From contig JAKQNR010000011.1 of the NCBI GenBank assembly GCA_029565685.1, positions 81,962 through 145,961 of the forward strand: a DNA stretch of 64,000 nt. Reading direction: 5' to 3'. Shown piece after piece: positions 1 to 64,000 of the stretch (its first letter is position 1; the number at the start of each line of letters is the position of its first letter). This DNA is from a bacterium. GTDB lineage: Bacteria > Zhuqueibacterota > Zhuqueibacteria > Residuimicrobiales > Residuimicrobiaceae. The notes under the pieces were generated by a model. The model did no database searches and was not told where the DNA came from. It saw only the letters and a list, made by a program, of their open reading frames with translations. The position numbers and the translations under genes were made by a program.

Positions 1-28
1 CGGCGGGTTTTCTCTGGTCGGCCGCAGA

Positions 29-2899
29 ATGACGCTGCGTTTGTATATCGACAACGGCGGCGACGTTTTCGTCAACGGCGCATTGTTGGGCAGCTTTGAA
101 TGGGGGCCGGCCGAGTTTGTCCTCTCGGAACGCCTTCAGGCCGGCGACCGAATTGTGCTGGCCGTGCGCGCTGTCAATCGGCCGGGATGGGGCAAGGTCA
201 GCGAATTCAGCGTGACCTTTAGCGGTATGGCCGAATTCCAGGCCCGTCTGCAGGACAAGGTTTGGGGTCTGCTCATCGCACAACGGGTAGCGCAAAAGTT
301 GTCCGACCGACCGGAGCACTGGCTTGCGGAGATCGAGAAAACCACGGAAAGGCTGATGGCGTGCAAAGAGCTGCAAAACGGCGATGAGCAGGGCTTTCTC
401 GCCGCCTTTGATCGTGAGAGCGCAAACTTGAACGCGCTGCAGCAGGAGGTCAAGAAAAAATACAAGCTGTACTGCGCCGGCTATTCGCACATGGATCTAG
501 CCTGGATGTGGCCCTGGGAGGAATCCGTGGAAATGGTGCGCAATACCACTGAATCGGTTTTCAACATCATGGAGCGGTTTCCTGATTTCAAGTACAGCAT
601 GGGCCAAGCACATGCGTATGAATGGCTCGAATTGTACGATCCCAAGCTTTTTGCGCAAATTCGGGAGAAAATCAAGCAGGGCAAATGGGAGATCGTCGGC
701 GGGCAATGGGTCGAACCGGACGGCAATCTGCCTTCCGGCGAAAGCTTTGTCCGCCAATCGCTGTACGGCAAACGCTATTTCCGTAACAAATTCGGTGTGG
801 ATGTCAAGATCGGTTGGCTGCCCGATTCTTTTGGTTTTAATTGGAACCTGCCGCAGATCCTCAGCCGTTCCGGCTACACCGGATTCGTCGTCACCCGGGT
901 CGATCTCAACGACAGTCGGGATTTCCCCCATCGCCTGTTCTGGTGGCAGGGACCGGACGGCAGCAAACTGGCGACCTATGTGATGCGCGACGGCTATATG
1001 CACGATCTCACCGGCGAGCAGCTGGTCGATTTTATCGCTGAGGAGAAAAAGGAGCTGAACATCGGCAAGGAGCTGGTGCTGTACGGGGTCGGCAATCACG
1101 GCGGCGGTCCCACCATGGCCATGTTGGAACGGGCTCTGCGCGCTCAGGCTGCGCCCGCCTTTCCAGAGATGACCCTCTCCTATGCCGAAGATTTTTTCAA
1201 CGCTCTGTCCACCCAGGACCGGGGGAAATTGCATACCTGGAGCTCTGAGCTTTATCTGGAGAGCATGCGCGGCTGCTACACCTCTCAGGCAAAGACCAAA
1301 AAGCACAATCGGCAGAGCGAGGCGCTGATTCAGACAGCGGAAAAAGCCTCGGCGCTGGCGGGTCTGTATGACTATGACTATCCGCAGGAGAACGTCTTTT
1401 CGGTGTGGCGTACCGTTCTATTCAACCAGTTTCATGATATCCTTCCCGGCACCTCCATCAACAGCGTCTATCAAAATAATGAAAAAGAATACGCGCAGAG
1501 CGAACAATTATCCCGCTTGCTGACGCAGCGGGCGCTGGAATCCCTTGCGCAGCATATCGACACCCGCGGCCCTGGTGAAGCGCTGGTCATTTTCAATCCG
1601 CTCTCCTGGTCGCGCACCAGTCCGGCGGTGGTGGAGCTGAATGACCTGGAAAAAGATAAATCGTGGTCGGTTCTGGATGAAGAGGGCAACCCTGTGGCCA
1701 GCCAGGTGATCGATCAGACTCCCTTGGGCGCCAAACTGCTGTTCATCGCCCGCGAGGTCCCGTCTCTCGGCTATAAAACCTACCGGTTGGCGGCAAAACG
1801 GTCTCAGTCGTCTCCATCGCAGTTGGCGTTCACCCGGACGGACATGGAAAACCGTTTTCTTCGGATCAGACTCGATCCTGAAACCGGGCTGCTCTCCGAG
1901 GTTTTCGACCGCAGCTCGCAGCGAGCGGTGTTGAGCGAGCCGAAGGGAAACATGCTGCAGGTTCTGATCGACGAGGCGCACGATGCTTGGAATTTGAATT
2001 ACAGCCAACCCCCTGTGAATCTTGACCGCCCTCGCGAGATCAGTCTGGTGGAATTCGGGCCGGTGCGGGCCACGCTCAAGGTCGTGCAGGCCTATCAGGG
2101 TAAAAAACGAGAAGAGCCAACGCCGGATTTCCCCACCTCTTTTTTCACCCAATACATCTCACTGTATGATGGACTGCCCTATGTGGAGGTGCGCAATCAG
2201 GCGAGCTGGTGGGAAGAACACAAAGTGCTGAAGGTGGGATTTCCGCTTAATGTGCACGCGGCCCAGGCGCGCTACGAGATCCCTTACGGCAGCATCACCC
2301 GGCCCACCGGTTCAACCACGCGGTTTGAAAAGGCGCGATTTGAAGTGCCGGCGCAGCGATGGGCCGATCTCTCGGCCGACGGCTATGGCGTCAGCCTGAT
2401 CAACGATTGCAAGTACGGCTATGACGTCAAAGGCCATGTGATGCGACTGACTCTGCTGCGATCTTCGACCTATCCGGATCCCTCGGCGGACAAGGGATTT
2501 CATGAGTACAGCTATATTCTCTACCCCCATGCGGGCGATTTTTATCAGGCCGGTGTGGTGCAAAAGAGCAGCGAGTACAACGAACCCCTTCAGGTACTGC
2601 GCGCATCGGCACATAAAGGAGAGCTGAGCCGCAGGCATTCGTTCATCACGGTGGAATCTGATCATGTGATTTTGAATGCGGTGAAAAAAGCGGAAGAGGG
2701 GGAAGGGTGGATTCTACGGTTTTATGAAACAGCGGGAAAAGAGGGAACGGCAGCGGTGCGTTTTGATCGCTCGATCAAACGGGTGGAGGAGGTGAATCTG
2801 ATCGAGGATCCGCTGCAGTCGATCCCCTCAACCCAGAATGGGTTCGTCTATCGGATCAAGCCCAACGAGATCCGCACCTTCCGGGTCGTGTGGCGCTAG
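29..2899 (+). CDS. Glycoside hydrolase family 38 alpha-mannosidase-like protein (956 aa)
   Basis: The N-terminal motif YSHMDLAWMW (H-x-D-x-x-W) and the motif WVEPDGNLPSGESFVRQSLYGKRYF are typical of the GH38 catalytic domain. Length is consistent with GH38 plus C-terminal beta-sandwich domains. Confidence 0.75.
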   Translation: MTLRLYIDNGGDVFVNGALLGSFEWGPAEFVLSERLQAGDRIVLAVRAVNRPGWGKVSEFSVTFSGMAEFQARLQDKVWGLLIAQRVAQKLSDRPEHWLAEIEKTTERLMACKELQNGDEQGFLAAFDRESANLNALQQEVKKKYKLYCAGYSHMDLAWMWPWEESVEMVRNTTESVFNIMERFPDFKYSMGQAHAYEWLELYDPKLFAQIREKIKQGKWEIVGGQWVEPDGNLPSGESFVRQSLYGKRYFRNKFGVDVKIGWLPDSFGFNWNLPQILSRSGYTGFVVTRVDLNDSRDFPHRLFWWQGPDGSKLATYVMRDGYMHDLTGEQLVDFIAEEKKELNIGKELVLYGVGNHGGGPTMAMLERALRAQAAPAFPEMTLSYAEDFFNALSTQDRGKLHTWSSELYLESMRGCYTSQAKTKKHNRQSEALIQTAEKASALAGLYDYDYPQENVFSVWRTVLFNQFHDILPGTSINSVYQNNEKEYAQSEQLSRLLTQRALESLAQHIDTRGPGEALVIFNPLSWSRTSPAVVELNDLEKDKSWSVLDEEGNPVASQVIDQTPLGAKLLFIAREVPSLGYKTYRLAAKRSQSSPSQLAFTRTDMENRFLRIRLDPETGLLSEVFDRSSQRAVLSEPKGNMLQVLIDEAHDAWNLNYSQPPVNLDRPREISLVEFGPVRATLKVVQAYQGKKREEPTPDFPTSFFTQYISLYDGLPYVEVRNQASWWEEHKVLKVGFPLNVHAAQARYEIPYGSITRPTGSTTRFEKARFEVPAQRWADLSADGYGVSLINDCKYGYDVKGHVMRLTLLRSSTYPDPSADKGFHEYSYILYPHAGDFYQAGVVQKSSEYNEPLQVLRASAHKGELSRRHSFITVESDHVILNAVKKAEEGEGWILRFYETAGKEGTAAVRFDRSIKRVEEVNLIEDPLQSIPSTQNGFVYRIKPNEIRTFRVVWR

Positions 2900-2904
2900 C
2901 GTGT

Positions 2905-3723
2905 TCAAAACCGGCTGCAGTGATAGAGAAAAATGCCTGCCGCCACGGCCACGTTCAACGAGTCGGTGTGTTGGGCCATAGGCAGGGTGAGGCGTTCGTC
3001 GCACAGGGAGAGCCACTCGGATCCCAGTCCCTGGCTCTCTGTGCCGAACAATAGAGCGCAGCGCCGGGGCGGCGTGTAGTCCGGCAACGAGGCGGTGGCG
3101 TCGTGCAGCACCGTGGCGACGAGTGAAACACCATGGTCTGCACGCAAGCGCTGTAAATCCTTGGCCAGATCCAGGGACTGGGCCATGGGCAGAGTGAACA
3201 CCGCTCCCATGGATACCCGCAACGTGCGTCGGTAAAAGGGATCGCGGCACCGTTCTCCCAAAATGACGCCGGCGACCTCAAATGCGGCGGCGGTGCGCAG
3301 AATGGCGCCGAGGTTTTCCGCATCATTGATCTCCGGACAGATGACCAGCCGGGCTTTGTCAGCAACAGGCGGCATCCAGTGGTCCGGAGAGGGCAGGGCT
3401 CGGCGTACGCCCAGGGCCAGAGCGCCACGGTTGAAGTCATAGCCGGCGATGAGACGGATCAGTTTTTTATCCACTGTGTAGACCGGGAGATCGCGATCCG
3501 CTGTATCGGCCGCCAGTTTATCCGCGCAGGCCTTTTCTACCAGCAAACTATGGGTTTCGTAACTGCTGTGCAAAAGACGGCGCACCAGATGCTCGCCTTC
3601 GGCGACGAACATGCCGTGCTTGTTCAGCAGTTCGCTCTCCTTGACCTCGCGAAACAGGGCGATACGAGGGTCGTCGATGGAGTGGATGGGGATGGCGTTC
3701 ATGAAAAAAAATAAGGCATTCAA
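2905..3723 (-). CDS. TrmH/SpoU family RNA 2'-O-methyltransferase
   Basis: SpoU methylase motifs LVICPEINDAENLGAILRTAAAFEVAGVIL and LLFGTESQGL...LTLPM are present. Length is about 270 aa. Confidence 0.7.
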   Translation of the reverse strand: MNALFFFMNAIPIHSIDDPRIALFREVKESELLNKHGMFVAEGEHLVRRLLHSSYETHSLLVEKACADKLAADTADRDLPVYTVDKKLIRLIAGYDFNRGALALGVRRALPSPDHWMPPVADKARLVICPEINDAENLGAILRTAAAFEVAGVILGERCRDPFYRRTLRVSMGAVFTLPMAQSLDLAKDLQRLRADHGVSLVATVLHDATASLPDYTPPRRCALLFGTESQGLGSEWLSLCDERLTLPMAQHTDSLNVAVAAGIFLYHCSRF

Positions 3724-3746
3724 CGGAAAAGTACAAGGAAAAATCC

Positions 3747-4337
3747 ATGGACCACGAGCGGCTGCAAAGGCAATTGACCTTTATTTTGGAAGCGGACAAG
3801 CTGAAGGGCGTGATTCGTCGGACCTTCGTGCCGGGTCAGGATCGCTATGAGAATTCGGCGGAACACAGCTGGCAGGTGGCGTTGATGGCCTGCATTCTCG
3901 CTGAACACGCGCAACAGCCGGTGGATGCCTGCAAAGTCATGAAGATGATGCTGGTGCACGACCTGGTGGAGATCGACGCCGGCGACACTTATGTATACGA
4001 CGCATCCGCTAACACGGACAAGGCGGAGCGCGAACAAAAAGCGGCGGACCGGCTCTTCGGCCTGTTGCCCGAGGATCAGGCGCAAGAGCTGCGGGCGTTG
4101 TGGGAAGAGTTCGAAGAGCGCAGCACCATGGAGGCTCGATTCGCCCGCAGTCTCGACCGGCTTATGCCCATGTTGCACAATTATCATACCCAGGGCCGCT
4201 CCTGGCTGGAGCACGGCATCAACCGCGAGCAGGTGGAAAAGACCAATGCGATCATGCAAGAGGGTTCCGCGATTCTCTGGGACTATGCGAAAGCGTTGAT
4301 CGATTCTGCAGTGCGGGAAAATTTTTTGCATCCTTGA
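3747..4337 (+). CDS. HD-domain phosphohydrolase (YfbR-like 5'-deoxynucleotidase family)
   Basis: The H...HD signature is present (AEHSWQVALMACIL ... MMLVHDLVEIDAGD). Size is about 196 aa. Confidence 0.65.
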   Translation: MDHERLQRQLTFILEADKLKGVIRRTFVPGQDRYENSAEHSWQVALMACILAEHAQQPVDACKVMKMMLVHDLVEIDAGDTYVYDASANTDKAEREQKAADRLFGLLPEDQAQELRALWEEFEERSTMEARFARSLDRLMPMLHNYHTQGRSWLEHGINREQVEKTNAIMQEGSAILWDYAKALIDSAVRENFLHP

Positions 4338-4369
4338 TCTCCATTATTCCTGCCATTTCCAGAAACCCC

Positions 4370-4398
4370 TTGACTCTCACCTTATATATTATTATATT
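4370..4398 (+). promoter_or_regulatory. Consensus sigma-70-like promoter upstream of arsR (TTGACT-N17-TATATT)
   Basis: TTGACT lies at 4370-4375, followed by a 17-nt spacer and TATATT at 4393-4398. The spacer is AT-rich with partial dyad symmetry (possible ArsR operator). It sits about 15 nt before the arsR ATG, so the leader is very short. Confidence 0.4.
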
Positions 4399-4413
4399 TC
4401 TAAGAATATCGAA

Positions 4414-4776
4414 ATGAATGAGGAAGCTATGCACGAACCAGTGGACCTGCTGAAAGCGATCTCTGATCACGGGAGGTTGCGCATTCTCAAGTTGCTCGAG
4501 ACTCGGAGTCTCTGTGTATGTGAGATCACCGAAATCATCGGATTGGCCACCTCCACCATCTCATCTCACTTGAACCTCTTGAAAAACAGTAGGTTGATTG
4601 AGGATGAAAAGGACGGAAAATGGATCAATTACCGGTTGGCGTCGCCTGCTGATCCTCTGTTCGCCCAGCTCTGGCCTTTGATCTCTAAAAGGCTGGAGTT
4701 GGATCCGGTGGTCGCAGCGGACAAAAAAAAGGCGGCGCAGGTAGATCGTTACAAGATTTGCGGAAATGGAAAGTGA
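4414..4776 (+). CDS. arsR: ArsR/SmtB family metalloregulatory transcriptional repressor
   Basis: It has a winged HTH of ArsR type (LRILKLLETRSLCVCEITEIIGLATSTISSHLNLLKNSRLI) with a CVC metal-binding motif in helix 3. It is the first gene of an ars cluster. Confidence 0.8.
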   Translation: MNEEAMHEPVDLLKAISDHGRLRILKLLETRSLCVCEITEIIGLATSTISSHLNLLKNSRLIEDEKDGKWINYRLASPADPLFAQLWPLISKRLELDPVVAADKKKAAQVDRYKICGNGK

Positions 4777-4784
4777 GGCGACCC

Positions 4785-7223
4785 ATGCTGAACACGGATG
4801 CCTGCGGGAGATCCTTTTGTCCAACTTGTTCCGGATTGCGGCCTTTGCGAATTTTTGTTTTGCTGACCATGGCCCTATTGCCGCTTTCGCTTTTCGCGCA
4901 GGAGTTACGCGGCGGCATCTGTCCGCCTTTTCATCTGTACGATGAACAGGGCGAGATCATTAATCCGGTCCTATCGCCGAATATCTCCCAGCCCTATTCT
5001 CCGCGGCAGACCTGCGGCAAATGTCATGACTATGAAAAGATCACTCAAGGCTATCACTTTCAGCAGGGCAAAGATGAAGTCGCCCCTGCTTTCATGCAGG
5101 AACGATACCGCTGGGTCACCTCGCCCGGTAATTACGGCGGCAACTGGTGTTCGCCCGCTCCCCTTTATCGCAGCCTGGCGCTCAAGAAGAATGAAAAGGC
5201 GCGTCAGATCGACATGACCTCTTTTGAATTCATCACCGCCACCTGCGGCTATTGTCACCCCGGCGGCGGACCAGCGGAGCTGGATCGGGAGGGCAATCGC
5301 TACGATCAGCATATGGCCGATCCTTCCAGCTCAATGACGCCGGGCGGCGACAACGGACTGGACGGCGATTATTACAAAGCTTTCTGGAGTGAAACCGGCG
5401 TGCTCGAAGCGGATTGCATGCTCTGTCATCTGCCGGAATACAACCAAAAAGAACGTCAACATCAAATAGATTTATGGAATTTCCGTTGGGCTGCCACGGC
5501 AGGAGCTCGCTTGGCCAAGGTCGAAGGAAGCATCAAAGATAAAAAGCCGGTGACTCTTGTTTATGATCTTTCTCTATTCGATGCAGAGGGCAGGCTTTCG
5601 GCACATCTCGTACGTGAACCGCGCAACGAAACCTGCTTGACGTGTCATGCCAAGCCGCAGTGGAAAAAGCGCGGCGCCAATTTCACCAGCCGCAGCGATG
5701 TACATATGAAAGCCGGGTTGAAATGTGTGGATTGTCATGCCGCCGGCAGCGCAGCAGCCGATCCGCTTATCCGTGGAAAGGAAGAGCACCAATTCGGCAA
5801 GGGAGACGATCCTTCCGGCCATGTGCGGGATGATCTGGACAACACCATGCGGGATTGCGCTGATTGTCATTTGGATGGGTATCTGAATGCACCACGACCG
5901 AAACACGCGTGGCTGCCGCCTTTGCATCTGAACAAGATCGCCTGTGAAACCTGCCACATCCCGGAGCGCGGATTCAAATCAGCCATGGTGCAGGTCAGCG
6001 ATGCGTATAATCCGGGCCCGAAAATCTCGCCGCCGGCCAAGCATATCTGGACTTTTTATGACGCCAACTTGCAATACTGGAACCATTATGGCGAGCTGGC
6101 ACAATTTAGCGTTGCCGATAAGCCGGTCGTGCCCTACAGGCCGGTTTTGGCGCGTTACAAGGATAAAATTTACCCGGTTAATCGCGTACACAGCGCCTGG
6201 CCCGGCATCGAGGAAGAGGGCAAGCCCGGCTTGAATCAGCCTTTTATGAGAGATGTGTTTGCTATGTGGCAGCGTCACCTGAAAGATCCGCTGCAATTTC
6301 CGCTGTTGGAAAAAATCCGCGATGATAACGGCGACGGCATGCCGGAAGTCAACCGCGATGAAGAGATCGACGCCATGATTGTTTCGCTTCGCGGCTATTT
6401 GCAGCAAACAGGATTCGATCTTTCCGGCAAACGCGTGGTCTGGGTCAATAATGACCTGGTCTATTATTCGGCCGGCGAACACAGGAAGCTCGCCAAAGAG
6501 ACTTTTGAAGCCTCTCCCTATGCTTCGGTATACAAATACTCCCATGACGTTTATCCGGCTCAGGCGGCACTGGGCGTGAATGGCTGCATGGACTGTCATA
6601 GCACGCGCTCCGGCTTTTTTACCGCTCCAGTGGTGCACTATCCTTTCGCAGACGAGGGCAAACCGGTTTATACAGCGCAGTACCGCCTCATGGGGTTGTC
6701 GCCCTGGGCGGTCTATGCCTCTCTCTGGCGAGAAACCTGGATGAAGCCGATTTTTTATCTGGGGATGATTATCCTCTTTATTCTGTTATTGGCCGGCCTG
6801 GGGGATAAACATATTAGAGCCCTGCTGCCTTCAGCTCGCCTGCGCCGGATTATGCTGCCGGGGATCGCCCTGGTCATTGCTTTGGCCATAGGACTTTTTT
6901 ACAGCGCAGCGCCTGAACTGTCCGCTTACATGCTGCCGTCGCGGCTGCAGCTGGACGCCAATCATTTTTATCTGGCAGTCGGCGCCATCCTGATGTCGAT
7001 GCTGGCTCTCCTGGGTTTTCCGGTCGGTGCCGGCAAATTTTTCCGCTTGGCTGAATTCATGCGCTTTATCGCCTGGACCAGCATGGGTTTGTCGGTCGTC
7101 TGCGGTTTGGCAATGCTTTGCGGCAATGGGCGTTGGTGGTACACTTTTTTTGATCTGGGATTGGTGACGATGGTGCTGGCCGCTGCAAAAGGACTGGTCC
7201 TGAAAACCTGGCAGGAAGAGTGA
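4785..7223 (+). CDS. Octaheme c-type cytochrome with signal peptide and C-terminal multi-helix membrane anchor
   Basis: There are eight CXXCH motifs (CGKCH, CGYCH, CMLCH, CLTCH, CVDCH, CADCH, CETCH, CMDCH). A signal-peptide-like segment IFVLLTMALLPLSLFAQE precedes them. The last ~170 aa are strongly hydrophobic, about 4-5 predicted TM helices. The frame runs from TTG 4758, but ATG 4785 is the preferred start, so the overlap with the arsR stop is short. Confidence 0.7.
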   Translation: MLNTDACGRSFCPTCSGLRPLRIFVLLTMALLPLSLFAQELRGGICPPFHLYDEQGEIINPVLSPNISQPYSPRQTCGKCHDYEKITQGYHFQQGKDEVAPAFMQERYRWVTSPGNYGGNWCSPAPLYRSLALKKNEKARQIDMTSFEFITATCGYCHPGGGPAELDREGNRYDQHMADPSSSMTPGGDNGLDGDYYKAFWSETGVLEADCMLCHLPEYNQKERQHQIDLWNFRWAATAGARLAKVEGSIKDKKPVTLVYDLSLFDAEGRLSAHLVREPRNETCLTCHAKPQWKKRGANFTSRSDVHMKAGLKCVDCHAAGSAAADPLIRGKEEHQFGKGDDPSGHVRDDLDNTMRDCADCHLDGYLNAPRPKHAWLPPLHLNKIACETCHIPERGFKSAMVQVSDAYNPGPKISPPAKHIWTFYDANLQYWNHYGELAQFSVADKPVVPYRPVLARYKDKIYPVNRVHSAWPGIEEEGKPGLNQPFMRDVFAMWQRHLKDPLQFPLLEKIRDDNGDGMPEVNRDEEIDAMIVSLRGYLQQTGFDLSGKRVVWVNNDLVYYSAGEHRKLAKETFEASPYASVYKYSHDVYPAQAALGVNGCMDCHSTRSGFFTAPVVHYPFADEGKPVYTAQYRLMGLSPWAVYASLWRETWMKPIFYLGMIILFILLLAGLGDKHIRALLPSARLRRIMLPGIALVIALAIGLFYSAAPELSAYMLPSRLQLDANHFYLAVGAILMSMLALLGFPVGAGKFFRLAEFMRFIAWTSMGLSVVCGLAMLCGNGRWWYTFFDLGLVTMVLAAAKGLVLKTWQEE

Positions 7224-7305
7224 GGGGCGCATCCCCCTTCAATATCCGAGTAACCGAGAGAGCGACCGGCTGTCAACGAGTTCATTTTGCCAGCCCAAAT
7301 GGATG

Positions 7306-7340
7306 CCGGTCGACAGGGTGACAAGTCCTGTCCGGGTTTT
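7306..7340 (+). terminator. Possible intrinsic terminator after the cytochrome gene
   Basis: A hairpin GACAGG-gtgacaagt-CCTGTC, extendable with CCGG/CGGG, is followed by TTTT. The stem is modest. Confidence 0.3.
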
Positions 7341-7474
7341 GCGTTTAACGACAGGAGCGGCGAGGCCTGTTTTTCGATCGACGAACAATATACAAAATCA
7401 AACCGTTAAGCTTTGCACGACTAAACCTTGAGGCCGTACGAACCGGATCACTATGCAAGGAGAGCGACTAGTAA

Positions 7475-8773
7475 ATGAATTGGAATAAAGAACTCAAACC
7501 GTTGTTTTGGATGGTCGGGGCATTCATCTTGCTTTACTATCTGCCCATCGGCACACAAAGATTTGACAATGCCGTCATGGAGGCCTTCCACCTGGTCAAG
7601 TGGTATGCTCGGGAGCATGTCTTGCTGTGTCTGGTGCCAGCTTTTTTCATCGCCGGCGCCATCGGCGTATTTGTCAGCCAGGATTCGGTAATGAGATACC
7701 TCGGGCCGCGCGCCAATAAAGTGCTGGCATACGGCGTCGCTTCGGTATCCGGCACGATTCTGGCGGTGTGCTCCTGCACGGTGTTGCCGCTGTTTTCCGG
7801 TATCTATACCATGGGCGCAGGTTTGGGACCAGCCACGGCCTTCCTCTATTCCGGCCCTGCCATCAACGTACTGGCCATCATTCTCACTGCTCGGATCCTG
7901 GGGCTGGAACTAGGCGTGGCGCGGGCGGTCGGCGCTATCGTCTTTGCGGTCATCATCGGTTTGCTGATGCACTGGATTTTCCGGCATGAAAAAAAGAAAG
8001 AGCACGACGGCCCCGTACAGTTGGATGAATCCAAAGCCGGCCGGCCCTTATGGCAGACGGTGGTTTATTTTTTCCTCATGATCGCCATCCTGGTTTTCGC
8101 CAACTGGGGAAAACCGGAGGAGACGGAAGGCTTCTGGCGCACAGTCTATTCCCTCAAGTGGATCTTGACGGCCTTCAGCGCCTTGGGTCTGGCTGTCGTT
8201 CTGGGATTGTGGTTCAATATCAGCTGGCTTCGTCTTGGTCTGGCTGCGTTGCCGGTGATTCTGCTCGGACTTTTTACCCCGTCCAGCCCGGTCTTGCTCT
8301 TTGCGATCGGTTCCGTCGGCCTGGCCGTTGTCACGGCTGTGGACAAGGGCGAAGCGGGTGATTGGTTTGCCGCTTCCTGGGATTTTGCCAAAAAGATATT
8401 GCCTTTGCTGTTGATGGGCGTGTTCATCGCCGGCATGCTTTTAGGAAGAGTGGGGCATGAAGGAATCGTTCCCTCCGAATGGGTCAACCGGGCCGTCGGC
8501 GGAAACTCCCTCTTTGCCAATTTCTTCGCCTCCATCGCCGGGGCGTTTATGTATTTTGCCACATTGACCGAGGTGCCGATTCTGCAGGGGCTCATCGGCA
8601 GCGGCATGGGCAAAGGACCGGCATTGGCGCTGCTGTTGGCCGGCCCGGCGCTTTCATTGCCGAGTATGTTGGTGTTGCGTTCCGTGATGGGAACTAAAAA
8701 GACGTTTGTTTTCGTGATGCTCGTGGTGATTATGGCGACAATAACCGGCGTGGTTTTTGGCTATTTCTTCTAG
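7475..8773 (+). CDS. arsP: DUF318/YraQ-type permease, ArsP-like (candidate organoarsenical efflux permease)
   Basis: This is a polytopic membrane protein with the conserved CSC motif in a TM helix ([11 protein letters not shown]), as in ArsP/DUF318 permeases (ICSCxxxPL). It lies immediately upstream of arsM and has an AAGGAG RBS. Confidence 0.6.
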
Positions 8774-8789
8774 CGGAGAAAGAAAAAAG

Positions 8790-9596
8790 ATGAATGAAAT
8801 GACAAATGATCAAATTCGCAAGGCTGTGCGACAGCGGTATAGCCTTGCAGCGCAAAAAAGTGAATTCGGATGTGGTTGCGGACCTTCCTGTTGCGGCGGA
8901 GAGGCGCCTGACGAAGGGCATCGGCAGACATCCGCGCGACTGGGATACACCCAGGAAGAACTGGACCAAGTGCCGGCTGGTTCAAACCTGGGCCTTGGTT
9001 GCGGCAATCCACAGGCCATTGCTGCGCTCAAGCCAGGTGAGGTGGTTCTTGATTTAGGCAGCGGCGCCGGTTTTGATTGCTTTCTGGCCGCGCAGCAAGT
9101 GGGTCCTGAAGGATTCGTCATCGGCGTGGACATGACGCCCGAGATGGTGGCCAATGCCCGGGCCAATGCCCAACAGGATGGTTATAAAAATATCTCCTTT
9201 CGCCTGGGCGAGATCGAAGCGCTGCCTGTGGCGAATGAGGCTGTGGATGTGATCATCTCCAACTGTGTGATCAATTTGTCTCCCGACAAAGAGTCGGTCT
9301 TGCGTGAAGCTTTTCGCGTGCTCAAGCCCAATGGCCGACTCGCCATTTCTGATGTGGTGGCTACGGCTGATCTGCCGCAGGAAATTCGCGGCAATCTCGA
9401 TTTATATGCGGCGTGTGCAGCCGGCGCCCTTACTATTTCAGAGTTGGAGAGGCTTCTCAATCGAACCGGTTTTATCGATATAGCGATCACGCCCAAAGAT
9501 GAGAGCCGCGATTTTATTCGGGAATGGGCGCCGGACCGTAATCTGGAGGATTATATTGTTTCGGCGGCCATAACCGCCAGGAAACCACTGCGCTGA
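8790..9596 (+). CDS. arsM: Arsenite S-adenosylmethionine methyltransferase ArsM
   Basis: The SAM-MTase motif I is [13 protein letters not shown]. ArsM-typical cysteine clusters are present: [11 protein letters not shown] near the N-terminus, ISNCVINLS and AACAAG. The start is chosen at ATG 8790, which has a GGAGAAAG RBS. An upstream TTG at 8757 is an alternative. Confidence 0.85.
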
Positions 9597-9638
9597 ACGA
9601 AATTTTCGCACTGATTCTCATTTCAAATTCGAGGACCT

Positions 9639-10688
9639 ATGGGCACCGCAAAAAAATTATCCTTTCTGGATCGCTACTTGACGATCTGGATTTTTCTAAC
9701 CATGATCGCCGGCGTCTTGGCCGGCTATTTTTCGCCCTCCATCACCGGTTTTTGGGATCAGTTTAAATCCGGCACCACCAACATCCCCATCGCCGTGGGC
9801 TTGATCCTGATGATGTATCCACCGCTGGCCAAAGTGCGCTATGAGGAATTGGGCAAGGTATTCCGCAATTATAAAGTGCTGGCGCTTTCACTGGTGCAGA
9901 ATTGGGTGGTCGGCCCTGTTCTGATGTTCTTGCTGGCGATCGTTTTTCTTCGCAGCTACCCCGAATACATGGTGGGGCTCATTCTGATCGGACTGGCCCG
10001 CTGCATCGCCATGGTCATCGTCTGGAACGAATTGGCTCAGGGCGATACCGAGTATTGTGCCGGTCTGGTGGCGCTCAACTCGATCTTTCAGGTGTTTTTC
10101 TATTCGATCTATGCCTGGATTTTCATCACCGTGTTGCCGACTCTAGTCGGCCTGAAAGGGATGGAGGTTCACATCACCATCGGGCAGATCGCCAAAAGTG
10201 TGTTCATCTATCTGGGCATTCCATTTCTCGCCGGCCTGTTCACTCGCTTTATTCTCATTCGCATGAAAGATAAAAAATGGTATCATGAGCGGTTCATCCC
10301 CAAAATCAGTCCGTTGACGCTGATAGCCCTGTTGTTCACTATTTTCGTCATGTTCTCGCTCAAGGGCGATTACATCGTCCGGCTGCCGTTGGATGTGCTG
10401 CGCATCGCGGTTCCGCTGATGATCTATTTTATCGTGATGTTTCTTATTTCTTTCTATATGAGTCATCGCGCCGGCGCCGGCTATGGTCAATCGACTACGC
10501 TGTCCTTCACCGCCTCCAGCAATAATTTCGAGCTGGCCATCGCCGTCGCCATTGCGGTGTTCGGCATCAACAGCGGTGAAGCGTTTGCAGCAGTCATTGG
10601 TCCGTTGGTGGAAGTGCCGGTGCTGATCGGATTAGTCAATGTCGCACTGCGAATTAAACAAAAATACTATAAAGGAGATGCCCGATGA
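9639..10688 (+). CDS. acr3: ACR3-family arsenite efflux transporter
   Basis: The N-terminus [25 protein letters not shown] is characteristic of ACR3. The protein has about 10 TM helices and is 349 aa. Confidence 0.85.
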
Positions 10689-10921
10689 TCGTGCAGGTAT
10701 TAGGAATGGGTTGCGCAAAATGCAATACCCTGGAAGCCAAAGTAAAAGAAGTGGCTGAAAAAAACAACATCGAGTTCGTTTTCGAAAAAGTGACCGATTT
10801 TAAAAAAATCATGGACTATAAGGTGATGATGACCCCCGCCCTGGTGGTGGATGGGGTCGTCAAATGTTACGGCCGCATTCCCAAAGAGGACGAGTTGCTC
10901 AAATGGCTTAAAGGAGAATAG
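10685..10921 (+). CDS. Small cytoplasmic thioredoxin-fold protein (redox-active disulfide protein 2-like)
   Basis: The 78-aa protein has a CxxC in MGCAKCNT near the N-terminus. Proteins of this type are common in ars operons. Confidence 0.65.
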
Positions 10922-10922
10922 A

Positions 10923-11339
10923 ATGAAACGAAGCGCCCTCATTGTCATCTTGTTATGCATCCACTCAATTTGGGGCTGCGAAAGCGGCGGTTCCAGTGAT
11001 TCGGTCGCTCAAGGCAAGAAAGATTCCAGTCAGGTCAAGGTAACTTTTGTCGAATTGGGCTCGGTTAACTGTATTCCCTGCAAAGCGATGCAGCCGGTGA
11101 TGAAAGCGATCGAGGACAAGTACGGCGACCAAATCAAGATCGTTTTTTACGATGTCTGGAAACCGGATCAGAAAAAATACGCCCAGCAATACAAAATTCG
11201 CCTCATCCCTACTCAGATATTCCTCGATGCAAAAGGCCGGGAGATCTTTCGCCATGAAGGCTTTTTCCCTGAAGCGGAAATTGATAAATTGCTGCAATCC
11301 CATGGCCTGAAACCCGTTAAAAAGGAAAACAAGACGTGA
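10923..11339 (+). CDS. Exported thioredoxin-family protein (TlpA/ResA-like), probable lipoprotein
   Basis: The start is ATG 10923, preceded by an AAAGGAG RBS. A signal peptide with lipobox-like IWGC is followed by a thioredoxin fold with the CIPC active site. Confidence 0.65.
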   Translation: MKRSALIVILLCIHSIWGCESGGSSDSVAQGKKDSSQVKVTFVELGSVNCIPCKAMQPVMKAIEDKYGDQIKIVFYDVWKPDQKKYAQQYKIRLIPTQIFLDAKGREIFRHEGFFPEAEIDKLLQSHGLKPVKKENKT

Positions 11340-12043
11340 TCGACAGTCTGTTCAGTTATCTCAGCGGGCTCATGGCGTCCAGTTTTTCTCTGGCCTTGTT
11401 GGCGGCTCTGGTATGGGGGGTAATGAGTATTTTACTCAGCCCCTGCCATCTCTCCAGCATCCCGCTGATCATCGGCTATATCACCAGCCGTGAGAGCAGG
11501 AGCGCGCGGCACTCTTTTGCTCTGGCTTTGGTTTTCGCTTTGGGCATCCTTCTCACCATCGCGCTGGTGGGCATTGTCACTGCCTCTTTGGGCCGGTTGA
11601 TCGGCGATGTGGGCATCTGGGGCAATATCCTCGTCGCTGCTATTTTCATCGTCATGGGACTCTATCTGCTGGATGTGATTTCCCTGAATTGGAACAGTCT
11701 GCCGGCATCCTCCAGTAAATCCGGGTATTGGGGCGCCTTTGGATTGGGTTTGATCTTTGGTATCGGACTCGGTCCTTGCACCTTTGCCTATTTAGCCCCT
11801 GTGCTGGGCATTGTCTTCAGCCTGGCGCAGAGCGGCTGGCTCAAGCCCGTTCTGCTTATTCTTGCTTTTGCGATCGGTCATTGTGCGGTCATCGCACTGG
11901 CCGGCGGATTGGGCCAATGGGTGCAAGACTATTTGAATTGGAGTTCACAATCGCGAGCCGCCGGGCTTGTCAAAAAGATCGCGGGCGTATTGGTATTGTT
12001 GGGCGGAGTCTATTTCATATTTACTGCATTTGTGCAAAGATAG
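11336..12043 (+). CDS. ccdA: CcdA/DsbD-family transmembrane thiol-disulfide electron transporter
   Basis: There are six hydrophobic helices. Conserved cysteines sit in TM1 (LSPCHLSSIP) and TM4 (GLGPCTFAY). The GTG start overlaps the previous stop. Confidence 0.7.
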   Translation: MIDSLFSYLSGLMASSFSLALLAALVWGVMSILLSPCHLSSIPLIIGYITSRESRSARHSFALALVFALGILLTIALVGIVTASLGRLIGDVGIWGNILVAAIFIVMGLYLLDVISLNWNSLPASSSKSGYWGAFGLGLIFGIGLGPCTFAYLAPVLGIVFSLAQSGWLKPVLLILAFAIGHCAVIALAGGLGQWVQDYLNWSSQSRAAGLVKKIAGVLVLLGGVYFIFTAFVQR

Positions 12044-12075
12044 AACAGAATTAAAATAGACGGAGAAAAAAATAG

Positions 12076-12447
12076 ATGGCTGAGACTATGATCGGCATTG
12101 TCGCCTGCTCCGGCGCCTCCAATACCGGACATTATTCCGACATCGTGGCGCGCAAACTGGTAAAATCAGGCAAGGCCAGGATGCTGTGTCTTGCCCGGTT
12201 CGCTGTTGATGAGGATTTCGCCGAGAAATCAAAATTGGAATTTACTGATCTGGTGGTTCTGGATGGCTGTCCCATCAATTGCGCTGAAAAAATACTTCAG
12301 CAACGCGGGATTGCTCAATTTCAGCATATCAATACCACCGATTTCGGCATCATCAAGGGTCAGACGCCCGTCACGGAGCAAAAAGTCGATGAGATAGTCG
12401 AACACATCCGCTCCTCTGCCGCGATCAAAATGTCGCCGGAACAGTGA
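12076..12447 (+). CDS. DGC-domain putative zinc-binding protein
   Basis: It contains the motif VVLDGCPINCAEK and an N-terminal Cys. Small DGC proteins recur in ars islands. The call is made from motif memory only. Confidence 0.45.
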   Translation: MAETMIGIVACSGASNTGHYSDIVARKLVKSGKARMLCLARFAVDEDFAEKSKLEFTDLVVLDGCPINCAEKILQQRGIAQFQHINTTDFGIIKGQTPVTEQKVDEIVEHIRSSAAIKMSPEQ

Positions 12448-12631
12448 GATCTTAATGAAGATAATTCAGCATACGCCTGCTGCAAAATGGACTGGCCTAT
12501 TGCTTTCCACTGTGAAAATTTAAGTAAAAGGCGTAATGAAAGATATTTTAGAATGCAAGATTGCCAATCAGAAATGGCGTGCAACCATTCAACAGTGCAG
12601 CAAAGTAGATGCCGGAGGATAAGATCCTGCC

Positions 12632-13555
12632 ATGGAATCTAGCGATTTAGCCGCAGCCGATGAACACCAAGACCTCGCAAAAAGCCTCGGGGTTTCCATT
12701 CTTCTTAACGCTTTTATTTTTCTTGTAGAGCTTGTCGGCGGAATACTCACTAACAGTCTTGCTCTCATTTCCGACTCTTTCCATAATCTCAGCGATTTTT
12801 TCGCGTTAATATTGAGCTACCTGGCTTCAAAAGTTGTCCGGTGGAAATCAAATTCGGAAAAATCGTATGGCTATGTGCGAGTTGAAATCTTCGTCGCGTT
12901 CATCAACGCCATGGCGCTGATGCTGATCGGGATGTATGTTATTTATGAAGGAATCCGACGGTTTGCACATCCAGAGCCTATCGCAGGCGGTTGGATGCTT
13001 CTCATTGGCGTCATTGGTCTCGTTGTCAATACGGCGGCCACTCTCTTATTAAAGACACACGCGAGCCATGATCTCAATATGAAAAGCGCCTACCTGCATC
13101 TTCTTACCGATGCTCTCGAATCACTCGCGGTTGTCGTCGTTGCAGGATTTATAGCGTGGAAAGATTGGCGTCTGCTCGATCCGCTTATGTCACTGGCCAT
13201 CGGGTTGTTTATCATTAAAAGCGCGTGGAGCATCGTTGCGGAGACGGTCCACCTTCTGACCGAGGGAACCCCACGAGGGATCAATTTGGAGAAAGTAGCA
13301 GCATTTATCCAATCCTTTCCCGGAGTAGAGAATGTGCATCATCTGCATATTTGGGGATTATCGTCTCGAGTGCGGGCCTTAAGCGCTCACATTGTAGTGC
13401 GGGATCAATTGATCAGCAAAACAAATTTAATCAGCACCCAATTGGGAGAAGCGTTGGAACATCGCTTTGGCATTAATCATCCTACGCTTCAGTTTGAATC
13501 TTCGGTCTGTAAAGATCAGGGAGTGATCGTGGATATAAATCATACCGAGCGATAA
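12632..13555 (+). CDS. Cation diffusion facilitator (CDF/CzcD-like) metal efflux transporter
   Basis: There are six N-terminal TM helices with the HxxxD-type motifs FHNLSD and HLLTDA. A C-terminal cytoplasmic domain is present with HHLHIWG. Confidence 0.8.
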   Translation: MESSDLAAADEHQDLAKSLGVSILLNAFIFLVELVGGILTNSLALISDSFHNLSDFFALILSYLASKVVRWKSNSEKSYGYVRVEIFVAFINAMALMLIGMYVIYEGIRRFAHPEPIAGGWMLLIGVIGLVVNTAATLLLKTHASHDLNMKSAYLHLLTDALESLAVVVVAGFIAWKDWRLLDPLMSLAIGLFIIKSAWSIVAETVHLLTEGTPRGINLEKVAAFIQSFPGVENVHHLHIWGLSSRVRALSAHIVVRDQLISKTNLISTQLGEALEHRFGINHPTLQFESSVCKDQGVIVDINHTER

Positions 13556-13601
13556 AACAAGCTCGCTCAAAAAGTATTTTACTAAGGAAAGGGAAATTGC
13601 C

Positions 13602-14213
13602 ATGTTTACCATTCCAGAATGGACGTTTGAATTTCACGGACACCGTTGTCCTTTCATGCCTATCGGTTACAGGATGGGCGCATTGATGCTGAATACTCTT
13701 GAAGTGCCAAGAGCGCAGGATCATGACTATTTCATGTTTGCGGAGCTCGGCGTCGGCCATCCGCAAACTTGCATGATGGATGGGCTTCAGGCATCAACCG
13801 GATGCACCTATGGCAAGTTGATGATCGAACGGCAGAACTTTGGAAAACTTGCCGCGACACTCTGGGCGCCTGCGAAAGGCGGCGTCCGCATCGCCGTCAA
13901 ACCCGAATTTACAGATGCCCTCGGCGGTTATGAATTCTTCACCTTCAGAAAAAAAGGGGTCGAGCCATCGCAAATTCCGGAACCCGTTCGCCTCGAAGTG
14001 ATTCAAAAAGTACTCAGCGCACCAGACGACGAGATGTTCACGGTAAAGCTAATTCCCGACTTAAAACACAAAAAGATTTCCGGTTCGTTCAATAAAGGCA
14101 AGTGCGAAGTGTGCGGCGAATATGTCTTCGAGCGGTATCTTCGTAAAAAAGATGGAAAGCATGTCTGCATTCCTTGTTCCGGCCATGAACCTTCTGTTTA
14201 CGGACAGAAATAG
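13602..14213 (+). CDS. FmdE-family protein (copy 1)
   Basis: The N-terminal HGHRCPFMPIGYRMG motif and the C-terminal C-x2-C...C-x2-C knuckle CEVCGEY...CIPCSG match the FmdE/FwdE-like family. Confidence 0.65.
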   Translation: MFTIPEWTFEFHGHRCPFMPIGYRMGALMLNTLEVPRAQDHDYFMFAELGVGHPQTCMMDGLQASTGCTYGKLMIERQNFGKLAATLWAPAKGGVRIAVKPEFTDALGGYEFFTFRKKGVEPSQIPEPVRLEVIQKVLSAPDDEMFTVKLIPDLKHKKISGSFNKGKCEVCGEYVFERYLRKKDGKHVCIPCSGHEPSVYGQK

Positions 14214-14227
14214 AGGAGCCGGACAAA

Positions 14228-15007
14228 ATGGATATGAATTCAGCGCTTCTGTTGGCGATCTTTTTTTCGTTTCTGATTGCTTTTATATTCTCGATGTTTG
14301 GCCAGGGCGGAGGATCGGTTTACTCCCCATTGCTGATTCTGCTTGGCTACGCGGTGCTGATTTCTACTTCTACCTCTTTGGTGCTGAATCTCATCACATC
14401 GATATCCGCTGGTTATGTTTTTTACAAGAACAAGATGATTGACTTTAAAGCATCGTTCATGTTTGTACCAGGCATCGTTCTTGGCGCCTTCGTTGGAGGA
14501 GCGATATCAAAATATATTAATACCAATGTTTTATTATGGTTGTTCGTGTTTTTCCTGATTTTTCTGGGAGGGCGGATGATCTATGGCTATTGGGAAAAAG
14601 TGAAGGCGGAGGAGAAGCGTCCTAAAAACCTGTCCATGACCAGCTATGTGATTATTGTAATTTTCAGTCTTGGTGTTGGTATCGTTTCCGGCTTGTTAGG
14701 CGTCGGCGGCGGAATTTTGATCGTACCGTTTATGACCTATCTCCTCAAATATCCAACCAAGTTCGCAGCGGGTTCATCGCATCTGATTATATCCTTTTCA
14801 GCACTTGCAGGAATATTAGGTCATGCGACATCTCACCAGCTCGATTATCCCTTGATTGCTGCGACCGGTGTCGCCGTTCTTATAGGAGGAAATCTTGGCG
14901 CAAGATTCAGCCTGAGAGTAAAGCCCATGATGATAAAGCTAGGACTCGGTCTTTTAATGTGGGCGCTGTCCGCTCAGCTCCTGTTAAAACTATTAGGAAG
15001 ACTGTGA
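14228..15007 (+). CDS. TauE/SafE-family membrane transporter
   Basis: A duplicated 4-TM architecture carries Gly-rich motifs (GQGGGSVYSPLL, GVGGGILIVPF). Confidence 0.7.
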   Translation: MDMNSALLLAIFFSFLIAFIFSMFGQGGGSVYSPLLILLGYAVLISTSTSLVLNLITSISAGYVFYKNKMIDFKASFMFVPGIVLGAFVGGAISKYINTNVLLWLFVFFLIFLGGRMIYGYWEKVKAEEKRPKNLSMTSYVIIVIFSLGVGIVSGLLGVGGGILIVPFMTYLLKYPTKFAAGSSHLIISFSALAGILGHATSHQLDYPLIAATGVAVLIGGNLGARFSLRVKPMMIKLGLGLLMWALSAQLLLKLLGRL

Positions 15008-15122
15008 GTAATTGACGGCTTGGAGCCGGCTTGGGAGAGCAATTGAAGCGGTAAAAGATAAGCAGAGGTATACAGCAAGTTAACAAACAATATTCTAATT
15101 AAATAAGTTATGGAGTGCGTTC

Positions 15123-15725
15123 ATGATTGATCCACAAGAATGGTTGGATTTCGGGCAAAAATTTCATGGCCACAAGTGCCCCGCCATGCCCATGGGGTTG
15201 CGTGCGGCAGCTGCAGCCATGAATGCACTTGGCGTGGAAAGAACTGGCGACAGCGCCCTTTTGGCCTTAGTGGACCTTGGCGATGATCATTGCGCCACCT
15301 GCTATGGCGACGGAATTCAAGTGCTAACCGGATGCACTTTGGGCAAAGGAAATATCAAAAAGACCCATAAAGGCAAATGGGCTCTCACCTTGATCGACAA
15401 AAAGTCCAAGCGTGCCGTGCGCGTGACGCCGAAAGCAGAAGCGATGCTGGCTAACAAAGAATCCGCATTTTTCAAAGATTATCGCGAAAAGGGTGTTCCC
15501 CCCACAAAAGTCCCGGATGAGGTCGTGGAGCCTCTGGTTCAGCGGGTGATGAATGCACCGCAAGAGATGATTCTGATCGTCTCGGAAGTGCAACCCTATG
15601 TTCTGGAAGAACCACCCCATAGCTTTAACAGTTTTGTTTGCGAAAGCTGCGGTGAGATGGTGGTTGAAGAATATGCTCGCGTTCGATCCGGCAAAAAAGT
15701 TTGTATCGACTGCGCGCAGAAATAA
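15123..15725 (+). CDS. FmdE-family protein (copy 2)
   Basis: The motifs HGHKCPAMPMGLRAA and C-terminal CESCGEM...CIDCAQK identify it as a paralog of the 13602 gene. Confidence 0.65.
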   Translation: MIDPQEWLDFGQKFHGHKCPAMPMGLRAAAAAMNALGVERTGDSALLALVDLGDDHCATCYGDGIQVLTGCTLGKGNIKKTHKGKWALTLIDKKSKRAVRVTPKAEAMLANKESAFFKDYREKGVPPTKVPDEVVEPLVQRVMNAPQEMILIVSEVQPYVLEEPPHSFNSFVCESCGEMVVEEYARVRSGKKVCIDCAQK

Positions 15726-15726
15726 A

Positions 15727-15763
15727 GTGAAAAGCCGAGGTGAGTGCCTCGGCTTTTCACTTT
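15727..15763 (+). terminator. Rho-independent terminator
   Basis: A perfect 14-bp inverted repeat GTGAAAAGCCGAGG/CCTCGGCTTTTCAC with loop TGAGTG is followed by TTT. It lies directly after the FmdE stop. Confidence 0.6.
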
Positions 15764-16073
15764 CCCGCGCTCTTTTGAGGAGTCTAGATGTGATTGCGAA
15801 TGACTTTTCGGGCTGAATTTCGATCCCCCTTTTAGGCTTGGCGCAAACCGCTGTTTCTTTTCTAGTCTGTTCGGAAACATTCGTTATCGTATCAAAAAAG
15901 CAAAATGATAACGCTAGGAATTCTAGCGACTGCCGGTCCATCGGCACGCTTGATGACGTCATGCTGCTGCAGAGTTATCTTGGGGCTCACCAACTCAATG
16001 GAAGTCCCTTCAGGCAATTCGTTTTACTTCTGTAACACATTTAATATTAATAAAGCTAAGATAGGTATTCCCT

Positions 16074-17276
16074 ATGAAAATTCTCATTCTTTGTACCGGC
16101 AATTCCTGCCGCAGCCAGATGGCAGAGGGCTTGCTGCGGTCGTTTGATCCGGGGCTGGAGGTTTTTTCCGCTGGGACAGAGCCGGCAGCCGTTGTGCATC
16201 CATTGGCGATACAAGTGATGGCGGAGCTGGGCATTGATATCTCCCAGGCAAAGCCCAAACGAGCCGATCAATTTTTGCACGATGATTTTGATTATGTCAT
16301 AACCGTCTGCGATCACGCCAACGAAACCTGTCCGGTATTTCTGGGCCCGGTGCGGCATCGGCTTCATATCGGCTTTGAGGATCCGGCCAAAGTTACAGGC
16401 AGTAACGAGTTCATATTGGACGAGTTCCGCCGCATACGCGATGAAATCCGTGTCAAGTTTGACGACCTTTATCGCCAGCAGATTCGGAAGGAAATGACAA
16501 CGTGCGATAAATCTTTGGGTTTCATCGGCGCCGGCCGTGTGGCTCGAATCCTGCTGGAGGGGTTCAAGCGGGTGAACGGGCCGATGCAAGATATTTTCGT
16601 CAGCGATATCAATCCTAAAGTCATGACCGATCTGCAAAACAAATACCCCTACATCAAAACGACCGATAATCCGGCGGAGGTCGCCCGGCAGGACTATGTG
16701 TTTTTGGCACTGCATCCTCCAGCCATTCCGGCTGGAATGGAGGCAATCAAAAATGGTCTTAAAAAAGAGGCTGTGGTCATCTCGCTGGCGCCCAAAGTCA
16801 CGACTGAACGGTTGACGGCCGGACTGGACGGCTTTAATCGCATCGCCCGCTGGCTTCCTACTGCCGCAACATTTATTGGCAAAGGCTACAATCCTTGTTT
16901 TTATTCCCCCCATCTCTCATCTGCTGAACAGGCATCTCTAACAGCATTATTTTCCAGCGTAGGTGGATGCATAAGGGTCGCGGAAGATAAGATCGAAGCC
17001 TATGCCATGATTATCACCATGGGTCCGACCTATTTCTGGTTTCAGTGGCAACAATTGTTTGAATTGGGTAAAACCTTCGGTTTGTCCGAAGAAGAATTGA
17101 AATCAGGATTGCCGGCCATGCTGAAAGGAGCGATAGAGATATTCTATCATTCCGGGTTGACTCCTGAGCAAGTGAACGATCTCATTCCGGTCCGACCTCT
17201 GGCTGAAGACGAAGCGGCCTTCAAGGCCGCTTATCAAACCAGACTGACCGCCCTGTTTCATAAATTAAAGAAATAG
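16074..17276 (+). CDS. arsC: Fusion of a thioredoxin-coupled arsenate reductase (LMW-PTP family ArsC) with a pyrroline-5-carboxylate-reductase-like NAD(P)-binding domain
   Basis: The N-terminal ~140 aa carry the CX5R P-loop ILILCTGNSCRSQMAEG plus downstream Cys residues, as in Trx-type ArsC. The C-terminal ~260 aa carry the Rossmann motif LGFIGAGRVARILLEGF and align in order with ProC blocks (VVISLAPKVT; NRIARWLPTAATFIGKG; ITMGPTYFWF...). Confidence 0.6.
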   Translation: MKILILCTGNSCRSQMAEGLLRSFDPGLEVFSAGTEPAAVVHPLAIQVMAELGIDISQAKPKRADQFLHDDFDYVITVCDHANETCPVFLGPVRHRLHIGFEDPAKVTGSNEFILDEFRRIRDEIRVKFDDLYRQQIRKEMTTCDKSLGFIGAGRVARILLEGFKRVNGPMQDIFVSDINPKVMTDLQNKYPYIKTTDNPAEVARQDYVFLALHPPAIPAGMEAIKNGLKKEAVVISLAPKVTTERLTAGLDGFNRIARWLPTAATFIGKGYNPCFYSPHLSSAEQASLTALFSSVGGCIRVAEDKIEAYAMIITMGPTYFWFQWQQLFELGKTFGLSEEELKSGLPAMLKGAIEIFYHSGLTPEQVNDLIPVRPLAEDEAAFKAAYQTRLTALFHKLKK

Positions 17277-17331
17277 CGCAAAGGATATCGACACATTTAT
17301 AAAATGTTCAACAACAAAAGAGGAAAGACAA

Positions 17332-17742
17332 GTGGACGACTCCAGGGAATGGCGCTGGTTGAAAGGGGGGATCCTGACCTCTCTGTTATCGGTGGTCACC
17401 TATTTTATTTTTAGTGCGATCACGGAACGCCACGATGCCTTCGGCATTACAGCTGGATTCGGTTGCATGACCGCGGCATTCGGAAAGTTATTCACAGGAC
17501 TCTGCGACAATTCCGCCATCCTGAGATTTGGAAACCAGTTGAACGCCTTTATAGAGTTCTTTACGTTAATAGGATTGATTGTCGTCGGGTTCACGGCCAC
17601 AAAGCTTTCCAAAATGTTTTCTTTGGAATGGAATTCTGCTGCGTGGCAAAAATACCATGGGAATAGTGCTTTCAAAGCAGATAGGCGATCGGATGGGCAA
17701 TCTGCATCCGATCGTCATCACTTTATCCGGAGGGGGCGTTGA
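17332..17742 (+). CDS. Hypothetical small membrane protein
   Basis: There are two or three hydrophobic segments and no recognisable motif. The coding call rests only on the ORF and on spacing before the next gene. Confidence 0.2.
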   Translation: MDDSREWRWLKGGILTSLLSVVTYFIFSAITERHDAFGITAGFGCMTAAFGKLFTGLCDNSAILRFGNQLNAFIEFFTLIGLIVVGFTATKLSKMFSLEWNSAAWQKYHGNSAFKADRRSDGQSASDRHHFIRRGR

Positions 17743-19094
17743 TGCGATTTGTCCGGGCTGACATCTCGTTGCTTGTGTTATCCTTGCTGAACGCGTCCTT
17801 CGCACAAAACAGATCATCGGACTGGTCGGCCGATGGCAGTCTTCGATACCGTTTGGAAAAATATGAGGGTTATAATGCCAGGAATTACGGCGTTCAGGGT
17901 TCTGATGCATTGGGAGGGTTGGATGATGCCGTTCTTTTGCAGCGCCTGATTTTGGGTTTATCGGGACATGTCGGCCATCGGATGATGCTCGCCGTGCATC
18001 TTCAGGACAGCCGGGCTTTCGGCTGGTCTCTTCGCAACAGCCAAGAACCCGAAGCATTCCGCATGGGGGATAAGAGCGGAAAAAATTTTTACATCATGAA
18101 TCCACAGGAAGAGTTTTTTGAATTTCACGATGCCTATTTACAGATCTTAAATCCTTTTCCCCATGCGGTCCTGACGTTCGGCCGGCAAAAAATCTTTTGC
18201 GCAGATTATCGCATTTTCGGACCTGGAGACTGGGGCAACACCGGGCGCTGGACATGGGATGCGCTCCGAATACATTGGCAGCGGAATAATCTCTCTGCGG
18301 ATGCATGGGCCGGAGGCACTAAAACCCACGATCCGCAAAAAATTTCCTTTCCTTTTTTCCAGACAGAGTTTTTCGGCGGCGGCTTTTACGGCTCTTATAA
18401 GATAAAAGCCACCTCGGTTGATCTGTTCGCGGCTGTCAAGAAGCCTGGCAGCGCGGAGTATATAAAAAACCAAAGCTTTGCTCGCTATTGGTCCGGCCTC
18501 CGCCTTGACCATAGTGCGTCGCAGGGCGCCGTATACGAGGTCAGCTATACAAAAGGTTTTGGCGATCAAGCCCACAAGACGATCAACTCGTATGGTCTCT
18601 TTGCCAAGGCCGGTTGGTCGATTGGATCTTTGGCGTGGAGACCCGTAATAAGCGCGCGATATTCATATGCGAGTGGAGACGATCCCCGGACAAAAGCCCT
18701 CGAGAGTTTTGATCCGGTCTACGGCGCCGGCGACAAATATTATGGCTGGATGAATTTAGTCCAATGGAGCAATCTGGACGATCGGGAGATCATGCTGGAA
18801 CTTTTTCCTAATGCGGATGCCCGCATCGAAATTAAGTTTAATCGTTTTTCCGCGCCTCATTACGCGACCCCGGTCAATGGTACTTTGGTGATTCCTTCAG
18901 GCAAAAGTCGGTTGGGGGATGAAATGGATATTTTTGCTCGATATCCTATCTTTAAATCGCTCTATTGCACTCTGGCTTTCGGTTGGTTCATACCCCACGA
19001 AGCCCGGCTTATAAATGGCGGGATTCCAACGCAGGCGCTTTGGGGCGCTTGGCAAATGGAATATCGTTTTAGTCGACGGCTGAACTGTTTTTAG
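17739..19094 (+). CDS. Outer-membrane beta-barrel, alginate-export (AlgE-like) family candidate
   Basis: A signal peptide ending SFAQ is present. The alternating aromatic-rich pattern, the SLRYRLEKYEG motif and the C-terminal Phe suggest a porin of the alginate-export type. Confidence 0.4.
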   Translation: MMRFVRADISLLVLSLLNASFAQNRSSDWSADGSLRYRLEKYEGYNARNYGVQGSDALGGLDDAVLLQRLILGLSGHVGHRMMLAVHLQDSRAFGWSLRNSQEPEAFRMGDKSGKNFYIMNPQEEFFEFHDAYLQILNPFPHAVLTFGRQKIFCADYRIFGPGDWGNTGRWTWDALRIHWQRNNLSADAWAGGTKTHDPQKISFPFFQTEFFGGGFYGSYKIKATSVDLFAAVKKPGSAEYIKNQSFARYWSGLRLDHSASQGAVYEVSYTKGFGDQAHKTINSYGLFAKAGWSIGSLAWRPVISARYSYASGDDPRTKALESFDPVYGAGDKYYGWMNLVQWSNLDDREIMLELFPNADARIEIKFNRFSAPHYATPVNGTLVIPSGKSRLGDEMDIFARYPIFKSLYCTLAFGWFIPHEARLINGGIPTQALWGAWQMEYRFSRRLNCF

Positions 19095-19353
19095 CGAGTC
19101 TGCGGTTCAGAAATGAAGAATTGCTCATCCTACCAAAGGCGGAAATAATATGAAAATTTTCCTAGTGCACAAACCACCGCCTTTCGCGATGGTGCTTGAC
19201 TTGACGCGCCGGTAATTCCTATCGCCGCCAAACGGCGCAGGAATGGCCGAAATCCTTAGGTCCCCCCGCCTGCAGGCCTTTTCCGCCGGTTTCGGGATTA
19301 AATTCGTAGGCACTTATTCCGTATTTACCAGGAACAGTTTTGAAAGGAAATCG

Positions 19354-19692
19354 ATGATTGCCAAAGTAGAGATTAGTGCGGGTGTTTGCGGTTTTAGCAC
19401 AACCGCCAGGGTTGAGAGCGACGATGACCAGTTGGTCGCTTTTCGCATTAAAAGCGATTGCGAAAAAATCAACGCTCTGGCGGCCAGGATCGCTGATTCC
19501 GGGGCTCTCGACGCCTATGCGGAGATTTCCGCACGGGATCAAAGCCGTTTGCTCGCCCTGGCTCAGGAACAATTGTCCGGCTGTTGCGCCGCCTGCGCCG
19601 TACCCATAGGACTGTTCAAAGCCATGCAGGTGGCAGCCGGTCTGGCCTTGCCCAGAGAGGTGGTCATCCGGCTGGAAAAAGAACAGGCGTGA
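19354..19692 (+). CDS. Hypothetical small Cys-rich protein
   Basis: The ATG at 19354 follows AAAGGAAA. The 112-aa product contains CGFS...C...GCCAACAV. No family was recognised. Confidence 0.3.
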   Translation: MIAKVEISAGVCGFSTTARVESDDDQLVAFRIKSDCEKINALAARIADSGALDAYAEISARDQSRLLALAQEQLSGCCAACAVPIGLFKAMQVAAGLALPREVVIRLEKEQA

Positions 19693-19740
19693 GCCTGCTT
19701 TTGCAATATAAAAATCCCATTGAAAAAAGGAGCACGCGCG

Positions 19741-20073
19741 ATGACTTTACTTTATCTGAATTCCGACCAGATGGGCAGCGGCGATCCCGTGCTGGGTAAA
19801 AAACTGCTGAAAATTTTTTTGGAAAAACTGGCAGCCTCCGACGTTCAGGTGGATCTGGTGGGGTGTGTGAATTCGGGGATTTACCTGACCTCTGAGGGCA
19901 GCGAGGTGTTGGCCAGCCTGAAAAAGCTGGAGGAGAAAGGGGCGCGCATCGCCACCTGCGGCACCTGTCTGGATCATCTTCATCTCAGGGAAAAACTGCA
20001 GATCGGCGAGATCGGCGCCATGGACCAGACGGTGCAGGTCATGGCCATGGCGGACAGGATTATCAGGCCCTGA
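19741..20073 (+). CDS. DsrE/DsrF-like family protein
   Basis: The ATG at 19741 has a perfect AAAGGAG RBS. The 110-aa product has VDLVGCVNSG and ATCGTCLDHL, resembling the DsrE/YchN fold (VCGTSLEARG-type motif). Confidence 0.45.
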   Translation: MTLLYLNSDQMGSGDPVLGKKLLKIFLEKLAASDVQVDLVGCVNSGIYLTSEGSEVLASLKKLEEKGARIATCGTCLDHLHLREKLQIGEIGAMDQTVQVMAMADRIIRP

Positions 20074-20157
20074 TGCGAATCCTCTTGTGTCTGCCGTGAA
20101 TCAGGCTTTGCCGGTTTTGGAGTGAAAATCCCGGCTGTTCAGCAGTGTCCTGATCCA

Positions 20158-23013
20158 TTATAATTCCAGAGCCATGATAAATTCCGGCTGCCATTTTTTT
20201 TCGCCCGGCAGATAGGCAAAACGCACGCCCAGCGGCAGTTCCACTGGAAGAGATAGCAGGTGCATATAGGCTGTCAGCTCGATGCCGGCGGCGCGGTAAC
20301 GTATTTTCTTTTCATCGGTCCGCGCCCGCGCATCGTCGTAGAAAAGAGCGGCGGTCAGCTTTTTGACATAGATCAGGCCCAATCCGTTCCAGTCCGGAAA
20401 AGCGAGCGGCAGGGCGTAATCGGCAGACCAGCGGTAAAAGAAATCGTGATAGCGATCGCTATATCCGCGGCACATACGGGACTGGTTTTCAAACCGGTAA
20501 TTTTCCGCTTTTTGTTTCTCAGCCGCCAGCTGCCAGCGCCAGCCGTGCAGACGGTGAAAGCCGGGAAAATAGAGATTCAGCCGCACGGCCGCCAGCTGGG
20601 CGCGATAATCGCTGTGAAAGGGAACGTGGCGATAGAGCACGCGGACGGACTGGCCGAAGCGGGGATAGACCTCATTGATCCATTGGCAGGTGCGGGAGAG
20701 CTGAGCGGAATAGGTGACCGGCGCAAACGCTCCGTTGTTGTGTTCATAGAGCTCTGTGAACTCTTTGTCGGAAATCTGCGCATACTCAGCCGATGCACTG
20801 AGCAGCAGATGGGTCTGATAAACCGAGCGCGTCAGATTCAGCGGCAGGCGCAGTCCCAGAGATAGGCCCTTTTCTTTCCAAGAGTAGAGCTGTGGCCGGT
20901 CCTGAGCATTCCTATAGCTGGAAGTGCGGCCGCCAAACCGTGCGCCGAGATCCACGATGGGGTACCATCCGGCATAGCTGAGCAGGGCGGCGCCGGCATG
21001 GGTTCCTTCGTTCTGATTGTGGGCATAACCTAGTGTCCAGCCCATGGTTCCCAAAAGATTTCGCGACACAAGCTGCGCTGTGATGGTCTCATATGAGTCT
21101 GCAGCGATGGGCAATATCCAACTGTGCGGGCGGATCGCATCTTTCAGTGATCGATATGCTTCTATTTTAAAAGTCGTGTCGTGCAGGGTCGTGCAAAAGT
21201 CCCCACCCGCTTCCTGCAGGACCAGAGGTTCATGATAGTCGAACCGCTGGGGCAAGATTTCACTCCATGCCTTCCACCGCGTCGAGTCCAGTTCCATCTC
21301 TGCGACCTGATATCCTTTTAGATCATAGTCGTTGAAATAGAGCGTTCGGCCGTCCCGAGAGACAGAGGGATTGAAGGCGCCGAATTTTCTTGAAGTAACC
21401 TGCCAGATCTTTTTGCTCCGGCGATGGATTGCATAGATGTTGTCGATGCCGGAATAGTCCCAGTTGAACAGCACATAGTCCTTGTAAAAAGTCGGCAGAC
21501 CGGTGTTCTCTTCTCCGCTGGCTATAAGCTCCTGCCACTGGCCGGTTTCCAAATCGATGAGATCGAGGCTGCGGCCGGTTTGTGTCAGCACGTTCAGCGC
21601 AATCCACCGATTGTCCGCGGACCAGGCCGGAGTCATAAGAAAGGCGTTCTGTGGATGGGACCATCGCCGAATCTCTGCGCCTGTCTCGGCATCCAGGATC
21701 ACCAAATGACACCGGTTCGCCGCTGTGTATTCCACCGCTGCGATGCGCCGGCCGTCTGTGGACAGCGCCGGCGCCATATATTTGCTCTTGTCCGTCAGCC
21801 GCTTTGTCCGGCCGCTGGCGAGGTCATACACTTTAATGGAGGAATAGTCCAAGTACCCCCAGCGCGGATGGGGCCTTTGTTCGGTCCAGACAATCTTGTC
21901 CGCTGCCACGGAAGGGGGATATAGAAAGGGGCTGGCCGGCAAGTGTAAAATTTTTTCATCCCCGTCGAGCGACAGCTGCGTGAGACTGAAGCGATCCGCC
22001 AGACCGTATTTGAGCACCAGGATAGAGCTGTCGGACAGGGGTTTGGGAAACAGATAGTGAGTGAGAAAGCGATCGGAATGATTGATCTGTTTGGCCGCGG
22101 TCAATTCGACATTGGCCAGCTGTTCCTGCCATAACGTTTTCACCTCTTCCATCGTCGCGTTGTAAAGGCCTGTTGCGGTGAGCCCGGTTTTACGTCGCAG
22201 GGACCAGGGGAAACGGTAGGGCAGGAGGGAGAGCGCCATGGTGCTAGCGATGACGTCCGACCAGATGACGGCGCCTTTTTCCCGGCGCAGGCGAGAGACC
22301 AGCAAATAACCGAATGCATACGGATCCGCGGACCAGTCCGAATATGAACCGAAGGTCATCTTGTAATAGGAATGGCGCTTGCCGGAGAGCAGCATGGCGC
22401 GGATGGGCATGGTGAATTCCGGCATGCGGCCGCGTCCTCCACGAGTCAGGGCGGTTTCCATGACCACTGCGTCGCCCTCGAACAGCCAGGCCGGCAGGTT
22501 CATCATCGCGCCCACGGCGTGGCCGAAATCGCCAAAGGAGAAATAGAGCCATTTAGTCATGCCGCGCAACGCCCGGTCAAACTGCACCACATGGCGGTAT
22601 TCGTGGATCGCCAAAAGATGATACCAGGGAACGCAGCCGATCAAGCCCACCTGCGGAGGCGTGTTGAACCATTCGCTCTGCCGCGGCGCCAAGCCCACGA
22701 ATCCGTTGGCTTCGGTGTTCTGGTTATGCAACACCAGCGAGATTTTGCGCGGCCGTGTTTGCAGCGAACGGCCGTCCGCTTCATACAGATGCTCCAGCAG
22801 GTTGGCGACCTGCTGCGCGTCCCTGCTGATCTCCTCCGGGAACACGATTCTGAAATGGGCTGCGTCGATCTGTTTCCAGGCCAATCCCGGCGGATTTTGC
22901 ATGGATTCCAGGCTGAGGCTGATCTGCCCCGAACAGCTCCAGGCGCTGATCAGCAGCGCGACGAGAATGCGAAGGAGGTGATTCCCCATAGTCCGTCCTA
23001 GTAATAATACCAT
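20158..23013 (-). CDS. Secreted multidomain protein with an HExxH zinc-metallopeptidase-like motif and a TolB-type PD40 beta-propeller region
   Basis: A signal peptide MGNHLLRILVALLISAWSCSGQ is present. The motif AIHEYRHVVQFD occurs near residue 140. PD40-like repeats follow (LSTDGRRIAAVEY, WSADNRWIALNV, PSVSRDGRTLYF). The Tyr/Trp-rich C-terminal third is not assigned to a fold. Confidence 0.4.
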   Translation of the reverse strand: MVLLLGRTMGNHLLRILVALLISAWSCSGQISLSLESMQNPPGLAWKQIDAAHFRIVFPEEISRDAQQVANLLEHLYEADGRSLQTRPRKISLVLHNQNTEANGFVGLAPRQSEWFNTPPQVGLIGCVPWYHLLAIHEYRHVVQFDRALRGMTKWLYFSFGDFGHAVGAMMNLPAWLFEGDAVVMETALTRGGRGRMPEFTMPIRAMLLSGKRHSYYKMTFGSYSDWSADPYAFGYLLVSRLRREKGAVIWSDVIASTMALSLLPYRFPWSLRRKTGLTATGLYNATMEEVKTLWQEQLANVELTAAKQINHSDRFLTHYLFPKPLSDSSILVLKYGLADRFSLTQLSLDGDEKILHLPASPFLYPPSVAADKIVWTEQRPHPRWGYLDYSSIKVYDLASGRTKRLTDKSKYMAPALSTDGRRIAAVEYTAANRCHLVILDAETGAEIRRWSHPQNAFLMTPAWSADNRWIALNVLTQTGRSLDLIDLETGQWQELIASGEENTGLPTFYKDYVLFNWDYSGIDNIYAIHRRSKKIWQVTSRKFGAFNPSVSRDGRTLYFNDYDLKGYQVAEMELDSTRWKAWSEILPQRFDYHEPLVLQEAGGDFCTTLHDTTFKIEAYRSLKDAIRPHSWILPIAADSYETITAQLVSRNLLGTMGWTLGYAHNQNEGTHAGAALLSYAGWYPIVDLGARFGGRTSSYRNAQDRPQLYSWKEKGLSLGLRLPLNLTRSVYQTHLLLSASAEYAQISDKEFTELYEHNNGAFAPVTYSAQLSRTCQWINEVYPRFGQSVRVLYRHVPFHSDYRAQLAAVRLNLYFPGFHRLHGWRWQLAAEKQKAENYRFENQSRMCRGYSDRYHDFFYRWSADYALPLAFPDWNGLGLIYVKKLTAALFYDDARARTDEKKIRYRAAGIELTAYMHLLSLPVELPLGVRFAYLPGEKKWQPEFIMALEL

Positions 23014-24791
23014 ATGGATTGGTAATCCGCTCTTTTTTCCCCCCGTTTTTCCAGCTCTTGCAGATAATTCAGGATGGGCACATCCACATCGATGTAGGTT
23101 TGCACCAGGCTGAGATTTTTTTCCCAGGGATGAAACTCGTACACGCGGCTGCCGTTGGGCAGGACGGTCAACAGGGTGTGGTGTTGGCTGGCGCGCACAT
23201 AGTTTTTCCCCAGGCCGGGCACATTGTAGACCGGCTCATCGGTGCGCACCAGGCCGGGCAGCATGCGCGCTTCTTCTTTGACCTCCTGCTGCAGCCGCGC
23301 CATGGGCACGCGGTAATCGCGCGTCTCCTGTTTGCCTTTGGTGTTGAAGGTGTAATAAGAGTCCACGCCGATCAGGCGCAACAGCCGGCGCAGCGCCGCC
23401 AGCTCGAAGCGGCGGCTGTTCTCGATGGTGAACACCGCCTGATTGTAAACCGATAGGCCGGCGCGACGGAATTTTTGCACCGCTTCCTGTGATTCCGGCG
23501 TGATCTCGTACGAGTGCTCAAAGTGGGTGATCACTGCGATCTCACGGCGGCCGGGCTCATAAAAGGCGGCGATGCCTTTTACCAGTTCATCGGTGATCCG
23601 CTGCGGCAGCGCCACCGGTGTTCGAGAACCGATGCGGATGCGTTCTATATGGCGGATAGCGGCCACCTGTTCCAGTAGATCGAGGAAACGGCGGTCCGGC
23701 AGAACCAGCGGATCGCCGCCGGTGATCAGGACCTCCACGATGCCGGGATTGCGCTTGAGCCAGCGGATCGCCTCTTTGATTTTATCCGTTCCGGCGAGCG
23801 CGTGCGGCATCAGCGCATCCTTAATTTCCCAGTTGCGCTGGCAATACACGCAGATTTGGCTGCAGGTATTGTACGGTTTAAAGATGGCGATATGGGGATA
23901 GCGCCGGGTGATGAGATCGACGGGGGAGGTGTCCCTTTCCAGCATAAAATCCAGGCGGTCGTTCTCATCGGATCTGCGTTTGCTCATCTCTTCGACGTAA
24001 TGGGGCGGAGGAATGACCTGGCTGCGGACCGCGTGGTCCAGCCGCCGATGCGATGCACGATCCATTAGCGAGGCGTAATAGGGCGTGATGGCAAAGGGCA
24101 ATCTGTGCCGCTTGGCCTGATCGATAGCGTGTCGCTCGGATGCACTCAACTGGATAAACCGCGCCAGCGTCTCGCTGTCCCGGATCAGATGACGCAGGTG
24201 CCAGCGATAATCCTGCCAATCCGATTCCTCTGCATTCCAGGCGGCGAGCAGGCGGCGGCGGTTGGCCTTGCGACGGGCGATGATCTCTGGTTCCAGACCG
24301 TGCCGGATTCGCTTCATCTTTTGCAGAGACTTGCGCGCCATATCTTCCAAGTGGATGGACCGCGCCTGGGCCGCTTGGCGGTTTTTCAGGTGCGCGTAAG
24401 CGGGCAGGGTGACATCCTTATAGATGCCGCTTCGGCCGATCATGCCGAGCAAAATATGACGTAGGTCTTCGATAAACGCCTCATTTAAATCCGGCGCCAG
24501 TTGATCATATTTTTTATTGGCCAGCAGCCACAGCTGCCGCAAACAGCTGTACCGGGTCAGCGTTTCGCTGCGCATGGAGATGATTTCGCGAAAGGCGTAC
24601 AGCGATTCGATTTGCAGACTCCACTCCAGGCCGCGACGGCGCTCGCCGGCGTGATGCAGGATTCTGGACAGCTCTTCAATATAGGCTAGTATAAAACTTC
24701 GGGCAACCCGAGGGGATGGCGCTTCGGTCAACAGCTGAAAGATGACAGGATTGGCGTTTTTCAGGTGTGCATGCAAGGTTTGATGATTCAT
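22998..24791 (-). CDS. KamA-family (lysine 2,3-aminomutase-like) radical SAM protein, long form
   Basis: The radical-SAM cluster CSQICVYC (CxxxCxxC) lies in RRYPHIAIFKPYNTC..., matching KamA ([22 protein letters not shown]). Further blocks are collinear with KamA: SDWQDYRWHLRHL, AITPYYASLMD, GSRTPVALPQRIT and a GKNY Lys. The start is set at the ATG preceded by AAGGAGG (24791). This leaves a ~190-aa N-terminal extension not found in canonical KamA. Confidence 0.6.
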   Translation of the reverse strand: MNHQTLHAHLKNANPVIFQLLTEAPSPRVARSFILAYIEELSRILHHAGERRRGLEWSLQIESLYAFREIISMRSETLTRYSCLRQLWLLANKKYDQLAPDLNEAFIEDLRHILLGMIGRSGIYKDVTLPAYAHLKNRQAAQARSIHLEDMARKSLQKMKRIRHGLEPEIIARRKANRRRLLAAWNAEESDWQDYRWHLRHLIRDSETLARFIQLSASERHAIDQAKRHRLPFAITPYYASLMDRASHRRLDHAVRSQVIPPPHYVEEMSKRRSDENDRLDFMLERDTSPVDLITRRYPHIAIFKPYNTCSQICVYCQRNWEIKDALMPHALAGTDKIKEAIRWLKRNPGIVEVLITGGDPLVLPDRRFLDLLEQVAAIRHIERIRIGSRTPVALPQRITDELVKGIAAFYEPGRREIAVITHFEHSYEITPESQEAVQKFRRAGLSVYNQAVFTIENSRRFELAALRRLLRLIGVDSYYTFNTKGKQETRDYRVPMARLQQEVKEEARMLPGLVRTDEPVYNVPGLGKNYVRASQHHTLLTVLPNGSRVYEFHPWEKNLSLVQTYIDVDVPILNYLQELEKRGEKRADYQSIWYYY

Positions 24792-24941
24792 GCTCGCCTC
24801 CTTTCCAGGGTGAAAGGTCAACCGCACATCGGTACGATTCTCCTCTATTAACATGCCGGTTTGTTGGGAATTGAACTACAATAAGTAAAAGACGGCAAAA
24901 ATGCAAGGAATTTGCGGACGATCGAGTTGGGAATAAAAAAG

Positions 24942-25033
24942 CGGGAATGTGTGGGAATCGAACCCACCCGAGACGGAACCGCCTCACAACGGATTTGAAG
25001 TCCGCGGGCGCCACCAGGCTACCGTGCATTCCC
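24942..25033 (-). tRNA. selC: tRNA-Sec (selenocysteine tRNA, anticodon UCA)
   Basis: The minus-strand sequence is GGGAATGCACGGTAGCC...CGCGGACTTCAAATCCGTTG...GGTGGGTTCGATTCCCACACATTCCCG. Its anticodon loop CUUCAAA is identical in context to E. coli selC (GGACTTCAAATCC). The long variable arm, the T-arm GGTTCGATTCC, the ~92-nt length and the G discriminator all fit tRNA-Sec. Confidence 0.75.
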
Positions 25034-25204
25034 GATGGATTAATATACAAAACAAGGGTGCGGATGTCAAGCGGATAGTTACGTTATGAAACCGGCAGTT
25101 CTTCGGTCGAGCGTCTGCGTTTGTCCGTTTGATGAAAGGTCTGTAAAAGCAACCGCGTTGCCGTCCGACACGCCGATTCAATCGATCCGGAAACGCCGAT
25201 CCGT

Positions 25205-25546
25205 CTATTTTTCAGGGGAGCGGTAAATTCTAATCTTGACTTTTTCCACCGTAACCAGCCCTTCCTTAAGAAACCAGCTGATGAATTTCAAAAAATGTTC
25301 GATCTTGTCCATTGTATCGACGATCTCGATGACGATCGGCAGATCCTCGGATAACCGTTCTATTTTAAAAGAATGAATGGTCCGGGTCTTGGGACCAAAT
25401 CCCATGATCCCCCGCATCACCGTAGCGCCCGCCATGTCCAAATCTCGCGCCTGCATCACGATCCATTCGTACAAGGGGCGGTGCTGGTACCTGTCCAATT
25501 CGCCCATGAAAATTCGCAGCAGATATCCATCCGAAGGCGTCAGCAT
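25205..25546 (-). CDS. DUF190 protein (PII-like, CrcB-associated)
   Basis: A 113-aa protein sits immediately downstream of crcB in the same orientation. This pairing is recurrent. Confidence 0.65.
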   Translation of the reverse strand: MLTPSDGYLLRIFMGELDRYQHRPLYEWIVMQARDLDMAGATVMRGIMGFGPKTRTIHSFKIERLSEDLPIVIEIVDTMDKIEHFLKFISWFLKEGLVTVEKVKIRIYRSPEK

Positions 25547-25549
25547 ATA

Positions 25550-25933
25550 TCACCTCCACGATTTATAAGCGATCAGGCGACCCAACCACAGGGCCATCAT
25601 GCCTAGAACAATATGGAGAAGAATGTTGAGAAAGGTCATGAACGCCTCCTTATCCATAGCCAGGTGCATGCTTTCATTCATAAAGGTTGAAAAAGTGGTG
25701 AATCCCCCCAGCATGCCGATAAAAACGAACGGACGCTGGGCTCCGGGTAAAAGTCCGTAATTCTCAGAAAGATAGGACAAGAAACCCACGGCAAAACAGC
25801 CGCTGAGGTTGACGAACAAAGTCCCATAGGGAAAGGAGGCATCTCTCATGCCCTGTTGTATCAATCCGCTCAGGATATAGCGCAGGATCGTGCCGATAAA
25901 ACCACCTATGCCGATCAAAAAAATGTTATACAC
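25550..25933 (-). CDS. crcB: Fluoride ion channel CrcB/Fluc
   Basis: The motifs GTLFVNLSGCFAVGF and GFTTFSTF are hallmarks of Fluc. The protein is 127 aa with four TM helices and a GTG start. Confidence 0.85.
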   Translation of the reverse strand: MYNIFLIGIGGFIGTILRYILSGLIQQGMRDASFPYGTLFVNLSGCFAVGFLSYLSENYGLLPGAQRPFVFIGMLGGFTTFSTFMNESMHLAMDKEAFMTFLNILLHIVLGMMALWLGRLIAYKSWR

Positions 25934-25995
25934 AAGTCACCCATGATTGAAGGAAATGATGAAACGCTGTAAAAGGTTTTCCGTCTGCAGACAGG

Positions 25996-26088
25996 AATAA
26001 AAAAACTCCTGCTCATTCCACAGGGCCATGTGAAAAAGCAGGAGTTATCAGCGTAAACGCGGTTAAGGCGAACTCCATCGCCGCTACA
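25996..26088 (-). promoter_or_regulatory. Fluoride riboswitch (crcB motif RNA) with intrinsic terminator expression platform
   Basis: The minus-strand RNA is GCGGCGAUGGAGUUCGCCUUAACCGCGUUUACGCUGAUAACUCCUGC, matching the fluoride aptamer consensus (GGCGAUGGnGUUCGCC...AAACGC...GCUnAUnACUCCUnC). It is followed by the hairpin AACUCCUGCU...AGCAGGAGUU plus U7. A TATAAT box at 26098-26103 (minus strand) lies about 7 nt upstream of the aptamer. The element is ~70 nt upstream of the crcB start. Confidence 0.75.
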
Positions 26089-26246
26089 AAGTACGTAATT
26101 ATATCAAAAAAAGCAAGCGGTTCACGAGCGAATTTTCAGCTGAGAACCTTGTAACTTCCGCTTCAAGCGATGTTCTCTGCCGGTCCATTTGATGGCGTTG
26201 AGGAGGCGATGCGGGATTTGAAAGGATGGATGGAAACAAAAAAGTC

Positions 26247-26275
26247 TTGACTTTTTTGTTTCCAGTCTCTATATT
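26247..26275 (+). promoter_or_regulatory. Consensus sigma-70-like promoter (TTGACT-N17-TATATT) ahead of the BNR/T9SS gene
   Basis: TTGACT at 26247-52, a 17-nt spacer and TATATT at 26270-75. It would give a ~570-nt leader to the ATG at 26851. Confidence 0.4.
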
Positions 26276-26850
26276 AAAACAAGGGTATTCTGTAGCAGCG
26301 CTTCCGCGCTCGGGTTGACACCAGCCCGCTTCAGAGGATCCTATTTTCCCCCCACGCCGTGCTTGGCAACAGTGAGGTCAGACGCAGCTCCATTTTTCAT
26401 TTTTTATCAAGAGAAACCAGCCGCTTGGTTTTTGAGCGACTAGTGTGCAGTTGCAGTATTTTTGTTTGACAAGAACGCACCGTTTTTTTTCAAACAGTGG
26501 CACAGATCGCCCATGAGGGCATCGTATGTCCATTTTTGAAGGGGGATCAGTGCGTTTTCTTGGAACTGACCGGCGACTCGGCAAAGTCTTTGAACCGGCA
26601 GTTCGGCTAGTTCATGCCTTGTCCATCATGGTCAGTGGCTGTTTTTATTTCAATGGACCGAAACGCCTCATTTTTACGGCGCGGTTCTATTGTTTCCTGG
26701 GGTGACACAATGAGTCCGATAGACCTCCTGTCCCGGTTGACAGCTGGGCGCAGGATCTTCCATGAATTTTGTTCAACCTTTTCCATGTTCTTTTTGCATC
26801 CGGCCGCGGTTGAGCCGGCCACTGTGAGGAATTGCAGGAGAGACATTGCT

Positions 26851-29800
26851 ATGAAAAAGCATTCGGCTCGGATTCTGTTGCTCATCGGCGTTCTGATCTC
26901 AATGCCCGCCTCAGCAGTCACTTTGTTGACTCCGAACGGCGGAGAACAATGGCGCTCAGGGACGAGCAAAAAAATCACCTGGTCCACGCTGCTCACGGAC
27001 AGCGTGAGACTGGAATATCAGGTTAGACCTGCGGACGGCTGGGTGCTGATCGCCACGGACATCCCTGCGCAGGATTTGAGCTATGCCTGGCTGGTACCGG
27101 CGTTGGAAAGCGACTCTTGCCGAGTCAGAGTGAGCGAGGTCGGGAACGAAGCAGTGTTCGATGTGAGCGATACCACTTTTATCATCACTCAGGTTGTACA
27201 GACCACGGAAGTGGAGCCGAACGGAACGGCTTATCTCGGCAACTGGATGGAATACGGCGATTCGCTTCTGGCCGCGATCGACCCTCTTGGCGATGTGGAT
27301 TATTACCGTTTCTGGGGCGCTGCTAATGACACGATCGTGATTTGGGGACACGAACGGAATGACTCTGATTTGGGCGGCCGCATATTCCTCTATCGTGCCG
27401 ACGGCGCCAGCCTGACGACCAACAGCGGATATCTCAATCCTCCTTATGATCAACGCATCGTTTGGATTCTGCCGCAGGACGGCATCTATTATGTCCGCTA
27501 TGCCCAATCCACCGACTGGGGCACTTTTCCCAATCGTGAGCTCGTCGAACGGCTTGAACAGGAGAACTGGGAAAACCTGGGAAAGGATCTGACTACGATT
27601 CAATGGGATTCATCGGGGGATTATACCATCGGCGTGCGCAAGCTTGAACCCGGCGGGCCGGTCATTCTGCTGGTCGAAGGTCTGGACTATTATTGGGACT
27701 CGGCACGGTTCCGCGGCTATGTCGACACCAAGGGGCTGCCGACCACGGTCAGGTTCGAGTATGGTCTGACAGGTGATTTTGATCAATCGGTTGTGCCGGA
27801 GGGTGGACCTTTTAGCAGCGCCGGCCCAATGTGGATTGAGTCTCCCATGGTGGACAGTCTTCAGTCCAACACTTTTTATTATATGCGCATGCAGGCCACG
27901 AACGCGCTGGGCACCTCTATTTCTGCACCTTACCAATTTACTACCCTGCCGCCTTCAGAAGGGTGGGAACGGAAAATTTCCGGGTTCAACAGAGAATTCC
28001 GCGATCTCCATTTTATGGATGAAAACACCGGCGTCATCGTCGGCGACAGCTTGGTTATCCGCACTACGGACGGGGGAGAAACTTGGTCGTCGGTTTATCC
28101 CGGAACCGCCTGGATCAATTTCAGGGGCGTTTATTTCCCCTCAGCCACGGTTGGCTATGCTTTCGGCAGCTATGATCACGTCGCCAAAACCACCAACAGC
28201 GGAGCGACCTGGAGCCTTCTGGGAACCGGCAGCGGTCATTATCTGAATAACGGCTTTTTCGTCACTGATCTGCTCGGTTGGGTGATCACCGATGCAGGCG
28301 GCATCACCAAGACCACGGATGGCGGCGTCACCTGGACCATGCAGAGCAGCGGCACAGGCAGACAGTTGTTCGGCATTCATTTTGTCAATGCCGATACAGG
28401 CATGGTGGTCGGCGATCGCATTATTCTGCGCACGACCAACGGCGGGGCGAACTGGACGACGGTCCACACCGACTCAACCGGCCTGTTTCGCAATGTAACG
28501 TTTGTCACGCCTCAGCTGGGCATCATCGTCGGCGATAAGCCATGGATTCTGCGCACGAACGACGGCGGCCTTACCTGGTCTCCCATCACCCTGAGCGCGT
28601 GGTCCGCTCAGACCATCTGGGATGCCAAGTTTTATTCGGAAGAAACCGTTCTCGCAGTCGGTTGGATGGGAACCATCTATCGCAGCGTGGATGGCGGTTT
28701 GACCTGGGAATATCAGCAGAGCGGCACAATGAACAACCTGTACGCTTTGAGCCATGCCGGAGGCCGGTCCACGATCATCGGACGCAACCAGGCGATTCTG
28801 CGCAGCGTCGACTTTTTATCGTTGCGGGAACCCAATGGCGGAGAGTCCTGGAGCGCCGGCAGCGTACAGGACATCGTCTGGTGGTCTGATCTGTCCGGTG
28901 AATCCACCCTCGAATACCGCATCGGCCGAAACGGCGCCTGGACTCCCATCGCGGCCGTGGTCCCGACGGCGTCGGAAAGTTATTCCTGGACTCTTCCGAC
29001 GATTGAAACCGACAGCTGCAAAGTGCGCATCACCACGCTTCCCAGCGGCGCATTTAGCGACGAGAGCGACGGCTATTTCTCCATCACGGCGGCCGCTCCG
29101 GCGCAGCATACCATTTATCTCAATCCGGGTTGGAATATGATTTCATCGTGGATGGCCCCGACCGAACCCGCGATGGATTCGGTGATGGCCGACATCGTGG
29201 CAAGAGGGCATCTTACGATTCTTAAAAACATCAGCGGGATGGTGTACTGGCCTGAATTAGCCATCAACCTGATCGGGGATTGGAATCCACTCGAGGGATA
29301 TCAGTGCTATGTTTCAGCGACGGATTCGCTTTCAGTCGTTGGTCAACAACAGACACCAGAACTGACGCCAATGGCGCTTGACGCCGGCTGGAGAATGGTT
29401 GCCTATCTGCGCAATAACCCCCTCAATGCCGAGGCAGCCCTTGCCTCGATTGGCGCCAATCTGGTCATCGCCAAGAACGGAACCGGCATGGTCTACTGGC
29501 CTGAACTGTCCATCAACATGATCGGTGATATGCTGCCCGGTCAGGGGTATCAGATCTATCTCAACGCAGCCTCCACTCTGACCTATCCCGCCAACGACAC
29601 GATCCTTCCCAAAAAACGGCTTTTGGCCTTCACGCGGACAAGACCTGTGCTGCATTTTCAACCGCCTCACCGTATGACCGGAAGCAATGCCATCCTTCTG
29701 GTCAAAGCGCCGCACCTCAGGGAGAACGATGAAATCGCGGTGGCGGATTCTGACGGAAAGATCGTCGGCGCCAGTGCGGTGCAGGACGGCCGGGCGGTGA

Positions 29801-30300
29801 TCACGATCTGGGGCGACGACCGCCACACAGAGGCCATAGACGGATGCCGCGAGGGAGAGGCGTTGCGGCTGCTGTTCTGGTCTGCTGACAGCAGTGTCGA
29901 ATCTACTTTGCCGATCGTCTCTGTGCAAAACGCACTGAATGGAACTGATCTGCCTGCTGAATTATTCTACCGGGAGAACGCAGTCTGGGTGGCTCAAGCA
30001 GCGGATCTCGTGCAGGCGCCCAAGAAATTTGCCTTGCGGCAGAATTATCCAAATCCTTTTAATCCGACTACCAGCATTCGTTTCGAGTTGCCCCACGAGT
30101 GCAGTTTGCAGCTGGTGATCTATAACCTCCGCGGTCAGGCGATTCGCACTCTGGCGCAGGGGAAAATGAAAGCGGGTTATCACGATATCATTTGGGAGGG
30201 ACGCGATCAGTCGGGAGAGCAGGTTGCCAGCGGCGTGTATCTGGTGCGCATGCAGGCCGGATCGTTTGTGCAAGTGATCAAAATATCTCTGATCAAATAA
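26851..30300 (+). CDS. Secreted BNR/Ycf48-like beta-propeller protein with duplicated Kre9-like modules, a pair of ~70-aa 'GWN...VYWPE' domains and a T9SS C-terminal sorting domain
   Basis: The start at ATG 26851 (RBS AGGAGA) gives the signal peptide MKKHSARILLLIGVLISMPASA. Six BNR-type repeats are present (TTDGGETWS, TTNSGATWS, TTDGGVTWT, TTNGGANWT, TNDGGLTWS, SVDGGLTWE). The C-terminus NYPNPFNPTTSIRFELP...GVYLVRMQAG...VIKISLIK is a Por secretion tail. Confidence 0.7.
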   Translation: MKKHSARILLLIGVLISMPASAVTLLTPNGGEQWRSGTSKKITWSTLLTDSVRLEYQVRPADGWVLIATDIPAQDLSYAWLVPALESDSCRVRVSEVGNEAVFDVSDTTFIITQVVQTTEVEPNGTAYLGNWMEYGDSLLAAIDPLGDVDYYRFWGAANDTIVIWGHERNDSDLGGRIFLYRADGASLTTNSGYLNPPYDQRIVWILPQDGIYYVRYAQSTDWGTFPNRELVERLEQENWENLGKDLTTIQWDSSGDYTIGVRKLEPGGPVILLVEGLDYYWDSARFRGYVDTKGLPTTVRFEYGLTGDFDQSVVPEGGPFSSAGPMWIESPMVDSLQSNTFYYMRMQATNALGTSISAPYQFTTLPPSEGWERKISGFNREFRDLHFMDENTGVIVGDSLVIRTTDGGETWSSVYPGTAWINFRGVYFPSATVGYAFGSYDHVAKTTNSGATWSLLGTGSGHYLNNGFFVTDLLGWVITDAGGITKTTDGGVTWTMQSSGTGRQLFGIHFVNADTGMVVGDRIILRTTNGGANWTTVHTDSTGLFRNVTFVTPQLGIIVGDKPWILRTNDGGLTWSPITLSAWSAQTIWDAKFYSEETVLAVGWMGTIYRSVDGGLTWEYQQSGTMNNLYALSHAGGRSTIIGRNQAILRSVDFLSLREPNGGESWSAGSVQDIVWWSDLSGESTLEYRIGRNGAWTPIAAVVPTASESYSWTLPTIETDSCKVRITTLPSGAFSDESDGYFSITAAAPAQHTIYLNPGWNMISSWMAPTEPAMDSVMADIVARGHLTILKNISGMVYWPELAINLIGDWNPLEGYQCYVSATDSLSVVGQQQTPELTPMALDAGWRMVAYLRNNPLNAEAALASIGANLVIAKNGTGMVYWPELSINMIGDMLPGQGYQIYLNAASTLTYPANDTILPKKRLLAFTRTRPVLHFQPPHRMTGSNAILLVKAPHLRENDEIAVADSDGKIVGASAVQDGRAVITIWGDDRHTEAIDGCREGEALRLLFWSADSSVESTLPIVSVQNALNGTDLPAELFYRENAVWVAQAADLVQAPKKFALRQNYPNPFNPTTSIRFELPHECSLQLVIYNLRGQAIRTLAQGKMKAGYHDIIWEGRDQSGEQVASGVYLVRMQAGSFVQVIKISLIK

Positions 30301-30359
30301 GTGTCCATTTAATTTTACTCTGCCCTGTAGGGCGGCCCTAATAGCTTGAGCGCGAATCC

Positions 30360-33300
30360 ATGTACAGCAGTAAAATAGCCTTTCTGCCCATCCCTGTTTT
30401 CATCCTCTCCTTGGTTCCGGTTATGCCGGGATGCGGCGAGCAGGCGTTTTCCGCCGAGTCCATTCGATCCGGCCAGATCGTTTTGAAATTCAAAGATGAT
30501 TTAACGCTGTCGCAGTGGGAGCCGGAGCAGATGTTGAATCGTTTGGGTTCACAGGCACAGAGCCACGGCCTGATCCGGCTTGAAAAGCCAAAACAGCAAG
30601 TCGCGCTGTCGGTCCGTTCTTCCCGAGCTGCGGCACGAATGAACCGTGTTTTTTACGGATTTCTTTCCACTCAGTCCAATCCCAAAGCCGTTCTGAACTG
30701 GCTGCGGCGGCATCCTTCGATCGAATACGCCGAACCGCTCTATTACCATGCCCTCGATGTGGCGCCCAAGGATTCGCTCTTTATCCAGCAAACCCATCTT
30801 TCGGTCGTTGGGCTGCCGGATGCATGGGACAGGGTACAGGGAGGCCAAGGCTATGCGGTCATTGCCATTGTGGATGGCGGCACTGAGATCAACCATCAGG
30901 ACCTGCACAACAACCTCTGGGTGAATGAAGAGGAGATCGCCGGCAATAATCGCGACGATGACGGCAACGGCTATATCTATGATGTTCATGGCTGGAATTT
31001 CGCCACGGACAGCGGCGATCCGACGGGCTTGTCCACGCAGCCTGATTTCGCCAATCATGGAACACATACGGCAGGGATCGCCGATGCGGTGACCGACAAC
31101 CAGCACGGCATCGCCGGCGCAGCATGGAACTGCCGGCTCATGGCGATCAACGCAGCCGACCGCTTTGGCGAGGGCATCGCCTACGGCTATGCGGCCATTC
31201 TCTATGCGGCGGAGAACGGCGCGGATGTCATCAACTGCAGCTGGGGACGCGGAGGATCTCCTTCCCAGTATGAACAGGATGTCATCAACTATGTCACGGA
31301 TCTGGGCGCTGTGGTCGTCGCTTCAGCCGGCAATTCAGGTTCCACTACGCTGAACTTTCCCGCCTGCTACTCGAATGTGTTCGCGGTTGCCGCCACCAAC
31401 GATTGGGACGCCAAGACCAGTTTCAGCACTTATGGCGATTGGGTCGATGTGAGCGCGCCGGGGTTGCTTATTTACAGCACCATCAGCAATAACGGCTATG
31501 CCCGTTACAGCGGAACCTCCATGTCCGCGCCGCTGGCCGCCGGTGTGATCGCTCTGATCAAGACCCAACACCCGGAGTGGAGCGGCCGGCAATGCGCTGA
31601 ACAGGTCAGAGCCACCGCCGTGTCTATCGATCATCTCAATCCCTCTTATGCGGGCATGCTGGGCAAAGGCCGGATTCATGCCGGCAGGGCGGTGACGGAA
31701 AATCCGCCCTCCATCCGGCTCAGCGGAGTCGAACTGGTGGGCGATGGCGGCGATGCTCAGTTCCGGCCGGGAGAGACCGCGCGCATCTATTTAACGCTGA
31801 CCAATTATCTGGCGCCTTCGACCACTATCTCTATTTCGCTGAGTGAAAACTCTCCATATCTCTCTTTGGGCAACACGCAGGTAACTATGCCGGGCTTAGC
31901 GACGCTTAGCTCTGCCACTCAAACAACGCCCTTTGAAGTCGTCATTTCCAACGACGCCCCGGCCAACCAGACCGTCCAATGCACCGTGACCATTGCCGCT
32001 GGGGAGTACAGCGATACCGACCATTTCAACTTTACAATTTCGGCGAATTTCGTACCGCTCAGCATCAACCATATTCATACATCCATTGCCGCGTCCGGCA
32101 GAATCGGCTATGCCTCGCCTGCCGCTTCCACAGGGGGCTCGGGTTTTACTTATCGATCCGGCAAGAATTTGCTCTATGAAGGGTCCATCATCGCCGGCGC
32201 CTCTGCTGCGCAAATTTCCAGCTCCAGCCGCGGCATGACCCCTGTGCCTGATCAGGATTTCGTTCAACTCGCAGCGGAGCCCTTGACCCTGCTTCGGCCC
32301 GGTTCTCTCACCGACGAGGAGAGTACGATTTCGTTGAAGGACGACCACGCAGACGCTCCTATGAATATTATGGTCAAGCAGCATACCTTTGCATCAAACG
32401 CAGTTGGCTATGAAGATTTTATCATTCTCCGCTACCAGATCGCCAATCAGGGGGCGCAGACGCTGTCCAACTTTCACTTTGGCCTCTTTTTTGACTGGGA
32501 TGTGGATGAGGATCACTCTGACGTAAACAGGGTGGATTATGATGCCGGCCGCCGTCTCGGTTATGTGTATAACTCTACAGGCGAACCCGGAACCTATGTG
32601 GGCTGCGCCCTGCTTTCAGAGGGGACGGTTTCTTACCGGGCGATTTTGAACGACGAGCTGGCGCCGGGAAATCCCGGCTGGGGCATCTATGATGGATTCA
32701 GCGACGCAGAAAAATGGGAGGCGATCAGCAGCGGCACTGTCATCCATCAGGCCGGCATCGGCGATGTCTCCCAGGTTCTTGCAGCAGGCCCTTATCAAAT
32801 TCACAGCCAGCAGACGATCACTGTGGACTTTGCCCTGCTGGCAGGGGATGATCTGACAGCCCTTCAAATCCATGCGGACAAAGCGAATGAATTTCGCAAT
32901 CACGTATTGCTAACTGCACCTGATTCAGCAGTGCTGCACCTGAAGACCGGCTGGAATCTGGTTTCGAGCTGGATCGCTCCGAAGGACAGCCTGTTGGAAA
33001 ATCTTTTAGCGCCGCTGGCCGGAAAATTGGTTCTATTTAAGGACGGTTATGGCAACAGCTATTGGCCGGATTATCAGATCGATCTGCTCCATTATTGGGA
33101 TTGGCGTAAAGGGTACTGGGTCTATCTCACGACCGCAGGTGATTTGACCTTCAGCGGGCAACTGATGAGCGGAGAAAAAGCCTCCCTCGATCTGCGCCAG
33201 GGCTGGAATCTGGTCTCCTGTTTGCATGAATCCCCTGTGGCGATAGAACAAGCTCTTAGCAGCATCGCACATGCGGTTATACTCGTTAAGGATGGCGCCG

Positions 33301-33419
33301 GCCGGGTTTACTGGCCCGAGCACCATATCAACACCATCGGCGACATGAATCCTGGGTCCGGTTATTTTCTTTACATGGCGGCCGCCGCGACCCTGGAGTG
33401 GCCGCAGGATGGCTCCTGA
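30360..33419 (+). CDS. Subtilisin-family (S8) serine peptidase, large secreted form, with a C-terminal pair of ~70-aa 'GWN...VYWPE' domains
   Basis: The catalytic triad context is AIVDGGTEINHQDL (Asp), HGTHTAGIA (His) and GTSMSAPLAAG (Ser). An N-terminal signal/propeptide is present. No T9SS tail was recognised. Confidence 0.8.
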   Translation: MYSSKIAFLPIPVFILSLVPVMPGCGEQAFSAESIRSGQIVLKFKDDLTLSQWEPEQMLNRLGSQAQSHGLIRLEKPKQQVALSVRSSRAAARMNRVFYGFLSTQSNPKAVLNWLRRHPSIEYAEPLYYHALDVAPKDSLFIQQTHLSVVGLPDAWDRVQGGQGYAVIAIVDGGTEINHQDLHNNLWVNEEEIAGNNRDDDGNGYIYDVHGWNFATDSGDPTGLSTQPDFANHGTHTAGIADAVTDNQHGIAGAAWNCRLMAINAADRFGEGIAYGYAAILYAAENGADVINCSWGRGGSPSQYEQDVINYVTDLGAVVVASAGNSGSTTLNFPACYSNVFAVAATNDWDAKTSFSTYGDWVDVSAPGLLIYSTISNNGYARYSGTSMSAPLAAGVIALIKTQHPEWSGRQCAEQVRATAVSIDHLNPSYAGMLGKGRIHAGRAVTENPPSIRLSGVELVGDGGDAQFRPGETARIYLTLTNYLAPSTTISISLSENSPYLSLGNTQVTMPGLATLSSATQTTPFEVVISNDAPANQTVQCTVTIAAGEYSDTDHFNFTISANFVPLSINHIHTSIAASGRIGYASPAASTGGSGFTYRSGKNLLYEGSIIAGASAAQISSSSRGMTPVPDQDFVQLAAEPLTLLRPGSLTDEESTISLKDDHADAPMNIMVKQHTFASNAVGYEDFIILRYQIANQGAQTLSNFHFGLFFDWDVDEDHSDVNRVDYDAGRRLGYVYNSTGEPGTYVGCALLSEGTVSYRAILNDELAPGNPGWGIYDGFSDAEKWEAISSGTVIHQAGIGDVSQVLAAGPYQIHSQQTITVDFALLAGDDLTALQIHADKANEFRNHVLLTAPDSAVLHLKTGWNLVSSWIAPKDSLLENLLAPLAGKLVLFKDGYGNSYWPDYQIDLLHYWDWRKGYWVYLTTAGDLTFSGQLMSGEKASLDLRQGWNLVSCLHESPVAIEQALSSIAHAVILVKDGAGRVYWPEHHINTIGDMNPGSGYFLYMAAAATLEWPQDGS

Positions 33420-33538
33420 GGCAGGAAAAGGATAGATGGAGCTCTTATTGAATGGCCGTTATGCTGTTGCCGGATGTTGAGTTTGTTTTAATTTGCACTC
33501 AAGCGACCATTGCTCTTTTTATTAAAAAGGAGAGAACC

Positions 33539-36500
33539 ATGAAACTCTACAGATTGAAAGCGCTGGCGCTGTTTGTGCTGGCCTTTCAGGCTATGGCGTT
33601 CGCAGGCACTACCGGGCACTTTACCTGGTACGACACGGACAACAATATGACGATCGCCATGACCACCAGCACGAACAAAACGCTGGGCGGCGCCCCTCTG
33701 CAGAACGGCGATGAGGTCGGCTTTTTCAATGGCAGCGGCGTATGCGTCGGCGGACTGGTTTGGAACGGCTCCAATACAGCCGGACCTGCCATGGGAGTTG
33801 ATGATTTTGGCAATCCCGGTTTGACCGCCGGTGAAGTCGTTCAGTACCGGCTGTATCGTCCCAGTCTGAATAGAGAGTTTACATCGGTAAGCGTCTCTTA
33901 TTTAAGCGGCACCGGAGCGTATGTACCCGGCGCGACGCGTATTTTGAGCGTGTTCAACGCCTCTGCCTACACTCTGACCATGGCCGTCAGCCCCAGCGGC
34001 AGCGGAACCACTACACCAGCGGTCGGGTCTTACCTATATAATCCCAACCAAGTCGTTAACGTTACAGCTACGGCGAGCGGCGGCAACTCTTTTCTTAATT
34101 GGACCGGCGATGTGGCTGACGTGAATGATCCCACTACAACGGTCACGATGAACAGCGACAAAACAGTAACCGCCAATTTTGGCACTCCGCAATATACACT
34201 GACCATGGCGGTGAGTCCGGGCGGCAGCGGAACGACGACGCCGGCAGTGGGTGGACACAGTTATGCATCCGGCGAATCAGTGCCGATCACCGCCACTGCA
34301 GCCACGGGATATCATTTTGTCAATTGGACGGTGAGCGGCGGCGCAGCGGTGGCCAATCCGACCAGCGCCTCGACCACGGTGAGCGTGGATCAGAACAAGA
34401 CGGTGACCGCGAATTTTGAACAGAACACCTATAGCCTGACGATCAATACCGTGGGATCCGGAAGCGTGACCAAAGATCCGGACCAAACCAGCTATGCCCA
34501 CGGCGCCGTGGTGACGTTGACGGCAAATCCGGCAGCGGGCTGGACTTTTAGCGGCTGGAGCGGCGCGTTGACCGGTTCTACGAATCCCACCACCATCACC
34601 ATGGATGCGGCCAAAAGCGTGACCGCGACGTTTACCCAGATCACGTACACCCTGACAATGGCAGTGAGTCCGGCAGGAGGGGGTACAACGACACCTTCCA
34701 TCGGCGCGCACACTTATAATTCAGGTACGGTTGTCACCGTCACTGCCTCACCGGCCTCAGGATATCAGTTTGTGAATTGGACCGGAAACGTTGCCAATCC
34801 AAACAGCGCAACGACAACGGTTACGATGAACAGCAGCAAGACCGTGACAGCCAATTTCAGCCAAACTACCTACACGTTGACCGCCGGCAACGACGGCCAT
34901 GGAACTGTTACCTTGACTCCTCCTGGCGGCACCTACGCGGCCGGGACCACGGTGACCTTGACCCCTGTACCGAACAGCGGATATCTGTTCAGCTCCTGGA
35001 CCGGGACCAATGACGGGGATGTGATCAACACGGGCGGTGTATATACCATAGTGATGAATGGCAACAAATCCGTCACTGCTCTTTTCACGCAGATCACTTA
35101 TACTTTAACCGCGGGCAATGACGGCCATGGCACAGTATCGTTGAGTCCGTCCGGTGGTGTCTATGCGGCCGGGACCACGGTGACGTTGACGCCTGTGCCT
35201 GCTTCAGGTTATACCTTTAGTTCCTGGACCGGGACAAATGTCGGAGATATCATCAACACCGGCGGAGTGTACACGATCGTTATGAATGGAAACAAGACAG
35301 TGCAGGCGAATTTTATTCTAACGACCTACACATTGACCGCGGGCAATGACGGCCATGGCACAGTATCGTTGAGTCCGTCCGGTGGTGTCTATGCGGCCGG
35401 GACCACGGTAACGCTGACGCCGAATCCGAGTTCAGGATACTCATTCAGCACCTGGTCCGGACCCAACGCCGGGGATATCACCTACAGCGGCGGTGTTTTT
35501 CGCATTGTCATGAACAGCGATAAAGCGGTGACCGCCAATTTCACCCAGATCACCTACACTCTGACCGCGGGCAACGATGGCCATGGCACGGTGACGCTCA
35601 GTCCATCAGGCGGCGTCTATGCAGCCGGGACTACAGTGACGCTGACGCCGAATCCGAATTCCGGATATACGTTCAGCTCCTGGTCCGGAACCAACGCCGG
35701 GGATGTCACCTACAGTGGTGGCGTCTATCGCATTGTCATGAACGGCAATAAATCGGTGACTGCCAATTTCACCCAGATCACCTACACATTGACCGCGGGC
35801 AACGACGGCCATGGCACGGTGACGCTCAGTCCATCAGGCGGCGTCTATGCGGCCGGGACCACAGTGATGTTGACGCCGAATCCGGGTCCTGGATACGCCT
35901 TCAGTTCCTGGACCGGCGCCAATGCGGCTGACGTGGTGAACACCGGTGGAGTGTACACCATCGTCATGAACGGCAACAAAGCAGTAATTGCCAATTTTAC
36001 CCAGATCACCTATACTCTGACTGCCGGCAACGACGGTCATGGCACGGTGACGTTGAGTCCGTCCGGCGGTGTCTATGCGGCCGGGGCCACGGTGACGTTG
36101 ACGCCGAATCCGGCTTCCGGTTATACCTTCAGTCACTGGACCGGCGCCAATGCATCAGACGTGGTGAATAACGGCGGCGTGTTCACACTTTTCATGAACA
36201 GCAACAAAGCGGTGACCGCCAATTTCATCCAGATCACCTACGCTCTGACCGCCGGCAACGACGGTCATGGCACGGTGACTTTGAATCCGGCCGGTGGGAT
36301 CTATCCGATAGGTACAACGGTTACTTTAACGCCGTCGCCAAGTTCAGGGTATACCTTCACTTCTTGGAGCGGCGCGGATTCCGCTTTTGTGATCAACACC
36401 AACGGCGTGTACACCATCGTGATGAACGCCAACAAAACCGTACAGGCCAATTTTAGTCAGATTCAATATTTGTTGACGATGGCGGTGAGTCCGGAGGGAT

Positions 36501-38194
36501 GTGGAACGACCACGCCGGCCGTCGGCGTCCATCATTTTGCCGCCAACAGCGTGATTCCCATTATCGCGGTTCCAGCGGCCGGATACCGCTTCGTCAACTG
36601 GTCCCGAGCGGCGGCCCAGGCGGACAGCGCTTCGACCACGGTCACTTTGGACGGCAACCGGACTGTGACCGCCTATTTCGAAGAGATCGAGGAGGTCGTC
36701 AGCGTGCCATGCATTCCGACCGGTCCTTCGTTCGCTTTCAGAGGGCAACTGTTGACATTTTCCGTCGACAGCGCGGCCAGCAACCTCGGCCATGAAATCG
36801 AATACGAGTTCGATTGGGGCGATGCCAATTTTTCTGAATGGGGAACCTGCACGGATCAACAGACGGGTAATATCACCAAAATCACCTCGCCCAACGGCCA
36901 ATCCGGATTGCCCGGTTGGGGCCGTCTGATGGATTACCAATCCGGCGATCTGACGGACATCACGCTCCAGGTGACCGGCGGCTATTTCAAGGATACCGCC
37001 GGGTTGGGAGCGGAGCCGAAAGCCGGTACCGATGCGCACAAGTTTTTCAACGGCATCGTCAGCTGCCTTGGGACCATCTCCTATGAAAATGCGCCGGACA
37101 GCCCGCTGATCATCTCTTTGCGCGGCTTGGATAAGAACAAAAAATATCATCTGGTGTTCTTTTCCAACATAGGCGCCGGCGGATGGGATCATGCGTCATC
37201 GGTGTCGCTGTTCGGCGCTGCGGGATTCGCCAACGAGAGTTCGAACGGGACGGACGAAGCCGGCCAGCCGCTCTTTTCCGGCGCCAATGATGCTTCAACC
37301 CGGCTTCCGGCAGATAACACCAACACCGGCTATATCGCCCGTTTCACCAACCTGCTTTCGGGCGAGGATGGCGAGGTTGAATTGCGGATTGACTTTGCCG
37401 GTAAACCCGGACAGGAGTACAAGGGCAAAGCCGCCAGCGCTTTGATGCTGCAAGAGTTGGATGCCGGCTCCAGCGACACCCTGATGACCGCGTATAATGA
37501 TTTCGCCTGGGGGGACGGCAAACGGTCGCATATTTACAAAGCCTCAGCCATTTATTCGGATGGCATCATCGTTCGCGCTCGAGCTCGGTGTCGAACCCAT
37601 CCGGAAATCGTTTCGAACTGGAGCGACGGCCATACGGTAGTCGTCAAAGGGATCACGCTTGCCGTTTCTGCGGATCCGGCCGGCGGCGGACAAGTCAACC
37701 AGAGTCCGCAACAGACTGATTATGATTTCGGATCTCAGCTCACTTTGAGCGCCGTGGCAGGCACGAACTATCAATTCCGCAGCTGGAATGGCGATGAGAA
37801 AGATACGACGTCGGTAAAAAGCATCACCCTGTTTGCCGATACCAGCATGGTCGCTCATTTTATCCTGACTACTGACGTGGCGCATGCCGGTGATCCCGAA
37901 CTCATGAGCTTTCACCTGCAGCAGAATTATCCCAATCCTTTTAATCCTGAGACCTGCATCTCGTATCAGATACCTGAGCCCGCCACTGTGGTTCTCAGGG
38001 TCTTTAACACCCTTGGACAAGAGATCGCGACGCTGGTCAACGGAACGCAGAACACGGGAAATTACCAGATCAGGTGGGATGCACGGGATTACGCCGGCCG
38101 TAAAGTCACCTCAGGCGTTTATCTCTGCCGGCTGGAGGTTGTCAGCAGCGAGCGGAGGTACATCAAGGATATGAAAATGCTTCTGCTGCAATAG
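33539..38194 (+). CDS. Giant (1551 aa) secreted protein made of ~15 InlB-B-repeat-type domains plus a ~400-aa unique insert and a T9SS C-terminal sorting domain
   Basis: The ATG at 33539 with RBS AAAAAGGAGAG gives a signal peptide ending AMAFAG. Repeats of type YTLTAGNDGHGTVTLSPSGGVYAAGTTVTLTPNPxSGYTFSSWTG....VMNGNKxVTANFTQIT recur. The C-terminus NYPNPFNPETCISYQIPEP...GVYLCRLEV is a Por secretion tail. Confidence 0.7.
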   Translation: MKLYRLKALALFVLAFQAMAFAGTTGHFTWYDTDNNMTIAMTTSTNKTLGGAPLQNGDEVGFFNGSGVCVGGLVWNGSNTAGPAMGVDDFGNPGLTAGEVVQYRLYRPSLNREFTSVSVSYLSGTGAYVPGATRILSVFNASAYTLTMAVSPSGSGTTTPAVGSYLYNPNQVVNVTATASGGNSFLNWTGDVADVNDPTTTVTMNSDKTVTANFGTPQYTLTMAVSPGGSGTTTPAVGGHSYASGESVPITATAATGYHFVNWTVSGGAAVANPTSASTTVSVDQNKTVTANFEQNTYSLTINTVGSGSVTKDPDQTSYAHGAVVTLTANPAAGWTFSGWSGALTGSTNPTTITMDAAKSVTATFTQITYTLTMAVSPAGGGTTTPSIGAHTYNSGTVVTVTASPASGYQFVNWTGNVANPNSATTTVTMNSSKTVTANFSQTTYTLTAGNDGHGTVTLTPPGGTYAAGTTVTLTPVPNSGYLFSSWTGTNDGDVINTGGVYTIVMNGNKSVTALFTQITYTLTAGNDGHGTVSLSPSGGVYAAGTTVTLTPVPASGYTFSSWTGTNVGDIINTGGVYTIVMNGNKTVQANFILTTYTLTAGNDGHGTVSLSPSGGVYAAGTTVTLTPNPSSGYSFSTWSGPNAGDITYSGGVFRIVMNSDKAVTANFTQITYTLTAGNDGHGTVTLSPSGGVYAAGTTVTLTPNPNSGYTFSSWSGTNAGDVTYSGGVYRIVMNGNKSVTANFTQITYTLTAGNDGHGTVTLSPSGGVYAAGTTVMLTPNPGPGYAFSSWTGANAADVVNTGGVYTIVMNGNKAVIANFTQITYTLTAGNDGHGTVTLSPSGGVYAAGATVTLTPNPASGYTFSHWTGANASDVVNNGGVFTLFMNSNKAVTANFIQITYALTAGNDGHGTVTLNPAGGIYPIGTTVTLTPSPSSGYTFTSWSGADSAFVINTNGVYTIVMNANKTVQANFSQIQYLLTMAVSPEGCGTTTPAVGVHHFAANSVIPIIAVPAAGYRFVNWSRAAAQADSASTTVTLDGNRTVTAYFEEIEEVVSVPCIPTGPSFAFRGQLLTFSVDSAASNLGHEIEYEFDWGDANFSEWGTCTDQQTGNITKITSPNGQSGLPGWGRLMDYQSGDLTDITLQVTGGYFKDTAGLGAEPKAGTDAHKFFNGIVSCLGTISYENAPDSPLIISLRGLDKNKKYHLVFFSNIGAGGWDHASSVSLFGAAGFANESSNGTDEAGQPLFSGANDASTRLPADNTNTGYIARFTNLLSGEDGEVELRIDFAGKPGQEYKGKAASALMLQELDAGSSDTLMTAYNDFAWGDGKRSHIYKASAIYSDGIIVRARARCRTHPEIVSNWSDGHTVVVKGITLAVSADPAGGGQVNQSPQQTDYDFGSQLTLSAVAGTNYQFRSWNGDEKDTTSVKSITLFADTSMVAHFILTTDVAHAGDPELMSFHLQQNYPNPFNPETCISYQIPEPATVVLRVFNTLGQEIATLVNGTQNTGNYQIRWDARDYAGRKVTSGVYLCRLEVVSSERRYIKDMKMLLLQ
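34862..36478. repeat. Tandem array of ~7 near-identical 231-bp coding repeats (one InlB-B-like domain each)
   Basis: Units start near 34862, 35093, 35324, 35555, 35786, 36017 and 36248. Adjacent units share long identical DNA stretches, for example ...accgcgggcaatgacggccatggcacagtatcgttgagtccgtccggtggtgtctatgcggccgggaccacggt... Flanking repeats are diverged. Confidence 0.8.
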
Positions 38195-38221
38195 AAAGTA
38201 ATTTAGTAGGCAAAAAATGAA

Positions 38222-38253
38222 CCCGGCCGGCTGCTGACCGGCTGGCCGGGTTT
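38222..38253 (+). terminator. Probable intrinsic terminator after the giant T9SS gene
   Basis: A 12-bp stem CCCGGCCGGCUG/CGGCUGGCCGGG (two G-U pairs) with loop CUGAC is followed by UUUG. Confidence 0.45.
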
Positions 38254-38422
38254 GAATCGTTTGAAACGAAAAGGATTTTCACTGAATCGTTTCGTGGATA
38301 TTTAAAAAGTATGTCTAAAAAAGTGTTTTTTATTTATCCCGCTCAAGTGCGAGAAGAGGGAGGCGGCAAAGAATGTCTTTTAAGTAATTAATTATTAAAA
38401 TTTTAAAATAATAAAAAATCGC

Positions 38423-38451
38423 TTGACTTGTTCGATAATTTTGCTTATAGT
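38423..38451 (+). promoter_or_regulatory. Consensus sigma-70-like promoter (TTGACT-N17-TATAGT) ahead of the flp/tad locus
   Basis: TTGACT at 38423-28, a 17-nt spacer and TATAGT at 38446-51. It sits in an AT-rich island and would give a ~430-nt leader before the first flp. Confidence 0.4.
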
Positions 38452-38891
38452 AAAACGATGCGTTGTTAACATGATATGCTTAAACGAAAAACGCGTCATC
38501 CAGGCGCAGGAGGAACGTCGAAAGCGCAGCTTTAGCTGTATCGTAACTATGCGAAGGTATTTTGCACAGACCGTGTGAGTTAAACCTTTCTTTACCAGGA
38601 TCTTGTTAAACCAGGAGATTGCCCATCTGTCAACAAGGCTTGATGGCGTGATTGATAACGCGGCCGGTGCGATGCAAGTCAAGCAACGACGACGGGCAAC
38701 GTCCATTCGACGGATTTGCTGGATCTCATCCCGGGGTTAGATTGTCTGCTTTTTCACAGCTTCCACTAATTTTACGCTTTGCTTAATCTAATCGGCAGCA
38801 AAGCCTGATTGCTGTATTTATAAAAATGGAATGGAACGAATCCGCAGGGAGGCGTTTGGTGCTCTTTCTGTCATCTTTGATGGATCGTTTG

Positions 38892-39065
38892 ATGCGAAGG
38901 CTCGGCCGTTTTTTCTCTATCCGGTTGCGAGAGGAGGATGGGCAGACGCTGATGGAGTATGCCGTCATCCTGCTGTTGATCGCCCTGGCGGTTATTGCGG
39001 CTTTGACCTTATTCGGCGGCCAGATTCTCGCGCTGTACAATCGGGTGGTCGGCAGCTGGCCGTAG
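38892..39065 (+). CDS. flp: Flp-family type IVb prepilin (copy 1)
   Basis: The processing and core motif REEDG/QTLMEYAVILLLIALAVIAALTLFGG carries the G/xxxxEY prepilin-peptidase site. The open frame extends up to 38826, and alternative starts are at 38880 and 38826. Confidence 0.6.
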   Translation: MRRLGRFFSIRLREEDGQTLMEYAVILLLIALAVIAALTLFGGQILALYNRVVGSWP

Positions 39066-39226
39066 CAACAGTTACTGTGACTGTAAGTGAATTCATTATA
39101 TTGTGGCTCGTACGGGTGGTGGATCGGAGGTCGTACTGATATTCTCGAAAGGGGGGATGCAAAAGCGTTCTATCTTCACCAGCGGTACCATTTAATTCAC
39201 TGTCAACCAAAACAAAGGAGTAGAAC

Positions 39227-39397
39227 ATGCAAGCAGTCATCAATTTCTTCCGTGGTCTCTTTTCAAAAGAAGAGGGACAGACACTGGCTGAGTACGCGTT
39301 GATTCTGGTGTTGATCGCAGTAGTCGTTATTGCTGCTGTTACGCTTCTTGGTAATCAGATCGACGCTGTATTGAGAAACATTGCAGGAGCTTTATAG
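39227..39397 (+). CDS. flp: Flp-family type IVb prepilin (copy 2; 56 aa, below the ORF-track size cutoff)
   Basis: The ATG at 39227 follows an AAAGGAG RBS. The product is MQAVINFFRGLFSKEEG/QTLAEYALILVLIAVVVIAAVTLLG... Confidence 0.7.
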   Translation: MQAVINFFRGLFSKEEGQTLAEYALILVLIAVVVIAAVTLLGNQIDAVLRNIAGAL

Positions 39398-39607
39398 CAA
39401 TTTGTTCGGGAAGTATTTAGCACTTTTACTGGGAACCCGGAAAAGAGGCTTTGCTATAGTAATTTATATGGCTTTGTGATGAGATAATTGGGATAGACGC
39501 AATTGACACTGAGCGTCGCCCATGAAGCGGGGAAATTACCAGCGCGTCTTCTAGATCAATCCATGTGGTTCCCTGCGATTTTAGCAGATGACCTGAGGCG
39601 ATTTCTG

Positions 39608-40069
39608 ATGAGGCTGAAGATTGCGCTGCTACTGGTTATTGCTCTTGCAGCTGCCTGGTGGGATCTGCGCCAACGGCGCATACCCAACTGGCTGACTCTG
39701 CCGGCGTTCATCGCCGGCATCGGTCTGCATGTAACTGCTGAGGGAACTGCAGGCTTGTCCGCCTCTGTGCTCGGCGCAGCGGTGGGAGCGATCCCTTTCG
39801 CTGTGGTCTACTGGTTAGGCGGCATGGGCGCCGGCGACGTCAAACTGATGGCCGGCGTCGGCGCCCTGTTCGCCTTTCCTGCCGCCGTTCAGGCGCTGTT
39901 TTGCATTGCTCTTGCCGGAGGAGTGCTGGCGCTGGTGAGAATCAGCATGCACCTTTACCAGCAACGAGCCGGAACAAAAACCGCCGGCTCTGTTCGGCGG
40001 TTGGAGTTGCCTTATGGGATCGCCATCGCTCTGGGAACCTGTTTTACCATTTTTTTAGGAATGGTGTGA
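39608..40069 (+). CDS. cpaA: Prepilin peptidase CpaA/TadV (A24 family)
   Basis: The sequence [22 protein letters not shown] (conserved Asp) and a second Asp in [14 protein letters not shown] are present. There are five TM helices. The start is chosen at ATG 39608. Confidence 0.65.
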
Positions 40070-40455
40070 TGAAAAAATTTTGCAAATCGCAAAAAGGCCA
40101 GTCTCTGGTTGAATTCGCCCTGGTGATTCCCATCTTTATTCTGCTTCTCTTCGGCATCATCGAATTCGGTCGGCTGTGGGAGACCATGAACGTTCTCACC
40201 AGCGCCGCCCGGGAAGGCGCCCGCGTTGCAGCAGTCACCTCGCCGGACGGAGCGCGCGTCAGAAGCACAGCGTTGAATTTGCTGGCAGGCAGCGGCCTGA
40301 CCGGCGTCTCTATCACCATCTCCGGCCCCGGCGGAAGCCATGCTGTAACCGTAACGGTGAGCGGAACCTATGTTCCTTTGACCAATGCGGTTATACCAGG
40401 CCTGGTCGGCCCTTTTAACCTTACGCGCAGTACGACGATGCACTGGGAAGGCTAA
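40069..40455 (+). CDS. tadE: TadE-like pseudopilin
   Basis: The ATG at 40069 overlaps the cpaA stop (TGATG). The N-terminal motif [25 protein letters not shown] is of TadE type. Confidence 0.65.
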
Positions 40456-40470
40456 CACGGAGTCCATACG

Positions 40471-41370
40471 ATGTTTCTGCTCAAGCTCAAATACCTGATC
40501 CCTCTCGCTGTTTTGGCCGCCCTGCTGGCTACGTTGGGCACCTATTCCTATCTGCAGAATCAGAAAACCTCTTTGCAGAAAAAAGAGGAGATGGTGCGTA
40601 CGGTGCTGATCGCCAAAGTCAATCTTCCGGTTGGCACGCGATTGGATGAGACTATGCTGCAGGTAAAAGAATATCCCCCTGAATTGACGCCTGCCGGCAG
40701 TTTTTCACAAATCACTGACCTCGTGGGCCGGGTGACAAAAACCGAAATTTACGCCGGCGAAGTGGTGCTGGAATCACGTTTGGCTGCGCAGGGATCCAGC
40801 AGCGGCTTTGCCGCCGCCATACCAGCCGGCATGCGCGCCATGACCGTGGCGGTCAACGTCGTCAGCGGCGTCAGCGGATTCATTCTGCCTCACGCCAGGG
40901 TCGATGTGCTGGCTACGGTTTCCGCGACCGGCGACAAGGAGGAATCCACCACCACCACGATTTTGGAAAACATCGAGGTCCTGGCAGTAGACCAAACCGT
41001 GGACACCAAGGACAACGAACCGATCACCGTCAAATCGGTCACTCTGTTGGTGACCCCGGAGCAGGCGGAAAAGCTGGCACTGGGAAGTTACGAGGGCAAA
41101 CTGCAGTTGGTGTTGCGCAATACTGCTGATCAGGCTGAAGCCACCCCTTCAGGCGTTCGACTGAAAGAGCTGATCAATAAAAATAAGCCTGTGCAGCCGC
41201 CGCCGCAGCCGCGCGTTCCGCGCACCGAAGCCGCACCAGCGCCGGCTGTTCAACCGCAACCGGTTCAGGAGCCGCCCAAACAGGTGATCGAAGTCTATCG
41301 GTCCAACGTGCGGTCCGAAGTGATTCTGGATGAGGGAACCGCAAAAGAGAGCAAGCCGCAAAAGCCGTGA
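40471..41370 (+). CDS. cpaB: Flp pilus assembly protein CpaB/RcpC
   Basis: An N-terminal TM anchor is followed by SAF-like and RcpC beta-domains (VLIAKVNLPVGTRLDETML). The C-terminus is Pro-rich. Confidence 0.7.
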   Translation: MFLLKLKYLIPLAVLAALLATLGTYSYLQNQKTSLQKKEEMVRTVLIAKVNLPVGTRLDETMLQVKEYPPELTPAGSFSQITDLVGRVTKTEIYAGEVVLESRLAAQGSSSGFAAAIPAGMRAMTVAVNVVSGVSGFILPHARVDVLATVSATGDKEESTTTTILENIEVLAVDQTVDTKDNEPITVKSVTLLVTPEQAEKLALGSYEGKLQLVLRNTADQAEATPSGVRLKELINKNKPVQPPPQPRVPRTEAAPAPAVQPQPVQEPPKQVIEVYRSNVRSEVILDEGTAKESKPQKP

Positions 41371-41398
41371 AGGGTGTTTGGAAAAGGAGATCAGCAGA

Positions 41399-42475
41399 AT
41401 GAGGTTGATTGCATGTTTACCGTTTTTTCGCCGGCTGCGATGGCAGTTAATGACTTGCATCCTGATGCTGGATTGGGTTGCTTTTGCCGGCACGGAACAG
41501 ATCGAGCTCACCACGATTGAACCAGGGCATTCGCAAGTGTTGGTTTACAGCCAGGCCATCAGCAAGGTTTCCATCGCCGATCCCGAGATCGCGGACGCCA
41601 GCGTCATCTCCGCCTCGCAACTGGTGCTGATCGGCAAGGCAGAGGGCTCCACCACTCTGATCGTGTGGGACGAGCAGGGCAATTACCGTCAGCAGCGCAT
41701 TCTTGTGCGCCGGTCTGTGGCCATGCATCAGGTGATGCTGCAGGTGCGCTTTGTCGAAATCAACCGCATCGCCATTCGCGAGCTTGGGCTGGATTTTCTC
41801 GTCAAGGACCGCAAGATCGGCAACGAGCGGGTGGACGTCGGCAGCTTCGCCGGCGATGTAGTCAGCCACACCGATCCGTTAGGATTGAGCGAAATTGTGG
41901 ATTTTTTTATCGCTGTGCCGACGCAGAACCTGACCGCCATGATCAAGGCGCTGGAGGAAAAAAATCTGCTCACCACGCTGGCCAAACCCAATCTCAGCGC
42001 CCGTGAAGGCGCGGAGGCCAGTTTTCTCGCAGGCGGGGAATTTCCCATCCCGATTGTTTCCGGCGCAGCCGGCATGCAGACTGTGACTATCCAGTTCAAA
42101 GAGTTTGGCATCAAACTCAAATTCACCCCCATGGTCCTCGATTCCAACCTGGTCAATCTTAAAGTGGCCACTGAGGTGAGCAGCCTTGATTTTGAAAACG
42201 GCATCACTCTCTCCGGCTTTCGCATTCCTGCCCTGTCCACGCGTAAAACCGACACCAATGTAGACCTGGAAGAGGATCATTATCTCATTCTCGGCGGACT
42301 TTATTCCCAGGAACAGGTTAAAGCGGTATCCAAAATCCCCCTGCTCGGCAGCCTGCCGGTGCTCGGGCGTTTGTTCAGCAGCACCAGCTTCAGCAACAAA
42401 GAAAGCGAATTAATGATCATGATTTCTCCGCAAATCATCAAGGGCGCGCAGCTCTTGCCATCCGGGGAGTGGTAA
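41399..42475 (+). CDS. cpaC: Secretin CpaC/RcpA
   Basis: The ATG at 41399 follows an AAAAGGAGA RBS. The secretin C-domain motifs GGEFPIPI and IPLLGSLPVLGRLF are present. Confidence 0.8.
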   Translation: MRLIACLPFFRRLRWQLMTCILMLDWVAFAGTEQIELTTIEPGHSQVLVYSQAISKVSIADPEIADASVISASQLVLIGKAEGSTTLIVWDEQGNYRQQRILVRRSVAMHQVMLQVRFVEINRIAIRELGLDFLVKDRKIGNERVDVGSFAGDVVSHTDPLGLSEIVDFFIAVPTQNLTAMIKALEEKNLLTTLAKPNLSAREGAEASFLAGGEFPIPIVSGAAGMQTVTIQFKEFGIKLKFTPMVLDSNLVNLKVATEVSSLDFENGITLSGFRIPALSTRKTDTNVDLEEDHYLILGGLYSQEQVKAVSKIPLLGSLPVLGRLFSSTSFSNKESELMIMISPQIIKGAQLLPSGEW

Positions 42476-42477
42476 TT

Positions 42478-43458
42478 ATGAAAAACAATCGATTCGGCCT
42501 TCGCCTGTTGCGAAACGAGCAGGGCAACATCTTTGTGTTGGCAGCCGTCTCTATGATGGCGGTGATGGGCCTGGCGGCCCTGGCCATCGATGTCAGCTAT
42601 ATACTTGCCGCGCGCAACCAGCTGCAGGCCGGCGTGGATGCTTCTGCTTTGGCCGGCGCAGCCGGCCTGATGACCAGCCGGAGTGAAGCCATCCAGCGCG
42701 CAATAGACTATGCCGGTCGCAATCAGTGCATCCGTCAACCAGTGGCGGTCAGCGCCGGCGATGTCACCTTTCCCAGTTCCAGCCGAGTTCGCGTGCAGTC
42801 CTCCCGGCAGCTGCCGCTGTTTTTTGCCCCTGTATTGGGCATGGCCAATCTGAACATCATAGCCGACGCCACGGCGGAGCTCGGGTCCATTACCGGCGCC
42901 AATCACCTCAAACCCTTCGCAGTGCCTGACTTCGGTTTTGATCTGGGGGAGCGCGTGCTGATCAAATCAGGCTCCGTCGGCGCTCCGGGCACCAATCCCA
43001 GTTTTTTCTATCCCACCGATTATCCGCCGGTAAACCGGGGCAATCCGATCCCGGGCGCTGCAGAGTATGAAAGGAACATTGTCAACGGATGCTCCGGCAT
43101 AGTCAAGATCGGCGATGTGCTTCAGATCGAGCCGGGAAATATGGTGGGACCCACAAAACAAGGGGTTGACCAATTGATGGGAATGGATCCCCACGCTCAT
43201 TGGGACAACAACAGCGGATCCGTGGTGGGCAGCAGCTATGCCGGATATTCCAGTCCGCGCATCTGCATCGTTCCCCTTTACGATCCTGACCTTCCGCCTG
43301 ACTCGGGCCGCAACACGATCACCGTCACCGGATTGGCGGTCTTTTTCATCGAGGGCATGCAAGGCAAGGATCTATACGGCCGGTTTATGGAGATGCTGAC
43401 GCACGGCGATTGGGGCAGCGGCAACACCTATCTGTACGGCATCCATCTGGTTGAATGA
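42478..43458 (+). CDS. tadG: TadG-like pilus assembly protein (Tad N-terminal domain)
   Basis: The N-terminus NRFGLRLLRNEQGNIFVLAAVSMMAVMGLAALAIDVSYI matches the Tad N-terminal (TadE/G) signature. The rest has a vWA-like size. Confidence 0.55.
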   Translation: MKNNRFGLRLLRNEQGNIFVLAAVSMMAVMGLAALAIDVSYILAARNQLQAGVDASALAGAAGLMTSRSEAIQRAIDYAGRNQCIRQPVAVSAGDVTFPSSSRVRVQSSRQLPLFFAPVLGMANLNIIADATAELGSITGANHLKPFAVPDFGFDLGERVLIKSGSVGAPGTNPSFFYPTDYPPVNRGNPIPGAAEYERNIVNGCSGIVKIGDVLQIEPGNMVGPTKQGVDQLMGMDPHAHWDNNSGSVVGSSYAGYSSPRICIVPLYDPDLPPDSGRNTITVTGLAVFFIEGMQGKDLYGRFMEMLTHGDWGSGNTYLYGIHLVE

Positions 43459-44661
43459 TTGACGGAACAGGCTTGTATGGAAAAAGCATTATCCTGGATC
43501 TTTATCAGCGACAGCGGGGACAAACGCGGGGACGTATTCCATCACCTCGAACGATCAGAAAAATTACATTTGGCCGGTCACAGTGAGGATTGGCCGTCAG
43601 CGCAGACGCTTCTGAACAAGCTGCAGCCGGATCTGGCACTGCTGGATCTTTCTCATGGGGGGGAGGGACTGAAATGGCTTGAGAGATGGCGCATCCTTTT
43701 CCCGCACACGCTGTTTTTCTGCACCGCTGAGGGCGCCGCTCCGGAGCTTATCGTCCAAGCCATGCGCAAAGGGGCGTGTGAGTTTCTTCTTCCCAAGATG
43801 CCTGGTGAGGAGATCGAACGAGTAGTGCTGTCCGCACAAAAGCGGTCGCTGGAGCGGGGGATTCATGCTCCGGCCAGAGTGATCTGCTGTTATGGCGTCA
43901 AAGGCGGGGTCGGCGCCACCACCCTGGCCACCAATCTTTCCGTGTTTGCCGCCAAGGGACTGGGCAAGCGCGTGCTATTGCTCGATCTTAAAATGCAGCT
44001 GGGCAACGCCGCTCTTTTTCTCGACCTCAAGCCGCGCGTTTCTCTTTTAGAGCTTGTCGAAAATCTGTCCGGCCTGGAGGTCTCCAAGCTGCACGCTACG
44101 CTGGCCCGCCATCACAGCGGCTTGACCTTTATCGCCGGACCGGACAATATGGAGCAGGCGGACAATATTCCGCCGGCCGCAGTGGCTCAGATCATCGATC
44201 TGCTGCGCCCAGAGTTTGATTTTATTTTTATCGACTGCGACAGCTATTTCAGCGAAATAACCCTTCGCGCCCTGGATGAAGCCGATACCATTCTCACCAT
44301 CGCCCAGCTCGATGTGGCCGCGATTTACAATCTCAAGCGCACCCTGGCCCTGTTCCAGCGCCTGGGCTATCATCAGGAAAAAGTGGCGGTGATCCTCAAT
44401 CGCTATCCGCAACGCATGAGCGATGACCTGGAGCTGATTGAAAAATCCATCTCCTCGCCGGTTTTCATCCGGCTGCCGCTGCAGGAGAACGGCGCCCTGA
44501 TCGAAAGCGTCAACACCGGCGAACCGGTGATCATGACCAAACCGCAAAACCGTTTCAGCCTGCAGGTGGCGCAACTGCTGCAGCTGTTGCAGGGTGGATC
44601 AGCGGAGCCGGCGACCAAGCAGAGCAAGGGAGGATTGTTCAAACGATGGGCCAGAGAATAG
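43459..44661 (+). CDS. cpaE: CpaE/TadZ (receiver-like N-domain plus MinD/ParA-type ATPase)
   Basis: The deviant Walker A is [18 protein letters not shown]. The N-terminal ~130 aa are receiver-like. Confidence 0.8.
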
Positions 44662-44671
44662 GAGACCGGCG

Positions 44672-46083
<1,412 letters not shown>

Positions 46084-46087
<4 letters not shown>

Positions 46088-47052
46088 TCCTCCCGCTCGT
46101 AGCTTTTTTCCTCTTTTTTCTCCTGATCATTCTGAGCGTGCTGCTGCTGATCTATGAGCGGGGCCGCGGCAGCCGGCGCAAGATCAACCGCCGTTTGGCC
46201 GCCTATTCCGTCGAGATGGGCCTGAATCCGGAGCAACTCCCCCTGGTGCTGCGCGATGAACGGTTGAGCGATATCTCCCTGTTGAACCGTGTCCTCAGCC
46301 GATTGGATTTTACCCGCAAACTCAAGCAGTGGCTGGAGCAGAGCGACAGCAAGATCACGGTCGGCACTCTGCTGCTGGGCATTGCATTGCTGATCATGCT
46401 GGGCCTGCTGTTCACCCGGCATTCGGCAAATTTTCTCTTGCGCTTTCTCATCGTCTTCGGCCTGGGTCTGCTGCCCATCCTGATCATCCTCTATCGTCGC
46501 AATCTCCGTTTGCGCGCGTTCGTGCGCGCTTTTCCCGATGCCCTGGACATGATGACCAGCTCGCTGCGCGCGGGTCACGCGTTGAACAAAGCCATTCAAA
46601 TGGTAGGCCTGGAAGCACCGGATCCCATCGGCGTGGAATTCCGCAAAACGTTCGAGGAGACCAACCTGGGATTGCCCATGCGCGAGGCGCTGGTCAACCT
46701 CACGCAGCGGGTCAACAGCATCGATCTCAAGCTTTTCGTCACCGCGGTGCTGTTACAGCGCGAGACCGGTGGAAATCTGGCCGAGATTCTGGAAAAGATC
46801 AGCTACACCATCCGCGAACGGTTTAAATTAATGGGACAGATCCGCACCTATACAGCCCAGGGCCGAATGACCATGTGGGTGTTAGGAAGCATGCCGGTGG
46901 TTTTTATGATCATCATCAACGCCGTCAATCCGGATTATTTCGCCCCCTTGTTGGAAAGCCCCACCGGCCGCAAGCTGCTGCTGACGGGCGCTGTCATGCA
47001 GATCCTCGGCTTTCTCGTGATTCGCAAAATCATTCGTATCAAATTTCAGTAG
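46084..47052 (+). CDS. tadB: TadB (T2SS GspF-like inner-membrane platform protein)
   Basis: It has GspF-family topology and motifs ([14 protein letters not shown]). Confidence 0.75.
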
Positions 47053-47060
47053 GAAACGTC

Positions 47061-48014
47061 ATGCCGCTCTATCTGGCTTTGATCGCGATCTTTCTGTCGG
47101 TATTTCTTTTAATCGTTATTCTGCTGCGACTGCTGCATCAACGTTACGCCCCTACCGCCCGGCGGCTGCGCGACATGGAGCAGGTGACTGCGGACGCAGC
47201 TCAGGACTTGATCGCCCAGGCGGCGACAAAAAAGTCGAAATTGCCGCCTGGACTGGAAAAGGCGCTGGTGAACCTGGGGCGGATGGGCGGCGCCGAGTCG
47301 CCTAAAAATCAGAGCAAGACCACGGCTATGCTGCTCGAAGCCGGCATTCACCACGAGTACGGCCCGGCGCTGTTTGCCGGCATCCGTCTGAGTTTTGCCT
47401 TTTTGCTGGTCACCTTATACTATGTGTTCGTGGCCAGGCTGGTCTATCCTCCCTCCATGTCCGCGCTGTTGGCCTTGATCTTGGCGCTGGTCGGACTCAG
47501 CCTGCCTAACATGGTGCTGCGCTATATCACCGCGCAAAGACGGCAGGAGATCGGCGAAAGCCTGTCCGACGCGTTGGATCTGCTGGTCATTTGCATGGAA
47601 GCGGGACTGGGCCTCAACGCCGCGCTTTTGCGGGTCGCTCAGGAGCTGGGCATGCGCTCGCCGGTGCTGAGCAGGGAACTGCTGCTGGTCACCCAGGAGA
47701 TGCGCACCGGCCTCTCCCGGGAGGTGGCCTTGCGCAACCTGTGCGTGCGCAATAAAGTCGAGAACCTGCGCATTTTGGTCGGCGCATTGGTCCTGGCGGA
47801 TAAATTGGGCACCAGTCTGGCGGACACGCTGCGCGCACAGGCGGATTCGCTGCGCACCCGGCTGCGGCAATCGGCAGAGGAGCAGGCGGCTAAGGCGGGG
47901 ATCAAAATGCTGATCCCCCTGGTGCTGTTCATTTTTCCGGCACTGTTCATCGTCGTCCTCGGACCGGGTTTTATCAGTATCTTGAAAAATTTTTCCGGCC
48001 TTACCGGACAATGA
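47061..48014 (+). CDS. tadC: TadC (T2SS GspF-like inner-membrane platform protein)
   Basis: A start at ATG 47061 removes the out-of-frame overlap with tadB. The GspF-family motif LDLLVICMEAGLGLNAAL is present. Confidence 0.75.
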   Translation: MPLYLALIAIFLSVFLLIVILLRLLHQRYAPTARRLRDMEQVTADAAQDLIAQAATKKSKLPPGLEKALVNLGRMGGAESPKNQSKTTAMLLEAGIHHEYGPALFAGIRLSFAFLLVTLYYVFVARLVYPPSMSALLALILALVGLSLPNMVLRYITAQRRQEIGESLSDALDLLVICMEAGLGLNAALLRVAQELGMRSPVLSRELLLVTQEMRTGLSREVALRNLCVRNKVENLRILVGALVLADKLGTSLADTLRAQADSLRTRLRQSAEEQAAKAGIKMLIPLVLFIFPALFIVVLGPGFISILKNFSGLTGQ

Positions 48015-48036
48015 GATCCCCAAAGGAGAATTTCTG

Positions 48037-48426
48037 ATGACAAAACGGCGTCTTTTGATCTATGCGCTCTCCTGTGCGGCCTGGGTGTTGGCCTGTGCAC
48101 CGGCGTTGCATCGCTATCACATGCCAAGCACCGTGCCGCAGCTGGTCCTGATCGAGGACCAGGTTTATGACCTGCAAGAGATGCCGGACGAGACCAGCGG
48201 CCTGATCGAGCTGCATCTGCGCAACGGCAAAAAGGTCAGCGGCAGATTCATCTCCTGCGACCGGGAGCGCATTTCTCTAAGCCCTGGATTCACCTATGCA
48301 GCCCCTGCAGGCGCTCGCGCACAGATGAACGTGAATACGACCTCGCCGGACGCCGGCAAAGTGATGACCATCGATCGCCGGCAGAGTGTGGACAAGGACG
48401 ATGTCCTGTTGGTTAAAATGTGGTGA
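48037..48426 (+). CDS. Hypothetical lipoprotein (tad-locus accessory?)
   Basis: A signal peptide with lipobox LAC is present. No other motif was found. Confidence 0.35.
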   Translation: MTKRRLLIYALSCAAWVLACAPALHRYHMPSTVPQLVLIEDQVYDLQEMPDETSGLIELHLRNGKKVSGRFISCDRERISLSPGFTYAAPAGARAQMNVNTTSPDAGKVMTIDRRQSVDKDDVLLVKMW

Positions 48427-48429
48427 TCC

Positions 48430-49407
48430 ATGCCGGTCGTTAACCGTTCCACCGGCGCTCGTCTGCCGCATACTGTTTATTGCGCCGAAAACTGGTCTCA
48501 GCGTATTCTCGGCCTGCTTTCGCTCCAACGGATTTTTTCACCCAAGGCGATCCTGATTCAGCGCTGCAACGGCATTCATACGTTCACCATGGATCAGCCC
48601 ATCGGCGCAGCCTTTCTTCGTCAGGATGGTCGCGTGCTGCGATTAGAGCCTTCGATACCCCCACGCCGGATGATCCCTTATGTCGCAGGTTGCCGTTCTG
48701 TTCTGGAATGGCCTGCGGACAGCGCTGTGAATGGATTGCTTCGAGTCGGCGACCAATTGGAAGTGAAAGCCGACGCTCCGTTTCCGCAAACGGTCTCCGC
48801 CTGGCCGCGATTCTTTCACAGCATCACCAATTTCTGCCTGGCCTTTCTGTGGCTGGGATTTGTCATAACCACGTTCAGCAAATGGCTGGACCAGCAGTCG
48901 TTCAAGGCCTTGGGTCTTTTTCTCTACAATACGCTCCTGGTTTATCTTTTTTTAGCCAGGCGTCCCTCGACCGTCATCTCGCACCGCTGGTATGATTGGC
49001 TGGCAGCCGCAGGCACAGTCCTGATTTCTATTGCACTGCGGCCGAGTCCTCTTATGAATCCGCTGCTGCAGACCGTCTCTCTGATCGGCCAGACTGCAGG
49101 AATCGCAGCCATCCTCATCGCCCTTGCCAGCCTGGGCAAAAGCTTTGGCATTGTGCCGGCTAACCGGCAGATCAAGAGCAACGGCGTTTATCGCTGGGTG
49201 CGCCATCCCCTCTATGCGGCCGAGCTGCTGTTTCTCGCCGCCTTTCTCCTCGGCAATCCCTCTTTGAGCAATTTGATCAAGGGAGCGTTGATCACCTTTG
49301 GGCAGGTCGTACGCGCTCTGGCGGAAGAAAATTTGCTGAAGCAGGATCCAGCCTATCGCTCCTACCTGGAAAAGGTGCGTTATCGTTTTATCCCTCATGT
49401 TCTCTGA
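48430..49407 (+). CDS. Fusion of a DUF192 domain with an isoprenylcysteine-carboxyl/phospholipid methyltransferase-like membrane domain
   Basis: The N-terminal ~115 aa are DUF192-like (GLLS...IHTFTMDQPIGAAFL...LE). The C-terminus has 4-5 TM helices with the ICMT/PEMT signature NGVYRWVRHPLYAAELLF. Confidence 0.55.
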   Translation: MPVVNRSTGARLPHTVYCAENWSQRILGLLSLQRIFSPKAILIQRCNGIHTFTMDQPIGAAFLRQDGRVLRLEPSIPPRRMIPYVAGCRSVLEWPADSAVNGLLRVGDQLEVKADAPFPQTVSAWPRFFHSITNFCLAFLWLGFVITTFSKWLDQQSFKALGLFLYNTLLVYLFLARRPSTVISHRWYDWLAAAGTVLISIALRPSPLMNPLLQTVSLIGQTAGIAAILIALASLGKSFGIVPANRQIKSNGVYRWVRHPLYAAELLFLAAFLLGNPSLSNLIKGALITFGQVVRALAEENLLKQDPAYRSYLEKVRYRFIPHVL

Positions 49408-49909
49408 CCGTATGATCCCATCTTCCCGTTCCATCCTTCGAGGCTTGCCGAGTATCGCTTACAGCCCGTGCCGCTCAGTATTCCACCCTGTCCGCCTGTT
49501 TTCAGTGCGCATGGAATCGGTCGCCGGTTTGATGATTGCGGTAAAAAATGGCTGCAAGCATAGGGGGCTTTCCGCCCGGTTGCTGAAACCTGATTCAGTG
49601 CAATGAATCGGCAATGCGTCGTCCCCGGTTTGCGCTGTCGGCCGACGGTGCAGGCGTTGGTGAATTTCATGCCGTGGCGGCACAGGCGGTCGATGTGCGG
49701 GGTTTCGTAGAAAGCGCTGCCATAACAGCCCGGATCGGTTCAGCCGAAGTCGTCCACCAAAATAAGGACCAGGCGGCCGGTCTGCGGGCCTTCGCGCTCC
49801 ACAGCGGAACTCCACTGCAAGCGGCCAGACCGGCGGCAGCGGCTGCAAGGAATGATCGGCGATTCATAGTCCTTCTGAGGGCTTGGCGTGGCGTCGAGGA
49901 GTCTTAGTT

Positions 49910-51469
49910 TCAGGTTTTGAACCGTTTGACGTCAATGTCATATTTTTCGATTTTATAGCCGATGATGCGTTCGGTGGTGTTCAGCAGGCGGGCGGCGCGG
50001 GCGCGGTTGCCGCGGCTGGATTTGAGCGCATCCTGGATCAACTCTTTCTCATAAGAGGCCACCAGCTCTTCCAGCGACATGCGCGCGTGCGTGCCGCTGC
50101 TGTCCGCGGTCTGCAGCGTGGGAGGGAGATGGTAGCTGTGTAAAACCTGGTCCTCGCAGACCAGCACGCTGCTCTCGATGCAGTTCTCCAGTTCGCGGAC
50201 GTTGCCGGGCCAGTGGTACTGCTCCAGCATATCGATGGCAGGCGTGGAGATGCGTTTGATGTTTTTCTGATGCTTTCTGCCGTATTTCACCATAAAGTGG
50301 TCGGCCAGCAGCAGAATGTCCGACTTGCGCTCCCGTAACGGCGGCAAAAAAATGGAAAAAACATTGAGGCGATAGTACAGATCTTCGCGAAACTGACCGA
50401 TCTCCATTCGCTTTTCCAGGTCGGCGTTGGTGGCGGCGATGATGCGCACATCCACGTGGATGGTCTGCACGCCGCCGACGCGTTCAAATTCCTGTTCCTG
50501 CAGCACGCGCAACAGCTTGACCTGGGTCATCAGGCTCAGATCGCCGATCTCGTCCAGAAAGATAGTGCCGCCGTCCGCTAGTTCAAAGCGGCCTTTTTTC
50601 GCCGCCACGGCGCCGGTGAAAGCTCCTTTTTCATAGCCGAAAAATTCCGATTCGATGAGGTTCTCGGGAATCGCCGCGCAATTGACGCGGATGAACGGCT
50701 TGTCGCTGCGCAGCGAGTTGTAATGGATCGCCTGGGCGATGAGCTCTTTGCCGGTGCCGCTCTCGCCGCGGATCAGCACCGTGGTGTTGGCGCGGGCCAC
50801 CTGAGTGACCTTTTCATACACCTCGCGCATCTCGTTGCTGTTGCCGATGATGTTGTGAAAGCTGTGCTCCTGCTGCAGTTTGGTTTTCAGCATCACGTTC
50901 TCATCGATCAGCGACTGACGTTCGCGCTCGATGGCCTGGCGCAGCCGGATCGGCTGCAACAGCGCCGAGGCCACCAGGGTGAGGAATTTCAGGCTGCTGT
51001 CGTAATCGCGGCGCGGCTGATAGGGCAGGTTGACGCTGAGAACGCCTAGGGTGGTGTAATCGAGAACGATCGGCACGCCGATGAAAGATTGCTCTTTTTC
51101 CACATCGCCGTCCCAGGATCTCATGCGGTTGAGGAACAGGGGTTCTTTGCTGACTTGGGAGACGATGATAGGTTTGCCGGTGACGGCGATGCGGCCGGTC
51201 AATCCTTCACCCATTTTATACTTGGTGCGGTTGGGGAGATCGCCATAGCCGATGCTGGCGGCGGTTTCCAGCGTCTGGCGGTCCTCGTCGATGAGAAAAA
51301 CGGCGCCGGAGAGAATGTGATGAGACTTTTCGAGAATTTGCAGCGTAACGCGCAACGCCTCGGTCAACTCGGCGCTGCGGCTCACCGCCTGATTGATCTC
51401 GATAAGGATGCTCAGCTGCCGGTCCGGGCTGGAGCCGGCAGGACTCTTTTTTCCCGCACTAGTGTTCAT
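49910..51469 (-). CDS. Sigma-54-dependent transcriptional activator with N-terminal GAF domain (NifA/Fis family)
   Basis: The AAA+ sigma-54 interaction domain has [19 protein letters not shown] and [15 protein letters not shown] (GAFTGA). The C-terminal Fis-type HTH is [22 protein letters not shown]. The N-terminal ~170 aa are GAF-like. Confidence 0.9.
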
Positions 51470-51560
51470 TAGTTTGCCTGGAGTCAGGTTACAAAAAGGG
51501 ATTTTTGTTTTTATTAATATACAAAAATGTGGTTATTTTCAAACCGCTTTTTTTTGACTC

Positions 51561-51810
51561 TCAGCGTCGGCCTGCGCTACGCGTTTTTATAAACGCAGCC
51601 GACTCCTGCATGGCTGCGGTCGCTTTGGGAAAGAGCGGCGCGCAGACCGGGCAACAGTGAAACATCCCTTCACCGATGCGCCATCCAACCGACACTCCCA
51701 CTGCTTGCGCCTTGTGTGCAAAACGGACCGAATCATCGCGCAACAGCTCGTCGCCGCCGGCAAAAATCAGCAAGGGCGGCAGCCCCTTGAGGTCGCCATA
51801 AAGCGGCGAT
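51561..51810 (-). pseudogene. Remnant (C-terminal ~83 codons) of an HSL/Aes-family alpha/beta-hydrolase esterase
   Basis: The minus-strand frame reads ...SPLYGDLKGLPP(L)LIFAGGDELLRDDSVRFAHKAQAVGVSV...GEGMFHCC. This is the classic C-terminal region of Aes-type esterases. In-frame stop codons lie immediately upstream of SPLY. No esterase-like upstream sequence is evident in other frames. Confidence 0.45.
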
Positions 51811-52198
51811 TATTATTTTGCACGTCGCTGGATGCTTCCCTTCTGTTATTCCCGCAACCCCGCATGCCAACCATCCCGCTGCCGTTGCAGAGGGCGAGGA
51901 ATCTATCGTCGCACAGAACCAGAGTTTTTCGCATGTTCCGTTCTTCGCTAGATCCCTCGGCGCTTGGCTGATTCTGTAAACAGGTTCAGCCATGCACTGG
52001 TTTCGCGCCACGGGATGACGACATTATATTTTGTCATTGCGAAGACAGCAATCTCCTACGTCGTCAGTCGGGTCAAGGAAGGGTCGTTACCAGAGGAGAG
52101 CAGCGGCAACCATCAGGACCGGGAGGGGTGCACGGCATTCAGCCTATACCGTCATTATTCTTGATCAATTCAATTGCTTGGTGTTCACGCCTGTGTGG

Positions 52199-53209
52199 TC
52201 ACCGGGCTATGGGGGTTAGGTACTCTTTATGGCGTCGGCGGTAGAATTGCACGGTCTGTTCCACTCCGTCGGCCAGATCAACCTGCGGCTGCCAGCCGGT
52301 ATCTTTTATCATACGCCGGCAGGTGACAACGAATTTGCGGATGTCAATGCTCTCCCGTTCCGGCGGAAATGGGACGTGAATATAGCTGCCCTGTCCCACG
52401 GCCTTGAGGACCTGTTCCACCATGTCCAGGAATTTCGTTTCCACGCCGGTGCCGATCATATAGATATTTCCATTGGCCGCAGGGTTCACCGCTGCGGCTA
52501 AAAACGCCCGCACCACATCGTCGACATGAATGTAATCCCGCGTCTGCAGGCCGTCGCCGTACACCGTGATCGGTTTGTTCTCCATGGCGTTGCGGATGAA
52601 CCAGTTGAGAATGCCGTAAAAGCAGTGCCGCATCTGACAGCGCGGTCCATAAACATTGTTGAGCCGCAGAGAGACGGCGTCAAAGCCGTATACTTTGCCG
52701 TAGAGCAGCAGATATTTCTCCGCCGCCAGCTTGTTGATGCCATAGATGTCCGTGGGCAGAGTGGGATGGTCCTCATCCACCGGCAGATAGATCGGTTCGC
52801 CGATCTGACCGCGGCTGCCGGCATAGATCACTTTGACGTCGCGATTGTTTTTTTCAATAGCCCGGCACAGATTCAGCGTGCCGGTGCAGTTGATGTCTGT
52901 GTCCAGCTGCGGATCGCTCATGGAAATTTCCCGGCCCACCTGCGCCGCCATATGAAAAATGATCTCCTGCTGTTTGACCAGGGGCGCCAGTTTTTCGTAA
53001 TCGCGGACATCCCCGCGAATGACCTCCACCTCCCCGGCGATCTCGGCGATATTGGCGTCGTTCCATCCATAGGGATCCAGACAGGCGTCATAGATCGTCA
53101 CCCTTGCGCCCAAGGCGACCAATTGCTGAGCGATGTTGCTGCCGATAAAACCCAGCCCGCCGGTGATCAGGGCTTTCTTACCTTTAAGCTCTGTGAGAGG
53201 CACTTTCAT
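52199..53209 (-). CDS. NAD-dependent sugar-nucleotide epimerase/dehydratase (extended SDR)
   Basis: The Rossmann motif is ITGGLGFIGSN. The catalytic YxxxK is YGINKLAAEKY. Confidence 0.8.
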   Translation of the reverse strand: MKVPLTELKGKKALITGGLGFIGSNIAQQLVALGARVTIYDACLDPYGWNDANIAEIAGEVEVIRGDVRDYEKLAPLVKQQEIIFHMAAQVGREISMSDPQLDTDINCTGTLNLCRAIEKNNRDVKVIYAGSRGQIGEPIYLPVDEDHPTLPTDIYGINKLAAEKYLLLYGKVYGFDAVSLRLNNVYGPRCQMRHCFYGILNWFIRNAMENKPITVYGDGLQTRDYIHVDDVVRAFLAAAVNPAANGNIYMIGTGVETKFLDMVEQVLKAVGQGSYIHVPFPPERESIDIRKFVVTCRRMIKDTGWQPQVDLADGVEQTVQFYRRRHKEYLTPIAR

Positions 53210-54264
53210 TTTTTAACTATTCCTTCCATAATCCGCACGAGTTGGAGGCCCAGCTGTTCGATGGTGCAGTTTTGTTGAAAAGTTGAATAAGCGTTCCGGC
53301 CGATTTTGGTCGCCAGCTCCGAATCCGCCGCCAGTCTGAGGATCGCGTCGGCGAGGGCTTTGGGATTGGCCCGTTCGATAAGCAGAGCGCTGTGCTCATG
53401 CCGGAGCAGCTCCTGGACCGGTTCGTTGCGCGCCGTGATCAGCGGTTTGGCCATGGCCATGGCTTCCACCACTTTGTTGGTGGTGACCCGAAGAACCCGG
53501 TCGTTATCGCCGAATATGCCCAGGCACACATCGGCCTCAGCCATGAGATCGGCTAGTTTTTCATAGGCCACTGGATCGTAAAAGGTCACGTTGGTCAATC
53601 CCAATTCCCGAGCCAGTTTCTGATCCGCATCGTAAGTGATGCCGCGGCCGATGATCTGAAAGCGAATCGGCTCGTTTTCCAACAGTTTGGCCGCCTTTAA
53701 TATATACGGGATGCCGTGAAACGGTGCGTACTCGCCATGGAAATGGACGAGAAATTCATCCGTGCGCTTGCACTGGGGTCTGGGGTGGATCACCTCATCG
53801 TCCACCGCCAAAAAGATCCGCGACAGTTTCTGGCCGTCGACCCTGAACACGTTGCAAAAAAAGTCGATATGGCTCTGCGTCTCCAGCACCGAATGGTCGG
53901 CCGCCAAGTAGGACAACCAGTCGCTCAGACCATACAGTCGCGCTTTCCAGGAACCGGGCTGAGCTTTGGCCCGGTCAAAGACCATGGTGTCGTAGGTGGT
54001 GATGTACATGTCGAAGAGGATGGGCTTGCGGGTGAGCAAGCGGATGATGGGCAGCAACAGTTGTCCGTAAAAACCCACCAGCACCAGATCACAGGAGGGC
54101 GCGGCTTTCAGCGTCCGCCACAGCAACTTGGGATAGTGTTTGAACGAGCGATCCGGCGGAAAGCACCCGGTCACCTGCACGCCCTGGCGCTGCAACGCCT
54201 TGAGTACAATCCGGGTTCGCGAATAGCCGGCTTCACGACCGGCGACATATAAAATTTTCAACAT
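53206..54264 (-). CDS. Glycosyltransferase family 4 (GT-B, RfaG-like)
   Basis: The C-terminal GT1/GT4 domain has an EX7E-like region (VVEAMAMAKPLITARNEP...). Confidence 0.7.
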   Translation of the reverse strand: MLKILYVAGREAGYSRTRIVLKALQRQGVQVTGCFPPDRSFKHYPKLLWRTLKAAPSCDLVLVGFYGQLLLPIIRLLTRKPILFDMYITTYDTMVFDRAKAQPGSWKARLYGLSDWLSYLAADHSVLETQSHIDFFCNVFRVDGQKLSRIFLAVDDEVIHPRPQCKRTDEFLVHFHGEYAPFHGIPYILKAAKLLENEPIRFQIIGRGITYDADQKLARELGLTNVTFYDPVAYEKLADLMAEADVCLGIFGDNDRVLRVTTNKVVEAMAMAKPLITARNEPVQELLRHEHSALLIERANPKALADAILRLAADSELATKIGRNAYSTFQQNCTIEQLGLQLVRIMEGIVKK

Positions 54265-54409
54265 AATGTCGATTCCATCGATTCCACTGCCTGGCGACGG
54301 CCGTATGGAGCGGCGTCTGCGTCGGCGTTATCGAGGGTTCTCTTGACCATCCTCGAAGAAATTATGACTCTAAAATACGAAAAATCATTTACGAAGGCAA
54401 GGGCAACGT

Positions 54410-55423
54410 TCAGGTGGCGTGCGCCGCTTCCGCCATGGCGGCGATATTTTGCGGCGGCACGTTGGGCAACACGGCTTCGTGGCTGGGGCTGACGATCCAG
54501 GAAGGACCAAGGATATCCCGCAAGCGGAACACCTCATCGCGGATTTGCTGCGGCGCGGCATGGATCAACAGATCCTGGGTGTCGATGCCGCCGATGAAAG
54601 CGATTTTTCCCTTGAAATGCGCGGCCAGGTTTTCCGCCTCCATGTGCTTGGCTTTGGCTTGCAGGGGATGCAGCGCTTCGGCGCCCAGTTCGATGATGCG
54701 GGGAATGACGCTAAAGACGGACCCGCACGAATGCAACATGACCTGATATCCATGGGCATGGGCCTGATCCGCGAGTTCTTTAAAATAGGGAAAGACGAAT
54801 GCATCAAACTGCTGCGGACTGATCAGCAATCCCAACTGGCTGCCGAAATCGTTGCCGAAGAAAAAGGCGTCTACCAGGTCGCCCGCCTGGGCATAGAAGC
54901 GACGGTTGCCTTGCAGATAGAAATCCACCACCTTGCGGGTGACGGCGTGTACCACCTGCGGATGGGTGTGCATTTTGATGAAATAATTTTCCATGCCGAA
55001 AAAGTCCGCCACGTCATGAAAAAAAGGGCACCAAAAGCCGCTGGCTCGATAGACGTCGCCGCGGTTGCGCAACAGCTCCAGAGTCTCGGAAAAGTCCAGA
55101 TAACAGGGATCAGGCCAGTCGAAATCCTCCACCTCCTGGACGTCCTCGCAATCGGCAAAAGCGCCGGCAGCGGCCAGCGCGTTGCTGCGACGCTTTTTGT
55201 CGAAGATGGGCTTGCCCTCCGGATGCTTGTAGGAATTATGACTGGGGTGAATCCAGGCTAGATCGTCTCCCAGTTTTTGCTGCAGGGCCGGGAGGGACTG
55301 GACGCCGAAATAGGCGTAATAGATGGGCAGGGTATCCGGGTGCGGATTGCCGAGCCAGAACCCGCAGCGGGGTACGGGCTTTTGCGCGATCAGGTCTTGG
55401 ATCAGGGCGCGGGAGGTCATCAC
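54410..55423 (-). CDS. Uroporphyrinogen-decarboxylase (URO-D) family protein
   Basis: The blocks FFFGNDFGSQLGLLISPQQF and HSCGSVFSVIPRIIELGAEALHPLQ match URO-D/MtaA-like TIM-barrel proteins. Confidence 0.55.
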   Translation of the reverse strand: MMTSRALIQDLIAQKPVPRCGFWLGNPHPDTLPIYYAYFGVQSLPALQQKLGDDLAWIHPSHNSYKHPEGKPIFDKKRRSNALAAAGAFADCEDVQEVEDFDWPDPCYLDFSETLELLRNRGDVYRASGFWCPFFHDVADFFGMENYFIKMHTHPQVVHAVTRKVVDFYLQGNRRFYAQAGDLVDAFFFGNDFGSQLGLLISPQQFDAFVFPYFKELADQAHAHGYQVMLHSCGSVFSVIPRIIELGAEALHPLQAKAKHMEAENLAAHFKGKIAFIGGIDTQDLLIHAAPQQIRDEVFRLRDILGPSWIVSPSHEAVLPNVPPQNIAAMAEAAHAT

Positions 55424-55639
55424 AAAAACTCCATTGTTTTTCTTGCAATATACGGTCTTTACAGTAAAAGTTCAACTTTCTTTTCCGCCCCGGCGCCGGT
55501 CGTCTTGCAAGCCTGCAGCGGAGCGTCGCGAAGAAAAATGACGATTCATTCACCTGCGGGGTGCGAAAAATTCTTTTGTCTTTTACCATAAATCGTTTAT
55601 ATTAAGCATTCAAGCCGATCGATCCGTGGAGGAATGTGT

Positions 55640-58468
55640 ATGTTGTCCCAAGGCTACGATGCGCTGCATAAAGCCCTTTCCCTTCAAATCCCCGCCTCAC
55701 GCCTGTTGCACGATGATCTCAGCGCTCTGGCCTTTGGCACCGACGCAGGTTTTTATCGCTTATTGCCCAAACTGGTGGTAAAAGCGGAAACGGAGAGCGA
55801 GATCCAGTTGATTCTGCGCGAGTGTTGCCGACGCGATCTGCCGCTCACCTTTCGCGCCGCCGGAACCAGTCTGTCCGGCCAGGCGATTTCCGATTCGGTT
55901 CTGGTGATGCTGGATCAGGGATGGAAGAACATCGCGGTCCTCGATCACGGCGACAGGATCCGGATGCAGCCCGGGGTGCTGGGCAGCGCGGCCAATGCCG
56001 CTTTGTCGTCCATGGCGCGAAAGATCGGCCCGGATCCTGCATCCATCAACTCGGCCATGATCGGCGGCATCGTGGCCAATAACGCCGGCGGCATGTGCTG
56101 CGGCACGGAACAAAACAGCTATCAGACCCTGGCCTCTCTGCGCTTGATCCTGAGCGACGGAACTCTGCTCGACACCGGCGACGAGAATTCGATCGCTGCA
56201 TTTCAAGCGAGCCACGCTGATCTGCTGCATCGCCTTTCCGCCCTGGCCCAGCGGGTGCGCAGCGATGCCGAGCTGAGCGCGCGCATTCGCAGCAAATACA
56301 AAATGAAAAATACGGTGGGATACAGCCTCAATGCGTTGCTGGATTTTCAGGATCCTGTAAAAATCATCGAACATCTAATGGTCGGCTCCGAAGGCACGCT
56401 TGGATTCATCAGCGAGATCACTCTGCTGACGGTTCCGGATTGCGCGGAAAAAGCATCGGCGTTGATGATTTTTCCCGACATCGAACAGGCGTGCCGGGCG
56501 GTGACCGCCATGAAAAATTGTCCGGTGAATGCCGTGGAGCTGATGGACCGGGCGGCCTTGCGCTCAGTAGAAAACAAAACCGGCATGCCGTCTTATCTGA
56601 AAACCCTGGGCAAAGACGCCGCTGCTTTGCTGGTGGAAACGCGCGCCCCTTTTGAAGATCGCCTGCTGAAAAATCTCAAGGAGATCGAGTCCGCTCTGGT
56701 CGGCTTTCAGACCGTGATTCCAACCGCCTTCACCCGGCAGCTGGACGAGTACACCCAGCTCTGGGACATTCGTAAAGGATTGTTTCCATCTGTTGGGGCC
56801 ATGCGCGAAACCGGAACAACGGTCATCATCGAGGATGTCGCTTTTCCGGTTCCCCGTTTGGCTGAAGCGGTGTTGGATCTTCAGAATCTATTCACCATCC
56901 ACGGCTACCATGACACCATCATTTTCGGCCACGCCCTGGAAGGAAGTCTGCATTTCGTTTTTAAACAGGATTTCAACCGACCGGCGGAGGTGGAACGGTA
57001 CAGCCGGTTTATGGACGAGGTGGCATCCCTGGTGGTGGAAAAATACGACGGTTCCCTCAAAGGGGAACACGGCACCGGCCGCAACATGGCGCCTTTTGTC
57101 GAATTTGAATGGGGTAAAAAAGCGTATGAGGTCATGCGGGAGATCAAACAACTGCTGGATCCCAAGAATCTGCTCAACCCCGGCGTGATTCTGAACGACG
57201 ATCCCAAGGCTCATCTCGCCCATCTCAAGCCGTTGCCGCCTGCACATCCGCTCATCGATAAATGCATCGAGTGCGGTTTTTGCGAGGTGCATTGCGTCTC
57301 CAACCATCTTACGCTTTCCGCCCGCCAGCGCATTGTGGTCTATCGCGAGATCGCACGGTTGCGCGCCAGCGGCGAAGAGCAGCACCGGTTGGCCCAGCTG
57401 GCGGATGGATATGCCTATCGGGGCCAGGAAACCTGTGCAACCGACGGCCTTTGCGCCCGTGGCTGTCCGGTTGAAATCAACACCGGCGAGTTGATCAAAA
57501 TTTTGCGACACGATCAGGCAACCGAGCGCGCGAAATGCATCGCCGGCTGGATCGGCGGCCACATGCGCCAGGTGACCGCCGGCGCGCGCCTGGGCTTGAG
57601 CCTGGTGCAGGGATTTCAACGGATCCTCGGCAACCGCCTCATGGGTGGAATAGCCGGAACGCTGCGCCTCGTGTCCGGCAAACGCATTCCGCTGTGGAAC
57701 CCCCATATGCCCGGCGGTGCGCCCAGGCTCAGCACCGCATCCTCAGGCCGAACAAACGGCCGTAAAGTGGTCTATTTCCCCTCTTGCATCACCCGCTCCA
57801 TGGGCACAGCAGCCGGGGACGGCGAAACCATGGCGGTGACGGAAAAGACCGCCGCCCTGTTGCGTAAAGCCGGTTATGAGATCATTTATCCAAAAGCCTT
57901 GGATGACTTGTGCTGCGGCATGGCGTTTTCCAGCAAAGGGTTCACTGAGGAGGGAAACCGCAAGGCCAATGAGCTGCAGCAGGCTCTGCTTCAAGCCAGC
58001 GAAGACGGCAACCTGCCCATCCTCTGCGACATGAGTCCCTGTCTCTACCGCATGAAAGAGACGCTGGATAAAAAATTGAAACTATATGAGCCCATCGAGT
58101 TTACTTTAAAGTTTTTAACGCCCTATTTGACCTTCAAACGTTTGCCGGAAACCATTGCCATTCATCCGGTGTGCAGCGCCAAAAAGATGGGATTGGAAGC
58201 CGGCATGGTTCAATTGGCCTCTCTGTGCGCTGAAAAAGTGGTGGTGCCGGAGAACAACTGCTGCGGGTTCGCCGGAGACCGCGGATTCACTCATCCCGAA
58301 TTGAACCGGCATGGGTTGCGACGACTAAAAGAACAGCTGCCCGCAGACTGCAGCGGCGGTTACTCTACCAGCCGCACTTGCGAAATCGGTCTGTCTCTGC
58401 ACAGCGGTCTGACCTATAAATCCATTCTCTATCTTGTGGACCGATGTACAGAGCCCAAAGCGGGCTGA
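55640..58468 (+). CDS. FAD-linked oxidase fused to Fe-S/CCG-domain module (YdiJ/D-2-hydroxyacid dehydrogenase-like)
   Basis: The FAD-binding PCMH domain has FRAAGTSLSGQA. A 4Fe-4S motif CIECGFCEVHC is present. Two CCG motifs (LCCGMAFSSKGF, NCCGFAGDRGF) are like GlpC/HdrD. The start is chosen at ATG 55640, 8 nt after GGAGGA. Confidence 0.8.
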   Translation: MLSQGYDALHKALSLQIPASRLLHDDLSALAFGTDAGFYRLLPKLVVKAETESEIQLILRECCRRDLPLTFRAAGTSLSGQAISDSVLVMLDQGWKNIAVLDHGDRIRMQPGVLGSAANAALSSMARKIGPDPASINSAMIGGIVANNAGGMCCGTEQNSYQTLASLRLILSDGTLLDTGDENSIAAFQASHADLLHRLSALAQRVRSDAELSARIRSKYKMKNTVGYSLNALLDFQDPVKIIEHLMVGSEGTLGFISEITLLTVPDCAEKASALMIFPDIEQACRAVTAMKNCPVNAVELMDRAALRSVENKTGMPSYLKTLGKDAAALLVETRAPFEDRLLKNLKEIESALVGFQTVIPTAFTRQLDEYTQLWDIRKGLFPSVGAMRETGTTVIIEDVAFPVPRLAEAVLDLQNLFTIHGYHDTIIFGHALEGSLHFVFKQDFNRPAEVERYSRFMDEVASLVVEKYDGSLKGEHGTGRNMAPFVEFEWGKKAYEVMREIKQLLDPKNLLNPGVILNDDPKAHLAHLKPLPPAHPLIDKCIECGFCEVHCVSNHLTLSARQRIVVYREIARLRASGEEQHRLAQLADGYAYRGQETCATDGLCARGCPVEINTGELIKILRHDQATERAKCIAGWIGGHMRQVTAGARLGLSLVQGFQRILGNRLMGGIAGTLRLVSGKRIPLWNPHMPGGAPRLSTASSGRTNGRKVVYFPSCITRSMGTAAGDGETMAVTEKTAALLRKAGYEIIYPKALDDLCCGMAFSSKGFTEEGNRKANELQQALLQASEDGNLPILCDMSPCLYRMKETLDKKLKLYEPIEFTLKFLTPYLTFKRLPETIAIHPVCSAKKMGLEAGMVQLASLCAEKVVVPENNCCGFAGDRGFTHPELNRHGLRRLKEQLPADCSGGYSTSRTCEIGLSLHSGLTYKSILYLVDRCTEPKAG

Positions 58469-58509
58469 TGGCAATATTCGAATAGCATCACATCATAGGG
58501 AGAAGCCTC

Positions 58510-60714
58510 TTGCGTAAAGCCCATCTCTTTATTCCGCTCTTGTTATTTGGGTTCTCATGTTCTTTTAATAACTCGGTTGTCTTTTATGTTTCCCCGCAAG
58601 GGGATGACGCCTGGTCAGGACGGAAAATGTCCCAACAGGCGACCGAACAAGACGGCCCTTTTGCCACGCTGGAACGGGCGCGTCAGGCGCTGCGCCAGGC
58701 AAGCGGCCAACCGCGGACCGTGGTGATCGAACCCGGGGTTTACAGCTTGACTAAAGGCCTGGTGCTGGACTCTTTGGATTCCGGCACTCGCCGGCATCCG
58801 GTGGTCTGGCGGGCAGCCGGCAAAGTGCAGCTGGTGGGCGCGCGGGTGGTGCAAGAGTGGCAACCGCTGCAAGAGCCTGCGCTGCTGAACCGGTTGCAGC
58901 CCGGCGCCCGAAGCGAGGTGCTGGTCATCGATCTGGATAAAGAGGGGATCGGCGAGATTGCAGAGATGAGTCAGCGCGGCAGCCCGCCCCTGGAATTGTT
59001 TTGTCACAATCAACGGATGACCATGGCGCGTTTTCCCAACGACGGCTGGCTGTTGATCGCCGATGTTCCGCAGACAGGCGCGCAAAGATTCAATCAGGGC
59101 CTGGAGCGGGAAAAACGGTTCAACGGCGTTCCAGTGGGCCGCCATTACGGCCGTATCGCCTATCAAGAGCTTCAACCGGATCAATGGGCGGAGGAGAATG
59201 AGATTTATCTTCATGGATTCTGGACCTGGGATTGGAGCGACTCCTACCAAAAAGCGGCGGCCATCGATGCCAGGAACAAAGAGATCACCATCGCCGAGCC
59301 GCATCATCACTACGGTTATACCAAAAATCAACGCTACTATTTTCTCAACGTGCTCGAAGAGCTGGACAAGCCGGGTGAATGGGTGCTGGACCGGAAGCGC
59401 CGGCGCATCTATTTCTGGCCGCCGCAGCCGCTGCTGCCCGCAGATGTAAAAATCAGCGTGTTGACCGAACCGCTGCTGACCTTACAGGCTGCTCATCATG
59501 TCGAATGGCGTGGGATGGACTTTTGTCAGACACTGGGCCAGGGCGTGCTGATCCGCGGCGGTCACGACAACCGCCTGACCGACTGCCGGCTCTACCAGAC
59601 CGGCGGGGATGCGATCACCCTGGATGGCGGCCTTCGCCACCATGTGCACGAGTGCGATGTGTTCGACGTCAGCTTGGCCGGCCTGGTCCTTCGCGGCGGC
59701 GACCGTAGAACCCTGCAGCCCTCGGGGCACGAGGCGGTGAACAATCACATCCATCACTACAGTCAGTGGCTGCGCACCGGACAGTATGCCTTTTTTCTCG
59801 ATGGCGTAGGCCATCGGCTGGCCCACAATCTGGTTCACGACGCACCGCATGAGGCGGTGTATCTGCGCGGCAACGATCATGTGGTGGAGTATAACGAATT
59901 TCATGACATCTGTCAGCAGACCGGCGATGCCGGCGCCCTGCATACCGGCCGCAATTGGACCTGGCGCGGCAACGTAATCCGCTTCAACTATTGGCATGAT
60001 CTGAAAGGGCCGGGGCTGCACGGCGTAGCCGCGGTGTATCTCGATGACTGGGGCAGCGGCTTTCATGTGCACGGCAATCTGTTTTACCGGGCCGGCCGCG
60101 CCACCTTGATCGGCGGCGGCCGCGACAACCTCGTCGAGAACAACATCTACATAGAGTGCCAGCCCTCGTTGCATCTGGATGCACGCGGGCTCGGCTGGGC
60201 CTGCTATTATTTCAACGGCACCTATCCCACGCTGTTCGAAACCTACCGGGAGATGAACGCAGACCAACCGCCCTACAGCGTCCGCTATCCGCCATTGAAA
60301 AATCTGCTGAACGACGAACCGGCTGCGCCGAAGAACAACCGCCTGATCAACAACGTGAGCCTGGGCGGTCGTTGGCTGGATATCTATGATTACAACGTGT
60401 GGCAAGACGAGTGGGCGACGCTGCGGGGCAATGTCTCGGCCGACACGATCATCTGCCGGCGCCGTTTGCCCCATCTGTCCGGTTGGGATCCCTATTATCT
60501 CAACATCGACTGGATCGACGGCTTTGAACACTTGCGCGCCGATGACCCGCGGCTGGCGGGTGAGTTCAGCGGCAACACCTTCCACTCTGCACCTTTTATA
60601 ACGTTCGATCCGTCGGCGAAAAAACTCACCATCGCCGATCCCACGCTTCTGCCGCCCGGATTCCAACTGCCGCCGTTGGAGAGAATGGGACTGCAAAGAA
60701 AAACAGACAAGTAA
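58510..60714 (+). CDS. Secreted right-handed parallel beta-helix (pectin-lyase-fold) protein
   Basis: A signal peptide is present. Repeated beta-helix-like N/H/G-rich turns occur (NNHIHHY, GNDHVVEYNEFHD, NVIRFNYWHD, NNIYIE). Confidence 0.45.
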   Translation: MRKAHLFIPLLLFGFSCSFNNSVVFYVSPQGDDAWSGRKMSQQATEQDGPFATLERARQALRQASGQPRTVVIEPGVYSLTKGLVLDSLDSGTRRHPVVWRAAGKVQLVGARVVQEWQPLQEPALLNRLQPGARSEVLVIDLDKEGIGEIAEMSQRGSPPLELFCHNQRMTMARFPNDGWLLIADVPQTGAQRFNQGLEREKRFNGVPVGRHYGRIAYQELQPDQWAEENEIYLHGFWTWDWSDSYQKAAAIDARNKEITIAEPHHHYGYTKNQRYYFLNVLEELDKPGEWVLDRKRRRIYFWPPQPLLPADVKISVLTEPLLTLQAAHHVEWRGMDFCQTLGQGVLIRGGHDNRLTDCRLYQTGGDAITLDGGLRHHVHECDVFDVSLAGLVLRGGDRRTLQPSGHEAVNNHIHHYSQWLRTGQYAFFLDGVGHRLAHNLVHDAPHEAVYLRGNDHVVEYNEFHDICQQTGDAGALHTGRNWTWRGNVIRFNYWHDLKGPGLHGVAAVYLDDWGSGFHVHGNLFYRAGRATLIGGGRDNLVENNIYIECQPSLHLDARGLGWACYYFNGTYPTLFETYREMNADQPPYSVRYPPLKNLLNDEPAAPKNNRLINNVSLGGRWLDIYDYNVWQDEWATLRGNVSADTIICRRRLPHLSGWDPYYLNIDWIDGFEHLRADDPRLAGEFSGNTFHSAPFITFDPSAKKLTIADPTLLPPGFQLPPLERMGLQRKTDK

Positions 60715-60738
60715 AAAAGATTGAAAAGGAGACCTGTC

Positions 60739-62184
60739 ATGTTTAAAAAAGCAGCGATCTGTTTTTTGATTTTGTGCCTCGGCGTCGCCTGGGCGCAGAC
60801 CTGGCAGCCCAGTTGGGAGTCGTTGGACAAGCGGCCCACGCCGCAGTGGTGGCTCGACGCCAAGTTCGGCATCTTTATTCACTGGGGCGTCTATTCGGTG
60901 CCCGCGTTTTCCAAAGTCGGACAGTATTCGGAATGGTATTGGCACAGCCTTGTGCAAGGGCAGAAAGAGTACGTCGATTTCCATCGCAACAACTATGGTC
61001 CGGGATTTCAATACGCCGATTTTGTGCCGATGTTCAAAGCCGAGCTGTTCAATCCGGATCAATGGGCGGATCTGTTTGAACGCTCCGGCGCCAAGTATGT
61101 CGTGCTGACCTCCAAACACCACGAAGGCTACACTCTGTGGCAGAATGAACAGGCCAATCGCTCCTGGGGCCGGCCCTGGAATGCGGTGGAGACCGGCCCG
61201 TGCCGGGATCTGCTGGGCGATCTCACCACCGCGGTGCGCAAGACCAGCGTCAAAATGGGCATCTATTACTCGCTCTATGAATGGTACAACCCGATCTATC
61301 ACAGCGATGTAAACGCTTTTGTCGAGCAGCACCTCTTTCCTCAGTTCAAGGACGTGGTGAACAAGTACGCCCCTGCGGTGATCTTTTCCGACGGCGAATG
61401 GGACCACCCCAGTTCAACCTGGCGCAGCGAAGAACTGCTGAGCTGGCTGTTCAATGAATCTCCCTGCAAGGATGAAGTGGTCATCGACGACCGCTGGGGC
61501 AAGGATACAAGGCATAAACACGGCGGCTATTACACCACGGAATACGGTTCCGGTTTGGCGGACGCCAGCCATCCCTGGGAAGAGTGCCGCGGCATCGCCC
61601 ATTCATTCGGCTACAGCCGGATGGAGACGCCGGACGATTATCAGAGCGACCAGTCCCTGTTGCTGATGTTGATCGACATCGTCAGCCGCGGCGGCAATTT
61701 CCTTCTCGACATCGGCCCTACCGCCGACGGCCGCATTCCGGATATCATGCAGGAGCGGCTGCTGCGCATGGGAAGCTGGCTCAAGGTCAACGGCGAAGCC
61801 ATCTATGGCGCCGCCACCTGGAAAAAATCCTGTCAATGGAGCAAGGGCAAGGTGCAGGAGGCGGAGCGGGGTGAGTACAAGAAAAAATACGACATCATCG
61901 AATTGACTGTGGCGCCCAAGCCGGGAATGGCTCACAAAGAGCTTTTTTTCACCCGCAAGGGCGATACCGTCTATGCCATCGCCCCCGACTATCCCGACGA
62001 TCAGCTGGTCATCCGCGACGTCAAACCCTCCTCCAGCACTAAAATCCGGCTTTTGGGACACGACAAGGATCTGAAATGGCGGCTGAAAAAGGGTGAGATC
62101 GTCGTCAGCCTGCCCAATCTGATGTCCACGCCGCTGCGCCATCAGCATGCATTCGCGTTTCGCATCACTCAGGTGGCGGAGTAA
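60739..62184 (+). CDS. GH29 alpha-L-fucosidase
   Basis: The ATG at 60739 follows an AAAGGAG RBS, and a signal peptide is present. The GH29 N-terminal block WLDAKFGIFIHWGVYSVPAF is present, and the sequence LTSKHHEGYTLW contains the HEG motif. Confidence 0.85.
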   Translation: MFKKAAICFLILCLGVAWAQTWQPSWESLDKRPTPQWWLDAKFGIFIHWGVYSVPAFSKVGQYSEWYWHSLVQGQKEYVDFHRNNYGPGFQYADFVPMFKAELFNPDQWADLFERSGAKYVVLTSKHHEGYTLWQNEQANRSWGRPWNAVETGPCRDLLGDLTTAVRKTSVKMGIYYSLYEWYNPIYHSDVNAFVEQHLFPQFKDVVNKYAPAVIFSDGEWDHPSSTWRSEELLSWLFNESPCKDEVVIDDRWGKDTRHKHGGYYTTEYGSGLADASHPWEECRGIAHSFGYSRMETPDDYQSDQSLLLMLIDIVSRGGNFLLDIGPTADGRIPDIMQERLLRMGSWLKVNGEAIYGAATWKKSCQWSKGKVQEAERGEYKKKYDIIELTVAPKPGMAHKELFFTRKGDTVYAIAPDYPDDQLVIRDVKPSSSTKIRLLGHDKDLKWRLKKGEIVVSLPNLMSTPLRHQHAFAFRITQVAE

Positions 62185-62191
62185 GGCGGAC

Positions 62192-63349
62192 ATGACGAAT
62201 TGCAGGATGAGCCGGCGTGAGCGGCTGACTGCGACGTTCCAGGGCCGGCCCGTGGATCGGCCGGCGGTATGCTTTTATGAGATCAATGGACTTGACGAAA
62301 ATCCGTTGGATGATTCACCGTTCAATATCTATTCCGATCCTTCCTGGTCGCCGCTTCTGGAGCTGGCACGGGAAAAATCCGACCGCATCGTTCTGCGCGG
62401 CGTGGCCTTTAAGGAGAACCTGCCGGATCCGGTGGAACCGTTTGCCGTGGTCGCAACCGAACAGACGGGTCGCTCTCTTTTTACCACCAAAACGATCACC
62501 GTGGCGGGCCGGACCCTTGTCAGCCGCACCCGCCGCGATAGGGACATCAACACCATTTGGACGTTGGAGCATTTTATCAAATCCGTCGAGGATTTGCAGA
62601 CGCTGCTGCAGTTGCCCATGGAAACCCTCAAGGGAACGGCGGATCCTCAGCCCATTCTTTCGGCTGAGCAAGCCCTCGGCGAAACCGGCGTGGCGATGAT
62701 CGATACGCCGGATCCCATTTGTCTGGCCGCCGGATTGTTCAGCATGGAGCTTTTCACCGTCATCGCCCTGACGGAGCAAACGCTGCTGCATCGTCTTTTG
62801 GAAAAACTGGCGGCGTTTTTATATCCCCTGACCGACGCCATTGCCGCACAGCTGCCGGGCCGCCCCTGGCGCATTTACGGGCCCGAGTATGCAGCGCCTC
62901 CGTTTCTGCCGCCGCAATTGTTTCGCGATTATGTGGTGCGCTATGATCAGCCTCTGATCGATGCCATCCACGCCGGCAACGGCTTTGCGCGGCTGCACGC
63001 TCACGGCCGTCTGCGCGAAATCCTTGCCGATATTTTATCCACCGGCTGCGACGGTTTGGATCCCATCGAGCCGCCGCCGCAGGGAGATATGGCCCTGTAT
63101 GAAGTCAAACGCATCGCCGGCCGGCAGCTGGTGCTGTTTGGAAATCTGGAGGTTTCGGATATCGAAAACCTTCCCACCGTCCTGTTCAGAAAAAAGGTGG
63201 ATACCGCGCTGGCAGAAGGCGCCGGCGGCGAGGGGCGCGGGTTCGTGCTGATGCCTTCCGCTTGTCCCATCGGTCGTATATTAAAGACTCGCAGTCTGGA
63301 AAATTACCGCTGCATGGTGGAAAGGGCGGAGGCGTTCGCAAGCCGCTGA
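62192..63349 (+). CDS. URO-D family protein (second copy)
   Basis: The N-terminal RLTATFQGRPVDRPAV matches the URO-D/MtaA N-terminus (R..A.L.GE.VDR.PV). The C-terminus LHAHGRLREILADILSTGCDGLDPIEPP matches the HxCG...D...EP block. Confidence 0.5.
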   Translation: MTNCRMSRRERLTATFQGRPVDRPAVCFYEINGLDENPLDDSPFNIYSDPSWSPLLELAREKSDRIVLRGVAFKENLPDPVEPFAVVATEQTGRSLFTTKTITVAGRTLVSRTRRDRDINTIWTLEHFIKSVEDLQTLLQLPMETLKGTADPQPILSAEQALGETGVAMIDTPDPICLAAGLFSMELFTVIALTEQTLLHRLLEKLAAFLYPLTDAIAAQLPGRPWRIYGPEYAAPPFLPPQLFRDYVVRYDQPLIDAIHAGNGFARLHAHGRLREILADILSTGCDGLDPIEPPPQGDMALYEVKRIAGRQLVLFGNLEVSDIENLPTVLFRKKVDTALAEGAGGEGRGFVLMPSACPIGRILKTRSLENYRCMVERAEAFASR

Positions 63350-63495
63350 GCCGGCCGCTTATACGACCGCGGCAAACGGCAGTCGCCGCGGCAACGACCA
63401 GAGTCGACAACGGCCGACGGCTGCAGGCGAAAAATCATCTTGCTTTTGATCTGCGCCCGTTCTATTTTCTCTACTAACCATAAAGGAATGACGCG

Positions 63496-64000
63496 TGTCT
63501 ATCAAGAGGAAAATATCCCGGCGCCGGTTTTTTCAGTCCATGGCGGCGCTTTCCGCCCCGGCGCTGGTTCCAGGATCCGCTTGGAGCCGGGGCAACAGCG
63601 TCTTGCCCAACGATCGCATCACCCTTGGATTCATCGGCGTCGGCAAGCAGGGCTATTATCTTTTGCGCAACTTTTTGCAGCATAGCCAGAGCCGCATCGT
63701 TGCGGTGTGCGATGTCGACGCTTTGAAGCTCAGCCGAGCTAAACGCACGGTCGACGAGTTTTATGCTGCAGCCGGCAGCGCCAACGGCTGTTCGGCCTAC
63801 AGCGATTATCGGGAACTGCTGCAGCGCAGCGACATCGACGCGGTGGTTATCGCCACGCCGGATCACTGGCATGCGCTTCAGGCCATTCAGGCCATGCGGC
63901 TGGGCAAAGACGTCTATGGCGAAAAGCCGCTGTCGCTCACCATCGGCCAGGCGCGGCAGATGGCGGATGAGGCGCGTCGCTGGGGCCGGGTGTTTCAAAC
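63496..64000 (+). CDS. Gfo/Idh/MocA-family oxidoreductase with twin-arginine signal peptide (3'-truncated by window end; absent from the ORF track)
   Basis: The GTG at 63496 follows an in-frame TGA. The twin-arginine signal peptide is SRRRFFQSMAALSAPALVPGSAWS. Then come ITLGFIGVGKQGYY (Rossmann), AVCDVD and AVVIATPDHWHA, all typical of Gfo/Idh/MocA. Confidence 0.55.

Follow-up and report, generated by a model that had tools for sequence, protein, structure and literature searches.

An arsenate reductase fused to a pyrroline-5-carboxylate reductase-like NAD(P)-binding domain, and the ars-associated family to which that domain belongs

Few detoxification systems have been studied as closely as arsenic resistance operons, and additional ars genes continue to be named on a regular basis. 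The locus described here raises the question of what a domain resembling pyrroline-5-carboxylate (P5C) reductase does when it is attached to an arsenate reductase. The window, i.e., the whole stretch of 64,000 nucleotides that was analyzed, comes from a bacterium of the Residuimicrobiaceae and contains, at 16074..17276, an uninterrupted open reading frame (ORF) of 400 amino acids plus stop, which starts with ATG and has no internal stops (all features given here lie on the + strand). A sequence-only reading had proposed that this single ORF joins an ArsC domain to a P5C reductase (P5CR)-like NAD(P)-binding domain; Pfam and PDB sequence matches agree with that view, and the two motifs that it quoted are indeed present, CTGNSCRS at residues 7 to 14 and GFIGAGR at residues 149 to 155. 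Both domains are detected, homologues keep the fusion, and ArsC::P5CRL (P5CRL being the family of the C-terminal half) is a real, conserved gene that combines a thiol-type arsenate reductase with an NAD(P)-binding enzyme half.

The N-terminal half, residues 1 to 135 (16074..16478), is an ArsC domain of the LMWP type, which is the thioredoxin-coupled type. It has the LMW-PTPase/ArsC fold. The Pfam LMWPc profile matches residues 3 to 126 (E 3.4e-18; 66.7 bits versus a threshold of 23.2), and the best PDB sequence matches of residues 2 to 130 are the arsenate reductases 8p5n, 1jl3, and pI258 ArsC. Its score for the curated NCBIfam equivalog TIGR02691 is below the cutoff (116.9 versus 174.3 bits). 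The P-loop CTGNSCRS (16092..16115), with Cys7, Arg13, and Ser14, is conserved in all fused homologues and aligns to the P-loops of pI258 ArsC, B. subtilis ArsC (1jl3), and 8p5n. The redox loop CDHANETC (16308..16331) harbors Cys79 and Cys86, which are spaced by six residues, correspond to Cys82 and Cys89 of pI258, and are present in every fused homologue; in the structure model this loop is the only segment of low pLDDT (83 to 85), as expected of a mobile loop. Moreover, the FEDP motif (16374..16385) contains Asp103, the equivalent of the general acid Asp105 of pI258, and aligns with the FDDP of GFDDPA in B. subtilis ArsC and with FEDP in 8p5n, the D-P pair being conserved. Given these conserved residues and the established mechanism of the pI258 and B. 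subtilis enzymes, the N-terminal domain would be expected to reduce As(V) by a disulfide cascade, in which Cys7 would attack arsenate, Cys79 would release arsenite via a Cys7-Cys79 disulfide, and Cys86 would then carry the disulfide to the surface.

The CX5R(S) P-loop, the Cys triad, and the Asp are shared with the thioredoxin-coupled ArsCs of pI258, B. subtilis, and Deinococcus indicus (ArsC2, 8p5n). The position in the operon is shared as well, as fused homologues fill the arsC slot in operons ordered arsR-fusion-acr3. Unlike those enzymes, the fusion has a 254-residue C-terminal NAD(P)-binding domain on a helical linker. ArsC domains are often fused to other ars-pathway proteins, for example in ArsR-ArsC and Acr3-ArsC, and we also observed an LMWPc::ArsM fusion at locus L082 and a tandem LMWPc-LMWPc protein (P0033). 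The partners in these fusions likewise belong to the ars pathway, but none of them is a pyridine-nucleotide-binding domain.

Two adjacent genes might have been joined by a sequencing or assembly error, and residues 140 to 150 had been singled out as the place to look for a stop or a frameshift. No stop was found there, only Met141 (16494-16496), which is part of the linker QIRKEMTTCDK (16479..16511), a segment that is variable among fusions. The fusion is kept in at least 14 independent metagenome or genome sequences, which form about 14 protein clusters with identities of 44 to 100%, and it was read continuously at the DNA level on three independent contigs (L001, L003, and L022). The fused ORFs are split between two separate clades, and their linkers differ in length yet always remain in frame. 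Some observations would suit an artifact: the ArsC and P5CRL genes are unfused neighbors, 10 nt apart, at locus L007; locus L008 has a stop codon inside the linker, with the frame unchanged; and gene callers frequently break the ORF up or cut it short (the protein entry P0026 versus the L022 ORF). However, with fused ORFs conserved across independent contigs and in both clades, a frameshift or assembly artifact was rejected, and we give it practically no chance of being the explanation.

As for the origin of the fusion, both fused clades adjoin lineages in which P5CRL is directly preceded by an LMWPc gene, and adjacent ars-operon genes would have merged when the intervening stop codon was lost. 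Met141 is preceded by GGAAGGAA and, lining up with the initiating Met of the stand-alone homologues, reads as a putative relic of an ancestral, separate P5CRL gene. In the structure model, a single continuous helix spans residues 111 to 142 and so runs into the linker; the model has a pTM of 0.68, and its interdomain geometry is uncertain.

The C-terminal domain, residues 147 to 400 (16512..17273), has the P5CR fold, including the helical dimerization domain. Pfam F420_oxidored (PF03807) matches residues 148 to 239 (E 2.6e-11), and the best PDB sequence matches of residues 146 to 371 are P5C reductases, PYCR1 among them, with the PYCR1 alignment ending at 371. The dinucleotide-binding motif GFIGAGR (16518..16538) of the Rossmann part, which follows the GxGxxG/A pattern within GFIGAGRVA, is common to this domain and to ProC and PYCR1; its residues G149, F150, G152, G154, and R155 do not vary among 47 sequences. 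At the end of beta-2 lies VSDIN (16599..16613) with the nearly invariant Asp178, which, on general knowledge of Rossmann folds, may point to a preference for NADH.

Since the top sequence and fold matches are P5C reductases, and since JGI annotates the homologues as such, the domain could be taken for a genuine P5C reductase that supplies proline as a protectant under arsenic stress. At locus L007, proB and proA even lie just upstream. Nevertheless, the loop that binds P5C is gone: in an alignment with a canonical P5CR unit, (T)SPGGTT has undergone a 6-residue deletion and replacement, so that DLIPVRPL (17178..17201) stands in its place, and PV(K/R)P replaces the loop in all P5CRL members aligned. 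Other blocks of ProC and PYCR1 have also changed, AVKP to LHPP, SVAAG to SLAPK, and GSGPAF to AMGPTY. The domain scores 99.3 bits for TIGR00112 versus a cutoff of 196.75, matching profile positions 1 to 224 of 263, and Pfam P5CR_dimer (PF14748) is matched weakly at residues 304 to 369 (15.3 versus a cutoff of 25), ending at profile position 66 of 105. A large score gap separates P5CRL from the general P5C reductases, as seen in the 223 clusters retrieved at E<=1e-30 versus 9547 at E<=1e-10. Moreover, the genomic context of P5CRL is arsenic resistance, whereas that of ProC is proline synthesis; neither proA nor proB was found at any of 80 P5CRL genome loci. With the substrate loop missing, the scores subthreshold, and proline genes absent nearby, an identity as true ProC was rejected, and proline synthesis is a very unlikely role. 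The proB-proA pair upstream at L007 is a one-off.

P5CRL occurs in no fewer than 508 species genomes, all of them metagenome-assembled genomes (MAGs), and its carriers include Syntrophaceae, Acidobacteriota, Verrucomicrobia, Bacteroidales, Ignavibacteria, KSB1, and some methanogens. Genes of the ars type lie near P5CRL at 73 of the 80 genome loci, and it almost always lies among genes of a set that encodes ArsR, ArsE-like small thioredoxins, a permease of the ArsP type, Trx/DsbD, Acr3, and ArsC. Neighbors were tallied at the 37 loci where P5CRL is flanked by 5 kb or more on each side: Thioredoxin_3 (Trx3) occurred at 30, ArsP at 29, ArsR at 23, Trx at 20, DsbD at 19, Acr3 at 17, and LMWPc at 13. 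Trx3 was also the commonest immediate neighbor (15 upstream and 12 downstream), followed by Trx and LMWPc. Since LMWPc lies within 5 kb at just 13 of these 37 complete loci, P5CRL function cannot depend strictly on ArsC. Overall, P5CRL is a discrete, uncharacterized ars-cluster family present in hundreds of anaerobic lineages, and the fusion therefore joins two neighboring ars genes. A Thioredoxin_3::P5CRL fusion (P0128) also came up; when searched for specifically, it proved to occur only once, on a contig of 2.2 kb, and it was downgraded as support for that reason.

In the window, the fusion gene lies in a cluster of about 16 kb headed by an ArsR gene (4414-4776). The ArsR gene is followed by genes for a multihaem cytochrome (4758-7223), an ArsP_1 permease (7475-8773), ArsM (8757-9596), and Acr3 (9639-10688), all assigned by Pfam; ArsM and Acr3 also score above the cutoffs of the NCBIfam arsenite methyltransferase (363.6 bits) and Acr3 (458.8 bits) models. 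Next come an ArsE-like small thioredoxin of the Thioredoxin_3 type with the motif GCAKC (10685..10921; 100.9 bits for TIGR00412, the MTH895/ArsE family, versus a cutoff of 62), a thioredoxin (10851-11339), and a DsbD/CcdA-type membrane protein (11336-12043), the latter two recognized by Pfam, and together these form an arsEFG-like trio. Closer to the fusion gene, a perfect hairpin with a 15-bp stem (15726..15761) lies directly 3' of the upstream FmdE gene and, as a predicted terminator, probably ends the FmdE transcription unit, so that the fusion gene would start a transcription unit of its own. In a promoter and terminator scan around the fusion gene, hits were no more numerous than in shuffled sequence and this hairpin alone stood out; no convincing ArsR operator was found upstream of the gene.

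The C-terminal domain of the fusion probably connects NAD(P)H with the thiol relay of the ars system, and we assign a probability of about 0.45 to the full reading, i.e., that the fusion is an arsenic-detoxification protein whose C-terminal domain couples NAD(P)H oxidation to this relay. The domain would be an NAD(P)H-binding oxidoreductase, possibly NADH preferring, that has lost the proline/P5C-binding loop. Oxidation of NAD(P)H at this domain would regenerate the ArsE-like small thioredoxin and, by way of this small thioredoxin, ArsC, the coupling being either direct or via a small redox mediator; the small thioredoxin encoded at 10685..10921 is a candidate redox partner. The fusion would thus keep the electron source together with the arsenate-reducing sink. 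That the attached domain is concerned with electron supply had been suggested by the sequence-only reading, and it is in line with the stand-alone P5CRL genes, which most often adjoin genes for ArsE-like thioredoxins and ArsC. The further suggestion of a self-contained wiring found no support in the form in which it was put. The complete Cys7/Cys79/Cys86 triad is kept, and the disulfide that it finally leaves at the surface normally requires thioredoxin, the cluster in the window encodes thioredoxin-like proteins at 10685-11339, and the C-terminal domain has neither a flavin-binding domain, as judged by a Pfam search, nor a family-specific redox cysteine, its sole conserved cysteine, the nearly invariant Cys299, being present in human PYCR1 as well.

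Every NAD(P)H-dependent thioredoxin or disulfide reductase known to us relies on a flavin together with redox cysteines. As the C-terminal domain has neither the flavin site nor the redox cysteine pair of these enzymes, a direct step from NAD(P)H to a disulfide would be unprecedented. A stricter form of the proposal, in which P5CRL would be a reductase that uses NAD(P)H without a flavin and powers the reduction of arsenate by thiol reduction or by hydride delivery, appears improbable to us. P5CRL might then act directly on the ArsE-like small thioredoxin or on the ArsC disulfide, reducing one or the other. Alternatively, arsenate that has been activated as a thio-ester of a cysteine might receive a hydride from P5CRL, in what would be the chemical reverse of the action of phosphite dehydrogenase on phosphite. 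If true, a flavin-free recycling of the thiol relay by the P5CRL domain would be new redox biochemistry, and either mode of action would open a new enzymatic route from pyridine nucleotides to arsenic detoxification in anaerobes.

Some ars operons carry electron-supply genes for a Trx-type ArsC, namely those for ArsT (thioredoxin reductase) and ArsX (thioredoxin), as in arsRBOCT of Streptomyces pHZ227. The concept, an ars operon with its own electron supply, is the same as the one proposed here. However, ArsT belongs to the pyridine-nucleotide disulfide oxidoreductase family, is a flavoprotein, and contains a redox CxxC, whereas the C-terminal domain of the fusion has a P5CR fold and lacks both the flavin site and the redox cysteine pair. 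ArsH, an NADPH-dependent FMN reductase of aerobic ars operons with a flavodoxin-like fold, bound FMN, and O2-dependent chemistry, resembles P5CRL in that it is an oxidoreductase that uses NAD(P)H and has its gene in ars operons; the two differ in fold and are not known to share homology. The arsRBOCT paper appears as reference 24 in PMC9144182.

P5CRL genes often lie inside or beside a trio of Thioredoxin_3, thioredoxin, and DsbD_TM genes, and this trio, found in the window and at most related loci, resembles the ArsEFG system of Shewanella putrefaciens 200, the names ArsE and, weakly, ArsG being given by NCBIfam. The DsbD_TM protein of the window differs from ArsG proper in that it falls far below the ArsG-family cutoff (55 versus 200 bits). 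We know of no P5CR-like gene described in ArsEFG, a system reportedly presented by Chen, Zhang and Rosen in 2019 in Environ Sci Technol 53:6182.

The C-terminal domain could instead be an ordinary dehydrogenase or reductase that matters in arsenic metabolism without recycling ArsC or thioredoxins, with an imine, carbonyl, or pentavalent (organo)arsenical as its substrate, in which case the fusion to ArsC would reflect just coexpression within a single pathway. For example, a pentavalent organoarsenical or thio-arsenical might be reduced and the product exported by the ArsP-type permease. The remodeled substrate loop would suit such an enzyme, as would a set of invariant polar residues (H214, K241, R259, Y320, Q324, D369, K/R374, and E380), the lack of a redox cysteine or flavin site, and a P5CRL::methyltransferase fusion that also exists. 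Moreover, P5CRL co-occurs most tightly with the ArsP permease and Trx3, not with ArsC. Nevertheless, the neighboring genes point to no candidate substrate, such a step is not known from the described ars pathways, and the repeated fusion to ArsC, in two clades, together with the tight coupling to small thioredoxins, indicates a protein partner. We consider a small-molecule substrate possible, though on the unlikely side; if the domain does act on an arsenical, it would represent a new step in the anaerobic arsenic cycle.

The domain might also be noncatalytic. It might bind NAD(P)(H) merely as a redox-state sensor, or serve as a dimerizing scaffold, regulating or organizing ArsC and the small thioredoxins, given that the C-terminal domain of P5CR is a dimerization module whose fold is retained, that the canonical substrate loop is lost, and that the linker is predicted to be a continuous, rigid helix. 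However, the invariance of many presumed active-site residues across phyla and the persistence of a stand-alone P5CRL gene in hundreds of genomes fit an enzyme better, and a noncatalytic role seems quite unlikely. The ArsC fusion offers a direct, testable link of pyridine nucleotides to thiol-based arsenate reduction.

The sequence-only reading had not recognized this ArsC architecture as a described one, and a full-text literature search agrees with it, finding no description of either the P5CRL family or its fusion to ArsC. The fusion appears to be a previously undescribed arsenic-resistance gene, and P5CRL suggests that an entire family of ars-cluster components in uncultured anaerobes has gone unnoticed. 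In databases, the fusion homologues carry only the label "pyrroline-5-carboxylate reductase" or the label "NAD(P)-binding domain-containing protein," and P5CRL genes should not be counted as proC. Many of the database entries begin at the wrong codon and, as a result, appear without the catalytic P-loop.

The fusion gene (16074..17276, + strand) is a single ORF of 400 codons with an ATG start and no internal stop. By Pfam, residues 3-126 of its product match LMWPc (E 3.4e-18) and residues 148-239 match F420_oxidored (E 2.6e-11), with a weak, partial P5CR_dimer match at residues 304-369. Against solved structures, the hits for residues 2-130 are arsenate reductases, namely 8p5n (D. indicus ArsC2, 97 bits), B. 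subtilis 1jl3 and pI258 ArsC of S. aureus. For residues 146-371 they are P5C reductases, human PYCR1 among them. An AlphaFold2 model built from 47 sequences has a mean pLDDT of 91.1 and a pTM of 0.68. In NCBIfam, arsC_pI258 (116.9 bits) and proC (99.3 bits) come out on top, and neither reaches its curated equivalog cut-off. The open frame and these Pfam, NCBIfam and structure matches bear out the sequence-only reading that one ORF joins ArsC to a P5CR-like NAD(P)-binding domain, and both motifs it quoted are present, the P-loop CTGNSCRS at residues 7-14 and the dinucleotide-binding motif GFIGAGR at residues 149-155. The N-domain thus resembles the pI258 and B. subtilis ArsC in residues and fold but misses the curated equivalog score; it shows the full set of sequence and fold features that mark the thioredoxin-coupled class, and the C-domain retains an intact nucleotide-binding motif. 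Taken jointly, we hold the architecture and the ars role of the fusion to be about 95% probable.

The ArsC fusion is real and conserved. A database search turned up this architecture in about 17 clusters, at 44-100% identity, from JGI, ENA, NCBI and Logan assemblies. When 14 of the fused proteins are aligned, the P-loop, Arg13, Cys79, Cys86 and the D-P motif of the ArsC domain are conserved, and the linker differs in length and sequence with the frame always kept. Many homologues are annotated as proteins of 380-385 aa starting with 'MAEG'. Since the DNA 5' of this start codes for KILILCTGNSCRSQ, these entries are start-codon miscalls, and the miscalled starts drop the catalytic P-loop from public entries. 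Fusion ORFs with often-wrong public gene calls lie at 9932-11143 in locus L001, 9950-11152 in L003 and 205-1428 in L022; the last, from a KSB1 genome, encodes an uninterrupted 407-aa fusion of which the NCBI annotation covers only the last 265 residues.

A neighbour-joining tree built on C-domains puts the fusions into two separate clades, each adjoining lineages with an LMWPc gene immediately upstream of a stand-alone gene of the P5CR-like family (P5CRL). In the KSB1 locus L007, the ArsC and P5CRL genes are separate, with a gap of 10 nt. The closest genome relative among those listed, L008 (9767-10765, from a Cytophagia-labelled MAG), has an in-frame stop codon in the linker and a C-domain 70% identical to that of the window protein; its ArsC part lacks the N-terminal half, retaining only the C-terminal 70 residues. 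This locus represents either a fusion in decay or a rearrangement. Moreover, Met141 of the window protein aligns to the start methionine of the stand-alone proteins. Together, these observations show that, on at least two occasions, adjacent genes were fused when the stop codon between them was lost. An assembly error, for which a stop or frameshift between two joined genes had been proposed as the sign, was rejected, given the two-clade tree, the L007 and L008 arrangements and the Met141 alignment; the ORF is continuous and the same architecture recurs in the approximately 17 clusters.

Most matches to the fusion query are stand-alone proteins of about 259 aa, with about 50% identity to the C-domain. 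When one genome per species was scanned, at least 508 genomes proved to hold a relative. The best 80 of these loci, every one from a MAG, represent delta-proteobacterial lineages, Acidobacteriota, Anaerolineae, Ignavibacteria, Bacteroidales, Verrucomicrobia, Omnitrophota, Planctomycetota, Gemmatimonadota and two lineages of methanogens; their ORFs were annotated by phmmer with seeds drawn from the window and from the loci looked at first. Ars genes were nearby in 73 of these best 80 loci, and proA or proB was a neighbour in none of them. Within 5 kb, counting only the 37 of the 80 that extend 5 kb or more to each side, we found Trx3 (Thioredoxin_3) in 30, ArsP in 29, ArsR in 23, Trx in 20, DsbD in 19, Acr3 in 17 and LMWPc in 13. 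The commonest immediate upstream neighbour of P5CRL was Trx3 (15), and the commonest downstream were Trx3 (12), Trx (10) and LMWPc (7). In the three contexts inspected first, the orders are arsR-ArsP-Trx3-CDF-Trx3-P5CRL-LMWPc-Trx3-TauE in Syntrophaceae, arsR-ArsP-Trx3-Trx-DsbD-P5CRL-acr3 in Acidobacteriota and arsR-LMWPc-P5CRL-acr3-Trx3-Trx-DsbD-ArsP in KSB1. The fused homologues take the usual arsC place (arsR, fusion, acr3, Thioredoxin_3, thioredoxin, DsbD_TM, ArsP). Against 1.84 billion representatives, a profile search yielded 223 clusters at E<=1e-30 and 9547 at E<=1e-10, which marks P5CRL as a discrete family inside the P5CR superfamily. Even unfused, P5CRL is an ars gene; its genomic linkage to ArsC extends across phyla, and the two modules were fused at least twice.

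The C-domain shares the P5CR fold with ProC but lacks the substrate loop, the score and the context that define it. In alignment with a canonical P5CR unit, the loop TSPGGTT is replaced in P5CRL by PV(K/R)P, six residues shorter, and AVKP, SVAAG and GSGPAF become LHPP, SLAPK and AMGPTY; HMM matches of the C-domain end ahead of the loop position. ProC was rejected on substrate loop, family score and genomic context, and we are confident that the domain is something else. The (nearly) invariant P5CRL residues include G149, G152, G154, R155, D178, H214, P215, S237, P240, R259, N273, P274, E304, E308, Y320, W322, Q324, D369, P375 and E380. Asp178 sits at the end of beta-2, which, by general Rossmann-fold rules, suggests a preference for NADH. 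Cys299 is the sole conserved cysteine; because PYCR1 has it too ('GFCTEV'), P5CRL lacks a family-specific redox cysteine. Pfam found no flavin-binding domain in the C-domain.

As(V) would be reduced by ArsC through a Cys7, Cys79, Cys86 cascade ending as a surface disulfide, for which the ars-encoded small thioredoxins would be the natural reductants. In several clusters, one small thioredoxin directly follows the ArsC gene and another directly precedes the P5CRL gene. P5CRL may tie NAD(P)H to this relay, a role that we put forward tentatively, at slightly under even odds. The proposal is weakest in its chemistry: we know of no NAD(P)H:disulfide reductase that is both flavin-free and cysteine-free, so a mediator may carry the coupling, or the substrate of the enzyme may instead be a small-molecule arsenical. 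The latter is the main rival, and we consider it less likely; NAD(P)H-driven arsenate reduction without flavin is more doubtful still.

The nearest concept to P5CRL feeding a thiol relay is an ars operon with its own reductant supply, as in ArsT plus ArsX; ArsT, however, is a flavoprotein, and the fusion C-domain has no flavin-binding domain. To our knowledge, ArsEFG has no P5CR-like component. In the window, a Thioredoxin_3, thioredoxin and DsbD_TM trio (10685-12043, +) opens with a member of the NCBIfam 'MTH895/ArsE family', whereas its DsbD_TM protein has only a sub-threshold ArsG-family match (55 bits, where the cut-off is 200). The paper describing ArsE and ArsG is the one on ArsEFG, reference 12 of PMC9144182. 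In a literature search that covered few subscription journals, no description of an ArsC::P5CRL fusion or a P5CR-like ars gene was found, in keeping with the initial remark that this ArsC architecture was not recognized. The fusion's partner domain reveals a widespread, apparently undescribed ars-cluster family.

All genes from 4414 to about 20073 lie on the + strand: ArsR, a multihaem cytochrome, ArsP_1 permease, ArsM, Acr3, ArsE-like Thioredoxin_3 (GCAKC), thioredoxin, DsbD/CcdA-type membrane protein, DGC-domain protein, CDF transporter, FmdE, TauE, FmdE, the fusion gene, a small membrane protein, an Alginate_exp-type porin, DUF6951 and a YedF-like protein. These approximately 18 genes behind ArsR form a composite metal(loid) island of unusual size. 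The cytochrome (4758-7223) overlaps the end of arsR at its start, and two FmdE plus zinc-finger paralogues flank the TauE exporter. Directly after the stop codon of the second FmdE, a perfect inverted repeat (15726-15761; 15-nt arms, 6-nt loop) is probably a terminator between the upstream operon and the fusion gene, which therefore probably starts its own transcript. The trio recurs in most related loci, often with P5CRL inside or beside it. DUF6951 (19243-19692, +) also closes the ars cluster of L001 (15969-16334) and may thus be another ars-associated family; it is followed by the YedF-like sulfurtransferase-type protein (19720-20073, +; TIGR03527, 115 bits against a cut-off of 110). Directly downstream of the island (20158-24854, -) lie genes for a 951-aa PD40-repeat protein and a 618-aa radical-SAM protein, the latter with a weak, sub-threshold HAD-hydrolase match.

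Syntrophaceae loci (L004, 6081-9784, and the similar L010-L012) carry up to three Thioredoxin_3 paralogues per cluster, after the ArsP permease, before the P5CR-like gene and after the ArsC gene, which hints at a dedicated small thioredoxin for each partner. The profile search also returned a singleton Thioredoxin_3::P5CRL fusion and one P5CRL::methyltransferase fusion. Among homologous proteins, P0033 (305 aa) is a tandem LMWPc-LMWPc, P0174 (438 aa) joins a P5CR-like domain to a SAM methyltransferase and P0206 (474 aa) has a 245-residue N-terminal region before its P5CR-like domain. Another ArsC fusion occurs in a Verrucomicrobiota MAG (L082, 4148-6325), where a 725-aa ORF combines a 280-residue N-terminal region, LMWP ArsC and an ArsM methyltransferase.

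Follow-up and report, generated by a model that had tools for sequence, protein, structure and literature searches.

The window, that is, the whole 64-kb stretch of DNA analyzed here, contains a single tRNA gene. ARAGORN placed it on the minus strand, at 24941-25033, and called it tRNA-SeC (anticodon tca). The same stretch gave a full-length match to the Rfam tRNA-Sec model RF01852 (model positions 1-91; 24943-25033, minus strand), scoring 71.5 bits (gathering score, 47 bits) with an E value of 1.2e-12, and tRNA-Sec was chosen for the locus in the Rfam clan competition. The mature RNA spans 25033 to 24942, a length of 92 nt with the G73 discriminator counted, and CCA is absent from the gene sequence. 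The features at the selC locus are as follows, in the direction of transcription.

25042..25070, minus strand: sigma-70-type promoter (TTGACA, 17-nt spacer, TATATT), from a consensus scan
24942..25033, minus strand: selC, tRNA-Sec(UCA), from ARAGORN and Rfam RF01852, with a cloverleaf and covariation in 31 clade sequences
24935..24940, minus strand: run of six T residues, 2 nt past the discriminator, read from the sequence

A preliminary description of this DNA had proposed a tRNA-Sec with a UCA anticodon at 24942-25033, about 92 nt in length, with an anticodon loop, CUUCAAA, identical to that of Escherichia coli selC and a long variable arm. These points were borne out by the analysis. ARAGORN, a tRNA caller of the kind that the description had named as a check, returned SeC with anticodon tca and no other isotype, in agreement with RF01852, and the mature RNA occupies exactly the proposed span. 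The UCA anticodon lies in the 7-nt loop CUUCAAA, and the identity with the annotated E. coli K-12 selC extends to the whole anticodon arm, GGACUUCAAAUCC. The strand, which had been left out of the description, is the minus strand. A blastn search of the window tRNA against E. coli genomes gave no match, the query being short and divergent.

Eleven of the 12 promoter positions agree with the consensus, the -10 hexamer ends 8 nt before tRNA position 1, and a TTGAC..TAT.TT stretch is kept upstream of selC in related contigs. This near-consensus match together with its conservation suggests that the promoter is functional. The six-T run on the 3' side may mark a stop of transcription or a region for processing, judging by its composition and position; the terminator scan made no call at 24935..24940.

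Structure of the tRNA

Bacterial tRNA-Sec is defined by a 13-bp acceptor/T branch in 8/5 arrangement, a 6-bp D-stem with a 4-nt loop, a long variable arm, and G73; SelA reads the D-stem and its loop, and SerRS reads G73 (PMC7609411). The window gene shows this set of features except for Watson-Crick pairing at layer 8 of the acceptor. The MFE and ARAGORN folds concurred over most of the cloverleaf, with seven Watson-Crick pairs in the acceptor, a T-arm made up of a 5-bp stem (GUGGG/CCCAC) and the loop UUCGAUU, and a variable arm with a 7-bp stem and a 4-nt loop; the long variable arm of the preliminary description and the G73 discriminator are both as expected of a bacterial tRNA-Sec. Compared with shuffled sequences, the MFE fold had a z value of -1.57, a gain in stability that is not significant, and the fold energy alone therefore lends the gene no support.

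Two irregularities were flagged by Rfam, at acceptor layer 8 and in the length of the D-arm. At layer 8, C8 is opposed to A84 and does not form a Watson-Crick pair. The branch is thus composed of 8 nt on each acceptor strand and the 5-bp T-stem with no linker between them, and given the C8/A84 mismatch, it contains 12 standard pairs; bacterial tRNA-Sec with just 12 branch pairs has already been published (PMC5389517). The D-arm is 17 nt long, compared with 16 nt in E. coli selC. Three registers were tried, and only with A14 bulged did all six positions pair (11:27, 12:26, 13:25, 15:24, 16:23, and 17:22), leaving the loop UGGU. The 6-bp D-stem and 4-nt loop by which SelA recognizes the tRNA are therefore present, with one bulge.

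Comparison with E. coli K-12 selC (b3658) gave 63 identical positions out of 92. Both tRNAs carry UCA in the same anticodon arm and have G73, a long variable arm, a 5-bp T-stem, 8 nt in each acceptor strand, and a length of 92 nt without CCA. They differ in the eighth acceptor pair, which is C:G in E. coli and C/A in the window gene; in the D-arm, which in E. coli is composed of 6 bp and a 4-nt loop without the bulge found here; and in CCA, which is encoded by the E. coli gene and not by that of the window.

Conservation and covariation in related sequences

Metagenome contigs were scanned with a more specific pattern, yielding 32 selC loci (L128-L159). At least 15 metagenome contigs were found to share the 5' half of the window gene, including C8, together with A84, while varying only in the loop of the variable arm and having unrelated flanks. 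Since the C8/A84 combination recurs in at least 15 contigs with different flanks, it is not an assembly error, and the gene is under selection. The C/A opposition at layer 8 is, on the evidence of these contigs, a conserved trait of the subgroup.

A clade alignment was built from 31 distinct tRNA-Sec sequences. The cloverleaf paired 93.4% of its cells, compared with 33 to 54% in controls with slid partners. Changes on both sides were found for 15 pairs, including all 7 of the variable arm and 4 of the 6 in the D-stem, and the covariation exceeded that of all 500 shuffles. The T-stem was 5 bp in 31/31 sequences. At column 8:89, a standard pair was present in none of the 31; A84 was invariant, and position 8 was C, G, or A.

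Among the matches listed, the window tRNA was nearest to those of MAGs labeled Latescibacterota, KSB1, and “Cytophagia.” The tRNA-Sec of Latescibacterota, KSB1, and related uncultured bacteria (L007, L015, L081, L085, and L128-L159) has the same layout as that of the window, including the GGGAAUG acceptor, the invariant A84 facing a nonpairing position 8, the 17-nt D-arm with its UGGU loop, and identical anticodon and T-arms. The nearest relatives differ from the window gene at 2 of the 92 positions. Position 8 is G in most of the wider clade, giving G/A at layer 8, whereas the window subgroup has C8 and thus C/A. The genes flanking selC in these relatives are unrelated to those in the window.

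Layer 8 and the D-arm among bacterial tRNA-Sec genes

When one genome per species was scanned with a pattern, at least 120 selC loci (L003-L122) were found, from which 105 unique tRNA-Sec sequences were extracted, a sample biased by the search pattern. Layer 8 in these 105 listed sequences was C:G in 39, G/G in 26, G/A in 17, and C/A in 6, with other combinations in the rest. A standard eighth pair was therefore lacking in approximately half of them, including taxa with adjacent selA/selB. G73, as found in the window gene, was present in 102 of the 105. The 17-nt bulged D-arm occurred in 66 of the 83 unique 5' halves listed, and the canonical arm of 6 bp and 4 nt in the other 17. Among the tRNA-Sec matches listed, the outer three pairs of the 17-nt D-arm covaried strongly, and the site of the bulge differed by lineage, being at position 14, 15, or 16.

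Genomic context of selC

The features identified around selC are listed below.

19741..20073, plus strand: YedF-type DsrE-like protein, 110 aa (TIGR03527, 114.5 bits; cut-off, 110)
22998..24854, minus strand: KamA-family radical SAM protein, 618 aa (TIGR00238, 304.6 bits; cut-off, 199.2)
25205-25546, minus strand: DUF190 protein (Pfam, 120.2 bits)
25550-25933, minus strand: crcB (Pfam CRCB, 95.4 bits; TIGR00494, 93.4 bits)
26032..26091, minus strand: fluoride riboswitch (Rfam RF01734, 55.6 bits; threshold, 34)

The KamA-family gene starts 87 nt downstream of selC, and a gene for a PD40/Tricorn-like protein also lies downstream. The KamA-family protein scored below the cut-offs of all curated equivalogs, namely, lysine, glutamate, and arginine 2,3-aminomutase and EpmB, and has an N-terminal extension of about 200 aa without a family match. 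Directly upstream of selC is a crcB-DUF190 fluoride-efflux operon led by the fluoride riboswitch, and a hairpin at 26024-26008 that resembles a terminator is consistent with the expression platform of this riboswitch. Of the two neighbors named in the preliminary description, the long-form KamA enzyme was confirmed by the TIGR00238 match and its extension; crcB is also present, but the nearest upstream gene is that for DUF190. Apart from a shared C-terminal sorting domain, no synteny of selC with KamA, crcB, or PD40 genes was found in the at least 120 genome loci and 32 metagenome loci.

The YedF-type gene, located 5 kb from selC, encodes the sole member of a selenium-associated family in the window. 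YedF has been reported to co-occur strongly with SelD, and its orthologs are recognized by the combination of a SirA-like domain (CPXP) at the N terminus and a DsrE-like domain (CGXC) at the C terminus (PMC5322559). The 19741-20073 protein aligned to positions 87-194 of the 194 in the TIGR03527 profile, corresponding to the C-terminal half of YedF, and contains a CGTC motif; a SirA-like domain is absent. By its domain content, the protein is a YedF-domain homologue rather than a full YedF. As a DsrE-like protein without the SirA-like domain, it hints at most at redox chemistry of selenium or sulfur. The gene is preceded by one for a DUF6951 protein (19243-19692, plus strand, 149 aa) with a CCAAC motif, and DUF6951 may substitute for the SirA-like domain missing from its YedF-type neighbor.

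Elsewhere in the window, the product of a plus-strand gene at 33452-38194 is 1580 aa long, has 13 InlB-type B-repeat (Flg_new_2) domains, and carries a FlgD_ig tail at its C terminus. Window position 34308, which falls within this repeat gene, is where each of two independent JGI assemblies breaks. Also on the plus strand, positions 39503-48014 hold a complete Tad/Flp pilus cluster, with genes for a prepilin peptidase, TadE, RcpC, a secretin, a TadG-like protein, a CpaE-like ATPase, CpaF, and two TadB/C proteins.

Search for sel genes and selenoproteins

Neither Pfam and NCBIfam searches of about 50 ORFs nor tblastn searches with the E. coli proteins identified SelA, SelB, or SelD in the window. 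Several anaerobic-digester metagenomes (JGI 3300009780 and 3300010355, SRR5007225, and ERZ27257428) contain contigs that match the window with 100% identity and add 6.25 kb on the left and 8.2 kb on the right, for a total of about 78 kb. The added flanks contain sugar-metabolism and GFO/IDH/MocA oxidoreductase genes; no sel genes were present in either flank, and no selenoprotein gene was seen in the window and flanks together. The preliminary description, which had reported no sel genes, was therefore right for selA, selB, and selD, while the YedF-type DsrE-like gene at 19741-20073 had escaped it. With respect to linkage, an unlinked selC was the usual arrangement: a sel gene was located near selC, within the DNA covered at each locus, in just 5 of about 150 loci listed (L018, L107, L043, L100, and L118), and in E. 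coli, selC, selAB, and selD occupy three separate sites. As approximately 97% of the listed selC loci also lack linked sel genes, their absence here is uninformative.

To search for interrupted selenoprotein genes, all six frames were scanned for TGA codons flanked on both sides by 25 or more open codons, and a codon model derived from the window genes was used to score those candidates that did not fall within well-supported genes. Every candidate segment in the 64-kb window scored negative, compared with at least 0.095 for known genes, so the earlier statement that no ORF pair in the window resembled a TGA-interrupted selenoprotein was upheld. The TGA at 19690-19692, which lies between the DUF6951 and DsrE-like ORFs in the same frame, was considered as a Sec codon joining the two and rejected, as it had been in the preliminary description. 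It is a true stop, since an AT-rich spacer and then an AAAGGAG Shine-Dalgarno sequence lie between it and the ATG at 19741, and a separate gene caller also divides the two genes.

selC as a junction in related contigs

An arsenic/metal resistance cluster of lower GC content (0.47 to 0.51) is located at 4414-19094 on the plus strand, with the YedF-type gene at its edge. It contains genes for ArsR, an 821-aa multiheme cytochrome, an ArsP permease, an ArsM-like methyltransferase, Acr3, two thioredoxin-like proteins, DsbD, a DGC-domain protein, a CDF transporter, two FmdE/zinc-finger proteins, TauE, an ArsC(LMWP)-ProC-like fusion, and an alginate-export-like porin. Integration of a low-GC island spanning 4.4-20 kb at the 3' side of selC was considered and is unsupported: no second copy of the 5' or 3' part of selC was found elsewhere in the window, and no integrase was found there by Pfam scans.

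In relatives, partial copies of selC were observed in three contigs (L133:4123-4196, L136:3899-3972, and L141:4351-4430). Each consists of a promoter-like stretch and tRNA positions 1 to approximately 37 to 44 and lies 1.2 to 4.3 kb upstream of the full gene. In two other contigs (L146:1397-1478 and L152:7723-7804), the native promoter and the 5' half of selC lead directly into unrelated DNA, which in L152 encodes a GajB-like UvrD helicase, a ThsB-like TIR protein, and a fragment of an HmaC-like ATPase; an integrase was not recognized in the L152 junction DNA. The L146 and L152 junctions inside the selC 5' half look like defense-island junctions.

DISCUSSION

The selC gene of the window is real, intact, and conserved, its structure is supported by covariation, and it has a strong promoter-like site; the finding is correct but ordinary. 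The preliminary description took the gene to mark the organism as a selenoprotein user, which is reasonable. As no SelA, SelB, SelD, or selenoprotein gene is present in the window and flanks, we infer rather than observe the use of Sec by the organism; by analogy with known systems, the tRNA is probably expressed, charged, and used for Sec. The locus is very probably a working selC in a Sec-using organism. In such an organism, selC would be transcribed as a stand-alone unit from its own sigma-70 promoter, standing apart from the other sel genes as E. coli selC does from selAB and selD. The tRNA-Sec would be serylated by SerRS, and SelA, recognizing the long D-stem and 4-nt loop, would convert the charged tRNA to Sec-tRNA-Sec, which SelB would then bring to those UGA codons that have a SECIS hairpin after them. 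As in E. coli, the sel and selenoprotein genes would lie at other sites in the genome. Layer 8 is a conserved non-Watson-Crick C/A opposition within an 8+5 register like that of many other bacterial tRNA-Sec species.

Three other explanations were weighed. The gene might be an orphan or relic, for instance, the landing site of a mobile island, in a genome that has lost SelA, SelB, SelD, and its selenoproteins. The 78 kb without a sel or selenoprotein gene would fit such a history, as would the use of selC as a junction for foreign DNA in relatives. The first of these observations carries little information, however, given how few of the listed selC loci have linked sel genes, and a relic would not be expected to be intact and well over the Rfam threshold, to retain a near-consensus promoter, or to be conserved in many related contigs with compensatory changes and with variation restricted to a loop. 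We consider loss of the Sec machinery improbable. A chance match or a pseudogene, in whose favor nothing can be cited except the unremarkable fold energy, is barely conceivable in view of the full-length model match, its E value, and the conservation of the gene across contigs.

The irregular acceptor bears on a further reading, in which the RNA is a tRNA-Sec look-alike acting as a plain opal suppressor, either an allo-tRNA-like serine tRNA or a selC*-type cysteine tRNA, delivered by EF-Tu. Just seven acceptor pairs are Watson-Crick, layer 8 is never standard in the clade, and the choice between SelB and EF-Tu was reported to depend on acceptor length (Baron and Bock 1991, as listed in PMC4607533). 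UCA-anticodon mimics of tRNA-Sec do exist (PMC5389517), and like the window tRNA, allo-tRNAs and selC* have fewer than 13 Watson-Crick branch pairs, a long variable arm, and a long D-stem. The resemblance does not extend to the branch itself: the tRNA-Sec-like species have 8/4 or 9/3 branches, some of them bulged at 51a (PMC5389517), and the T-stem of 4 or 3 bp in a 12-bp branch that characterizes allo-tRNAs is at odds with the invariant 5-bp T-stem found here. Similarly, selC* tRNA-Cys has U73 as its discriminator for CysRS identity (PMC5389517), whereas the window gene has G73, and its pairing shortfall is due to the layer-8 mismatch. Both acceptor strands keep 8 nucleotides, so the length of the acceptor helix is preserved. 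Nonstandard eighth pairs were also seen in about half of the 105 listed tRNA-Sec sequences, some with adjacent selA/selB, and the Rfam clan competition favored tRNA-Sec. A suppressor of this kind is thus very unlikely, and the locus is best read as a functional selC.

The mismatch at layer 8 could itself be a selected recognition feature, serving a lineage-specific SelB or the exclusion of EF-Tu, rather than tolerated noise. This is unlikely, but if true, it would modify the “13-bp rule” for bacterial tRNA-Sec. The survey of layer 8 and the D-arm is of modest interest for tRNA-Sec identity rules, but tRNA-Sec with fewer than 13 pairs has already been published. The one mildly unusual feature of the gene is its conserved nonstandard layer 8, and such layers are widespread among the sequences sampled. 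The family is thoroughly known, and the importance of the gene extends little past annotation. For the organism, an uncultured bacterium of anaerobic digesters, selC is the mark of a probable selenocysteine user, and UGA codons elsewhere in its genome therefore need to be checked before they are called stops.
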